Part shown: one piece after another, positions 1 to 64,000 of the stretch
How the letters are laid out: each line of letters begins with the position of its first letter
Position numbering within the stretch: the stretch's first letter is position 1
DNA from: Owenia fusiformis
Lineage: Eukaryota
DNA length: 64,000 bases
NCBI GenBank assembly: GCA_903813345.2
Contig: CAIIXF020000001.1
Span: 18,538,001 to 18,602,000, forward strand
Direction of reading: 5' to 3'
Notes under the pieces: model-generated
Database searches by the model: none
What the model was told of the DNA's origin: nothing
What the model saw: the letters and a program-made list of their open reading frames with translations, nothing else
Made by a program: the position numbers and the translations under genes

Positions 1-103
1 TCATAGGATGTTCTTTTTATTCCATAGTTAAAGTCATCATCAGAATCGTCGGAAATTAAGTGATTTAATTCAAATTTTCCAAACGATCCGGTGATGTTGA
101 CAC
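1..103 (-). CDS. possible coding exon running off the window edge (unidentified)
   Basis: Minus-strand acceptor-like ATTTTTGCTACTTCAG followed by an open frame (VNITGSFGKFELNHLISDDSDDDFNYGIKRTSY...) to the window start. No homology recognised. Confidence 0.2.
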
Positions 104-1807
104 CTGAAGTAGCAAAAATCCATAATTCATGTCATGGCTTAAACACCGTATGCTATGGTTAAGTGAAAATTTGTCAAAAAATATCATATTTTACCACTGA
201 TTACAAAAATACCGTTTTTATTTTGACATGTTATCATATGAATATCATGCAAACTAATGGAATAAATAGTATTATGATATGTTTTGAACCATATGATACA
301 CAAGGAGATCATCTAAAACCAATATCAAATGTTTTACACCACACAAACCAACATTTGAAGCTTTCAAAAAAGCATATATGGCAACATTTGGAATCGATTG
401 TTTGTATTATGTTAAAGGGTGACACATATCGGTTAGAAAATCGAATGCTCATATCTGGTGTTGCTCACTGTTTAGTATAAAAGGCCTGATCCCGGAATAA
501 TACAACTCAAGGGTTCATAGGATCGAGGTCATTGTGTCAACACCTCTAACTGTTATATAGCATAAGTATATAATAGATCATCACACATTTATAAAAGGGA
601 GATTTTTGTTTTGACAAATCAATTTCACATTTATTGGTGAAGTTTCAGGATCTTCTATTTGTGTATAATAAGGAAAAATTTCGCCGTAACATAATAGTAC
701 ACAGCTTGGCATATGAAAAAATATCCTCCAAATGAAACAAAGCAGTTCTAATACAAGAATTTATATTGGCTGTTGTACATGCATTCTTTGAACTCTCTAA
801 ATAATGTTTTCAGAATCATAATAAACGGATTACTTTATCTCCAAGACAATTTACAAAACTCCCCTTATTTCTTCAAAATGGACTGATCCAGTTGACTCGC
901 CTGGAACCCCCATATTGTTTTTATACGGGAAGCTTATTGGAACTTAGCTGGTAACACTAGAATACAACAATGACATCAGTTGAAAGCTGAAATGAATTTG
1001 CACATAAGGCAACACGATTTGATAAGTAATCGAATAAAATCACATTGTCAAGTTAAGTAGTAACATTTAAAATTAAATGTTTGTATTTTTTTAAAGGTTT
1101 CAATGATACATCAATGACTCACCCTTTACTGTGGAAATAAGAATTCAAATATTAAGACTCTTTAACATGTAATCCAATGGGCATTGGAAATTTTTGATAT
1201 CCTGAGAATGTTTGACAACTGAAAGGTATATTGAATGTCTAAATAAGCACATATGAATAAGCACAAATGGCAACATTTGAAATCACTTGTTTATACTTTA
1301 GGTTTTTGAATATGGAATGTGCATAATTTAGATTTTATCAGTTTATGTCATACAAGGCAACATTTGAAATGAAGTTTGAACCAGAAGTAGCAAACGTGGC
1401 AATATTTAAAATTACATGTATACATTTGTTATGTTAAAAAATAGAATAGGCTAAAGGCATAATCTATTTGCGCCAGAGGAATATATAAAATAATGTTTCA
1501 ATTAGCACCATCCATCCACAAATAGCAGTTTAGAAAACAATTTTTTATGTTCTATCAAGGTTTTATATACTCTAAAAGAACTTCATGAAAAAAGTGTATT
1601 TAATTTTATATGAAAAAGTTCTTATAATCATAATTTCAAGAAAACAAAAATCATAGGTCAAATGTAATTTTTATTTTTTGTATAGTAAGTGCAAAAACCA
1701 AATTAAACTAAAATTTTCATGTGATACCACAGAATTTATATACATGCCCTTTAAACTTGTCAAATCATTGCTCATATTCTATTGCATGAAGCATATGATT
1801 CTTGTGA

Positions 1808-2328
1808 CTGACTCACACCGGAAAAGCCTGACAATGGTAAAGTCAGATACCGTTGTCACAAATGACGGACATAACCGTCGCTTCAACTGTTTAATCACTT
1901 GGTCCTCATTTCATGGGATTTATCCTCGCTAATTCTGTGCATGTATTAGGCTCTTGTGATGATGTTTCATATGAAATCCCAATTTCGATCAAATTTGGTC
2001 GTGAATCGCCACAATATAGCGTCTTTGATATCGTCAATGACAATGGCATCTAAATTTGAGTAATTTAGAAAGACAATGGCATATGGTAATTACAGTGTCC
2101 GTTCTCCCGTTCTCTCATTTTATTGGTTAAATTTAAGACCTTCTTTCGATGGTAGAACATTATTAAGAGTACAGACACTTTGATTGATTGTTGTTCCAAA
2201 GGAATTTAGTCTAGGTGCTCTATTATACATACAGTTCATGACAATCTAATTGAAGTGACAGTTATGTCCGCCATTTGTGACAATGGTATCTGACTTTATC
2301 ATTGTCAGGCTATTCCGGTGTGTGACTA
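1808..2328. mobile_element. inverted-repeat (MITE-like) element
   Basis: About 68-bp arms: CACACCGGAAAAGCCTGACAATGGTAAAGTCAGATACCGTTGTCACAAATGACGGACATAAC (~1813-1874) against its near reverse complement at ~2261-2323. Outer termini and TSD not resolved. Confidence 0.5.
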
Positions 2329-3740
2329 GCTTTTCAGTAACCGGAGGTAACTATCAACTAATGGGTCTGTGGGTAGAATATTGGGATACAACTCATCTCC
2401 TTGTTGTTGAAAACAAACAATGTTTTTTCCCTCCCAAATGTGATTATACATGTTCTTAGATGGAAGGTATTTTATATCTATTCAACATATGTTCACAGAG
2501 TGGTAGAAACAACCGTAATTTTCAAAATTGGCTCCAACACGCCTAACCATCGAAAAGGTACAGTGACAAAATATACCGTAGTATTCTTTAGATGTACGAT
2601 GTCACTATTTAACCGATTTGAAGCAAAGACAATGATGTAGATTTGATGTAGGTTTTAAAAAAATAATCTGAGTAATGCATTAAGATTTCATGTTTGATTT
2701 TTTGTGTATTCATTTAGGAAGACATTTAACTTTCTAATAACGTTAAAAGATTTTCGAACAGTGCTCGATTTTTTTCATAGTCAATCTACCAATATAATTG
2801 GTCGGTGGGAAAATGTTGTGTTTTTACACATTTCCTTTGATCATTTCCTCCCCTGTCGTCTAAGAGTGTCGAAGATTTTTATGAGAATATGTTTCTTTAA
2901 ACAGCACAATTATGGTCTGTTGTAATTTAAAAAATCATAAGTGTATGTTGTTAACTTGAATGTATGTTGTCCCATTGAACCTACTCAATTCACAGTTAAC
3001 CCTAATGCAGACACCGTATTTTTCATAACACTAACAGACAGGGGGATCAGATGCATTTAAAATTGAAACAGTACACTTACAGAATTACTTCAATTTGATT
3101 GAACTATTGAAACTTTCCAGATATATCATAAACGGGATTTTAAAAAGTCATATTCAATAAGCTAGTATAGATCAGTAGATCTATCTATCAATGTAATTAA
3201 CACAATGCAGGGGCGGATCTGGGAACCAACAAGGGGGGGGCCCAAACTTGTGGTCTGAGAAAAATAACTTCCCCAAAGTGGGCCCAAATTTTGAAATTTT
3301 GAGGCCCATTTTCTTCAAAATTTGGCCTAAAATTAACAAATAAGGCCTTACAAGGTCAATTTATGACCAAAAAGGCCTACTTTTTGGGGCCTTAAAGCCT
3401 TTTTAGGCTCAAAATTTTTTTTGGGCACAATTTTTTTTTTCTGGGCCCACCCAAGGGGGGGGGGCCCGGGCCCCTTCAACATATTCTATTCCGAGACACT
3501 GGACGGGAGTATTGGCTGGAAGCTAACACCAAATGGGCACAAATTAACCACCACCACAACAATACTTTCATAAAATGAAAAAGCAATACTTGAACATGTT
3601 CATTAAAGATCACTTGTTACTCAGAAAAACCTTAATGAATTTGAAATGAAATCATTAAATTGTTTAATATTACGTATATCTCATGAATTTCAATTACAGC
3701 AGCAACGTACATTTGAGTTGACAATGCACATTTCTGATTT

Positions 3741-3784
3741 TTAGCTCACATGGTGAGCTTTTGCAATCGCTCACTTGTCCGTCT

Positions 3785-3815
<31 letters not shown>

Positions 3816-4828
3816 CGTCAACAATAGTGGCACGTTTTAAAACCTCTGTCGATAGGATTCCTGTTTTAAGTTATTTCTGTTCAACATCAATACAGAAAAC
3901 TCCCCTATGACTCCTGGTTCAAAAGCTCGCCTTTTTTCAAAATGGCCGCCATTTTTGTCTCGCGAAATTCACTTTTGACCTATTTCCTAGCTTTACAAAT
4001 AATTTCAAGTGTCCTACATTGTAAAAATCCATGTCAATGTAAAGAGTAGATGTATGAAATAATTTTGTTACGAAAAATCAGCAAAAAATTATATCCATTT
4101 TTTTTTTCAGCCATTTTAGTTAACATTGATTTGTCCATCTGTCTCGCAAAATCCACTTTTGGACCATTTGCCTTAAACCCTCTATCAATAGGATTCCTGT
4201 TTGTTCAACATCAATACAAAAAACTCTCCTATGACTCTTGGTTCAAAAGCTCGCCTATTTTCAAAATGGTCACCATTCTTGTCTCGCGAAATTCACTTTT
4301 GGCCCATTTCCTAGCTTTACAAATAATTTCAACATTGTAAAAAGCCATGTCACTGTAAAGAGTAGTTGTATGAAATAATTTTGTTACAAAAAATCGGCAA
4401 AATATTATATCAGTTTTTTTTATTTTCAGCCATTTTAGTTAACATTGATTCGTCCATCTGTTTCTCAGTCAGTCCAAAAAAGTGGCAAGTTTTAAACCTC
4501 TGTCAACACTTTTTAAATCCTCTGTAGACAGGATTCCCGATTTAAAATAATTTTGTTCAACATCAAAAAAGAAAAAAAACCTGTGACTCCTGCTTCAAAA
4601 TCTCGCCTAATTTCAAAATGGCCACCATTTTTGTCTCGGGAAATTCACTTTTGGCCCATTTCCTAGCTTTACAAATAAGTTCAGGTGTCCTGCATTGTAA
4701 AAAGCCATGTCTTTGTAAAGAGTAGTTGTATGAAATAATTTTGTCACAAAAAATCTGCAAAAAATTATACCCGTCTTTTTTTTTCACTTTTGAGCAACAC
4801 CATGTGAGCCCAGTACCCACGGTACTAA
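3741..4828 (+). mobile_element. Helentron-associated non-autonomous element (HINE/DINE-1-like), family A
   Basis: 5' hairpin AGCTCAC-ATG-GTGAGCT, then a GTCY microsatellite and internal tandem blocks. 3' subTIR CACCATGTGAGC (4798-4809) and stem-loop AGTACC-CAC-GGTACT; T-rich flanks. Same family at 15039 and 21991. Confidence 0.8.
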
Positions 4829-5538
4829 TTTTTTTAAATTACAATAGATACTTGATAAAAGTTGGAGAACAGTCTCCTGGGCTAATAATTTATTTCATGA
4901 AAAATATAGAAATATTACCCAAATTAAATTGTGAGTATTCAAAAGAAGACATTCAAATCTATATTATGTAAAAAAAATCAAATTTGTCCGAAGCAGGGAT
5001 AATGCTCATTTTGATTGATGAACTTCGTTCTCCAAACAGAGAATCGTCCTTTGACATCAATTTTTGACATATTGTAATGGAGATATTGAATTGAAAATTT
5101 TCTGAAATCTAGAGAATAGAGTCAAGGTACATATCCATTTACATTATCAGTTTTTCATTCGTTCCAGGCTTTGAAAATAAGAGTTGGGGTTTAACATGTA
5201 AAGCTATGAGGAAAAAGACTGGTCCTTAACTTTTTTTGAGGAGTATAGTATATCATCTCTCTAATTCTTGCCTAAAAAATCTAAAACCAGAATTCAGGTA
5301 TTGTAATTCACTTTAATTCTGAGATCTTTTTGAAATATGGCTACAACAGTGTCTTCAATATTTCCTTTCCAGCACATGTAATATCATGTAAGTTGAATAT
5401 GGAAGTTCTTTTTAAAGCGCATAACTACCCTAAGGACCTAGTGAACCTGGAATGAAAACCAGAATACCTATAACATCACCTGACAAAGATGAAATATTAT
5501 AAGAAAGGTGAATGTCTATCATTGCCTTGGGCTATCTA

Positions 5539-6449
5539 CAGGGTGTTAAAAAAAACGCAACCCAAAGAAATCGCTATATCTTGAAAAATACTGGTTCAAT
5601 TATGTTCATATTTTCAGGAAAGAAAGAAGAGACTGTGTATGTATAGCTCCTGTAGATGGTTAGTTATAAAATGTGATGCCTTGGACACCTGCTCAAAAGA
5701 CAGTTGTACTAGGAAAATACAAAAAACGCAGTCAGGGATGACTGCAACCGCAAAAAAACTAAATAACTTCCCAAACATAGTGTTTTGGTTGTTCAAATTT
5801 GGCACAAATCATCTTCATTCACTGTATGGTAAATCTGTTGAGTGAAATCAAAATCACTTCAGGGACTTTACAGTCATGGTCGAAATGCTTTCAAATCACA
5901 GTCAAACGCCCTGGTTCAGGCAGACTTAAGAGGCATTTTGACCATGACTGTAAAGTCCCTGGAGTGATTTTGATAAAACTTTGAGTCTCCACTCATTGAA
6001 TGAGGATAATTTGTGCCAAATTTGAAGTGCCAAAACACTATGGTTAAAAAGTTATTTGGTTTTATTGCTGTGGCAGTCACCTCTGACTGCATGTTTCGTA
6101 TTTTCCTTGTACAACTGTCTTTTGGGCAGGTGTCCAAGGTATCATGTTTTACAACTAACTAACAACGGGAGCTATACATGCACAGTATCTTCTTTCTTTT
6201 CCTGGAAAAAATGAAGAAATTGAATTAGTATTTTCCAAGATATAGTGATTTTCAATTCATGTTTTAGGTATTTTCCTAGTACAACTGTCTTTTGAGCAAG
6301 TGTCCAAGACATCATGTTCTACAACTAACTAACAACAGGAGCTATAAATACACAGTCTCTTCTTTCTTTCCTGAAAATATGAACACAATTGGATAAGTAT
6401 CTTCCAAGATATAGCAATTTCTTTGGGTTGCGTTTTTTTTAACACCCTG
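5539..6449. mobile_element. Tc1/mariner-type foldback MITE
   Basis: TA|CAGGGTGTTAAAAAAAACGCAACCCAAAGAAAT ... ATTTCTTTGGGTTGCGTTTTTTTTAACACCCTG|TA. The element is almost wholly palindromic around ~5910; the right arm carries an internal ~180-bp duplication. Confidence 0.85.
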
Positions 6450-6509
6450 TATTATGATGAGTAACATGCAACGTGAAAACATATCGCTACCATGATAAAG
6501 TGTCAATAC

Positions 6510-8501
6510 CTACTTTTCATAGGCTCAATATATGGCAATTCCCCCTTTCCATAGTTTCAATATGTGGCAATACCCCCTTTCCATGGGCTCAATATGTGGC
6601 AATACCCCCTTTTCATGGGCTCAGTCAATATGTGGAAATACCCTCCTTTCCATAGGCTCGATATGTGGCAATACCCCCTTTCCATAGTCTCAATATGTGG
6701 CAATACCCCCTTTCCATAGTTTCAATATGTGGCAATACTCCCTTTCCATAGGCTCAATATGTGGCAATACCCCCTTTCCATGGTCTCAATATGTGGCAAT
6801 ACTCCCTTTCCATAGGCTCAATATGTGCCAATACCCCCTTTTGATAGTCTCAATATGTGGCAATACTCCCTTTCCATAAGCTCAATATGTGGCAATACCC
6901 CATTTCCATAGACTCAATATGTGGCAATACCCCCTTTCCATAGTCTCAATATGTGGCAATACTCCCTTTCCATAAGTTCAATATGTGGCAATACCCTCTT
7001 TCCGTGGGCTCAATATGTTGCAATACTCCCTTTCCATAGTCTCAATATGTGGCAATACATCCTTACCAATTTCCATGAGCTCAATATGTGGTAATACCCC
7101 CTTTTCCTAGGCTCAATTTGTGGCAATGCCCCCTTTTCATAGGCTCTATTTGGCAATACCCAATTTCCATAGGCTCAATATGTGGCAATACCCCTTTCTA
7201 TAGTCTCCATATGTGGCAATACGTTCTTTCCAATTTCCATGGTCTCAATATGTGGCAATACTCCCTTTCCATAGGCTCAATATGTGCAAATACCCCCTTT
7301 CAATAGTCTCAATATGTGGCAATACTCCCTTTCCATAAGCTCAATATGTGGCAATACTCCCTTTCCATAGGCTCAATATGTGGCAATACCCCCTTTCCAT
7401 AGTCTCAATATGTGGCAATACTCCCTTTCCATAAGTTCAATATGTGGCAATACTCCCTTTCCATAGGCTCAATATGTGGCAATACTCCCTTTCCATAGTC
7501 TCAATATGTGGCATTACATCCTTCCCAATTTCCATGGGCTCAATATGTGGTAATACCCCCTTTTCATAGGCTCAATATGTGGCAATACCCCATTTCCAAA
7601 GGCTCAATATGTGGCAATACCCCCTTTTCATAGGCTCAATATGTGGCAATACCCCATTTCCATTGGCTCAATATGTGACAATACCCCCCTTTCCATGGGC
7701 TCAATATGTGACAATACCCTCTTTCCTTAGTCTCAATATGTGGCAATACCTCCTTTCCAATTTCATGGGCTCAATATGTGGCAAAATCCCCTTTCCATAG
7801 GCTCAATATGTGGCGATAGCCCCTTTCCATAGGCTCAATATTTGGCAATATCCCCTTTCGATGGGCTCAATATGTGGCAATATCCCCTTAACATGGGCTC
7901 AATATGTGGCAATACCTCCATTTCAATAGTCTCAATATGTGGCAATACCCCCTTTCCATGGTCTCAATACAGTATGTGGCAATACTCCCTTTCCATAGGC
8001 TCAACATGTGACAATACCCCCTTTCCATGGGCTTAATATGTGGCAATAACCCCTTTCAATAGTCTCAATATGTGGCAATACCCCTTTCAATAATCTCAAT
8101 ATGTGGCAATACTCCCTTTCCATAGGCTCAACATGTGACAATACCCCCTTTCCATGGGCTATATGACACTACCCCCTTTCCAGAATCATATGTGGCAATG
8201 CCCTCTTTCCACAGGCTTAATATGTGGCAATACCCCCTTTCCATAGTCTCAATATGTGGCAATAGATTCTTTCCAATTTCCATGGGCTCAATATGTGGCA
8301 ATATCCCCTTTCCATGGGCTTAATATGTGACAATACCCCCTTTCCATAGTCTCAATATGTGGCAATAGATTCTTTCCAATTTCCATGGGCTCAATATGTG
8401 GCAATATCCCCTTTCCATGGGCTTAATATGTGACAATACCCCCTTTCCATAGTCTCAATATGTGGCAATACTCCCTTTTCATAGGCTCAACATGTGACAA
8501 T
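6510..8501. repeat. 32-bp minisatellite, left block
   Basis: Unit CAATATGTGGCAATACCCCCTTTCCATAGGCT with period 32 (e.g. 6691, 6723). It explains the many short spurious ORFs here. Confidence 0.95.
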
Positions 8502-10072
8502 TGCTGGATTTACACATGACGTTTTACAAAAGGTTCTTCGGTTTACCAGGTTTAAGAATTAGGTGTAATCACGATTGCGGTTTTAAAAAAGCGCTTTTCT
8601 ATAACTCCAAGAACCCTAATCACTAGTAAACGGCATAAGTCGTTAGGCACCTTAAGTGTGCAGTGTAATACTGATCGGTTTTTGTAAGACGCCTTACCCA
8701 GGTTTTTACTAGTTTTTAACATTTGCCTTAAACGAAATAAGACCATGATTTCCAAAAATAATAAACACATTTGATACATGATGAGACATCCGGTCACGCT
8801 GCTATCTGGCTATATCTAAAGTGAAAAATGGATGATGGTCGCCAGGTCACATCGAAATCAAGTGTTATCTTCAGAGAATATGTACATATTTTTCTTTTAC
8901 CTTTTTATTATCGCACTTTGAAAAAGTGCTATATTGTCGTCGTCTTGTGCTGTTGGGCGGGCAGGCGTGCGGGCGGGCGGGACATAAACCAAATCTTGTC
9001 ATCAAATTTCCAGGATAACTGCTTACCTGTTCAACTTGAAATTTTTACAGATGAAGGGCAGACTAGTACCAAGATCTGATTAGGTTAAGGGCATGCTGGG
9101 TAAACTACGTGGCGGCCATTTTGAATTTTTTAACTAATCTTGTCATCATTCCAACAAGACCACTTATCCGTTCAACTTGAAATTTCTACAGATGCAAGAG
9201 CAGACTATTGCCAAGATCTGATTAGGTTTTGGGTATGCTGGCTGAATTACATGGTGGCCATTTTGAATTTTTCAATTTGGCGGCCATTTTGAATTTTTCA
9301 ACTTGCTCCAAATTGACCAAATTTCTTTTTTAAAAACATCTACAAGTTCTCAGAAGTTCAAATCTGACCTTAGATTTCAGATTTGACCTTTCGTTGACTT
9401 TCAGTGACCTTGAAAAGGTCAAAAAGTTGATTTTCTAAATTGATATTTTGGATTTAAATTTAGGTCGGCTTAATAACAAAACACCTACTGAGGTCTAAAA
9501 AAGTGAAATTTTCAAGGTCGAAGGTCATCAAATTAGGTCACAAACAATGTTATCTAAATTTTCTCAAAGTTCAAGACTACAAATAAATTCTTGTCATCAA
9601 AATTGCAGGAAAACGCTAACCTTGTCAACTTGAAATGTTTACAGATGCAAGAACAGACTAGTGCAAAGGTCTGATTAGGTTTTGGCCATGCTGGGTAAAT
9701 TGCATGGTGGCCAGTTTGCTCTTCAAAGTGCGATATTTATCACTGTGTGTCTTGTTATTTTGTTTTCTCATAATTAATAAAAGATAAATAAAAATTATGC
9801 AATGTCATGCATTTTTAATCAAATTATGGAAGATCAGTTTTGTCTTAGATGTAAAAAGAATACATTTACAGGAGATGTACACATACATGTATGCTGGATA
9901 TTATCCATAACTACATCGTTAAAAGTGCACGAAAGGCGTTTTAGAAAAAACAGGTGTAATTCCAAAATATAATTCCTAAGACGCTTTAGAAATGTTGGTG
10001 TAATCAGAATGGCGATTTTGTAAAGCGCCTTCTTGTGGTGTAATTTTGTAATTTTGTGATGTAATTCCAGCA
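8502..10072. mobile_element. unclassified TIR DNA transposon inserted in the 32-bp minisatellite
   Basis: TIR TGCTGGATTTACA ... TGTAATTCCAGCA with a 3-bp AAT duplication. The empty site GTGAC-AAT-AGCTCC restores a minisatellite unit. Confidence 0.7.
8907..9757 (+). mobile_element. HINE/DINE-1-like element, family B (nested)
   Basis: subTIR ATCGCACTTTGAA (~8910) / TTCAAAGTGCGAT (~9722), 5' partial IR AAAGTGC, GGGC microsatellite, internal tandem repeats and T-rich flanks. Confidence 0.7.
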
Positions 10073-11180
10073 AATAGCTCCTTTCCAGGGGCTTAATATC
10101 TGACAATACCCCCTTTCCATAGTCTTAATATGTGGCAATACCCCCTTTCCATGGACTCAATATGTGGCAATATCCGCTTTCCATGTGCTTAATATGTGGC
10201 AATATACTCTTTCCTTAGTCTCAATATGTGGCAATACCTCCTTTCCAATTTCCATGGGCTCAATATGTGGCAATATCCCCTTTCCATAGGCTCAATATAT
10301 GAGCCTGGCCATAGGAAAACCGGTCTTATCACAAAAATTAAAATTGTGCTACAGAGCCAAAAATGTGCCCACGATTAAGAGGAAAACGAGCTAAATTCAG
10401 ATCCGACTTCTTGGTCTATATATGCAAGGAAAAATTGTTAGGACATAAGCCATGGCTCATTTGAAAGGTTTCTTTGTGCTTTAAAGATAAACAAAAAATC
10501 AGAATATTGAAAAAATCTGTGATAAGACCCCTTTTCCTGTGGCCTGGCTCATATATCAATACCCCCTTTCCATAGGCTCAATATGTGGTAATACCCCCTT
10601 TAGGCTCAATACATGCCAATACCCCCTTTCCTTATTCTCAATATGTGGCAATACCACCTTTCAATTTCCATGGGCTCAATATGTGGCAATATCCCCTTTC
10701 CATAGGCTCAATATGTGGCAATACCCCCTTTCCACAGGCTCAATATGTGGCAATATCCCCTTTCCATAGGCTCAATATGTGGCAAAACCCCCTTTCCATA
10801 GGCTCAATATGTGACAATACCCCCTTTCCATGGGCTTAATATGTGGCAATACCCCCTTTCCATAGTCTCATTATGTGGCAATACCCCCTTTCAATGGGCT
10901 CAATATGTGGTAATACCCCCTTTAGGCTCAATACATGCCAATACCCCCTTTACTTATTCTCAATATGTGGCAATACCTCCTTTCCAATTCCCATGGGCTC
11001 AATATGTGGCAATATCCCCTTTCCGTAGGCTCAATATGTGGCAATACCCCCTTTCCAGAGGCTCAATATGTGGCAATATCCCCTTTTCATGGGCTCAATA
11101 TGTGGCAATATCTCCTTTCCATGGGCTCAATATGTGGAAATACCCCCATTTCCATCGGCTCAATATGTGGCAATTTCCAT
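10073..11180. repeat. 32-bp minisatellite, right block
   Basis: Same unit as 6510-8501; interrupted by a MITE at 10301-10550. Confidence 0.95.
10301..10550. mobile_element. 250-bp MITE with GAG...CTC termini (Sola-like)
   Basis: ATAT|GAGCCTGGCCATAGGAAAACCGGTCTTATCACA ... TGTGATAAGACCCCTTTTCCTGTGGCCTGGCTC|ATAT: 33-bp imperfect TIR and 4-bp TSD. The superfamily call is inferred from termini and TSD only. Confidence 0.75.
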
Positions 11181-12355
11181 AGGTACTAGTTGATCGTGAT
11201 ACATCGTCTAATATTAAATGTCTAGGGGTGGACTATTTTAGTATTTGAGGCAGACACAGCAACATCAATCAATAACATCATGTTTTTATGATATTATATG
11301 ACATCATTCATTAGTGGTATTTAACACGAATACACTTGTGACGTATGTGTATGCTAATCAACATGAGTAAAATGAAAAAGTATCACTAAGTTAATGCATT
11401 AGTATAAACTGTTTGTTAAGGAATGGCTGGTTCTAGAAAACTTATTTCAATACATTTAGGCCGCAAAGCTCAGATGTAAGTTATTTCTAATAAAATAGAT
11501 TTACATAACCATACATACAGTGTAGCTTATAAAGATATTGTTATAGACGTAACTTATTGTTTTTATCTTTGGATAACAACATTAAAACAATTATAGTCAC
11601 CATGGAAACATCACAAATGAAGACACTTAGGAAAGGATTTGCTAAGCTTTTCAAACCTAACAAAATTAAACTTAAATTGTAAGTATGTAAGTAAAATGTA
11701 GATATATTAAAAAATCTTGCAATAATATTGAGTTTGAAATACATGTATCTTAATCAATCTTTAAGGGGAAATTCAATCTCAGAAAAATTAAAAGTGTTTT
11801 TTATTAGTTAATTCATAAACCAGATTCTTTATCAACTTTTATGTGGTCATAATCAGAAAAAACATAATCAGAAAAAATTGATAAAAAATTAGTAAGATAA
11901 TAATGATTGAAATGATAATAAAATGATAATGATTAAAATGATAATAGAAATAATGAAAACTGACATGATACTCTGTGGGAGTTTGACTTCACTGGTGCTT
12001 GAATTATTGTTTTATAGAAGTTCTATAAAAGTTATTTTATTCTTTTACGTTCCATATATTCAATTAGAATATGCTGTTGGAAATCAAATTCAGTTATCTG
12101 CCTATAGATGGAGATACCATTCATTTCACAAAAAGCCAAGGAATTTACATTTGAGGTGGTTATGATTTTATTTGCATCAAAACTGTAAACCATCTAACAG
12201 TCTGAGGATAATGTAGCTACTGGTTGTCAATGGAAAATCAGGGTTACTAATTGGAATACTGACAGTATATGCTTCAGAGTACAGTTATTTGTATCAATGT
12301 TTAAAAGCATTTATAATGAGTGGCGTGTGCTGATTTTATTCTTTCTAATTTTCAG

Positions 12356-15300
12356 ACCATCAAAAGAGGAAGCAAGAGCATGGGGTGATAGCTTTGAGAA
12401 GCTCCTAGACAATGATTGTAAGTATAATGCATGCAGGCTTATAGCCAGCTGTTTACTTTTTAAAAGATTTGGGGGGGGTTCACTTTTGACATTGGCCCAA
12501 AAATGGCCAAAATCACATGAAAAGTGCTCAAAATGGTGAATAACTGCATGATTTTGAGAGAATTTTTGGTCAGGGGGCGGGGTTGCTCGATCAGAAATGA
12601 GAAGAAAGCAGATAAGAGGAACAAGTAGGGGATGAGATGCAATGAAAAATAATATAAAAGAAAGATTATGAAAAAGAGAGAGTGGAGGGGGGAAGATGGA
12701 AAATTAAATGTTGGAAATATCTTCATAATGTTATCAAATGGGAAGATTCTTGTCATTAGGAAAATTAAAATTAAGAAAATGATAAGATTTAAACCATTCT
12801 GCAAATGAACCTCTTGTATTAAATACCACTTATGCAGAATGTCACTACTTCCGGTGGTAACATAACAAGGTACCTGGGATGTTGTGGAATGGATGTGGGG
12901 TGAACTTATGACTGATTAAGGAAAATAATATTGAAAAAGGATAGTGCCTGGGGCCTCTTGGTGAAATAATAACTGAGCAGAATTGTCAGATTGTGTTTGG
13001 ACCATTCACAACATGACATCTGGTACAAGCCCCACCTAAAATTAGCTTATATGGCAAGTCATCAGTGTGTTTAGTTACAGGGTGATCAAAAAGAGTAAGA
13101 TGAAAAGTGCTCAACTATTGTAAACATTAATAAATCTGGCTCATTTTCTCAAGAATTGTGATCTCATAATTATACATACATTATTGTATACATACATATA
13201 TTATTATTTTCTCAGATGTTCATTTTAGGTGTTCTACATATTTGCCATCATGTTCAACACAATTTTGGTGATGTTTAATCCAGTCCATGACATGTTTGAA
13301 TGCCATTCGCAAAAAAAGACTAGAGTTGGTAGATCACTCCATCCTGTATTGGTATAAAGCCATTCAGCAAATCTAACACAGAACAGAGCAACTGGGAATG
13401 GCCCCTTACTCACCAGACATGGCTCCCTCAGACTCTTATATTACTATAGGGACTTAAAATCTGAACTCCAGGGAGAATTTTTCAAGACAGAAGACGATCT
13501 GAAATGTTGGTATTAGACAATGTGTGTGCGATGAGTTAAGGTAGTTTGAAACATGTGTTCATGGACTGGATTAAGCGTCACCAAAACATGTGTTGAACAT
13601 AATGGCAAATATATAGAACACCTAAATTGATCATCTGCGAAAATAATGATACAAGTACAAGAATGCATTGAATGTAACAAAATATGGTGGTATTCCCAAA
13701 ATATAAAACCATCAAGAAAGAAAACATCACATTATTTTCTTCTTTTTTTGATTGCTCCAGGTACCCTTGACATGGGTCATGGTAACCATAGAATGCAGAA
13801 TATTAAATGTAACATGTTGACATTTGTTTTGTGTATGTATAAGTATTGGATCAACATTCTGTGAGAATGAGCCAGATTCACTAATATTTACAATAGTTAG
13901 AGCACTTTTCATCTTACTTTGTGATCATCCTGTATCTCCACATATCATATGGCATTTGTATTTTTTCAGTCCCTGGATGATCTTCTTGTTTGCACTGATG
14001 AATGATATTGCTTTTCCAGTTGGTCGTGATCTCTTTAAGAAGTTCCTGAAGTCTGAATACAGTGAAGACAATCTTTTGTTCTGGGAAGCATGTATGGCAC
14101 TGAAGGAGGAAACTGACGAAGGTGCAATACATGAAGAAGCTAAACTTATTTATAAAAAATATATATCCCTTACTTCACCTAATGAGGTGAGTATGCATTT
14201 GGTGGGGTATGTTCTTGGTTATGTATGTTTTTTGTGATGTACATTTTTGTTGGTGTATGTTTGGAGGTGTATGCGTTTGGTGGGGTATGTTCTTGGTTAT
14301 GTGTGTTTTTTGTGATGTATTTATTTGTTGGTGTATGTTTGGAGGTGTATGCGTTTGGTATGTTCTTGGTTATGTGTGTTTTTTGTGATGACTATATATT
14401 TGTTGGTGTATGTTTGGAGGTGTATGCGTTTGGTATGTTCTTGGTTATGTATGTTTTTTTGTGATGTATATATTTGTTGGTGTATGTTTGGAGGTGTATG
14501 CGTTTGGTATGTTCTTGGTTATGTGTGTTTTTGTGATGTATATATTTGTCAGTGTATGTTTGGAGGTGTATGCGTTTGGTATGTTCTTGGCTATGTATGT
14601 TTTGTGATGTATATTTTGTTGGTGTATGTTTGGAGGTGTATGCGTTTGGTGGGGTATGTTCTTGGTTATGTGTGTTTTTGTGATGTATATATTTGTCGGT
14701 GTATGTTTGGAGGTGTATGCGTTTGGTATGTTCTTGGTTATGTGTGTTTTGTGATGTATATTTTGTTGGTGTATGTTTAGAGGTGTATGCGTTTGGTGGG
14801 GTATGTTCTTGGCTATGTGTGTTTTGTGATGTATATTTTGTTGGTGTATGTTTAGAGGTGTATGCGTTTGGTGGGGTATGTTCTTGGCTATGTGTGTTTT
14901 GTGATGTATATTTTGTTGGTGTATGTTTGGAGGTGTATGCGTTTGGTGGGGTATGTTCTTGGTTATGTGTGTTTTGTGATGTTTATTTTGTTGGTGTATG
15001 TTTGGAGGTGTATGCGTTTGGTATGTTCTTGGTTATTATTAGCTCACATGGTGAGCTTTTGCAATCACTCACTTGTCCGTCTGTCTGTCTGTCTGTCCGT
15101 CCGTCCGTCCGTCCGTCTGTCTGTCTGTCTGTCCGTCAACAATAGTGGCACGTTTTAAAACCTCTGTCGATAGGATTCCTGTTTTAAGTTATTTCTGTTC
15201 AACATCAATACAGAAAACTCCCCCATGACTCCTGGTTCAAAAGCTCGCCTATTTTCAAAATGGCCGTCACTTTTGTCTAGTGAAATTCACTTTTGACCCA

Positions 15301-16974
15301 TTTCCTAGCTTTACAAATAATTTCAGGTGTCCTACATTGTAAAAATCCATGTCAATGTAAAGGGTAGATATATGAAATAATTTTGTTACAAAAAATCAGC
15401 AAAAAATTATATCCATTTTTTTATTTTCAGCCATTTTAGTTAACATTGATTTGTCTATCTGACTCGTGAAATCCACCTTCCGTCAATAACAGTGGCACAT
15501 TTTAAAACCTCTGTCCATAGGATTCCTGTTTTAAGTTATTTCTGTTCAACATCAATACAGAAAACTCCCCTATGACTCCTGGTTCAAAAGCTCGCCTATT
15601 TTCAAAATGGTCGCCATTCTTGTTTCGCGAAATTCACTTTTTGCCCATTTCCTAGCTTTACAAATGATTTCAGCTGTCCTGCATTGTAAAAAGCCATGTC
15701 ACTGTAAAGAGTAGTTGTATGAAATAATTTTATTACAAAAAATCGGCAAAATATTATATCTGTTTTTTTATTTTCAGCCATTTTAGTTAACATTGATTTG
15801 TCCATCTGTCTCGCGAAATCCTCTTTTGGACCATTTGCTTAAAACCTCTGTCGATAGGATTCCAGTTTCAAGTTATTTTTGTTCAACATCAATACAAAAA
15901 ACTCCCCTATGACTCCTGGTTCAAAAACTTGCCTGATTTCAAAAATGGTCGCCATTTTTGTCTCGCGAAATTCAATTTTGGCCCATTTCCTAGCTTTACA
16001 GATAATTTTAGGTGTCTTGCATTGCAAAAAGCCATGTCACTGTAAAGAGTAGTTCTATGAAATAATTTTGTTACAAATAATTGGCAAAAAATTATATCCG
16101 TTTTTTTTTCAGCCATTTTACTCAACATCTGTCTCTCAGTCAGTCCAAAATAGTGGCAAGTGGCTTGAAATAATTTTGTTACAAAAAATCAGCAAAAAAT
16201 TATATCCGTTTTTTTCTGTCACCATGTGAGCCCAGTACCCACGGTACAATTTTTGTGTTTCTTGTGATGTATATTTTTGTTGGTGTATGTTTGGAGGTGT
16301 ATGCATTTGGTATGTTCTTGGTTATGTGTGTTTTTTGTGATGTATTTATTTGTTAGTGTATGTTTGGAGGTGTATGCGTTTGGTATGTTCTTGGTTATGT
16401 GTGTTTTTGTGATGTATATATTTGTCGGTGTATGTTTGGAGGTGTATGCATTTGGTATGTCCTTGGTTATGTATGTATTTTGTGATGTATATATTTGTCG
16501 GTGTATGTTTGTAGGTGTATGCGTTTGGTGATTTATATGTTTCTTTGTTGTATGCATTTGGTTGAGTATGTTCTTGTTGTTTATGGACATAGAAATCTGT
16601 TCAAGAAGGTATTTCCAAAATGACTGTTGAATTCAAATGGCTGCATTATTTCATAAAGATTTTTTTTTTATCTTCATTATTTAATGTCCAAAATGACTAG
16701 GGATTTGATAAAATATGTTTTGTTTGGAGGAATTTGTTCCAGGAGTTGCTGTTAACATATTATTTGATTTGTTTTTCAGGTAAATATTAATGCCAATATT
16801 AGGAGAAAAATAGACTCAAATATACATGCTCCAACACTGAACATATTTGATGAAGCAAAAGCATGGATTGGACTGCTTATGGAGACAGACTCATTTCCAA
16901 GATTCATCAAATCAAATCTATTCAAAAGTTTTATATCAAGTCATTTTTCTGAAGATTCTAATAGCTCTAAATGA
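12356..16974 (+). CDS. Regulator of G-protein signalling (RGS domain) protein, last three coding exons
   Basis: Exons 12356-12417, 14020-14186 and 16780-16974 have AG/GT borders and compatible phases: PSKEEARAWGDSFEKLLDND-FGRDLFKKFLKSEYSEDNLLFWEAC...YISLTSPNE-VNINANIRRKI...FDEAKAWIGLLMETDSFPRFIKSNLF...stop. This is a canonical RGS box. AATAAA at ~17272. The 5' exon(s) were not located. Confidence 0.9.
13207..13643 (+). pseudogene. Tc1/mariner transposase C-terminal remnant with inverted duplication
   Basis: Frameshifted translation of ~13397-13630: W..PYSPDMAPSDSY, LKSELQGEFFKTEDDLK, WIKRHQ/CVEHNGKYIEHLN*. This matches the YSPDL motif and C-terminus of mariner-type transposases. 13207-13300 is an inverted copy of 13547-13643. 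Confidence 0.7.
14187..15036. repeat. GT-rich ~65-75-bp minisatellite in RGS intron (continues 16250-16580)
   Basis: Unit ~GGTATGTTCTTGGTTATGTGTGTTTTTGTGATGTATATTTGTTGGTGTATGTTTGGAGGTGTATGCGTTT; split by a HINE insertion. Confidence 0.9.
15039..16249 (+). mobile_element. HINE/DINE-1-like element, family A
   Basis: Same 5' hairpin, GTCY microsatellite, internal repeats, subTIR CACCATGTGAGC (16220-16231) and GTACC-CAC-GGTAC stem-loop as 3741-4828. Confidence 0.85.
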
Positions 16975-17367
16975 ATAGAGCCTGTCCAATGAGTTGTGTT
17001 TTGTCTTATTTAAATTTAGAATTGAGAAAGATCAATTCTGATACTGTAAATTGCTTTATTTTGACAGCCATTTTAATATGGCGGATTGATAAAAACCGTG
17101 CACCAAATTAAGTCTCTGCCATTTTTTGATGAAAACTGAGACTAATGATATTGAAAAGTTATTATCTTTTATTAAGAGGGATGATTTGCCTAGTTCAAAT
17201 TTACAATCTCAAAATTCAAAATAATTTTACAATAGTCAAATACCATGTACATAAGTATATTATGTTGATGGAATAAAAATAAACAAATATTGTATAATTA
17301 ATTTAAAAACTTACACTTTCTTGCATGCAATTCATAGCTCTAATGGTGTGATTGGGCTGTTTAATAT

Positions 17368-18026
17368 ACAAGGTGTCCATAAAGTACCGCATGACACAAA
17401 ATAAATGACACCCAACCACATAATGATTCATAACTTTTTTGTCTGAAGAAATTCTGACTTGTTCTTTTGCACATTAAAACTACACTCCATTTTGCAACTC
17501 CACAAGAAGTTTCTAGATCCGCATTTATGAGTGTTACAAAATGTGTTGTCTATTCTTATGCTGGCACAACTGGATCTTACACAAAAAATGACACCCAGCT
17601 TTTGTAACATAATTTTTGGGGAAATAAGTGATAATGATTTTATCAATGACAGCTACATTATTTTGTGTTTAATTGAATTAAATGGACTTCCTTTCCCCCT
17701 TTCCCTGAAACTACAAGTCAAAATTATTAGTATTTACAAAGTTATGTTACAAAAGCTGGGTGGCATTTTTTGTGTAGAATCCATGTGTGGACAACATTTA
17801 GAGCAAATGTTGTAACGCTTATAAAATTTGACCCACTTGAGCTATACATCTGAAATATCTGGAGGTCCTTTCTCATTATGTTTTCTTTAAATTTGCTAAA
17901 GGACAAGTCTATATGTTAATAGACAAATAAGTTATGCAACGTAAGGTGGGTGTCATTTTATTGTGTCACCCTGTATGTACTACTTTGTAGTGTACTTATA
18001 AAAGAGACTTTATGGATATCATGTAA
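17368..18026. mobile_element. nested degenerate Tc1/mariner-type MITEs
   Basis: Outer IR TACAAGGTGTCCATAAAGT / ACTTTATGGATATCATGTA. Inner palindromic element GACACAAAATAAATGACACCCA (~17394) / TGGGTGTCATTTTATTGTGTCACCCTGTA (~17948-17976). Confidence 0.5.
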
Positions 18027-18199
18027 TGTAAACATGAGCCTTTAAGTTGTTCAAAGAGATAAATCACCACTTATTTTGCTTGTATTGATGACGTCACTAT
18101 GTAAACTAATTAATAAAGCCAGAACTCTAGTTATTTTGCTCTTGTTATTCTATCAAATACTGGACTATACAATAATGGACACCCTGTATATTTGAAGTA

Positions 18200-18380
18200 C
18201 AGCAAAACCTGTCTTAGTGAACACCTCTCTCTTGTGAACACCTGTCTCTAGTTGACACTTTACTCCACACATACTTGACTGACTTCTGTATAAATTACCC
18301 TCTGTGTAGTTAACACATACCAACACTGAACATTTATTCTTGGCAAAAAAATGTTCAATATGTATAAACAGGTTTTACTG
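18200..18380. mobile_element. pogo/Tigger-like MITE
   Basis: TA|CAGCAAAACCTGT ... ACAGGTTTTACTG|TA. Related copies at ~20022-20185 and ~59011-59145. Confidence 0.65.
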
Positions 18381-21300
18381 TACATTGCAAACATCTAACA
18401 ATCCCATAACTTATCATAAGGGTGAAAACAATCAACATTTTGATAAATAATAACCCAACTGGATTAATCATGAAAATCAAATGCAGTGTCATAATCTGAA
18501 ATTACAGGGTGGCCCAAAATTGTATCAAGACAAACATGAAATAACTGAGTGATGAAGGTACAATTTATAATCATAAAAGAATTCACCAGGTTATTCTGTT
18601 TAATTTTAGAGAAAAGTTAGTTTTAGTACCATCACCCATTTTTCAAATTGTACTGAGATAAATATAAAATAACTATGTGATTGATCTGGGAATATTTTTG
18701 AAATTTAGTTATCTGATAGGTTATCTAATTATCATAAACATCTGAAAGTTTCACTAGGTAATTCTACTTATTTTAAGGGAAAAACTTGTTTCAGCACTAC
18801 CACCCAATGAAATTGCATTTAACAATAATGTGTTAGAGGTTATTTAGAACACATCAAGTATAATGTTAGACTTTCTATGAATTTTAAATGTTAATCGGAA
18901 AATGAATTGACCAACCAAAAGGTGACAAATTGAAAGAACCTTAAAAATAAGGGCCCAAAGGTGTTCATTACAAAAAAAAACATGCCATTATTGTAATTAA
19001 GCCTTTCTCACCCAGTGTGCCTTACCAAAAAATCCAGTATTGCTTAAGAGTTGTCAAGATATTATATTAAGTTATTGAATGATTTGAAGTTCAAGGATAT
19101 CTATTCTGCTCGAGAAATTCTGTATTGGAACGAGACGAAGTCGAGTGCCAATACATAATATGGAGACAGAACATATATCCTGCATTGCACTAATCAAATC
19201 ATTTAATAACGTTTCTATTGTGTGATCTTAGGCCAATACATTTTACTCAGGAGATAATACCTAAGAATTATTCGGTAATCTCTGTATTGCTACTGAGGTT
19301 GTCCCCGCCTCCATACCAATATTTTCTTTATTGCTATGGAGATGATCAATGGAGGCAATTTCAGTAGCAAAACAGATTGGTACAACACAAGAAACTGACC
19401 AATCAGAGGGCTTCATTGTACAGATCATACGATAAATCTATGTATCTATGTACAAACTTTTAAATAAATGATCTGTCAACTTATCCGCTGAGACCTACTT
19501 CATGGTCTTTAAAACCACTTCTATTCCTTTTTAAATAAACTTCCTAATTTTTTCAAATGTACATGTATTTTTGATCACATGAAAAGTTAATGCTTATCTT
19601 GAGAGACTGATTTGATGGCAAGACAACAACTCTAAGATAGTATCACCATTGAGCTTGAGTTTTGGTCCACTTAAGAAACCTAACCTCCCCTCTTCTGTCT
19701 GGCACCACCTGTATTTAAAAATGAGAGCCATTTGAAAGATGGTATCATCTTTACATTAAATAGAACACGAAACAAAACAATTAGATATGAGATATGATGT
19801 TTTTATTATTAAATAATATATAAAATGCATGTATTACACAATATTATAAAATGCATAAATGTTATCCCATGCGTTTACATGAAGGAAACCCATGCCCGAA
19901 TATTAAATTTTTGCTAATGTTTACCCCATTCTTGCATTTATATTAAGGCCTGTGATAAATGATTAAATACCTACATTCAATTCAAAATGGCAACTTAAAT
20001 AGCTTAATTTAGCATTACAGGTACAGAGTGGAACACCTTTAGTACCTCTAAAGTGTTCCACTTGGGAGGTGTTCCTCTTATAGAGGTTCATTTGTCATTA
20101 GGTCAGTTGGTCTGGAGACTGAAATTGTTCCACTAACAAAGTTGTTCCTCTACTAGAGGTGTTCCACTTTACAGGTTTCACTATACATGTAGAAGAGAAA
20201 ATGCATTATACTGAAAGAACGTCTGGATTTACAAGGACACTTGTAAACATGTACAATATTGCCCCATATCATATCATTGTAAATGTGTACAATATTTAGA
20301 GGTTATGTCACTATCGTTGCACATACAGTATGCCCGAGGGTTTCAGTGATATATGGCCCGACCTTGGGAAGGACATTGATCACTGAGAACCAAGGGCATT
20401 TGTGCAACTATGGTGACATAAATGATTTATAACATACCTATGATGATCTAGTCTGGTCAGAGAGTACCGTTTTCTTATTTAATTGACTAGCAATGGTTCG
20501 GAAATGATGATTTATTCCCATATTTGTATCTTACGAATGTACAAGTCAATTTGACCTAGGCCTAATGTATGACGTAGTCCCAGCGCTCGACCAATCAGAA
20601 AGTTAGCGGGAGCGGGCTTTTCAAAAGTTATATTGGCCCACTGTCTTGTGAACGGTTTACACTATACATCATCATAGGTATGTTACATGTATAAACCCCC
20701 ATATCATATCATATTTAGATTCATCCTGTATGGTTAACACTTACACTAATCAGTTGAAGAGACAAGATTTTAGGATGAAATAAAAAACAATAACTGCCAC
20801 TGAAGAATTTATTCAGCATGCCCAAAAATGTATCTGTTGTAGACTTTTACATCAAAAGTATACCTGAAAATTGTAAAATGATCTATGAAATGGTTTGGCT
20901 GGAAAAGCATAAACAAGACTTTTAGTAATGGATGGACGATGCATGGAAAACAATATGGCCCCACACCATTTAAAGGGACACAAAAGTTAATGATGTTAGA
21001 TGATGACATTCCAGTAGGATTGATTCATATTGAATAATTGACAGATTTCTTTTACTCCTATACAAATATTATTAATTAGCTATGTTGTGACATCATAAAT
21101 TCAAAATGGCATCCCCCATTATCTTTCTTTATATTATTTTAGAACTTTTTAAAACCCCCAAAAATGAATGATAATAATTGAAATCAATATTCTTGCAGAA
21201 AAGTGATTGCTCATTTCAAACAACTTGTTATGAATTCTTGTGGATATCCATAGACGTGCATGAAAAATATATTTTTTCAGTATTCATTGCATAAGTTAAT

Positions 21301-21990
21301 ATGTTAAGCTATGTAAATTACAGGCATATTCATAAATAAAGAAAACACACTTGAAAATATGTGTGAGCAGTTGACCCCCAATATCCCAAAATAAGAACCC
21401 ATTTCAGAAAAATGTACATGAGGTACACAAAATCACATTATCAAGTAGCCACATAAAAGTCATTGTATTGTTGAACTTGTGCTCTCTAACATGTGTATGA
21501 ACTTGAAGAAAATCAGATAAGCCATTTTGGAGATGACTTGATATGTGAACTAAATTGAACACATTTTTCTCCTAGTCTCTCCCAGTCAACAAAAAACTTT
21601 GAAAAAATTACACATTGTCAATTTAATGGTCATTTTGAATGGCAACAATCAACATTAAAAATATATTATCTACTCTTATATATTGTTTTAGAAAACACAC
21701 CAGACACTGTCTTTTGTTCTTGTTCGAAATGAAAAGAAACATCTATCCGAACCTCATTGGAACAAAATGACATATACACAACATTTTACACTAGGTCTCT
21801 CAAAAGGTATATTTCAATTTTATCTATTTTTGGGAGTATTTGTTTTAATTATTTTAGATACATTTTTAAAATGAACCAACAATATTGAGAGATCCAAGTA
21901 CGTATATGGCATTTTGTTCCAACAAGGTTCGGATAGATATTTTATTTCATTCTCAAGAATTGGGAGAAAGCAATTTCACTTAAAAATAAA

Positions 21991-23114
21991 TAGTACCGTG
22001 GATACTGGGCTCACATGGCGTTGCTCAAAAGTGAATGATGCCTAAAATGGCCAAAAAAACTGGATGTCATTTTTGACGATTTATTGAAACAAAATTATTT
22101 CATACAATTACTCTTTAGAGTAACATGGCTTTTTACCATGCAGCTAGGAAATGGGCCACAAGTGCATTTCGCAAGACAAAAATGGCGACCATTTTGAAAT
22201 GCGAGCTTTTGGACCAGGAATCATAAAGGAGTTTTCTGTATTGATGTTGAACAAAAATAACTTAAAACAGGAATCCTATCGACAGAGGTTTTAAGGCAAA
22301 TGGTCCAAAAGTGGATTTCGTGAGCCATATGGACAAATCAATGTTAACTAAAATGGCTGAAAATAAAAAAACGGATATAAATTTTTGCTGATTTTTTGTA
22401 ACAAAATTATTTCATATTAACTACTCTTTGCAGTGACATGGGTTTTTACAATGCAGGACACCTGAATTTATTTGTAAAGCTAGGAAATTGGCCAAAAGTG
22501 AATTCTGTGAGACAAAAATGGCGACCATTTTGAAAATAGGCGAGTATTTGAACCAGGAGTCATAGAGGAATTTTCTACATTGATGTTGAACAAAAATAAC
22601 TTAAAACGGGAATCCTATTGACAGAGGTTAAGGTAAATGGTCCAAAAGTGGATTTCAAGAGATCGATGGACAAATCAATGTTAACTAAAATGGCTGAAAA
22701 TAAAAAAACGGATAAAATTTTTGGCCGATTTTTTGTAGCAAAATTATTTCATACAACTACTCTTTAAAGTGACATAGCTTTTTACAATGCAGGACACCTA
22801 AAATTATTTGTAAAGCTAGGAAATGGGCCAAATGTGAATTGCGCGAGACAAAAATGGCGAGCTTTTGAACCAGGAGTCATAAGGGAATTTTCTGTATTGA
22901 TGTTGAACAAATATAACTTAAAACGGGAATCCTTTCAACAAAGTTTTTAAAGCAAATTTGAAAATAGGCGATCTTTTGAACCAGGAGTCATAGGGGGGTT
23001 TTCTATATTGATGTTGAACAAAAATAAATTGACAGAGGTTTTAAAACTGGTCAATTGTTGACAGACAGACAGACGTACAAGTGAGTGATTGCAATAGCTC
23101 GCCATGTGAGCTAA
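21991..23114 (-). mobile_element. HINE/DINE-1-like element, family A (reverse)
   Basis: Reverse complement of the 3741/15039 family: AGTACCGTGGATACT, GCTCACATGGCG ... GACAGACAGAC ... AGCTCGCCATGTGAGCTAA. Confidence 0.85.
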
Positions 23115-23429
23115 TAATAACAAAAACTATTTTCTTAAACAATTATGTAAAATATGTAATAATTTTCATGTTAAATTGTTGTCAATCAGTGACCACTAAA
23201 TTAAGGATGTGTTTTTTACACAATGTTTTCAATTGGTTTAAGAGAAAAACAGTGTTCAAAATTTCATAATATCTCTACCAATTCTTCGGAGAAAAGACAC
23301 AGGTATTTTTCTGGATTTGCGATAACAAAAAAGCAGGATGTTAAATCATCCCTGGAAAGTAAAATTCTGTTATCTAATCTGCGGATAAGGAGACCCAGAA
23401 GAGTGAAGCTCATGCCTTCAGGATATTAA

Positions 23430-23535
23430 CTATAAATTGACACCTGTGTGTCACATGTTGCAACACAGATAATTATATAATATAAAATTGACACCTGTGT
23501 GTCACATGTTGCAACACAGATAATTATATAATATA
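23430..23535. repeat. ~52-bp tandem duplication
   Basis: AAATTGACACCTGTGTGTCACATGTTGCAACACAGATAATTATATAATAT occurs twice in tandem. Confidence 0.8.
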
Positions 23536-24879
23536 ATTGCTGTCGAGGTAAAAACTGAATATTAAACAAAATAACATTCCCAAATACCAAAAAACAAATA
23601 AAAATATAATATTTGCAATCTAATATTTAATGCCTTCGATTTGAATATGATAAAACTCTACTTTGAAGAGACCTCAAATGGCTGTTTAAGATTTTCTGAG
23701 GCACAAATAAGAAAGATTGTCATCTGTATTGCTTCTATTCACATTATATATATCAAACTTTTTGTGATAACACTTCAAGGAAAAAGAGATGGCGCTTTTT
23801 AGTTTCTAACAAGTAATGGATGGCTTTGGAAGGATATGAGGGAATGTTAAACACTTTGTTTACCCTGGCTTACTTTGTACACCTGTACAATGTGCATTAC
23901 TTTTCAATAATATTAAATATTTTTATATGATTGTAGAGGAGTACTTTACTACATGCCATTCACAATTTACACTTCACCATTTGCACATGCCTCTGTTAAA
24001 ATTACATATCCAATATGCCTGCTTGTATTTCAAGTTTTAAACAATCAAAATTATGTAGCCAGCATGTTATAAATTTATTAAATATTTTAAAAATCGCCAG
24101 ATATATCATGAATAAAATGGAACTGGCTGGGCTCCTTGATGAGATATTACAGGATTTCGTCTAAAATTAAAACAAACAGCTCCAAGAAAAATGGTGATAT
24201 TCGAAAACTGGACAAAATGTCGTTAATCTCTGACATTAGTAACTGGCCGTAAATTCTAAGTTAGTGATCCAGAAGATGTGATCTTATACCTAATACATTG
24301 ATCACTTCATGTGTTTTTTTGGAATTTTTGGTGAGGTAATAAGACCAAAACTTGCAATTCAAATTGTGATGTGGAAAAATGGCGAACATATGATTTCAAA
24401 TTTTATGATTACGACATGACCCTTATACAGCGACATGATTTACATCCGGCAGAATAAAAAATGTGCAGGGATTTATCTTTGGACAAAGGCCACGATAAAG
24501 ACCTTTGAAGAAGGTAACAGCAGATAAGTATACATAACACCCTTATGAGCTGGCATGTTATTTAATGCCAACATTAAAGTCTAACATATATGAAATGTAA
24601 TGGAAAGTGTTTTAAAATAATTACAACACTCACAGTAAGACATGTAAGATGATAATTTAAAACACAATTAACTAGCACAACTATAATATTATAAATAATG
24701 GCACATATTACAAGATGTGCTAATTTTTTTATAAATACATATTACAATGAACATTTATTTTGAGTTCTGACAAATAAGTCGCTAATACATTTTCAAGATT
24801 ACGAAGTACAGTACACTGTATATCTTTTTAATATGTTTTCCCCGGTGGTATTAATATTTTGTTTTTTCACTAGCCTTAG

Positions 24880-25248
24880 TGCATAGATGACAATATATTT
24901 TTCTGATATCTCCAGACAGTTCATAGATGACATCCAAATTTTTTATCTCTGTTCATAAATGACATTATATTTTTTGATCTCTTTTTTCATAAATGACATC
25001 ACATTTCTTTGATATCTTAGTTCATAGATGACATCATATTTCTTTGATCTCCTAGTTCATCGATGACACCATATTTCTTTGAAATCACTTAGTTCATATG
25101 GCATTATATTTCTTTGATATAGCTCAGCTCATAGATGCCACCATTTCTGATATCTTGTTCATAAATGACATCACATTTCGTTGTTACCTCTCATTTCATT
25201 AATGGCATTAAATCTCTTTGATATCTCTTAATGCATAGATGACATCAT
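24880..25248. repeat. degenerate ~38-40-bp tandem repeat overlapping the ORC1 stop codon and 3' UTR
   Basis: About 9-10 units like TTCATAGATGACATCATATTTCTTTGATATCT. The last unit coincides with ORC1 codons [12 protein letters not shown]. Confidence 0.75.
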
Positions 25249-28200
25249 CTTGGCTGACGTTGAGTCTGACACGTTGGTATAAATCATGACGTCCATTCTC
25301 AATTAACAGTAATTTAAAGCTTCCCAATTTTGAACATATGGTAGAGGCTTCTGAGGCATTAGGTGCTGGATAACCTGAAAAACATGATATGTCATTAGCA
25401 AGGTATTAACATAACAACAAATAAGTACGACAATAGTTACAGAATCAAATGTTGGGCACCTCAACAGTCACAAGAATAATCTGTTTCAATGGTAATATAT
25501 ATTCATTGCCTTGGTAACTGAAACTGCCAAAAATGTGTGAAAAGTCAGAAAATGTCTATACTTGAAAAATTTCAGGTTCATGTGATTGTGATTACATGTA
25601 ATTTTCCTTAACTTTTGCAAATGGACAGACAAACAAGCCAGTGATTGCAAAAGCGTTACCAACTTTACCATCAGGTGTTTCTAACTGGTTTTTATTGGGT
25701 GAATGTAAATTGTATTTGAACTTGACTGTATTCATGCCTTCTATAAACTGTAAACAAAGTCAATATTTCACCTGGGATATATTCGCGAACAATACCCCTG
25801 GTAATAGGAGTTATGTGCGACGTCATAATGGCAGGCAGGAGTAAGGGGGAACCATAATGAATATTTGAAACATTTTGGTGAGTTTTCATTTTTGAGTCGT
25901 AATATAGACCACAGAGCAGGTGTTATATCGATGAATACAGACCTTAGTCTTCGAAACCCTCAATTCCTTCGGTCGTTCAGGGGTATACAGAAAACATTTG
26001 TACCTAGCCCTGCAGTCTGTATTCGTCGATATAACACCTGCTCTTCAATCTATATTTCTTAATTAGTTGAATTTCATTTCATATTTGACATATAATGCAT
26101 AATTAGTTTTAACTTGTCTACTACCTCCTTCATGCCAAGATGAGATATCAAAGATTATATTTTTACGTAAAATGGTAGTTATTTTGAATTGAGCTACCAC
26201 ATTGGAAATTCCTTCTTGAGCATATAATCCTATGCCCATAAAATTTGTGTATTATATTGAGGATTCCTTCTTGAGCAGAGGTCCTTCGCAGATAAGGCAT
26301 CAAACTTCAATATCTGAATATAATCTGTCAATACTGGTAAGTCAATACTTAAGTCATCACCTGGAGGAACACTAGGATGGATCGATGATGACATTTTGCT
26401 GGCTTAATGGTTATACAACTCAGTGTCTAGAGGATTTCCTCCTCTTTTGCTAAATGAAATGTATTGCAATGTTTTGTAACAATAGGCATTAGTTTCCAAT
26501 ATTAGAATGCCAGTTTTCAAAGAAAGTGGAATTCTATTACATCCACTCCAATTCTAAAAATCCCAATTTTTGCAGAAAACAGCATTATAGTCTATTATGC
26601 AACTTTCACGTTTACACATGCCATCCTTCACACTTCTAATTTAAAAGGCCAAAAAGAAAATGTTATGAACCAGAAACAAGTCAAAGGCAACTTATTAGAC
26701 TTTAAAAGTAAAATAGGTTTAGACGAAAAATATACAATTATGACAAATTACTGTGATCTAAATAAAAGAGAACAATGATGACTTGAAATTGGAAAATTCC
26801 AATTTCACAAACTTGAAAACAGCAACTCCACGGAGTAGCAATTCCCACCGAACAAAATATGTTTTGATAAATAGTGGCCATCTTGATTATTTCTTCTTAA
26901 ACAGGGCTCCATTGTCCCTACCTATCAGCATATAAAAGTTGAACCAAATCCATTATCCATTGATAATTGAGTTATCAAAGATTAAATTTTTATATGGAAA
27001 ATGGCAGCCATTTTGAAAATGTCTTCTAGAGCAGAGTTCCATTATAGCTAGGCATCAGCAAATAGAATTTCAACCAAATCCGTCAACTGGTATTTGAGTT
27101 ATCAATGATTATTATGAAAAATGGAGGCCATTTTGAAATTTGGCAGCCATCTTGAAAATGTCTTCTTGCATGAACAGAGCTCATTTTTCTGTTTGTATGC
27201 ATTAGCATTTAAAATGTGAACTAAATCTGTCCAATGGTATTTGAGTTATTGAAGATTACATAACATTTAGAAGAATGGTGGACATTTTGAAATTCAGCTG
27301 CCATCTTGAAAATTCCTTTTCGACCAGAGCTCCAGTGTCCCTAGGCATCAGCATATATAAAATTTGAACCAAATCCATTCACTGGTATCAAAAATATTAT
27401 GTTTTATGCGAAAAATGGTGGCCATTTTGAACATAATAGCCATCTTGAAAATGTCTTCTTGAGCAGAACTCTTTTGTCTCTAGGCATCAGCATGTAAAAT
27501 TTGAACCAAATCCGTCCACTTGTATTTGAGTTATCAAAGATTACTTTTTTTACGAAAAATGGCGGCCATTTTAAAATTCAATAGCCATCTTGCAAATGTC
27601 TTCCTGAGCAGAAATCCTTTGTCTCTAGGCATCAGCATACAAAATTTGAACCAAATTTGTCAAATGGTATACAAGTTATCAAAGATTATATTTTTTACAA
27701 AAAATGGCTGCCATTTTGAAATTCAGCCGTCATATTGAAAATCTCTACTTCAGCAAAGCTCCCTTGTCCCTAGGCATCAGCATATAAAATCTGAAGCAAA
27801 TCCGTCAACAAGTATTAAAGTTATCAAATATTACTTTTTTTATGAAAAATAGCGGTCGCTTTGAATCGATCGGCAATATTGAAAATTCCTTAATGAGCAG
27901 CGGTTCTACACCAATAAGGCATAAGCCTATAAAATTTGAACCAAATCTGTCAACCTGTATTTGAGTTATCGCCAAGACACAAGGATGGACAGACGGGTGG
28001 CTTTCCTATATCCCCCTCGAACTTCATTCGGTGGAAAATTAATCTTCTTGCTTTTTTCTCTCACACTTCCTATGGTTTGTAAATATTACACAAGAACACA
28101 AATGTGTACAAAATGTCCCCACCTATGGGTGATCCCGTCAAATGGTTATCCTAAAAATGAGTAGACAAGACTTTACCGACACAATTTGAGGATGGAATAT

Positions 28201-31200
28201 CCAAAATAGCCACCTTGAAATTTACCCAGAATGCCAAAAAATTAGTGCGTTCAAGATTTTCATACTAAGAACCACCCCTGAAAATTTGAAATTGATCCCT
28301 CACACAGTTAACCAGAAAACATGTAAACAAGACTTTACAAACAAGATTTTAGGACAGAAAATCCAAAATGGCTGCCTTGACATTTATACAGAATTAGATC
28401 CAGAATCTAGATTTTCATACTAAGAATCATCCCTGAAAATTTGATATTGATCTACCAAACGGTTCACCTGGAAATGCGTAGACAAAACTTAACAGACAAG
28501 ACTTTAGGACAGAAAATCCAAAATGGCTGCCTTGACATTTACCCAGAATGCCCAAAAACTAATCAGATCTAGATTTTCATACTAAGAATCATCCCTGAAA
28601 ATTTGAAATTGATCTACCAAACAGTTCACCTGGAAATGCGTAAACAAGACTTTACAGACAAGATTTTAGGATGGAAAAATCCAAAATGGCCGACAATAAA
28701 AAAGTGAGTATGAGTTTTTGCTGATTTCTTTTTACAAAATTATCACATATAACTACAAGATTTTCATACTAAGAATCATCCCTGAAAATTTGATATTGAT
28801 CTACCAAACGGTTCACCTGGAAATGCGTAGACAAAACTTAACAGACAAGACTTTAGGACAGAAAATCCAAAATGGCTGCCTTGACATTTACCCAGAATGC
28901 CCAAAAACTAATCAGATCTAGATTTTCATACTAAGAATCATCCCTGAAAATTTGAAATTGATCTACCAAACAGTTCACCTGAAAACGCGTAGACAAGACT
29001 TTACAGACAAGATTTTAGGACGGAAAAATCCAAAATGGCCGACAATAAAAAAGTGAGTATGAGTTTTTGCTGATTTCTTTTTACAAAATTATCACATATA
29101 ACTACTGTTAACAATAACATAGGCTTTTACAACAAAGTACACCTGAAATTATCTATAAAGCTACTAAATAGTTAAAGTATGAAAACTCAAAAACACCATT
29201 CAATATGATACAAAGTATTATCGCGCGCTAACTTTTCTTAAAACATTCAAAATGGCTGACATGACTGAGCTGACAGGTCCAAAACCTAATCAGATGTAGA
29301 ATGAAGTGAGCTGAACAAGATGTTAAAGTTTCAAAAGCAAACGTGAAGGCATTTTTCTTAAAGTTTGCAGACAAGGATTTTAGCATTTGACTTCAAAATG
29401 GCCGATAGGAAGTAGGTATCAAGTTAAATTTTTTCATCTACATCTAGATGCACTCATAAGTTATCCCTGAAAATTTGAAGATGATATCTGTAGCGGTTTT
29501 GGAGAAAACTGCCGGACGTACGGACGGACAGACGGACATACGGACAGACAGACGCGCCTAGGCAGACAATATGGCCCCACACTATGTGGTGGGGACATAA
29601 AAAGAAGGAATTATTCAACGGCTTTGAGGAAAACTAAAACATTTTATTTTAATACCAGGCCTTATTAACTCAATATATTTGCCAGAAAACATTTAATGCA
29701 GATACAGTGTGTAGGTAGGGCCCTGACCAAGATGTGAATGTCTCACTTTATAACAGCCCTAGTGCAGAAATTCAACTTCATTCCAAGGGAGGTAACTGCT
29801 CCGACTGCTGCAACCATTTTCATGGGTTCATGGGTCTTTAGTTCTGGGATGTTGCCCCATACAAAATGAAGCAAGCCCCGCAAAATAAAAATTGTAAAAT
29901 AGCTTGGACACAGAGTACTGTACTGAATAGCTAATAAGTTGAAGGATATTATTATTAAGATTTGATATAATATTGAATTTGCTTCATCATATTTAATAAT
30001 AGCCATAAATTAATAATCTATTGTGAGGAATAACATATGATATAAAAACTATCAGTTGTGAAATTACCTTCTAATCTACAGAGATCTATGTGTTGTTTAT
30101 AGATCTTGGCAAAGGAAGCCTCCTCAAGTCCGCAACGTTGGAATTCTCCAATGACAGCTCGCAAAAATAACTTTTCCTGAAGTGAGGCGTTCCTAAAAAC
30201 AAAAAATATATTTACTCAAATAATAAATGAATTTCTTTCAAAGCCCAAGGGAAGAGTGGTGAGTGTATTATTGAGAAACTCTGGTACTGACCTAAATAAT
30301 CGATACCACAAAGTGATCAAGACAAAACAAGGCACAGGGTGAACAATATGGTACCTAAACATAGCAGTGTGGGCTTGATGAGATGGCCGCCAAAAAATCA
30401 GTTCTAGAATTTCTTACCACGTAACATATGTAAAAATTTGATGTAAATCCGTTAAGTGGTTTTCCTGGAATTGCAATGACAAGATTTATCTAAGAACTTC
30501 CAGAATGCAAGATGGCTGCCGAAAATTCAATCAGCTCTAGAACTTCTTACAATGTAACATGTGTCAAAATTTGAAGTACATCCATTGTGTGGTTTTCCTG
30601 GAATCGCGATGACAAGATTTATCTAAAAATTTCAAAGATAGCTGCCAGAATGCAAGATGTCCACCAAAATTTAATCAGCTCTAGAACTTCTTACCATGTA
30701 ACATGTGTAAAATTTGAAGTAAATCCGTCAAGTGGTGTTCCTGGAATCGCGATGACAAGATTTACCTAAAAACTTCCAAGATGGCCACCAGAATGCAAAA
30801 TGGGTACCGAAAATTGAATCAGCTCTAGAGCTTCTTACCATGTAACATAGGTGAAAATTTGATGTAAATCTGTTAAGTGGTTTTCCAGTAATCACAATGA
30901 AAAGATTTATCTAAAAACTTCCAAGATGGCCACCAGAATGCAAGATGGCCACCGAAAAGTTAATCAGCTCTAGAACTTCTTACCATGTAACATGTGTGAA
31001 AATTTGAAGTAAATCTGTCAAGCGGTTTTCCTGAAATTGTAATGACAACAAAGTGATATGCTGCCTGCCCATCAAGCTGACAACAAAATTGTACCTTTTT
31101 TAGGGATCCCTTAAAAAAAATAACAGAAGTAGGCTATATGCTTTGAAATTATTCCCCAGTCACCTAGACCCACCTCATGGCTACTATCTTGGGAGCAGAG

Positions 31201-34200
31201 AACATTTCTTGTATTGCAGTCTCCACATGGTTCATTCCAACAAGATTGTCTCCCTTTCCTCCACCTTCCAGCTCAGCTATTTCAGTTGACCTTCGGCAGA
31301 TGTCTAACGCACGTCTTGCATCACCTGACACTGCTGCCACCTATATGTTGAGTTTGGAAATGATGATAATATTATTCGGTTATGATTTACTTCATATTAC
31401 ATACTGTTATTGTTTTATCCATAACAAACTGGTGTGCAGATATGAAAATGAGAATGACTTTTTTCAAATCAGGAAATTAAAATCCAATAAGAGTACAGAG
31501 GGACCAGTTTTTTATTCCAATAAATTCAGACCCCTAATAATTTATGTCTTAGATTCATTAATTATTTTATCTCCAATATTGTCCCAGTTCCCATTGTTCA
31601 GTGTACCTTCCTGGCTGCCAGTTGTACAGCATCTTCTTCAAATGCATGGATATCTCTTATTCGTGACATGACAATATCTTGTAACTGCTTAAATGTGTAT
31701 GGCTGAAAGGTCTTCCTCGTCAAACCCTACAAGATGATATTTTTATGAATAGCAATGACTTGTCTAAACGTAAAACAGGTTTTGGGACGCTTCCTGTTCT
31801 TTTTTCAGAATTTTTCTTCAGAATTTTTTAACATCTGATGTTGGTACCGATCTGGGCCACAAGGTCGGTCATGGGATTGTAGAATCAGATCCCAAACATG
31901 TGCGAGTTTAAAATTCTCTATTTATGCTATACATTATACAGGGTGGATAAATATTAGATTCCTAGTGTACATGTTGCAATGATGATGTTACTGAAAGAAA
32001 AATTTAAATCCACGTACCAATCGAGAAGAGACTCTGTTCATCATGATTCTCTCAGGAAGATCCATTGTATTTGCTATTGCCAAGACAACCAGCTTAGCCT
32101 GTGGTCGTGTTGGCCAATCAAACAAGTTGTACATCACGTTCTGCTTGCGAGTCATTAGTAGATCGAGCTGCATTAAAACCAAGAAATTAATTAATTATAA
32201 TTTTTGATAGGCTCTACTAAAATTGAAGTAGTATGGTATTTATTAAAAATCTGGCATTGACGTTGACCCTACTCATCAGAGCAGCTGCATCATTGTCTAG
32301 AAAGGCATGAGATTTGAGGAAAACACAAGCATCTATTTTGTAAAAGAAAAAGTTATCTAATATTTATTTACGAAAATTTTGTTTTATTTGTTGTCTTAAT
32401 GCATATGTACTATTAGATCTGCTGGAGAGGAAACTTTTGTTTTTATTATTACTCCAATATATTCCACTTCAGAATTTTAATTTTCTTGGAATATATTTCG
32501 GTACATGCATCTTCGTCAGTAAAACAAAAAAATTAAAACTTCAATTAAAACAATAAGTTGAACTATAGATGACTTGAATTAATAACAATAAACCAGAGAG
32601 ATAATAATTTTAGAGCCAGTTTCTGCTTAAAATCAATTCCGAGTGACCCCAAAAACCAGAACCATTTACTCATATGAACAGATTTGTCACCCGGTATTTG
32701 TCAGTTCTGTTTCTTGGGAGTCACCCTGTATTTAATATCACATACATAAGGTATAAACAATTAACATTACCTCATCTACAAGTAAGATAGTTGTTTCTCT
32801 GCGTGGTGCAGGAGAACTGAATCTCTTGTCGAGTAGGCTCGCTGCATGGTCTGGGGTAGCTTTCTGGCCTGTCAAAGCCTGTAATCGTGATAAAGTACAT
32901 GTTAAGTCAAGCAACATTCTGTAAGTGAAGCTCCTTTCCATTTTAAAGAAAATTGTTACACTATTGTTGTTTTTAGCTTTCTGACATGTTAAAGCCTACA
33001 ATAGATGGGTAGCCCTGGTCAAGTCAGTCTATCAAGCAGTATTCTTTAGGTTAGGTCCCTTTCAATTTCAAAGAAAATGGTTTTGTCTAAACACTGTTAT
33101 TGTTTTTTATTTTGAGAATATATCACACTGAGAAGTCTTGCATTGGCTCACACATGCCTCCCCTATCAATTTCCAAATGAGGAATTTTACAAATAAGTAT
33201 TCTATTACATACAACCCAATAAACTATCTCATGATAGTAGTCCCCAAGTAATTCATATGTTTGAGTGCTTGGTGCAAAACTATACACACGTCTGTAAAGA
33301 ATAAAACACTATAGATGGCATATAGAGTTTACCTTTAGTAGCTGAACATGTGCTTGGTGAGGGTCAGTGAGTCTCATGCCATTTATCTCTATGAATTGAA
33401 ATTGTGGAATCTCTCCAGCCTCCACATCCTCCCTGAGGAATCTCATTACCTCCATCACAGTAGCAGTCTTGCCTGTCCCTGGGACTCCAGAAATGTACAT
33501 GCACCTACAAGGAGATCCATAAAATATGTCACTTTCTAGAAATGATACACCTATAAGGAGTCAACCATAAAGTTTCTAAAAAAATTGAAAATGACTTGGT
33601 TATGAGAGTATCTTTTTATCCACCAAAAGAGCATGTTTGGTGAAAGAATTTTATTATCAATCATAATTTATACATCCTTAGGAGTCTGAGAAGTTCTATT
33701 CTTGTAATATGGTCCTTGTGCTTCATCATTGCAATTATATTGCAATCACTATATCAGTTATCTAATTATGGTTACTTAGTTGATATTTCTTAATTTCACT
33801 GAAAATTATTTGGTGCATTTTTAGAACATGATCTTTTCAAACATTAAAGTCATCTATGAACATAATTGTTGTGTTTTGATTTTAACACAATAATTTTTTT
33901 AAACATAACTAAATGTTGTGTTTTTTAGACCCAACCTGTACATACATACATACCCTCCAGTTCCATCCATGACTTTGCTTTGAACAAAGGAATAAATATC
34001 AGCAAACTCATTTTCTCTACATGGAAGGGAGTCTGGGACAGCAGATACGTGGAGCCTCATTCTTGCTTGTTCCAAACGGCTTCCTGGTGACAACATGGCC
34101 AGCCCACGGCTTGGGATTGATGGTGTGGCAGCATCAAGTTTCTTAGATTTTCCCTGCAATACCAATGCATCACTTTTAATGATATGATAAGCTTAAATCA

Positions 34201-37200
34201 TATCATATTATTCAAATTGGCCAGGGGTCATTAAGCATCCACAATTCACAAGGTTTTTCATGAAAGGCAAAATGTGAATGATTAAATGAATCCAGGTGTA
34301 TAAGGAACATAAATGATACATAAATATGAACATAAATACAAATATCATAAACATATAGATTAGTTAATAATGATACAAAGTTTCAATACAAAGTTTCAAA
34401 AATTGAACATACTTTTGGTGTTTTCTTGCCCATGTTTACAGTTTTCTTGCGTCCTTTGACAGATGTCCATTCTGGCTCAGAATCGCCACTCTCCTCCCCA
34501 CTGGAAGATATCTCAAATTTGTCCTCAGACTCTGCATCTGAACTCTCTACACAGGCAGACCTATTATGAATTTAGATATCGTAATATTCAAGCTTTATCA
34601 GTTGTATCAAATTTTTGCTAACTGAAAGCTAACATTTTATTACTCTTTTGGGGGTTTCAGAAGGTTTGTTTACTCCAGTTGAATATTCTATAAAAAATAT
34701 AACTATGTTCAAAACCCCAAAATAAAAGACAATGGGTAAATTCAGTTGTTTCTGTCTTTGTTTGTAATACCAGTTGAGAAAACATTTGAGTTTACTTTTC
34801 CTCTAAGTCGTCCTCATCCAAGATTTTTAACTGGGTCAAAAATTATCAATTGTGTGTGCAAGTTCTTACTTGGAGACAGATTTCCTTGCATGATGTTTAC
34901 TTTTCCTGCTGGGAGTTTTCTTTGCCTTGGCTTCTTTCTCCTCATCATCAGACGAGTCTTCTTTGTATTGAGGTACTGACTTTGCATCACCTCTACAAAA
35001 CATATCATCTATTTATTTTTTACTAGTATTTGGAACAACCTATGCCACTGTCTTAATAATTAACTGAAAGCAATGTGTCATCAGTATTTCGAAAGGACAT
35101 GGAACTTCACTGTTCATTCGCTTCAAACAAATTATTGTAAGAGTGGGGAATTTTTTTAATTACACCCAACAAACATTAAGTGTAGGATCTTGATCTTATT
35201 ATTTTATCAATGTAAATTTAATAAGAGTTAATATTTTCAATAAATTTGACATGTTCAAAATCTTCAAATATTAACATCTGAAAAGACTGATCTCATCAAG
35301 TATGGAAGAAAGTTTCAAAATGCATAAAAGTTCAAAGTCAATACTAAACTATAAAAAAAAACATTTTCACCAAATTTTGAATTTAGAAAACAGGTATGAA
35401 AATGATTGCAGAATGGAAAATATATTCAAAATTCACAATTATGACATTTTGAAGTTATTTTAGCCAGCCTAACAGCTCACAACTCATTTCTAGACTGAAT
35501 GCTGTTCCTTTAAAATATGAAATACTTACTTTCGACTTCTATTCCGTGTCAATTTGACCTTGTGACTGTTAATCACCTCTGAATCATATACAACTGGTGA
35601 TTTAGTGGAACTATCTCTGAGGTTGCTGACTAAACGTCGCGTCACAGAATTCAATGGTGTTTTACTAGCTGAGTGGCGTGTTGCCCGGGTAACTAGGGTT
35701 ACACCCTCAGTCTTTGGTGTTCGACCTGATTGCACTGTGGGGAGGTCTCTGATTGGTTTAACAGATGGTGTTTTGCGACTGCAAGATCTCACAGATGATG
35801 GTTTTGCTTTAGGTATGCTATCAGCCACTGGTGTTTTGGGAGTGTTCTTGCTTTGGTTTTTATTAACCTGTGTCGATTGTTCAGTTCTACGTTTCTTAGA
35901 ATCCAAAGATGAATCAGTGTTTGAAGAAGGAATGTTTGGAGTATTACGTTTAACACAGACTGATCGTCGACTTGATCTTCTAACTGAAGAATTATCTGAC
36001 GATACACTCACAGAGTCAATATCCTGTTTAGGTTGACACACTGAACGCCTAGATGATTTTCTAACAGAAGAACCCTCAGATGAGGTTACACTGATGCGAT
36101 CATCCTCCCCTTTATATACAGGTCCAGATATATCACTATAGCAAAGACTTTCAGATTCAGAGTCAGACATATTTGCTATTATATCAGTTCTATTCACATT
36201 CACCCATTTCGCAACAGATGTTGGGCTGAGCACAATATCTGAAATAATGGAGAGACATTTCTACTACATAAACAAACTCTGAATCTTTGAATGTTTAGTA
36301 TAATCATCAACATTTTTTCCAACTTGTTTAAAATTGAAGAATCTTGCTAAAAAATTCATGAAAAAGTACATTTTCTCAATGCAAAAAAATACAAATGACT
36401 TTTTCAGATTTATATTATTTGAAATTATAATTAATTAAAACCCACCTGTTTTGTCAGAGTTCTCTTTCCCAGACTGTTTGTTGTACTTATCTTTATTGAT
36501 GGGCTTTACATTGAGTTCATTAAATGCAAGAGATTTCCTTGTCCTTGTGTTAGATTTCACAGACTCCAATATCTTTGATTTCACAATCTTTGAATTTACA
36601 GACATCACTTTGGTATCTGTTCTTGCAATTGATTTATTTGCTTTGTCGGAGATTTGTCTCTTCGCTGGGAGAGTTTTTGCAAACTCCTCTTTTTTCTCAT
36701 TCATACTGAGTTTGGGTGTTTTTGGTGCGTCTTTGATCCATTGGTATGTTGATCCATCAAACCAGCGTTGAACAAAGAAAACAGGATTTCCATTCTCTGT
36801 CTTTAATGCCTCCTCTGGTGACATCCCATGTTGACATTCTATAACCTGTAAATATAAATATATTTAAGGCCCCATCTAAAGTTTAAACCACTAGATGTGA
36901 TAATGTAACACAATATTCTTAAATTTCACGTAGTTAGCTAGTAAATGCATGTAATAATACACGTTTCCATCAAATATGAAGAAAATCAGTGCTAGAATAG
37001 TATCTGAGTTACGCTTATGGATGGACAGACATATATTTTAGCAAAAAAATTGTGTATTCAAACTTTTTTAAGTTATAGGGATGGAAGCATTTTATTGAGG
37101 GAATTATTTTATTGATTTCCTGGTTAGGCTCAAACTATACAGAATGAAATTATTATTTTAATCTACTGACTACCCAGAATGACAAGATTCCTCGTCACCT

Positions 37201-39444
37201 CAGAAATGACCTTGAAACCCAGAGGGACGAGAAAATCCGTCACAAAAGTGTTCACAAAAATTGCTCTTATTTGAACAATTTTCATCCAATTTACACAAAA
37301 ATTGTTTTAAAACATGTAGAAATGATCTCTGCCATCTAAGTATACTAAGTTGAGCATCTAAAGTTGTAAAGGTATGTAGTCAAATGTCAAAAGGTGGCAA
37401 AAATGAAAAATTCTCTGGTTTCAACCAATTTTAGAGCCTGGGATTCAAGAGGTTAATGCACATATTTATAAGAGATATTAATCTACAGCTAATAAGAACT
37501 TACCACACATTTACCCATGATGCTTTCAGCATTTAAATCAAGAGGTAAATTTTTGTTTCTATTCTCTAAAACTTCTTTTGAGTGAATCTCTGGTCGAATC
37601 TTAATTTTAATCTCATGTTTTCTCCAGAACCACTTTACGATAGCTCTTTTTCTATCCTCCTCATCTCCTTTGCTACTACCTGTAAAGAACAAATATCATC
37701 TTTATATCCTCATTTCTCTGTTGACTATCTCCATATAAGGCAGATGACCCAGTCTAATTAGCTTCCCTCCATTATCATATATGAATAGTAATTATTAAGT
37801 GAATCCATAGCATATATACTACTGTACTTGTCTAAATCATTAGCTATAACCCTATTTTCCGATGTTCCACATGTATTAGTCATATCCCAATGGCTTGATG
37901 TTAATTGTCCATTTCGCGATTCGCTCTTTGAATCGAAACGTTCGCAAATATGGATCAAATATGCACTCAAAAAGGACTAAATTTGATTGGTCAATATTTT
38001 CCCATGATGCATTTCGCCAAGCTATTTGCGTGACCCGAAGATTCTTAATCAAACTAATTACGCAAATTTGTTTTTACACCCACATGCTAAATTAAACAAT
38101 GACATCATCGGAAGTACTCTTCTTTGTCATTGATTTAATAGTCAGTATACCTAGTTTAATCAATAAAAGATTCTACAATGAACAACAAAATTCGGAAACA
38201 AGTACTATAGGTTTGCTTTTGAACCACTGAACAGATTGACCTAGATAATAGCTACGCGTCTTCTTTCGTCAACTGCTCAATTGTTTGTGGGTTTTCAACG
38301 TAACTCTATAATGTAATTTAAAGATGAGTACTTTTATTCAGTTGTTGCATCGATGTTGCAGTTTTCTCATTTTTCAGTCATAGTTTTCACCACGCTATGA
38401 ACGAATAAAATGAAAAAAAGTTTTATTAAGATTAATAAGAGATCAATCATTTCTGATAATTTTTTCTGTGCTCTCGTACGGGAATATGAATGAATATATT
38501 GTTTGAAAAATAGGTGTGACTGTGAAAATCCCCATGTTAAACCTATGGGGGAAAACAAGAAAGTATAAATTTGTTCCTTCGCGAACTGCATCATATGGGA
38601 AATATTTTGACCTTATAAGGAACGATTTTCGTATCTCTTCTTTTTTTGAGATCTGCTCAATTAGACTCACCTCTGTCATACAGATCCATGACTTGAGCCA
38701 CAAATGCCTCGGCAGTTCCAGGTTGGTCTTCATTCTCGATAAACACAAAGTCACCAACTTCAATCTTTACAGAATCAAGTTTCAATGCTCTAAAAATCCA
38801 AGATAAAAACACAAAATTTTAGATTATGTAGATCGGAGACGTTTGGCACAATCCGTGATTGATGGAAACAGATAATTTTCCCGCTAAATTTGATCAATGT
38901 GATCAAAAGGGGATATTGAACTACTATATCCGATTCTCAAATATTTTGGTCAACTTGAAAGAGGTGGGGGAGATACCCACCACAGGAATTCGTCTAAAAT
39001 GAAAAAGAAGTCAATAGAGCAAGCTTGATTTTTTTCATGCAGAAAACTAGTATCTGTGCTTGACTCCAGTTTCACTTTATAAATGGCACAAAAAGTTCTC
39101 ATATAAACTCAATTGTATAACCGATTATATTAGCTGAGAACTACTTCGTATTGACCAGATTGATATCAAGGCAGAATAGTTCTTCAGACTTTCTCAGAAA
39201 CATAAAATAGTACCATGGATCATTCATATTCCGAAACGAAAGTGAAAGTGATTTCACTTGTCCCTTTAAATTTTTGAATCAAAGAACTACGATAACTCAA
39301 GATTTCAAGAGGTTACAACAAGTACCTGTAATGTAATTGTTCCCTGAGCCTTCTATTTCTTTCCTCGCCCTTTCCTACCCAAGTGATTTCACGGTGATCA
39401 GAATCTGAAGCAAAATATTGACTTCTTGAAACTTTTTTCGCCAT
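25208..39444 (-). CDS. ORC1: Origin recognition complex subunit 1 (BAH + AAA+ + winged helix), 15 coding exons
   Basis: Exons: 39326-39444, 38671-38789, 37504-37679, 36446-36845, 35530-36238, 34870-34992, 34413-34560, 33954-34153, 33333-33504, 32771-32878, 32018-32167, 31607-31726, 31174-31340, 30068-30192, 25208-25374, all GT-AG. Motifs: BAH (VGDFVFIE...VKWF), [21 protein letters not shown], Walker [12 protein letters not shown], Walker [50 protein letters not shown]. Confidence 0.95.
26815..28042 (-). mobile_element. HINE/DINE-1-like element in last ORC1 intron
   Basis: Stem-loop GCAACTCC-AC-GGAGTAGC, subTIR TTCCCACCGAA / TTCGGTGGAAA, ~145-bp internal tandem repeats and a GGAC/AGAC microsatellite remnant. 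Confidence 0.7.
28090..29602 (-). mobile_element. HINE/DINE-1-like element in last ORC1 intron
   Basis: subTIR ATGTCCCCACC (~28113) / GGTGGGGACAT (~29588), GGAC microsatellite 29514-29552, internal tandem repeats including a ~350-bp duplication. Confidence 0.7.
30325..31120 (-). mobile_element. degenerate HINE-like element with ~145-bp internal tandem repeats
   Basis: Five units containing AATCAGCTCTAGAACTTCTTACCATGTAACATGTGT...CAAGATGGCC; A-rich flanks. Termini are degenerate. Confidence 0.55.
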
Positions 39445-39680
39445 TGTTGTATTTTTCCCGCGGTTCTTCTGAACTCTGACCTTGGTTTCAAGGTCACTTA
39501 CGTTTTAATTAATATTTCATGAAATTCTTACTTTCAAAGAGATTCTGGGATAATTTTACATATATATGTATACATAGATATCCTCACGACAATATGAACG
39601 AATGACTATCTTTATTTTTGGAGATATTTTAGTTTCAAAGTAAATAGGTCATACATCCGGGTGAGAGGATCTCAAACAAA
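39445..39680. promoter_or_regulatory. bidirectional ORC1/PRPF38A promoter region with E2F site
   Basis: 236 bp between divergent ATGs. E2F consensus TTTCCCGC at 39454-39461; CHR-like TTTGAA on the minus strand at ~39534 and ~39634; a second TTTCCCGC at 38877-38884 in ORC1 intron 1. Confidence 0.7.
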
Positions 39681-39810
39681 ATGGCGAATAGAACTGTAAA
39701 AGATGCCCACAGCGTGAAAGGGACAAATCCTCAATATTTAGTGGAAAAGATCATCCGAACACGTATTTATGAATCTAAATACTGGAAGGAGCAATGTTTT
39801 GCGCTCTCGG
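39681..39810 (+). CDS. PRPF38A: Pre-mRNA splicing factor 38A, exon 1
   Basis: MANRTVKDAHSVKGTNPQYLVEKIIRTRIYESKYWKEQCFALS, then a GT donor at 39811. Its phase fits exon 2 at 58551. Confidence 0.95.
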
Positions 39811-40710
39811 GTAATAAATTCAATTTGATTTATAGGCCCAGTGGTCTTTATTTAGATCTATTTTGATTTTTGTTTATTTTTTCAACTTTTGAATTGAGGA
39901 CAGTGAAGTGTATGAATATGATACAGATCCGGAGCCAGATCCAGCCCCTATTGGTAGGATAAATGGGAAGATAAGCCACGAGCCAAAAATGCTACATCAA
40001 AAAAATGACCACCCAAAAATATGACCCTCGTACCATGGGCTTTCAATTAGAAGGGTATGCAACTCTGTGTAATAACATGAGACCATCAAAATGAACAGTG
40101 CCATGCTTCCCTTTTATGGTAATATTTCAAAAATTATTAGATAAATATATATGTTTTGGTATTATTTTGAATAAAAATCAATTTTCAATACGATTAGAGC
40201 ATAAAATATATTGTAACAAAATTTTGATTTTAAATTTTTTGATTTAAGTGCTTCACAGTTGAGATTATTAAGATCTTTGATTGTAGTATCGATTAAAGCA
40301 CTTTATTTGTACTTACAGAGGTGTTAGCAACTTTTTATTTTATCGAGTTCAGATTTGGTTAATGTTGATCGGGTAGTTTTACCAGTGACTATGGTTACGG
40401 TTGATCGAGAACTCTCGACTATCATTTTACAGAAATTATCACTTCCTGCTTTCAATTCGATCAAATCGAAGTGTAATTAGACTAGATAGCGATCATTTAT
40501 GGTTATATTTATTGAGTTTATACTATAATCTTGTTGATTATGTACCAAACATGTATTGATATTGGGTGTAAAAGCCGAGATCGTGATTTGTAAGTGAAGC
40601 CAGTTATTTTTACGAAACTAATATCCTGATTCAGTGATTACATCCGGTGACGAGGTATTGCATCAGCCCACTAATCACTTGTTAGGTTCGTGTGCAAAAC
40701 CTGTCTGGGG

Positions 40711-40745
40711 TATAAATACAGAGCCCGGATCGCTCCTATCAGACA
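40711..40745 (+). promoter_or_regulatory. putative LTR core promoter (TATA + Inr)
   Basis: TATAAATA at 40711-40718 and Inr-like TCAGAC at 40739-40744, with canonical spacing. Copy at 48454 in the 3' LTR. Confidence 0.6.
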
Positions 40746-40819
40746 CGTAGGCAACTTTTGATTGGAACACATCTCCCGTGCCAGTGTTTCATTTGAGGAT
40801 TGATGAGAAACTTAGAAGA

Positions 40820-42280
40820 TTTGCTGGATCGAGGAACTTTGTCATTTCCAGACATAGTTTAGAATATTCCAGCCTGTTTGAAGAAATACTGCTGGATCGA
40901 GGAACTTTGTCATTTCCAGACATAGTCTAGATAACTCCAGCCTGATTGAAGCAACTTTGCTGGATTGAGAAACTCTGTCATTTCCCGACATAGTTTATAC
41001 AATATTCCAGCCTGACTGAAGTAATACTGCTGAACCGAGAAACTTTGTCATTTCCAGGCAAAGTTTTAGAATATTTCAGCCCGATTGAAGAATTACCGCT
41101 GGACCGAGGAACTTTGTCAATTCCAGGCATAGTTTAGAATATTCCAGCCCGTTTGATGAAATACTGCTGAACCGAGAAACTTTGTCATTTCCAGGCAAAG
41201 TTTTAGAATATTTCAGCCCGATTGAAGAATTACTGCTGGACCGAGAAACTTTGTCATTACCAGACTTAGTTTACAGTATTCCAGCCTGATTGAGAAGGAG
41301 TGCTATAAACTTGTATTTTCAGGTGTTATTAAGTAACTTTTGTTTTTCTATTGTTAACTTGAGAAACTTTGCCATTTTTCGAAATCAATTGTTAACTTGA
41401 GAAACTTTGCCATTTTCGAGATCAAGAAACTTATTAAGCAATTAATGTTTTTCTATTGTTAACTTGAGAAACTTTGCCATTTTTGAGATCGAGAAACTTA
41501 CATTATTCTTTTCATAATTTAGCTAACTTGAGAAACTTAGCCATTTTTTTAGATCGATTATTTTTCATCAATTTGTTGACTGAAGAAATACTGCTGGACT
41601 GAGGAACTTTGCCATTTCCAGACAAAGTTCATAATATTAAAGCCTGATTGAAGAACTTTTCTGGATTGAGGAATATTCCAGCCTACTGAAGAAATACGGC
41701 TGGATTGAGGAACTTTGTCACTTCTAGGCATAGTTCATAATATTCCAGCCTGACGGAAGAAATACAGCTGGATTGAGAAACTCTGTCCTTTCCCGACATA
41801 GTTTATACAATATTCCAGCCTGACTGAAGAAATACTGCTTGACTGAGGAACTTTGCCATTTCCAGACAAAGTTCATAATATTCCAGTCTGACTGAAGAAA
41901 TACAGCTGGACTGAGAAACTCTGTCATTTCTCGACATAGTTGATACAACTCCAGCCTGTTTGAAGGACTCTGTTGGATTGAGGAATATTCCAGCCTGATT
42001 GAGGAAGTACAGCTGGATTGAGAAACTCTGTCCTTTCCCGACATAGTTTATACAATATTCCAGCCTGACTGAAGAAATACTGCTTGACTGAGGAACTTTG
42101 CCATTTCCAGACAAAGTTCATAATATTCCAGTCTGACTGAAGAAATACAGCTGATTGAGAAACTTGGTCACTTCCCGACATAGTTTATACAATATTCCAG
42201 CCTGATTGAGGAAATACAGCTGGACTGAGAAACTCTGTCATTTCCCGACATTGTTTATATAACTCAAGCCTGATTGAGAA
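40820..42280 (+). repeat. array of ~68-bp stem-loop units inside the LTR (copy at ~48563-50023)
   Basis: About 16 units GCTGGA-N5-RAACTYTGTC-ATTTCCM-GACAWAGTTY-N8/9-TCCAGC, interrupted by shorter TTGAGAAACTTTGCCATTTT repeats at ~41350-41570. Confidence 0.9.
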
Positions 42281-42360
42281 TAAGTACCAGAAACTTAGCT
42301 CATTTGGAGGAGCTGTTGAGGAACTTGGAATATTTTCACTCAACCTGAATGACATATTAT

Positions 42361-44180
42361 GGAAACTAAGTACGAGACACTTAGTTTATTTAGGAGCTAC
42401 TGGGAATCTTAGGCAGATTCCACATATTGAGGAACCTAGAGGATCTTCATCGCTGTTGCCTGTTGGGGAAGTTGAATAGTGTCACCCCCAACTTGGATGG
42501 CTTTGTTGGAAACTAAGTACGAGACACTTAGTTTATTTAGGAACTACTGGGAATCTTAGGCAGATTCCACATATTGAGGAACTTAAAGGATCTTCATCGA
42601 TTTAGAAGCTACTGGGAATCTTAGGCAGATTCCACATATTGAGGAACTTAAAGGATCTTCATCGATTTAGGAGCTACTGGGAATCTTAGGCAGATTCCAC
42701 ATATTGAAGAACTTAGAGGATCTTCATCGATTTAGGAGCTACTGGGAATCTTAGGCAGATTCCACATATTGAAGAACTTAGAGGATCTTCATCGATTTAG
42801 GAGCTACTGGGAATCTTAGGCAGATTCCACATATTGAAGAACTTAGAGGATCTTCATCGATTTAGGAGCTACTGGGAATCTTAGGCAGATTCCACATATT
42901 GAAGAACTTAGAGGATCTTCATCGATTTAGGAGCTACTGGGAATCTTAGGCAGATTCCACATATTGAGGAACCTAGAGGATCTTCATCGATTTAGGAGCT
43001 ACTGGGAATCTTAGGCAGATTCCACATATTGAAGAACTTAGAGGATCTTCATCGATTTAGGAGCTACTGGGAATCTTAGGCAGATTCCACATATTGAAGA
43101 ACTTAGAGGATCTTCATCGATTTAGGAGCTACTGGGAATCTTAGGCAGATTCCACATATTGAAGAACTTAGAGGATCTTCATCGATTTAGGAGCTACTGG
43201 GAATCTTAGGCAGATTCCACATATTGAAGAACTTAGAGGATCTTCATCGATTTAGGAGCTACTGGGAATCTTAGGCAGATTCCACATATTGAAGAACTTA
43301 GAGGATCTTCATCGATTTAGGAGCTACTGGGAATCTTAGGCAGATTCCACATATTGAAGAACTTAGAGGATCTTCATCGATTTAGGAGCTACTGGGAATC
43401 TTAGGCAGATTCCACATATTGAAGAACTTAGAGGATCTTCATCGATTTAGGAGCTACTGGGAATCTTAGGCAGATTCCACATATTGAAGAACTTAGAGGA
43501 TCTTCATCGATTTAGGAGCTACTGGGAATCTTAGGCAGATTCCACATATTGAAGAACTTAGAGGATCTTCATCGATTTAGGAGCTACTGGGAATCTTAGG
43601 CAGATTCCACATATTGAAGAACTTAGAGGATCTTCATCGATTTAGGAGCTACTGGGAATCTTAGGCAGATTCCACATATTGAGGAACTTAGAGGATCTTC
43701 ATCGATGTTGCCTGTTGGGGATGTTGAATAGTGTCACCCCCGACCTGGATGACTTTGTTGGAAACTAAGTACGAGACACTTAGTTTATTTAGGAACTACT
43801 GGGAATCTTAGGCAGATTCCACATATTGAGGAACTTAAAGGATCTTCATCGATTTAGGAGCTACTGGGAATCTTAGGCAGATTCCACATATTGAGGAACT
43901 TAGAGGATCTTCATCGATTTAGGAGCTACTGGGAATCTTAGGCAGATTCCACATATTGAGGAACTTAGAGGATCTTCATCGATTTAGGAGCTACTGGGAA
44001 TCTTCGGCAGATTCCACATATTGAGGAACTTAAAGGATCTTCATCGATGTTGCCTGTTGGGGACGTTGAATAGTGTCACCCCCGACCTGGATGACTTTGA
44101 TGGAAACTAAGTACGAGACACTTAGTTTATTTGGGAACTACTGGGAATCTTGGGTAGATTCCACATATTGAGGAACTTTG
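42361..44180 (+). repeat. 65-bp tandem array inside the LTR (copy at ~50104-51923)
   Basis: Unit TTAGGAGCTACTGGGAATCTTAGGCAGATTCCACATATTGARGAACTTAGAGGATCTTCATCGAT in blocks of 1 + 18 + 4 + a partial unit, separated by three copies of an ~82-bp module. Confidence 0.95.
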
Positions 44181-44686
44181 GCATTTCCAGACTTAGTTTA
44201 TATAACTCCAGCCTGATTGAGGAACTAAGTTGATTCCAGACTTAGTTATTTTATTTCAGGCCAGCTTGAGATTTGCCTCCATTGAGAGACTGTTATTCCA
44301 AGGCATAATCACTGAAGCTGTAATGAGAGACTGTTATTCCCAGATTTATACCTAGCTGAATTGAATAAGTCCAGAGCTCAAGAGACAATTGAAAGTACAA
44401 GTATTTTCGTATAGAGGACTCTAATATTAGTGCTTCGAAAACTATCATCGCATATAAAGGACTTTAACCTTAGTGCCTCAGTAACTGAAGTAAAGCAAAT
44501 ACATCGATTTTCATGTATTATTTTGACGGGCTAAAACGCCACAATATATGTGTTATTGTATTTAATTGTATATAAGTTGTTATGTACAGATTTCCCACGT
44601 GTATATTTAACGTATACCCTGAGACCCACAGTGACACAGTCTATTAAACAACATCCACACTACCATAATTAGGCTGAATGTTACAC

Positions 44687-44704
44687 TGGTGGCAGTGGTG
44701 GGAT
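44687..44704 (+). other. primer-binding site complementary to tRNA-Leu 3' end
   Basis: TGGTGGCAGTGGTGGGAT, 1 nt after the LTR end. It is the reverse complement of ATCCCACCACTGCCACCA, as recalled for metazoan tRNA-Leu (TAG/AAG). Confidence 0.85.
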
Positions 44705-44742
44705 AACGTGTGAAATCTTATATTGCATATTATACGCCTGAA

Positions 44743-47649
44743 ATGGAGCAAGATTCCAATTTGCCACCTCCTCCGGATGTAGAGGGTGTAGGAGATGGTG
44801 ACCTTGAAAAAAACGTGTTTTTCAAGAACGACGCAATGGAAATTGACAATCCAGGAGCAGCTGATGCAACTGTACAGGAAATGAGGGATACTGATACACA
44901 GAGTGATACTTTGGGAAATGTCACTCATTCGGAAGGAGCTAGACCCAAAACTCCAGAAACAGATGTTGAGAAGAGTGGATTACCCAGCTCATGGAGTACA
45001 GGGTATTGGACCGGAGGTGTAATGATAGATGCCAAAACTCCCTTTGAACCGAGTAATCAGAATGTCGGCAATCCTCCCCGAAGACCGAGATTTCCTTTAA
45101 CCTCTACTGCCCTAGGCAGGCCGGCAAGGAGTTTAAGAGAGGAGGACACACTGAGAAAAGATCTCACTATGGTTGAAAGCAAATTTGAGCAAAAGATGGA
45201 TATTTTTAGTGAGACTTTAGTTGCTCAACAACGACAGATGCAGAAAATAGCAGAGACCCAACAGAAATGTATGACTCAAGTTGTGGAAACCCAAAAGAAG
45301 TTGGTCATAGGACTAACAGAGTCTCAAAACACTCAAATACACAACATCAATCAAATTGCAGAACAAGTTCGTACTGGTCAGGATCATCAGGAGGCACAAT
45401 TACAGGGCATGAAGGGTCAGATGGAAAATTTCCAAAACGCCATGGAGAAATCAATCATCAACCAAATTCAGAGTAACATGCCTGTTGAGTTTCGTACTAC
45501 TCCAGGTAAGTCACAGACACTGGGGGATGTTAGTGGTCATTGTAGGTCTGAGACCAGAATTCAGAAGCCTGCAATATCGGTTAGAAGAGATCCTAACCAA
45601 ACAGAACGGATGCAACCCATCAGTATGTCTAGAGCCAGTTCCACTTCAGGTGTGAAAAGGCCCTGGAGGTTGCTTCGGCAAGACCGGTTTTGCCAGAGAC
45701 CTGATGCAGAACTGCCGCCAGATAATGCAGCAGATTATGATCACCAACCTAAAGATAGAGGGTTAGGTCCGATAGACTGGCTGGAGAGGGGACATGGTGG
45801 TGACATCCCGACTCATCACTTACCTCAGTATCAAGAAGAACTTGATGATGTCCCGGAGGATATATCGATGAAGGAAACTTCGAGTCCAAAGCGCCATAAC
45901 ACTATAGAAAGGCCTGAGAAGATGGAGAACGTTAATGATTCTCATCTCTCAACAGAGCTTATTAAGATGTGCTCTCAGTTGTGTGCTAAACTCTCCAAAG
46001 AGACTCCTGGAACTTCTAGCAAGAGCAGAATCAAACCTGATGTGTATAACGGGAATACACCATGGCAAGACTATAGGGCTTATTTTGAGATCTGCGGGGA
46101 AGCTAATAAATGGTCTGAGGAAGATAAGAGGCAGTTTCTAGCCACCAGTCTTCGAGGCCCTGCCCAGCAAATGGTATTAGAGATGGGACAAGATTATACC
46201 TATGATCAGCTCCTTTTAGCCCTAGAGAAGCGATTCGGTCCTGGTGGAAAGGCCGAGGTCTACGAGGCCGAGCTAGTTGGGCGAATCCGAAAGCCCAAAG
46301 AGACTCTACAGACATTGGGCCAGGATATAAGACGTCTCACCGCTTTGGCCTATCCAGAAATGAGCCGTGCGGCCCAAGATCGTCTGGCTAGACGGAGTTT
46401 TGAGCAGGCCATTTTAGAGGAGGAGATCAGGAGGGCTATCCATGCCAAGGAGTGTAATACTCTCGATAAGGCCATCGAAGTTGCGCTTAAAGAAGAGTCC
46501 TATATAGAATCAGAACGAATAAGGAAAGGCCAAAAACCAAAGTTAAGAGTATACGCCATTGATACCGAGGAAGAGTACTGCAACTCTATAAGTACTCCTG
46601 ATAATAAGGAAGATGTGTTTCAGAAGATGGCTCAAATGGTCAAACAAATGCAACAAGCTGTGCAAGAAACGTGCACCAGGAACTTGGAGAAAATGGTTGA
46701 CCTGATAAAGTTAACCAAATCGGATTCTACAAATAGTGTGAATATGAACATTAAACCAAAATGTTTCTATTGTCACAAACCTGGACACCGGATCGCTGAT
46801 TGTTATTCAAGGAAGCGTGCCGAAGAGCGAGATAAAGCAGCACAAGAGAGATCTAGCCAGATTGCTACCGTTGAATTTCTATCTCTGCAGGGAAATGGTG
46901 TTCAGTCTTCCAAGGACACTCAGAAGATAGTGGCACATGGCATAGTTTGCGACACCAATGTTTCATTTTTAGTTGACTCTGGAGCCGCTAGCACAATCAT
47001 GAGTTCAACGGTCTACCAGAATATACCTAAACGCAAAAGGCCCCAGCTTAAGCCACCTAAGAAGACCATTTTGCAAGCAGGTGGGCAACTCTTGCATATG
47101 GAGGGTGTTATACCAGTTAGCTTGAAAATTGACGGGCATGTACAGAACTTGGAGGTGGTCGTGGCTGATATTCACTTTGAGGGAATTTTGGGCACAGACT
47201 TCCTAGCTGCCTCTGGAGCTGTATTGAACTATCGTGAGTGTAAAATGACTTTTGAACCAGAGAATCCGGGAAGTTTTGATGATCACCAAGTAGACTCAGG
47301 AATGCCTAAAGATGGAGAGAGTGAAGTAAAACACAGACAGGGAGGTCGACGTGAAAAATTAAGGCTGAGAAACAGATCACCACAACCCAAGAGGACAGCT
47401 GCAGATCGAACTGATTTTTCCCGCTTCAGAGGGCAGAGGCGTGACATGGACAAGAGATTTTGTAAAGTGTCTGGACAAAGTGAAGACTTCTACCATAGAA
47501 TTCCTAGTCAGGATGATGACAAGAGAACGTCTCCAGTTAAAGTGCCTCTAGCCAAAGTTTACAGAGGGAGATATTTGAGGACTCACCCTGGACGTGACAT
47601 ATATGATGATTGGAGGGATCGTTGTTATTCCCCTACAGTGAAGCCCTAA
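44743..47649 (+). CDS. retrotransposon Gag-aspartic protease polyprotein (no RT/RNase H/integrase)
   Basis: Intact ORF (track 44710-47649 from GTG; first ATG 44743). Coiled-coil-like N-region; capsid-like KPDVYNGNTPWQDYRAYFE...WSEEDKRQFLATSLRGPA; CCHC knuckle CFYCHKPGHRIADC (46762-46803); protease FLVDSGA...GILGTDFL; then a basic tail and stop ~300 bp before the 3' LTR. Confidence 0.92.
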   Translation: MEQDSNLPPPPDVEGVGDGDLEKNVFFKNDAMEIDNPGAADATVQEMRDTDTQSDTLGNVTHSEGARPKTPETDVEKSGLPSSWSTGYWTGGVMIDAKTPFEPSNQNVGNPPRRPRFPLTSTALGRPARSLREEDTLRKDLTMVESKFEQKMDIFSETLVAQQRQMQKIAETQQKCMTQVVETQKKLVIGLTESQNTQIHNINQIAEQVRTGQDHQEAQLQGMKGQMENFQNAMEKSIINQIQSNMPVEFRTTPGKSQTLGDVSGHCRSETRIQKPAISVRRDPNQTERMQPISMSRASSTSGVKRPWRLLRQDRFCQRPDAELPPDNAADYDHQPKDRGLGPIDWLERGHGGDIPTHHLPQYQEELDDVPEDISMKETSSPKRHNTIERPEKMENVNDSHLSTELIKMCSQLCAKLSKETPGTSSKSRIKPDVYNGNTPWQDYRAYFEICGEANKWSEEDKRQFLATSLRGPAQQMVLEMGQDYTYDQLLLALEKRFGPGGKAEVYEAELVGRIRKPKETLQTLGQDIRRLTALAYPEMSRAAQDRLARRSFEQAILEEEIRRAIHAKECNTLDKAIEVALKEESYIESERIRKGQKPKLRVYAIDTEEEYCNSISTPDNKEDVFQKMAQMVKQMQQAVQETCTRNLEKMVDLIKLTKSDSTNSVNMNIKPKCFYCHKPGHRIADCYSRKRAEERDKAAQERSSQIATVEFLSLQGNGVQSSKDTQKIVAHGIVCDTNVSFLVDSGAASTIMSSTVYQNIPKRKRPQLKPPKKTILQAGGQLLHMEGVIPVSLKIDGHVQNLEVVVADIHFEGILGTDFLAASGAVLNYRECKMTFEPENPGSFDDHQVDSGMPKDGESEVKHRQGGRREKLRLRNRSPQPKRTAADRTDFSRFRGQRRDMDKRFCKVSGQSEDFYHRIPSQDDDKRTSPVKVPLAKVYRGRYLRTHPGRDIYDDWRDRCYSPTVKP

Positions 47650-47942
47650 CTTGAGAGTTGACATTTAGCATGAGTATAATTTTATATTCATACCTAACAT
47701 TTAGCTGAGAGTTGTGAAAAGTTATTAATGTACACAGAGTTAGACATTCAAATAGTTAGATATCTAGTGTTAGGGTTTGAGATAAGCCAGAGTTTAGAAT
47801 ATTCATTGTACATTGTATTGAAAGCTAGTTAACCTCGAGGTTAGAAAATTGTAAGATTGTATTTTGTAGGATAGCTAAGATAGCAAAATTTTGTTATTTT
47901 TTTATTGTACTTTGGCTTGGTGTTGTTAACACCAAAATCATT

Positions 47943-47954
47943 GGATTGGAGGAG
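47943..47954 (+). other. polypurine tract (putative)
   Basis: GGATTGGAGGAG directly abutting the TGTAACA start of the 3' LTR. Confidence 0.6.
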
Positions 47955-50900
47955 TGTAACAAAATTTTGATTTTAAATTTTTTGATTTAAGTGCTTCACA
48001 GTTGAGATTATTAAGATCTTTGATTGTAGTATCGATTAAAGCACTTTATTTGTACTTACAGAGGTGTTAGCAACTTTTTATTTTATCGAGTTCAGATTTG
48101 GTTAATGTTGATCGGGTAGTTTTACCAGTGACTATGGTTACGGTTGATCGAGAACTCTCGACTATCATTTTACAGAAATTATCACTTCCTGCTTTCAATT
48201 CGATCAAATCGAAGTGTAATTAGACTAGATAGCGATCATTTATGGTTATATTTATTGAGTTTATACTATAATCTTGTTGATTATGTACCAAACATGTATT
48301 GATATTGGGTGTAAAAGCCGAGATCGTGATTTGTAAGTGAAGCCAGTTATTTTTACGAAACTAATATCCTGATTCAGTGATTACATCCGGTGACGAGGTA
48401 TTGCATCAGCCCACTAATCACTTGTTAGGTTCGTGTGCAAAACCTGTCTGGGGTATAAATACAGAGCCCGGATCGCTCCTATCAGACACGTAGGCAACTT
48501 TTGATTGGAACACATCTCCCGTGCCAGTGTTTCATTTGAGGATTGATGAGAAACTTAGAAGATTTGCTGGATCGAGGAACTTTGTCATTTCCAGACATAG
48601 TTTAGAATATTCCAGCCTGTTTGAAGAAATACTGCTGGATCGAGGAACTTTGTCATTTCCAGACATAGTCTAGATAACTCCAGCCTGATTGAAGCAACTT
48701 TGCTGGATTGAGAAACTCTGTCATTTCCCGACATAGTTTATACAATATTCCAGCCTGACTGAAGTAATACTGCTGAACCGAGAAACTTTGTCATTTCCAG
48801 GCAAAGTTTTAGAATATTTCAGCCCGATTGAAGAATTACCGCTGGACCGAGGAACTTTGTCAATTCCAGGCATAGTTTAGAATATTCCAGCCCGTTTGAT
48901 GAAATACTGCTGAACCGAGAAACTTTGTCATTTCCAGGCAAAGTTTTAGAATATTTCAGCCCGATTGAAGAATTACTGCTGGACCGAGAAACTTTGTCAT
49001 TACCAGACTTAGTTTACAGTATTCCAGCCTGATTGAGAAGGAGTGCTATAAACTTGTATTTTCAGGTGTTATTAAGTAACTTTTGTTTTTCTATTGTTAA
49101 CTTGAGAAACTTTGCCATTTTTCGAAATCAATTGTTAACTTGAGAAACTTTGCCATTTTCGAGATCAAGAAACTTATTAAGCAATTAATGTTTTTCTATT
49201 GTTAACTTGAGAAACTTTGCCATTTTTGAGATCGAGAAACTTACATTATTCTTTTCATAATTTAGCTAACTTGAGAAACTTAGCCATTTTTTTAGATCGA
49301 TTATTTTTCATCAATTTGTTGACTGAAGAAATACTGCTGGACTGAGGAACTTTGCCATTTCCAGACAAAGTTCATAATATTAAAGCCTGATTGAAGAACT
49401 TTTCTGGATTGAGGAATATTCCAGCCTACTGAAGAAATACGGCTGGATTGAGGAACTTTGTCACTTCTAGGCATAGTTCATAATATTCCAGCCTGACGGA
49501 AGAAATACAGCTGGATTGAGAAACTCTGTCCTTTCCCGACATAGTTTATACAATATTCCAGCCTGACTGAAGAAATACTGCTTGACTGAGGAACTTTGCC
49601 ATTTCCAGACAAAGTTCATAATATTCCAGTCTGACTGAAGAAATACAGCTGGACTGAGAAACTCTGTCATTTCTCGACATAGTTGATACAACTCCAGCCT
49701 GTTTGAAGGACTCTGTTGGATTGAGGAATATTCCAGCCTGATTGAGGAAGTACAGCTGGATTGAGAAACTCTGTCCTTTCCCGACATAGTTTATACAATA
49801 TTCCAGCCTGACTGAAGAAATACTGCTTGACTGAGGAACTTTGCCATTTCCAGACAAAGTTCATAATATTCCAGTCTGACTGAAGAAATACAGCTGATTG
49901 AGAAACTTGGTCACTTCCCGACATAGTTTATACAATATTCCAGCCTGATTGAGGAAATACAGCTGGACTGAGAAACTCTGTCATTTCCCGACATTGTTTA
50001 TATAACTCAAGCCTGATTGAGAATAAGTACCAGAAACTTAGCTCATTTGGAGGAGCTGTTGAGGAACTTGGAATATTTTCACTCAACCTGAATGACATAT
50101 TATGGAAACTAAGTACGAGACACTTAGTTTATTTAGGAGCTACTGGGAATCTTAGGCAGATTCCACATATTGAGGAACCTAGAGGATCTTCATCGCTGTT
50201 GCCTGTTGGGGAAGTTGAATAGTGTCACCCCCAACTTGGATGGCTTTGTTGGAAACTAAGTACGAGACACTTAGTTTATTTAGGAACTACTGGGAATCTT
50301 AGGCAGATTCCACATATTGAGGAACTTAAAGGATCTTCATCGATTTAGAAGCTACTGGGAATCTTAGGCAGATTCCACATATTGAGGAACTTAAAGGATC
50401 TTCATCGATTTAGGAGCTACTGGGAATCTTAGGCAGATTCCACATATTGAAGAACTTAGAGGATCTTCATCGATTTAGGAGCTACTGGGAATCTTAGGCA
50501 GATTCCACATATTGAAGAACTTAGAGGATCTTCATCGATTTAGGAGCTACTGGGAATCTTAGGCAGATTCCACATATTGAAGAACTTAGAGGATCTTCAT
50601 CGATTTAGGAGCTACTGGGAATCTTAGGCAGATTCCACATATTGAAGAACTTAGAGGATCTTCATCGATTTAGGAGCTACTGGGAATCTTAGGCAGATTC
50701 CACATATTGAGGAACCTAGAGGATCTTCATCGATTTAGGAGCTACTGGGAATCTTAGGCAGATTCCACATATTGAAGAACTTAGAGGATCTTCATCGATT
50801 TAGGAGCTACTGGGAATCTTAGGCAGATTCCACATATTGAAGAACTTAGAGGATCTTCATCGATTTAGGAGCTACTGGGAATCTTAGGCAGATTCCACAT

Positions 50901-52428
50901 ATTGAAGAACTTAGAGGATCTTCATCGATTTAGGAGCTACTGGGAATCTTAGGCAGATTCCACATATTGAAGAACTTAGAGGATCTTCATCGATTTAGGA
51001 GCTACTGGGAATCTTAGGCAGATTCCACATATTGAAGAACTTAGAGGATCTTCATCGATTTAGGAGCTACTGGGAATCTTAGGCAGATTCCACATATTGA
51101 AGAACTTAGAGGATCTTCATCGATTTAGGAGCTACTGGGAATCTTAGGCAGATTCCACATATTGAAGAACTTAGAGGATCTTCATCGATTTAGGAGCTAC
51201 TGGGAATCTTAGGCAGATTCCACATATTGAAGAACTTAGAGGATCTTCATCGATTTAGGAGCTACTGGGAATCTTAGGCAGATTCCACATATTGAAGAAC
51301 TTAGAGGATCTTCATCGATTTAGGAGCTACTGGGAATCTTAGGCAGATTCCACATATTGAAGAACTTAGAGGATCTTCATCGATTTAGGAGCTACTGGGA
51401 ATCTTAGGCAGATTCCACATATTGAGGAACTTAGAGGATCTTCATCGATGTTGCCTGTTGGGGATGTTGAATAGTGTCACCCCCGACCTGGATGACTTTG
51501 TTGGAAACTAAGTACGAGACACTTAGTTTATTTAGGAACTACTGGGAATCTTAGGCAGATTCCACATATTGAGGAACTTAAAGGATCTTCATCGATTTAG
51601 GAGCTACTGGGAATCTTAGGCAGATTCCACATATTGAGGAACTTAGAGGATCTTCATCGATTTAGGAGCTACTGGGAATCTTAGGCAGATTCCACATATT
51701 GAGGAACTTAGAGGATCTTCATCGATTTAGGAGCTACTGGGAATCTTCGGCAGATTCCACATATTGAGGAACTTAAAGGATCTTCATCGATGTTGCCTGT
51801 TGGGGACGTTGAATAGTGTCACCCCCGACCTGGATGACTTTGATGGAAACTAAGTACGAGACACTTAGTTTATTTGGGAACTACTGGGAATCTTGGGTAG
51901 ATTCCACATATTGAGGAACTTTGGCATTTCCAGACTTAGTTTATATAACTCCAGCCTGATTGAGGAACTAAGTTGATTCCAGACTTAGTTATTTTATTTC
52001 AGGCCAGCTTGAGATTTGCCTCCATTGAGAGACTGTTATTCCAAGGCATAATCACTGAAGCTGTAATGAGAGACTGTTATTCCCAGATTTATACCTAGCT
52101 GAATTGAATAAGTCCAGAGCTCAAGAGACAATTGAAAGTACAAGTATTTTCGTATAGAGGACTCTAATATTAGTGCTTCGAAAACTATCATCGCATATAA
52201 AGGACTTTAACCTTAGTGCCTCAGTAACTGAAGTAAAGCAAATACATCGATTTTCATGTATTATTTTGACGGGCTAAAACGCCACAATATATGTGTTATT
52301 GTATTTAATTGTATATAAGTTGTTATGTACAGATTTCCCACGTGTATATTTAACGTATACCCTGAGACCCACAGTGACACAGTCTATTAAACAACATCCA
52401 CACTACCATAATTAGGCTGAATGTTACA
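47955..52428 (+). repeat. 3' LTR (4474 bp)
   Basis: No difference from the 5' LTR at the positions checked, including array copy numbers and variant units. Confidence 0.95.
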
Positions 52429-52644
52429 ATATGGAGTGGCTCCAGGACCGACAATTGTCGGTACTGGAGACTGTCCAAGGGTATTTGCTGGGGTACCGAC
52501 AATTGTCGGCACTCTATCGTCACATAGTAGTGCCAGATAGAGAACCGACAATTGTCGGTACGCAAGTGGCTGCTACGTGTTTTTGCTAGAGAGCCGACAA
52601 TTTCATAAATAAATCCACTACTTTTACTTTCAGATATAACCTCA

Positions 52645-52730
52645 TCACTGGTGGTCTAGTGGTTAGCGAGCACGACTCGAACACACTCGGGCCCGAGTTC
52701 GAATCCCGGCAAGACCTACTTTTTTCTTTT
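52645..52730 (+). other. tRNA-derived Pol III-like unit (SINE head or tRNA pseudogene)
   Basis: A box TGGTCTAGTGG (52652-52662), B box GAGTTCGAATCC (~52695-52706) and a downstream T run. Acceptor and anticodon stems do not pair well. Confidence 0.55.
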
Positions 52731-53656
52731 AAGGGGGGGGGGGCATAGTGCTTCTTTTGCAGTATGGAATCGTACAGGCATTAACTTGTAGTGAGCCATA
52801 ATTTATTTCGACAAAAATTGATTTAACTTCCATCAAAATTGTTCTACAAGCTTCAATTAAAAACATTTCAAAGCTCTTTTCTTGTTCTATCTAATGGGTC
52901 GATATATACAGTTAGCTTTCGCCCCCGTCGCTCTCTACCCTTTCTACGCCATTGCACAGGAGAAATATCTCATTTGGAATATATCACTGTTTACTTTGCG
53001 TTTGGTAGCTCTCTCATGCGAGATGGAATCGTGGCCATTAACTAAGGGAGCCAAATGCAACTTCCATCAAAAATTGTGCTATAAGGTATGAGTACCGTAA
53101 TCCAACACCAAATTCGAAAATTCATAACAATACTTTGCACATATGGCGTTCGTGACCAACTACGAAACGCTTACCCCCCCCCCATAGTGTTATATATCAA
53201 AATGCACCTGTCCATATAGGGGTTCGATTGACCTACATCAAATTATAGGGAGTCAGGTTGCTTTTTGAGATATCAGCGTCCATTTATTGTAATTCACGTT
53301 TGATACCACCTCCTCAATTCTGATATGACGGGCAAACGCGTAGTAAACATGCTCACGTTCGGAACTATTTTGACCTACATCGCCATTTTCGTATTTCAAA
53401 TGAAAGTTGAACTCCTCTTTATTTTGATACCAAGTGGCATACTAGGTACCCTAGAAGCCAACTATGGGTTATTTAGAACGATACCACAGGTTTTTAAATG
53501 GACTATATACCTTTTGGCGGATGGATATGGAACCTCATACCATAAGCTTCAAATGAAAAAACATTCTAGCTATTTTCTTCTATCTAATGGGTAGCAAACG
53601 CCCCTTTCTACGCCTGATCGGCTCAGGAGAAATATCCTTTCTGTTTAGAATATATA

Positions 53657-54690
53657 TATAGGGGTTATGCACTGGGAGGTTTTGGATACAGGGAATATCC
53701 CGAGGGATATACAATATATCTTCCCGAGGGACCGAAGGGACCGAGGAAAGATGTATTGTATATCCCAAGGGATATTCCATGTATCCAAACCGACCGTGCA
53801 TAACTGGTGTATCTCATACTTGAGTGGGTTTAGGGTAGATATAACCTTTTCCACCTTTTTCAAAGGACAAGATATTTATATCTAACATTTTCGTAATATT
53901 ATTTTTGTTCAATACAATGAAATTGTGACATTTAAACTTAAAAAAATTAAATTTTAAAATTAAAAAATTAAAACTTTTGATATTTAAACTTTTTTAAACT
54001 TTTGAAAAATTCCCGGGAGCGGGATGGATATATTATATCTGCCCGCATTTGGCCTGGAGCGGGACATATACAATATATCCTGCCCGCTCCTCAGATACGA
54101 TATATATTCCCGGGTGATATCTACCCCAAACCCACTCAAGTATGAGATACAGCCGTTTATCCCATGGTTGCAAGGATATAGATCGAATATCACATGAAGA
54201 TATATTTGATATGTGGATCAAGATATCATATTTTAGCAAAAAATTCACAAACCATCGAATATCACTTTTAAACTATCGAATATCACGTCTTAAAAAGTGA
54301 TATTCGATGGTTTGAAAAGTGATATTCGATGGTTTGAAAAGTGATATTCGATGGTTTCGAATTTTTTCAAAAAAAATTTCTTTTTTCATTCTTTAATTAT
54401 TTTCAATTTTTTTTTTTTAAATCAAAATTTAAAAAAAAAATTCAAAATTTTTTCAAAATTTTTTCAATTATTTTTTCAAATTTTTTCTCAAATTATATTT
54501 TTCAAATTTTTTCGCTGATGATGATTTCCCATGGGATAAACGGACAATCCTATTGTTTCTCAAAAATATCAAATATATCCACTCATGGATACAAATATCT
54601 TCACTCATTCGCTGCGCTCACTCATGAAGATATCAATATCCACTCATGGATATAAATGATATTTTTTCAAAACCATAGGATATTCCTATA
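53657..54690. mobile_element. unclassified multi-hairpin insertion within the P-like element
   Basis: TATAGG...CCTATA ends in a TA tract. Large hairpins at ~53680-53790, ~54015-54090 and ~54575-54655; IR 53808-53847 / 54113-54151. It interrupts the second copy of a direct repeat (52845-53015 vs 53540-53655 + 54690-54712). Confidence 0.6.
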
Positions 54691-55517
54691 TTACTCTGCA
54701 TTAATAGCTCTCTAACGTCTTACTTGTTCATGTTTTTTATTGGGTTTTCAACGTTTACTACCATTCCCTGTTCCCGGGCTACCATTTTTTGACTGGGTTT
54801 GGTAATCCCCGGGTAACCGGGGCTAATGCCTCCCCGGGTTTTGCACTTGTTGCCAAAATATCCCTATGATATCTGAAATATCCCCCCCCGCGCATTGCGC
54901 ATGCGCCAGAAAATTCGAAAATCAATATTTGTCGGTCCTCTAGCGTGTAAACACAGCATATCTCCCGTACCGACAATTTATTTGTCGGTCCTCTAGCGTG
55001 CCACCACATCAGAGTCTAGAGTACCGACAATTGTCGGTACTCTAGCCTTTACGTAAAATATATTCAATCTCATGTAAAAGTAAACAAAAACGACCAATAA
55101 GAATAAGAGGTATCAAGATGTTTCTTCAAGTATTGCATCGTGGGTAATTATTCAAGAACACATTACCAAAAATATATAATTTGTGGGTGAATGTTCACTT
55201 TCTGTATTGTCATAATAACAATGAATTCCATTTTTTATTAAATTATCAACATTATGTAGATGATCATGTTTTTATTTTTGAGTTATTTATCTTAATCATC
55301 CATAAAAATGACAAAATAAGATTTTCTTGGAATGTGTACATTCTCCAATTTTGAAAAGCCAAAGGCAATGCTCATGTATGATATATGGGAAGTTGCCTAC
55401 CCTTCTAGTTGAAAGCCCATGCTCGTACTGACCTTTATTTTTTCCATCTGTCAGACATTGATTGATCGATATTTACCCTGTAATCTCTTCTTTATGTATT
55501 AGTTTGAATGGTTTCAT

Positions 55518-55932
55518 GATATCCATTATTGACGCTGCAACTTTTCCCGGGACATTTATTTCAAATTTTCAGAGCGTAAAGATAATGGAGTGCTTCGGTA
55601 ATTTCCGGCAGTGTCCAATGTCGTTCGTCTCTCAAATTACGTCACATCGCGACAAACAGCCAATGAAAGTAAAGGATCACGTAGCCTAACAAACCGTTGT
55701 TCTTGTTTCTACGGGAGTTGCATGAGTGATATCCATTATTGACGCTGTAATTCGACTTTACCCGGGACATTTATTTCAAATTTTCAGAGCGTAAAGATAA
55801 TAGTGCTTCGGTAATTTCCGGCACTGTCCGATGTCGATCGTCTCTTAAATTACGTCACATCGCGACAAATTGCCAATGAAAGTAAAGGATCGCGTAGCCT
55901 TACAAACCGTTGTTCTTGTTTCTACGGGAGTT
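55518..55932. repeat. ~210-bp tandem duplication, CpG-rich
   Basis: GATATCCATTATTGACGCTG...TTCTACGGGAGTT at 55518-55720 and 55729-55932. Confidence 0.85.
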
Positions 55933-56420
55933 TAAAGAAACGTCATGGGACTTCACGGTAATCTCTGATGTGACATCATCCGGAGTGGCGTCACATTCTC
56001 AGAAAAGGCATTTGACTTCGGGAATAATCATTTGAACAATGGAGATAGCCGAAGGACTCCATTAAATATACGCTCGCTTATTTTATGCTTTTATCAACAT
56101 ACGTTTTCTTGGATGTGTGGCTTTAGTGATTGGAGTTGAAGCTAACAACAGTACGCATCGTATGACATGTGATATTTATTGAAAAACTGACTCCAAAATC
56201 AAGGAAAAATAAATAGATCTTGTGTCTTGTCCTTGTGTATATTTATTAAGCCTAGACACAGGGGAGGTGATCTGGCAGAGGTCCGTGAAATATGATACAA
56301 ACATCTGACTTCGTGATTATTGTTTCTAGAACTGGGTCGTTGTCACTGTAGGCCTATCTGATTTCCTGAAAATTACCTTGATAAAGAATTTCCATCGAAT
56401 TTTGATGATTTATTTCGTAA

Positions 56421-57750
56421 TTATCCCATCGAACGAAGTTCGGAGGGATATAGGGAACGCCTCCGTCCGTCCGTCCGTCCGTCCGTCCGTCCGTCCGTCC
56501 GTCCGTCCGTCCGTCTGTCCGTCCGTCCGTCCGGGCAATAACTCAAATACCATTGGCCCGATTTTGTTCATATTTCGTACACATATACCCTATGGGGATA
56601 GAAGTTCTGCTCGAAAGCCGATTTTCAAAATGGCCGCTCATTTCAAAATGGCAGCCATTTTAGTGACGATTTTACAGTAATTTAGGTGCAATATGTAAAA
56701 CTGTAATAGCAATATGTTTTAAATGTAAAAAAATTATAAAGGACATTAATAATGCTACAAATGTAGATATAAAAAAAAGCACATGGCAGCCATCTTGAAA
56801 AATGGCGGCCTTTACTCGTCATTTTACGATTTTTGCTATAACTCAAAAAATAGTGGAGCGATTTTGTTCATATTTGGTGTGTGAATACTATAAGCATTGC
56901 ACACTGTCTAAAGACACTTTTGGTAGAAGCCGGCCATTTTGAAAAATGGCCGCCATTTTAACGTATTTTACTATAACTCGAAAAGTAGTGGAGCGATTTT
57001 GTTCATATTTGGTATGTGAATACTATAAGCATGGCACACTGTCCTATGACACTTTTGGTAGAAGACGGCCATTTTGAAAACAATTTAAAAAAATGGCCGC
57101 CATTTTAATGTATTTTACTATAACTCGAAAAGTAGTGGAGCGATTTTGTTCATATTTGGTATGTGAATACTATAAGCATGGCACACTGTCCTATGACACT
57201 TTTGGTAGAAGGCGGCCATTTTGAAAACAATTTTGAAAAATGGCCGCCATTTTAACGTATTTTACTAATACTCGAAAAGTAGTGGAGCGAGTTTGTTCAT
57301 ATTTGGTATGTGAATACTATAAGCATGGAACACCGTCTATTTCTAATGACGCTTTTGGTAGAAGGTAGCCATTTTGAAAAATGGCCGCCATTTTAACGTA
57401 TTTTACTTTAACTCGAAAAGTAGTGGAGCGATTTTGTTCATATTTGATGTGTGAATAGTTTAAGCATGGCACATTGTCTAATAAAACTTTGGGGAGAAGT
57501 CAGCCATTTTGAAAAATGGCCACCATTTTTACGTGTGTTATTTTACAAGTACGTGTGTGATTTTTTTAAAATTTTAGAGGTGGCTACTTAAAAGCATATT
57601 ATTTCTTCTGATGACAACTTGGCTAGTGAGCAACCATTTTGAAAATGGTGGCCTTTCTGGTGTGTTGTTTTATGATATTTGCGCTTCGTTTGTAAAAATG
57701 CCAGCCATTTCTGTTCGATGGGATTCGCTACGCTTTGGCGTTGCCGTTGT
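56421..57750 (+). mobile_element. HINE/DINE-1-like element in PRPF38A intron 1
   Basis: subTIR ATCCCATCGAAC / GTTCGATGGGAT, 5' partial IR, long (CCGT)n, five ~130-150-bp internal repeats and a 3' stem-loop GCTACGC-TTTG-GCGTTGC. Confidence 0.85.
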
Positions 57751-57926
57751 TCTGGTTGTCTATGTCAATAATCTGCAAAAGGCTAATAAGCCCATTTAAA
57801 GCAGATATATAATTTAACAGTGATAGAATTTGAATAGAATATAATTAAATGGAATATAATTGGTAGAGATGCGTCCAACTTCGACGTGTGGGGCTACTTC
57901 AACCATGGGGCATCTCCCATATATCT

Positions 57927-58160
57927 TATATTCCAAGATAATATTCTTGCAAGCGTTGAATGGCGGCCTACATTATATTTCAAAGTCCAAAATTAACGGC
58001 GTTAGCAATGCATATATTTCTTACCTCAGTTGATTTTAGACACCACCAGAAATGTTCTCACAATGGCAAAAAAGATGTGGACTTTCTCAAATTCATTTTT
58101 GACCTATGAAATATAATGTAGGTGGCTATTCAACGCTCGCAAGACTATCAGTTATGGAAT
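57927..58160. mobile_element. MITE-like inverted repeat
   Basis: CTTGCAAGCGTTGAATGGCGGCCTACATTATATTTCA against TGAAATATAATGTAGGTGGCTATTCAACGCTCGCAAG. Confidence 0.5.
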
Positions 58161-58550
58161 TAGATAAGGGTACAGTCTGTATCGCATCAAATTGAAATGT
58201 TCATCGATGCTGCTATCACTACTGCTTGTTTATTCAATAAAGGAGTTTCCAGTTTAAGAGCTTCCACTTAAAAATAATACACAATTCTACATAATTCTCA
58301 TCTATGTCTACACAAATAGACCCATACAAAATCTGTGGAACTAAATTTATTTAATTTTGGAAGGTACAGTAGGATCATTTTTTCCTAACTCAATTCTGCT
58401 AGATTTTGGCCTATCACTTCTTCAGGGTGTATTAGGAAGTTTTAATTATGGTCAAGATCGATGGAACCCCTTGGTCTAAGTATCCCCTGATTGAAGTTAG
58501 CCTAGTGAGCCTGGGTAATCTTGACATAGGATTGCTTTTTCTGTTTTCAG

Positions 58551-61500
58551 CCGAACTGCTTGTAGACAAGGCAATGGAGCTGAAGTATATTGGAGGTGTT
58601 TATGGTGGTAATGTGAAGCCTACCCCATTCCTCTGTCTTGTCCTCAAGATGCTACAGATCCAACCTGAAAAAGATATCGTCATAGAGTTCATCAGGAACG
58701 AAGATTTCAAGTATGTTTTTTAAAACTATTCGTTGAAACCCTTACTAATTAAAGTATGAGTACTTTAGCCCAGCGCTCAATGAATTATGAACAATTTTAG
58801 GCACAACTGTCTCATATCAGACTTTGAACTTGAGTGAAAGTCCTCAATACAGTGGACATAAAAATGGATGAATCGCATGATTTATTGTAAGCTCATTGAC
58901 ATGTGGGCCATTTGAGCTGTCTTCAGATTGAATCAAATAAAAGATTGAGTGCTTATCAATCTATTGGAAATACAGAGCGATGAAAAGTAAGTTTTCATTT
59001 TGCAAAAGTACAGTAAAACCTGTCTAAGTGGAACATATTTGGTATTTCTAAAAAGGTGTTCCACTCTATGAGGTTCATTTATCATTTAATCAGTTGGTCT
59101 GAAAAGTGTTCCACGAACAGAGGTGTTCCACTTTACAGGTTTGATAGAGTCACTTTATGTACACATGCATCTTACATACATTATATGGAAAATGCTTACT
59201 TTATTCCAGGTATGTCCGTGCCCTTGGTGCCTACTACCTGAGGTTAATTGGAACCTCACTCGACTGTTATAAATATCTAGAACCTCTTTACAATGACTAT
59301 AGGAAAATAAAAAGACAAAACAGAATGGGAGGTGAGAAAAATGTGAGGCAAATGTTGAGGTGAACTTTCACAAGATTATATTCCAACAGCCCTTTAGGCT
59401 TCATGAATATCACTTGTGAAAGATGCACATATATTCACCTCCATATTATGAAATATTTGTATAATATTGGTTTGTGAAGTGGGCATTCCCTTACCAATGT
59501 TTATAGTTTGATTCAGCATAAAAATAAATTAAAAAATAAAAGGCAATGAATTATAAACTTTTTAATTTTTAAATTCATAATTATTGTTTTACCATAATAA
59601 TGATATATTATATTAATAATATATATATTTAAAATGTTCAGTGTAATTTTCAAATTAGCAATTTCCGAAGTGCAAATCACCACAAGGGCATCATCATGAG
59701 AACAAAAAAAATTGCCCGCTTAAAGCTAGTCCATAAAGTTCAGTTTTTGTTGAAGATATATCATGTATTACAGATTTTGAACTTGTACATATGGATGAGT
59801 TCATTGACGAGCTACTAAGAGAGGAGCGTGCATGTGATGTCATACTCCCAAGAATACAAGTAGGTTCCTTTGTGATGTCATAAAATACCATAGCTTTCCA
59901 CGTTTATAGAGATCTTGGTGTATAAAGATATGATCAGAAGTAAAATAATATATATGAACTTTTGGATATTAGTTAGTAAGAAAACAGGGATGACAATGAA
60001 TGAAACAAGCTAAAAAAGATTCTGAGATTTTGGTCATTTTTATAAACAAAAATATGTCAGTCTGCATGAATAAATCCGATTTAAAATGTACGGTTTTCAT
60101 TCATGTTTAGAAACGTCAGATCTTGGAAGAGGGCAATGAGCTAGATGCTAGAGTCAGTGCACTCGATGATGATCTGGAGGAGTTTGAATCTTCCTCTGAA
60201 GATGAAGACATGGAAAAGGTTGGTACATTACCCTGCCTGCAGTGTCTAGTTATAAACTACCCTCTGCCTAGTATAGACTATATTACAGTATAGCAGCCCC
60301 ACTCCAAAGATTGGTGCCTGTGACAGCCCGGGTAATAAATCATTGCAAATCTACCACGCTGACCCTTTCTCAATTAATCAGCGATGTGGAAGGAACATGT
60401 GCTAAATACATTTTCATTAACTATGTGGTGATGTAGAGGAAATGACCATATAGAAAGTCATCCGTGATTTATTGTGAACTGACAGAGTGAAGACAAAGCT
60501 CTCTTTTAGAAGTGCAGTCGAACGAATGCAAAGGGTGGTACATATACCTTATTGAAATGTTTCAAAAGAATATGCCCTTACCCTTATAGATCCTATCTCA
60601 AATTGATGTAAATTGGTTTCAACTGAGGTTAAAGCAATATTTAAGTCACCATCAAAAGTGGTGACATATTGTTGTAGTCTTCAACTTTTTGTGTCAGCGG
60701 TTGGCAGGTGGTGACATGTTGTGTGTTAATCCCTTGGTGTTCGGCATTCAGCATCTGTAACAGCAGTCAGTGTCTGTATCAAATGGGAGGTGGTGACATT
60801 TCGTATGTTATGTTGCCTTATTTTCTTTTCAATGAGATCCAGTATCTGGATATGTGATGCCTTTGAGGCCACTGTACATACGCTTGATGTGATTTTAGGA
60901 TGTCCCCGACAAGAGAGCAAACTATGATCTCGATAAACCACGAAGAAGTCCATCACCACGATTCAGACGTAGCCGCAGTCGCTCACCTAGGAAGTGAGTG
61001 AATCAAAAATACTTTTAACAAATATTTACATTTTATCATATACCATATTTGTTTAAACCAAATTTTGGCTGATAGGTGTACATTAGAAGCCATCATCCTG
61101 GTGAACCTTTAGGAAATCATCAAGTACAGTATTAAGTTTTTGAGCAATTCTAGACTCTGGTGACAGTCAAATAGGGATTCTATTTTTATCTGGCATGTGT
61201 GGTATTTCAGAGAACGAGAAAATCGTGGAGATCGAGATAGACGGGAACGAAGGCGGAGTAGGAGTCGTGAGAGACACAGAGACAGAGATAGAGACAGAGA
61301 TCGACGACATCGCTCCAGATCAGGTAAAATAGTCATGTGGCCAGATTGCCCAATTCATCATAGATATGTACCAAGGCAATGTTGATGAGAAATTCAAACA
61401 CCAAAACTAACATATTGACCAACTATCTTCAGGTTATACAGCAAGATGGTTGACAAATGGATAATCATATACTTTGAATGTTAGCATTATTCTGATGGTA

Positions 61501-61909
61501 TCATTGTTTCATTTATGTGACAGCTCTTGATTTTCTTGTGGTGGTTCATGACACACTGACGGTTATAGACTTTCAAATGTTAGTTTGGACATGTTTGCTG
61601 ACTCATCACTATTACTTGAATTTAAATTGTTATAATGAATAAGTTCAAACACTGAATTTAGCCATTTAATATACAGTAGACTGTGATTTAATTCTTAATT
61701 GCTTTATGATTCCAGGAGACAGACACGACAGACATGATAAAGACAGAGAACGTAAACATAAGAGTAAACGTGAACATAGAGACAAAGACAGATCACATAG
61801 AGACAGGGACAAACATAAGTCTTCAAAATCAAGTTCTAATGAGGACCCAGAAATTGCAGAAGCAAATAGACAACGGGCTGCCTTGGGTTTAGCTCCCCTA
61901 AGGATGTAA
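58551..61909 (+). CDS. PRPF38A: Pre-mRNA splicing factor 38A, exons 2-8
   Basis: Exons 58551-58710, 59210-59331, 59774-59859, 60111-60218, 60899-60993, 61211-61323 and 61716-61909. Translation: AELLVDKAMELKYIGGVYGGNVKPTPFLCLVLKMLQIQPEKDIVIEFIRNEDFK-YVRALGAYYLRL...LYNDYRKIK...FELVHMDEFIDELL..., then an RS/RD-rich region and IAEANRQRAALGLAPLRM*. Confidence 0.95.
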
Positions 61910-64000
61910 TTGTGATATTAAAGGAATTATAAATTAATTATATAACCCAGCAACTCTGAAGTATTGTATTGAATTCAGGAACAAACTTCGAAGATCTAGA
62001 ACAGAATTTATTTTCAATAGTGTATGGGTGATGCACATCCAATGGTCAGATCTCATATCCCCAATCCAAACTTGGATATCATATCTTTATCCAAGGGAAT
62101 ACATATCTATTCCCGGGAATAGGAATATAAATGTGACTGACTGTGGCATAATGAAAGGCCTTGAAATAAAGTAATGCATCTTTTTTAGTAACTTTTTGTT
62201 ATAAGTGGAAAAATTTCTTGAACGGTTTTAATAAAAAAAAATAAATAAAAAATTATCAAGAGGATATTGCAGTTCTGTTGCTTCAATTGTGGATGAAATG
62301 AAATCATTCAAAATATGCTCGATATAACTTAAATAATTAAACACTTTACAATTGGTCAGAATCCAGACTATTCTGTGTTAAGCTTAAATCTAATTGGTTC
62401 TAATGGGTGACGTTAACTTATAATTGTACAGAAATGGGTTGGGCACCATAGGTAGATGTTTCATCACCACCAAGAAATGGTGACACGAAATATTGCCATC
62501 TCTAACAAACTAATGGTTGAATTGACTTGAAATTTCATACATTGAACATCTATAGAGATATCGCAAAACTACAATGTAATATTGTTCAAAATTGCTTATC
62601 AGGCTCCTGGTAATCTTAAATTGTGGAGAATGGAACTAACTATGAAGAATGTGAGACACAATTGAAATACATCTTTCCTTGTGCACACATTAAACAAACA
62701 ACACAATTTTTAGTTTTAGAAAACTGTTAGCTATTTATTTCTGGATGTACTCTGTATATATTGTCGTTTTCTTCAAGTATTTCCTATTATATTTCAGATA
62801 CAATATTATCACCAAGAAAAAAGAATTACACTTAAGTCATTTAAATATTTTGGGCTCTACACAGGAATAGACTTTATCTTTATAAATTTATCTGTAGGAT
62901 ACACCCAGCACAACTAAAAAGTCCTATCATTGTAATTGAATATAAATAGATTTTGGTTGTCAAACCTTTACCCTATGGTAATTAAGGATGGGACAGAATG
63001 AAAAATTTTGGAACATGAGTAGAACGGCCTTCAGTATGGGACATTTTCAGAATGGAAATCACTCAGATAGAAGAGAACTGAAATTAAAATTGATGGCCAA
63101 TACTGATGTTCAGTTTTTTATTATTAAATTTTGGATAGAATTTGCATGTTTACAATCTAATAGGGGGAAAAGTACTAAAAGCGATGTGTTCTGTTCCATA
63201 CTGAAAGTGCTGCCTCATATTTCACAGAATTGTAGTTACAAGCAACTGACCCATCCCTAATGGTAATAATTACTGTTCACTGTTGTTAATGGTGTCATGT
63301 TTTTATTAGCAACAATTGGTGATTTATGAGAATTACATGCGGTACTTGTAGTAAATGAAATAACAAAACAAGTTAACTTGAAATGAGAATGTACAGTACT
63401 CATGGGGGTCTGTATATGTGAGAACCATCTGTAAGCGATCCCCTCTGCAAATATTGTAACCCATCTTTTTTACAAATCCATAAACTTTAGTAATTTAGGA
63501 AATATTGCCATATTAAACATGAATTTAGATTGCATCTAGACTTTTTCAGATATTTACAAGATATTGTATTCATCTTTATATAACGCACACGTGATGCAAA
63601 AATGATGGGAGATAACCTGTATGGCCTGCATTCTCATATGATGCACTAAAGAGCCACTAAGTCCATTCTGTGAGCAGTCACTCAGTGTGTTTATTGTTCT
63701 TTCACTGCAGAAGTTAATTCAGTTTTCCTTGGGACCTCAGTCTCACTGACATTCAGAGTTTACATAAATATTTCTTTACATGACTTTTTTTAATGTGACA
63801 GCTGACAGCATATAGCGTACTGAAACAACACTGATGAATCATATGGAAATCCAAGTGAATCAAGAATTTGAAGAAACAAGAAAGAAAGCAAGATCACACT
63901 GGACAAAATGCTAGGAGATTGCCCAATAATTTGGAAATGAAGATGTAATTCTGAAATCTAAGTAAAGGCACCCTCTGAGTGCAGGGCTTCAGACAGCATT

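Follow-up and report, generated by a model that had tools for sequence, protein, structure and literature searches.

Domesticated Ty3/gypsy Gag(-PR) genes of the PEG10 type are single-copy host genes without long terminal repeats (LTRs). Among mobile elements, GAG/PROT-only non-autonomous LTR families have been published for plants (PMC13570524), and the definition of TR-GAG elements by Chaparro et al. 2015 (PMC4350172) limits their length to 4 kb and asks for similarity to Gag, for none to aspartic protease, integrase, reverse transcriptase (RT) or RNase H, and for at least two genomic copies. A further report describes internal tandem repeats of plant LTR retrotransposons that seed satellites (PMC7004042).

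The window (the whole 64-kb stretch of DNA that was analysed) contains an element that probably belongs, as a recent insertion, to a multi-copy, non-autonomous ('semi-autonomous') LTR family derived from Ty3/gypsy in an animal genome.

Structure and age of the insertion

40208-40211, unstranded: left copy of the target-site duplication (ATAT), directly flanking the element and equal to 52429-52432
40212-44685, plus strand: 5' LTR, 4474 bp, termini TGTAACA...TGTTACA
44686-47954, plus strand: interior, 3269 bp between the LTRs
44687-44704, plus strand: predicted primer-binding site, a TGG-initiated 18-mer one base past the 5' LTR
47943-47954, plus strand: polypurine tract, the purine-rich run GGATTGGAGGAG, abutting the 3' LTR
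47955-52428, plus strand: 3' LTR, the same as the 5' LTR, with all sub-features at +7743
52429-52432, unstranded: right copy of the target-site duplication (ATAT), directly flanking the 3' LTR

With direct LTRs, TG..CA ends, a 4-bp target-site duplication, a predicted primer-binding site and a polypurine tract, the element has the structure by which LTR retrotransposons are defined. Matched base by base at an offset of 7743, the two LTRs agree in every one of 4474 positions (first mismatch at 44686) and account for 8948 of the 12217 bases of the element (73%), in agreement with a sequence-only reading of the window, which had also described the 4-bp duplication and the polypurine tract. Since LTRs identical throughout and a target duplication imply recent transposition, the insertion at 40212-52428 is very recent, and the same reading was right to call the element recently mobile. 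Its proposal of a tRNA-Leu primer-binding site was assessed as to the TGG 18-mer, which is present at 44687-44704; the 64-kb window has no tRNA genes with which this site could be compared. An RGS-domain exon lies near the element, in an animal genome context.

It is very improbable that assembly or polishing created the 4.47-kb duplication, or the equality of the arrays within it. A perfect match across 4474 bases, arrays of 23 copies included, does resemble collapsed or copied repeats, but the repeat boundaries coincide exactly with the target-site duplication, primer-binding site and polypurine tract, both LTR-interior junction bins are covered by short-read contigs and RNA reads of other runs, and identical LTRs are expected of young LTR elements.

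A single Gag-protease open reading frame

44743-47649, plus strand: single ORF, a Gag-CCHC-protease polyprotein of 968 aa
Residues 1-420, plus strand: N-terminal extension, predicted to be mostly disordered apart from one helix
45142-45468 (residues 134-242), plus strand: predicted helix of ~110 residues, coiled-coil-like (AlphaFold2, block-mean pLDDT 72-87)
46030-46527 (residues ~430-595), plus strand: capsid domain (domain model pLDDT 87.7)
46759-46803 (residues 673-687), plus strand: CCHC zinc knuckle (weak match to Pfam zf-CCHC, E 0.035)
46930-47256 (residues ~730-838), plus strand: retropepsin domain with a DSG active-site motif and a GILGTDFL motif
47257-47649, plus strand: C-terminal tail, basic, mostly disordered, without match to pol

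No other ATG-started ORF of at least 150 aa occurs in 40000-52600, and this one is intact and occupies 2907 of the 3269 interior bases; classification as a LARD, which requires a large non-coding interior, was rejected on that ground. RT, RNase H and integrase are absent at E<=1 from all six frames of the window, where a tblastn search of all 64 kb with four Gag-Pol relatives gave a sole match, to the capsid-to-protease stretch (46003-47289).

One 239-aa protein of Owenia fusiformis matches residues 1-238 at 38% identity. Residues ~430-595 are predicted to adopt the all-helical, two-lobed capsid (CA) fold of retroelements, as in Ty3, Arc and PNMA: a Foldseek search with the model places the PNMA2 capsid at the top (E 4.8e-5, also 6e-4), the 10 best chains including PNMA2, dArc1, the MLV capsid and Arc, with the Ty3 and Copia capsids at ranks 11-12. 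Residues C674, C677, H682 and C687 of the knuckle are nearly invariant in alignment A1. The retropepsin domain matches Pfam PF13975 (1.5e-7) and the profile of retroviral-like aspartic protease 1 (7e-16), and its model matches EIAV protease (Foldseek E 4.9e-7, target TM 0.84); it has both the peptidase A2 motif and the predicted fold, and the protease is apparently intact. The earlier description of a 3269-bp interior with one ORF of ~970 aa and no RT, RNase H or integrase thus holds, and AlphaFold modelling of the ORF, also suggested there, recovered the capsid and retropepsin folds. That the element makes its own capsid and protease is borne out as to coding by the predicted capsid fold, CCHC knuckle and retropepsin.

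Relatives and lineage

Relatives number 6582 in the representative library at E<=1e-3, and were found in echinoderms and an annelid. The element shares a homologous capsid-knuckle-protease core with autonomous Ty3/gypsy elements of marine invertebrates, in which, unlike in the window element, the protease runs on into RT-RH-IN in the same ORF. Such a PR-RT-RH(-IN) arrangement in one ORF is found in P0012 (1991 aa, with RVT_1, RNase H and integrase Pfam families), P0005 and P0016, and likewise after the same core in metagenome loci L001 (apparently a ~7.3-kb unit with a short terminal overlap), L002, L004 and L006; core identity is 27-37% to these four loci and 29-33% to P0012 and P0005. In a tree, the nearest neighbours of the window protein are P0006 and the P0001-3 family, and the 99%-supported clade to which it belongs includes RT-bearing members. 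With no RT in any frame, the element can be placed neither by the RT phylogeny of Ty3/gypsy (Metaviridae) nor by a PR-RT-RH-IN order; its lineage is judged by homology of the Gag-PR core only, and sequence comparison with PR-RT-RH-IN elements assigns it to Ty3/gypsy.

Gag-PR proteins that share the core of the window ORF and then have a non-RT tail also occur in invertebrates: the P0001-P0003 family (26 cluster members), the sea-urchin P0004 family (10), P0013 and locus L007. They were judged from proteins rather than from LTR context, and their gene models may be truncated; they are only 35-40% identical to the window ORF, and neither their tails nor their N-termini align with it. In four members of the sea-urchin cluster the tail is exactly 357 aa long.

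Variants, selection and expression in other runs

A 4386-base stretch of the element, used as query against other runs bearing one species label, is partly present in twenty runs from 7 studies. Contig pieces aligned to it number 363 in X3, presumed by guess to be DNA (185 at >=99%, 110 at 95-99% and 68 at 90-95% identity), and 161 in X1, by a like guess RNA (70, 48 and 43 in the same bins), and a single place is covered by up to 8 distinct contigs. Among the 16 pieces listed individually, of 527, contigs running from the protease end through the tail to the stop cover 47237-47689 in X3 and 47237-47564 in X1, each with one difference from the window, which they share. Their contig depth, which is not copy number, is 301 in X3 and 43.8 in X1, compared with 350-609 and 42-54 for gag pieces and 642-961 and 105-150 for LTR pieces; the last are at roughly twice the interior depth, as expected if most LTRs flank the interior seen here. 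At the LTR end (44685), RNA reads continue into flanks that differ from that in the window (11 reads in X21 and 6 in X22), and all four runs differ from the window base at several LTR sites, such as 44279 in 35 of 35 X21 reads, so the window copy is not the majority variant.

The 33 best-supported of 130 ORF variants comprise 14 synonymous and 19 non-synonymous changes and no stops, where chance alone would give 21% synonymous (binomial p 0.005 on those 33, a crude estimate), and in the capsid-knuckle part the variants listed are 5 synonymous versus 2 non-synonymous. The ORF is apparently under purifying selection, to judge from these variants. RNA reads aligned number 265 in X21 and 180 in X22, with the first mate almost always on the minus strand, which in most stranded libraries means RNA sense to the ORF; weak interior RNA is apparently present in that sense. 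X21 reads cover all 30 bins, interior depth being very low (0.1-5x, from about 6% of X21), and X22 has zero RNA depth over 44767-46383. Most RNA reads are 95-99% alike to the window rather than identical, evidence at the level of the family that is not tied to the window copy.

Many interior variants, including the protease-to-stop region, together with weak RNA, indicate a multi-copy family rather than a private deletion. In a one-off internal deletion, either an autonomous element lost pol or a single defective cDNA was integrated, and the layout does not propagate. The window holds no second copy of the element, and deletion would be the obvious origin for this layout given that protease and RT share one ORF in autonomous relatives. 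Such an event is nonetheless quite unlikely as the explanation: contigs of two other runs carry the region from protease end to stop at gag-like depth with one shared difference, many interior variants occur within single runs, ORF variants show an excess of synonymous changes without stops, and no pol remnant is present in any frame. The sequence-only reading had named a one-off deletion as grounds for abandoning its view, and the recurrence of the pol-less protease-to-stop region among variants of other runs speaks against it. Most likely, the element represents a multi-copy, non-autonomous family of the Ty3/gypsy lineage.

An intact ORF under apparent purifying selection might also be a host-co-opted, PEG10-like Gag-protease gene still lying between LTRs, and RT-less Gag-PR proteins recur in invertebrates (as in the four sea-urchin proteins with 357-aa tails). 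Co-option is extremely improbable here, as identical LTRs and a target duplication signify recent transposition and the many variants within each run suggest a multi-copy family rather than a single locus. A domesticated single-copy gene without LTRs was ruled out by the identical LTRs, the target-site duplication and the many variants per run.

Tandem arrays and candidate regulatory sites of the LTR

40711-40743, plus strand: core-promoter-like site 1, TATAAATA with TCAGA ~30 bp downstream, upstream of all arrays
40822-41301, plus strand: block 1 of the 68-bp-family array, 7 units (TRF and unit mapping)
41592-42285, plus strand: blocks 2-3 of 68-bp-family units, 9 units with 137/245-bp higher-order periods
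42405-44178, plus strand: 65-bp tandem array, 23 copies by TRF, 12 consecutive ones identical
44453-44482, plus strand: core-promoter-like site 2, TATAAAG with TCAGT ~27 bp downstream, ~205 bp before the LTR end

On the plus strand, the pattern of site 1, which was defined post hoc, occurs in the whole window only inside the LTRs. The hexamer of candidate site 2 could instead be a poly(A) signal; RNA depth in X21 drops from about 29 to 7 at ~44472, near this site.

Array units placed in register cover ~2.9 kb of each LTR, the arrays making up about two thirds of it, and an ~82-bp spacer interrupts the 65-bp array three times. The ~3.4 kb of hairpin-bearing arrays per LTR reported earlier is correct as the extent of the arrays, first unit through last (40822-44226), but the hairpins are only short inverted repeats within each unit, their stems being of 7 bp and 6 bp. 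These arrays were also proposed to be a large structured non-coding RNA cargo, a claim not supported in view of the short stems, modest fold z-scores (-1.4 to -3.2), empty Rfam search (40100-48000 on both strands, 0 matches at E<=1) and unrelated arrays elsewhere in the window (32-, 75-, 145- and ~340-bp units), the last of which make array growth look like a habit of the Owenia genome.

That the arrays are a functional cargo of a Gag-PR parasite, serving as multimerised packaging signals, small-RNA precursors or decoys, is unlikely. The 68-bp unit folds better than most shuffles (z -3.2, equalled by 1 in 200), whereas the sense strand of the 65-bp unit reaches a z of only -1.4, and this unit is too uniform for a covariation test. 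Across 16 diverged 68-bp units the stems are paired in 95.6% of cells, but shuffles pair nearly as often (94.5%, with 54 of 500 reaching the observed value), so that pairing follows from sequence conservation. Two stem pairs are changed on both sides, and the covariation score is 0.111 versus 0.085 (26 of 500 shuffles reach 0.111, and a slide of -2 gives 0.102), but these double changes represent few events because the units were duplicated in blocks. RNA reads of the 68-bp units are apparently sense, with 46 and 37 loose ends at 44182, and the TATA and TCAG site at 40711, upstream of all arrays, may allow them to join an LTR-initiated RNA; any LTR sequence, however, is present in genomic RNA by construction, so transcription of the arrays is no evidence of function. 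The likeliest view of the arrays is that they represent satellite-like expansion or the repetition of cis-regulatory sites.

A broader reading would make the window element, P0006 and P0001-3 an old, self-sustaining RT-less Gag-protease lineage living beside helper gypsy elements rather than the outcome of repeated deletions, and would have the TATA and initiator ~500 bp into the LTR of the window member drive a multi-kilobase 65/68-bp hairpin RNA as a packaging or small-RNA module; this combination is unlikely.

Proposed mechanism of propagation

As a non-autonomous family, such elements may propagate as follows. RNA from an LTR promoter would be translated into Gag-PR, the protease would process Gag, and particles may assemble preferentially on RNA of the element itself. 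An autonomous relative with a co-assembling Gag-Pol would provide RT-RH-IN in trans; no such partner with these LTRs or this primer-binding site was seen. The primer-binding site and the polypurine tract would prime reverse transcription, and integration at an AT-rich site would leave the 4-bp duplication. The LTR, unusually long, probably grew to 4.5 kb by tandem amplification of 65- and 68-bp units, recopied in each cycle.

Comparison with described systems

Like PEG10-type genes, the window element combines Gag and retropepsin without RT or integrase, and its predicted capsid fold is PNMA2/Arc-like, but it is mobile and multi-variant, with identical LTRs and a target duplication. It resembles TR-GAG elements (PMC4350172) in being non-autonomous, with a single structural-protein ORF, signs of recent activity, a primer-binding site and a polypurine tract; unlike them it is 12217 bp long rather than at most 4 kb and has a clear retropepsin, and so departs from two of their defining features. 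As regards their third feature, a minimum of two genomic copies, many variant contigs occur in other runs. Short tandem arrays are carried both by this element and by the satellite-seeding plant LTR retrotransposons (PMC7004042), but here they belong to the LTR itself, of which they form about two thirds. The element shows a route by which 65-68-bp arrays can be spread genome-wide as part of LTRs, a point relevant to how satellites originate.

The element matches the plant GAG/PROT-only families: only Gag and protease domains are kept. The earlier suggestion of an undescribed system is not supported, given these published families (PMC13570524) and the RT-less Gag-PR relatives in sea urchins and other assemblies; what is new here is an animal variant of a Gag-protease-only layout already known from plants. 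Current understanding is not overturned, and the element is valuable chiefly as an example that is both clean and very young. Should the family prove as active as the identity of its LTRs suggests, it would be an animal counterpart of the plant elements and a natural system for learning how a pol-less maker of capsid and protease obtains a helper RT and integrase, and for asking whether capsid compatibility limits that partnership. As far as the available description of the plant families extends (PMC13570524), both they and the window element have kept Gag and protease and lost RT, RNase H and integrase, both are presumed to be mobilized in trans, and both exceed the TR-GAG size limit; the window element differs in its animal host, its 4.5-kb LTRs composed mostly of arrays, and the 420-aa N-terminal extension of its Gag.

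Structure of the element

The element at 40212-52428 has the anatomy that the sequence-only reading had given it (two LTRs of 4474 bp, a 4-bp target site duplication, a primer-binding site, a polypurine tract and an interior of 3269 bp), which is confirmed by the coordinates and by a base-by-base comparison. The direct repeats are offset by 7743 bases, and the LTR pair is equal at 4474 of 4474 positions; the two sequences first differ at 44686, just past the 5' LTR. The LTR termini are TGTAACA...TGTTACA, with ATAT on either flank of the element. The interior contains a single ATG-started open reading frame (ORF) of at least 150 aa.

Principal features of the element
40212-44685, 5' LTR
44687-44704, + strand, primer-binding site of 18 nt, beginning TGG one base past the 5' LTR, with a putative resemblance to tRNA-Leu
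44743-47649, ORF of 968 aa
47943-47954, + strand, polypurine tract, GGATTGGAGGAG, adjoining the 3' LTR
47955-52428, 3' LTR

With the element masked, no second copy was found in the window at E ≤ 1e-5, and no similarity was found between the LTR segments on either side of the arrays.

Domains of the ORF

The description of the ORF as Gag-CCHC-protease is correct, because evidence for the protease, the capsid and the knuckle supports it. Pfam identifies a gag-type aspartic protease (residues 737-822, E 1.5e-7), together with weak PNMA-capsid and CCHC matches. A full-length AlphaFold2 model, built from 34 sequences, is confident at residues 430-595 and 730-838, and predicts a single helix of ~110 residues at 134-242 and disorder in the remainder of residues 1-420 and in the tail beyond 886. 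The predicted protease has its structural matches among retropepsins (EIAV protease, E 4.9e-7, target TM 0.84; also DDI1/2), its profile matches solved chains of retroviral-like aspartic protease 1 (7e-16), and the motifs DSG and GILGTDFL are present in the translation. The capsid domain was modelled separately (pLDDT 87.7), and its top structure matches are all retroelement capsids (PNMA2, E 4.8e-5, followed by dArc1, MLV, Arc, Ty3 and Copia). The C, C, H and C positions of the zinc knuckle are nearly invariant across relatives. For the N-terminal 420 residues there was no Atlas lead, nor any relative when proteins of 532-1694 aa were searched; residues 1-238 match one protein alone, of 239 aa, from the annelid Owenia fusiformis.

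Absence of pol and lineage of the protein

Reverse transcriptase (RT), RNase H and integrase are missing, as had been proposed: when four Gag-Pol relatives, which are distant queries (27-35% identity in the core), were compared by tblastn with all 64 kb at E ≤ 1, matches were confined to the capsid-to-protease stretch at 46003-47289, and the 665 bases from the protease to the 3' LTR matched none of the four. A short, poorly conserved pol remnant, such as the C-terminus of an integrase, may remain. Loose ends before 47660 (two contigs of the contig run X3) and before 47697 (11 and 6 reads of the raw RNA runs X21 and X22, respectively) were first taken as joints to a possibly pol-bearing interior, a reading that was dropped since motifs of the 3' UTR in the window recur in them; judged by sequence, they look like indel-rich variants.

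A representative library contained 6582 relatives at E ≤ 1e-3, the best of them 35-48% identical over residues ~420-840 only, and those with names are echinoderm proteins (Lytechinus, Patiria, Strongylocentrotus). A metagenome scan based on the tighter of two alignments of relatives gave 7 distant loci, and a single-protein scan gave no relative among 26 pattern matches. Because the protease of the autonomous relatives (proteins P0012, P0005 and P0016; metagenome loci L001, L002, L004 and L006) continues in one frame into RT-RH(-IN), the Gag-protease of the window can be assigned to a Ty3/gypsy-type lineage, RT-based classification being impossible. At another metagenome locus (L007, 1049-3151), a related protease runs into ~450 aa of coiled-coil-like sequence rich in lysine and glutamate in place of RT, and the upstream Gag part is split across two frames.

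Of 56 relatives in which both capsid and protease are present, several end in tails of 250-412 aa without an RT match, among them the P0002 family, with 26 members in its cluster, and the sea-urchin P0004 family, in which four of the 10 members have tails of exactly 357 aa. In a quick tree (38 rows and 417 columns, 19 rows having been dropped as 14 near-identical cluster members and 5 cut proteases), the window protein falls on a long branch (1.51) within a 99%-supported clade of 16 rows, of which 10 are RT-less, 3 RT-bearing and 3 undecided. It lies closest to P0006 and the RT-less P0001-3 family, a grouping with only 82% support. At least three changes of the RT-less label are forced by well-supported branches. 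Pol loss looks recurrent across this tree; there may also be an old RT-less lineage, as read from gene models only.

Evidence for a multi-copy family

Part of the element stretch is present in 20 runs from 7 studies under one species label, none of them listed as RNA. The RNA runs X21 and X22 and the contig runs X3 and X1 were mapped to the array-free stretch 44179-48564; the kind of X3 and X1 is a guess, and contig depth does not equal copy number. The mapping yielded 363 contig pieces from X3 (185, 110 and 68 at 99+, 95-99 and 90-95% likeness, respectively) and 161 from X1 (70, 48 and 43). At one position of the stretch, as many as 8 distinct contigs overlap, far above the two alleles of a single locus.

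If the pol-less layout were a private deletion, it would be a one-off that does not propagate. Against this, many interior variants occur per run, and contigs from both X3 and X1 carry the same region from the protease end to the stop. Among the 16 of 527 pieces listed, the contigs with protease end, tail and stop (47237-47689 in X3, depth 301; 47237-47564 in X1, depth 43.8) each differ from the window by one base, and gag pieces have similar depths (350-609 in X3, 42-54 in X1). LTR pieces in the same list are about twice as deep (642-961 in X3, 105-150 in X1), which is the expectation if most LTRs flank elements with the same interior. Past the end of the LTR at 44685, RNA reads of X21 (11) and X22 (6) continue into sequence that differs from the flank in the window, which points to another locus. 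The 33 of 130 ORF variants listed comprise 14 synonymous and 19 non-synonymous changes and no stops, where 21% synonymous would be expected at random (p 0.005); in the capsid-knuckle part the listed variants are 5 synonymous versus 2 non-synonymous. This synonymous excess may be taken as a crude sign of purifying selection. Taken together, the contig variants, shared architecture, depths, foreign flank and synonymous excess speak for a pol-less family that has many copies and propagates, rather than for a private deletion.

The foreign flank past 44685 also starts with ATAT, as does the target duplication of the window copy, which hints at a preferred ATAT target or may be a coincidence. A 41-bp segment of the LTR tail (44283-44323 and 52026-52066) is tandemly duplicated in some RNA reads (7 of X21, 1 of X22), a short-repeat copy-number variation among family members.

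LTR arrays

Tandem Repeats Finder and unit mapping located two kinds of array in the LTR.

Arrays of the 5' LTR
40822-41301 and 41592-42285, 68-bp-family array
42405-44178, 65-bp array

The span from the first unit to the last is 3.4 kb, in agreement with the earlier estimate of ~3.4 kb of arrays, and in-register units total ~2.9 kb. The 65-bp array has 12 identical units in succession, and the same ~82-bp spacer breaks into it three times.

The proposal that these arrays are a structured RNA cargo is not borne out. Fold z-scores of single and double units range from -1.4 to -3.2. The consensus fold of 16 diverged 68-bp units has 14 pairs, with 95.6% paired cells versus 94.5% in shuffles (54 of 500 as high); because units are duplicated in blocks, its covariation score (0.111 versus 0.085, 26 of 500 as high) and its two pairs with both-sided changes (164 of 500 shuffles) are to be read with that duplication in mind. 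Rfam gave no match on either strand of 40100-48000 at E ≤ 1, and unrelated arrays abound elsewhere in the window. Our conclusion is that the LTR carries the arrays most likely as satellite-like expansions, which may be repeated protein-binding sites.

The two families meet at 44128-44226, in a hybrid of both unit types: ~50 nt from the start of a 65-bp unit pass into a 68-bp-type unit at the common 9-mer GAGGAACTT, which suggests that the two arrays are linked through recombination at this 9-mer. Joints that go back 4383, and loose ends at 44182, were set aside, being accounted for by the 68-bp-unit fragment at 44170-44226.

Transcription

In nearly all mapped RNA reads the first mate lies on the - strand, so that by the convention of most stranded libraries the RNA is + strand, sense to the ORF. 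RNA depth is 6-42x in the LTR part and 0.1-5x in the interior, the latter from about 6% of X21; in X22 the interior has zero depth across 44767-46383. Because most reads are 95-99% alike to the window and every run differs from it at several LTR sites, the source of the RNA is the family, not demonstrably the window copy.

The pattern TATAAA-N18-26-TCAG[A/T], set post hoc, occurs on the + strand of the whole window only at 40711, 44453 and their 3' LTR copies, and when the LTR was shuffled with its composition kept, 7 of 2000 shuffles had at least two occurrences. The LTR has no AATAAA; ATTAAA is present at 44643. If transcription began near 44480, the layout would be conventional: the arrays would fall in U3, and ATTAAA would serve as poly(A) signal. 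If it began near 40741, all arrays would lie inside the transcribed R/leader. The depth step at ~44472 (from 29 to 7 in X21, mapped on the array-free 44179-48564) does not agree with either model in a simple way.

Other features of the window

A 32-bp satellite-like array lies on the + strand in three blocks (6500-8501, with 61 copies; 10073-10302; 10546-11174). Tandem repeats of ~340 bp are dispersed over three places in both orientations (3814-4786, +; 15132-16215, +; 22034-23065, -), with short related pieces at 28683-29169, and are possibly the cargo of another mobile element. A GT-rich array of 75/147 bp, in a region of strong GC and AT skew, lies on either side of one ~340-bp block (14184-15036 and 16254-16530). 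Its start is overlapped by the 3' end (14237) of an open frame at 13821-14237 (+) that resembles a host exon; Pfam assigns the frame a regulator of G-protein signalling (RGS) domain at E 2.5e-13. Apart from the ORF of the element, a single stop-to-stop frame in the window reaches 200 aa (35526-36260, -, 244 aa), and it has no Pfam match at E ≤ 0.01.

Comparison with known elements

Our preferred reading is that the element belongs, as a young copy, to a family of non-autonomous Gag-protease LTR retrotransposons with array-swollen LTRs. TR-GAG elements are defined by a length of at most 4 kb, Gag similarity and no protease similarity (PMC4350172); by that definition the window element differs in being too long and in having a protease. 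No description of an LTR family with only Gag and protease in animals was found in the open-access literature searched. The closest published analogue is the GAG/PROT-only LTR families of plants (PMC13570524). The element would be a new animal variant; the kind itself has been described in plants.
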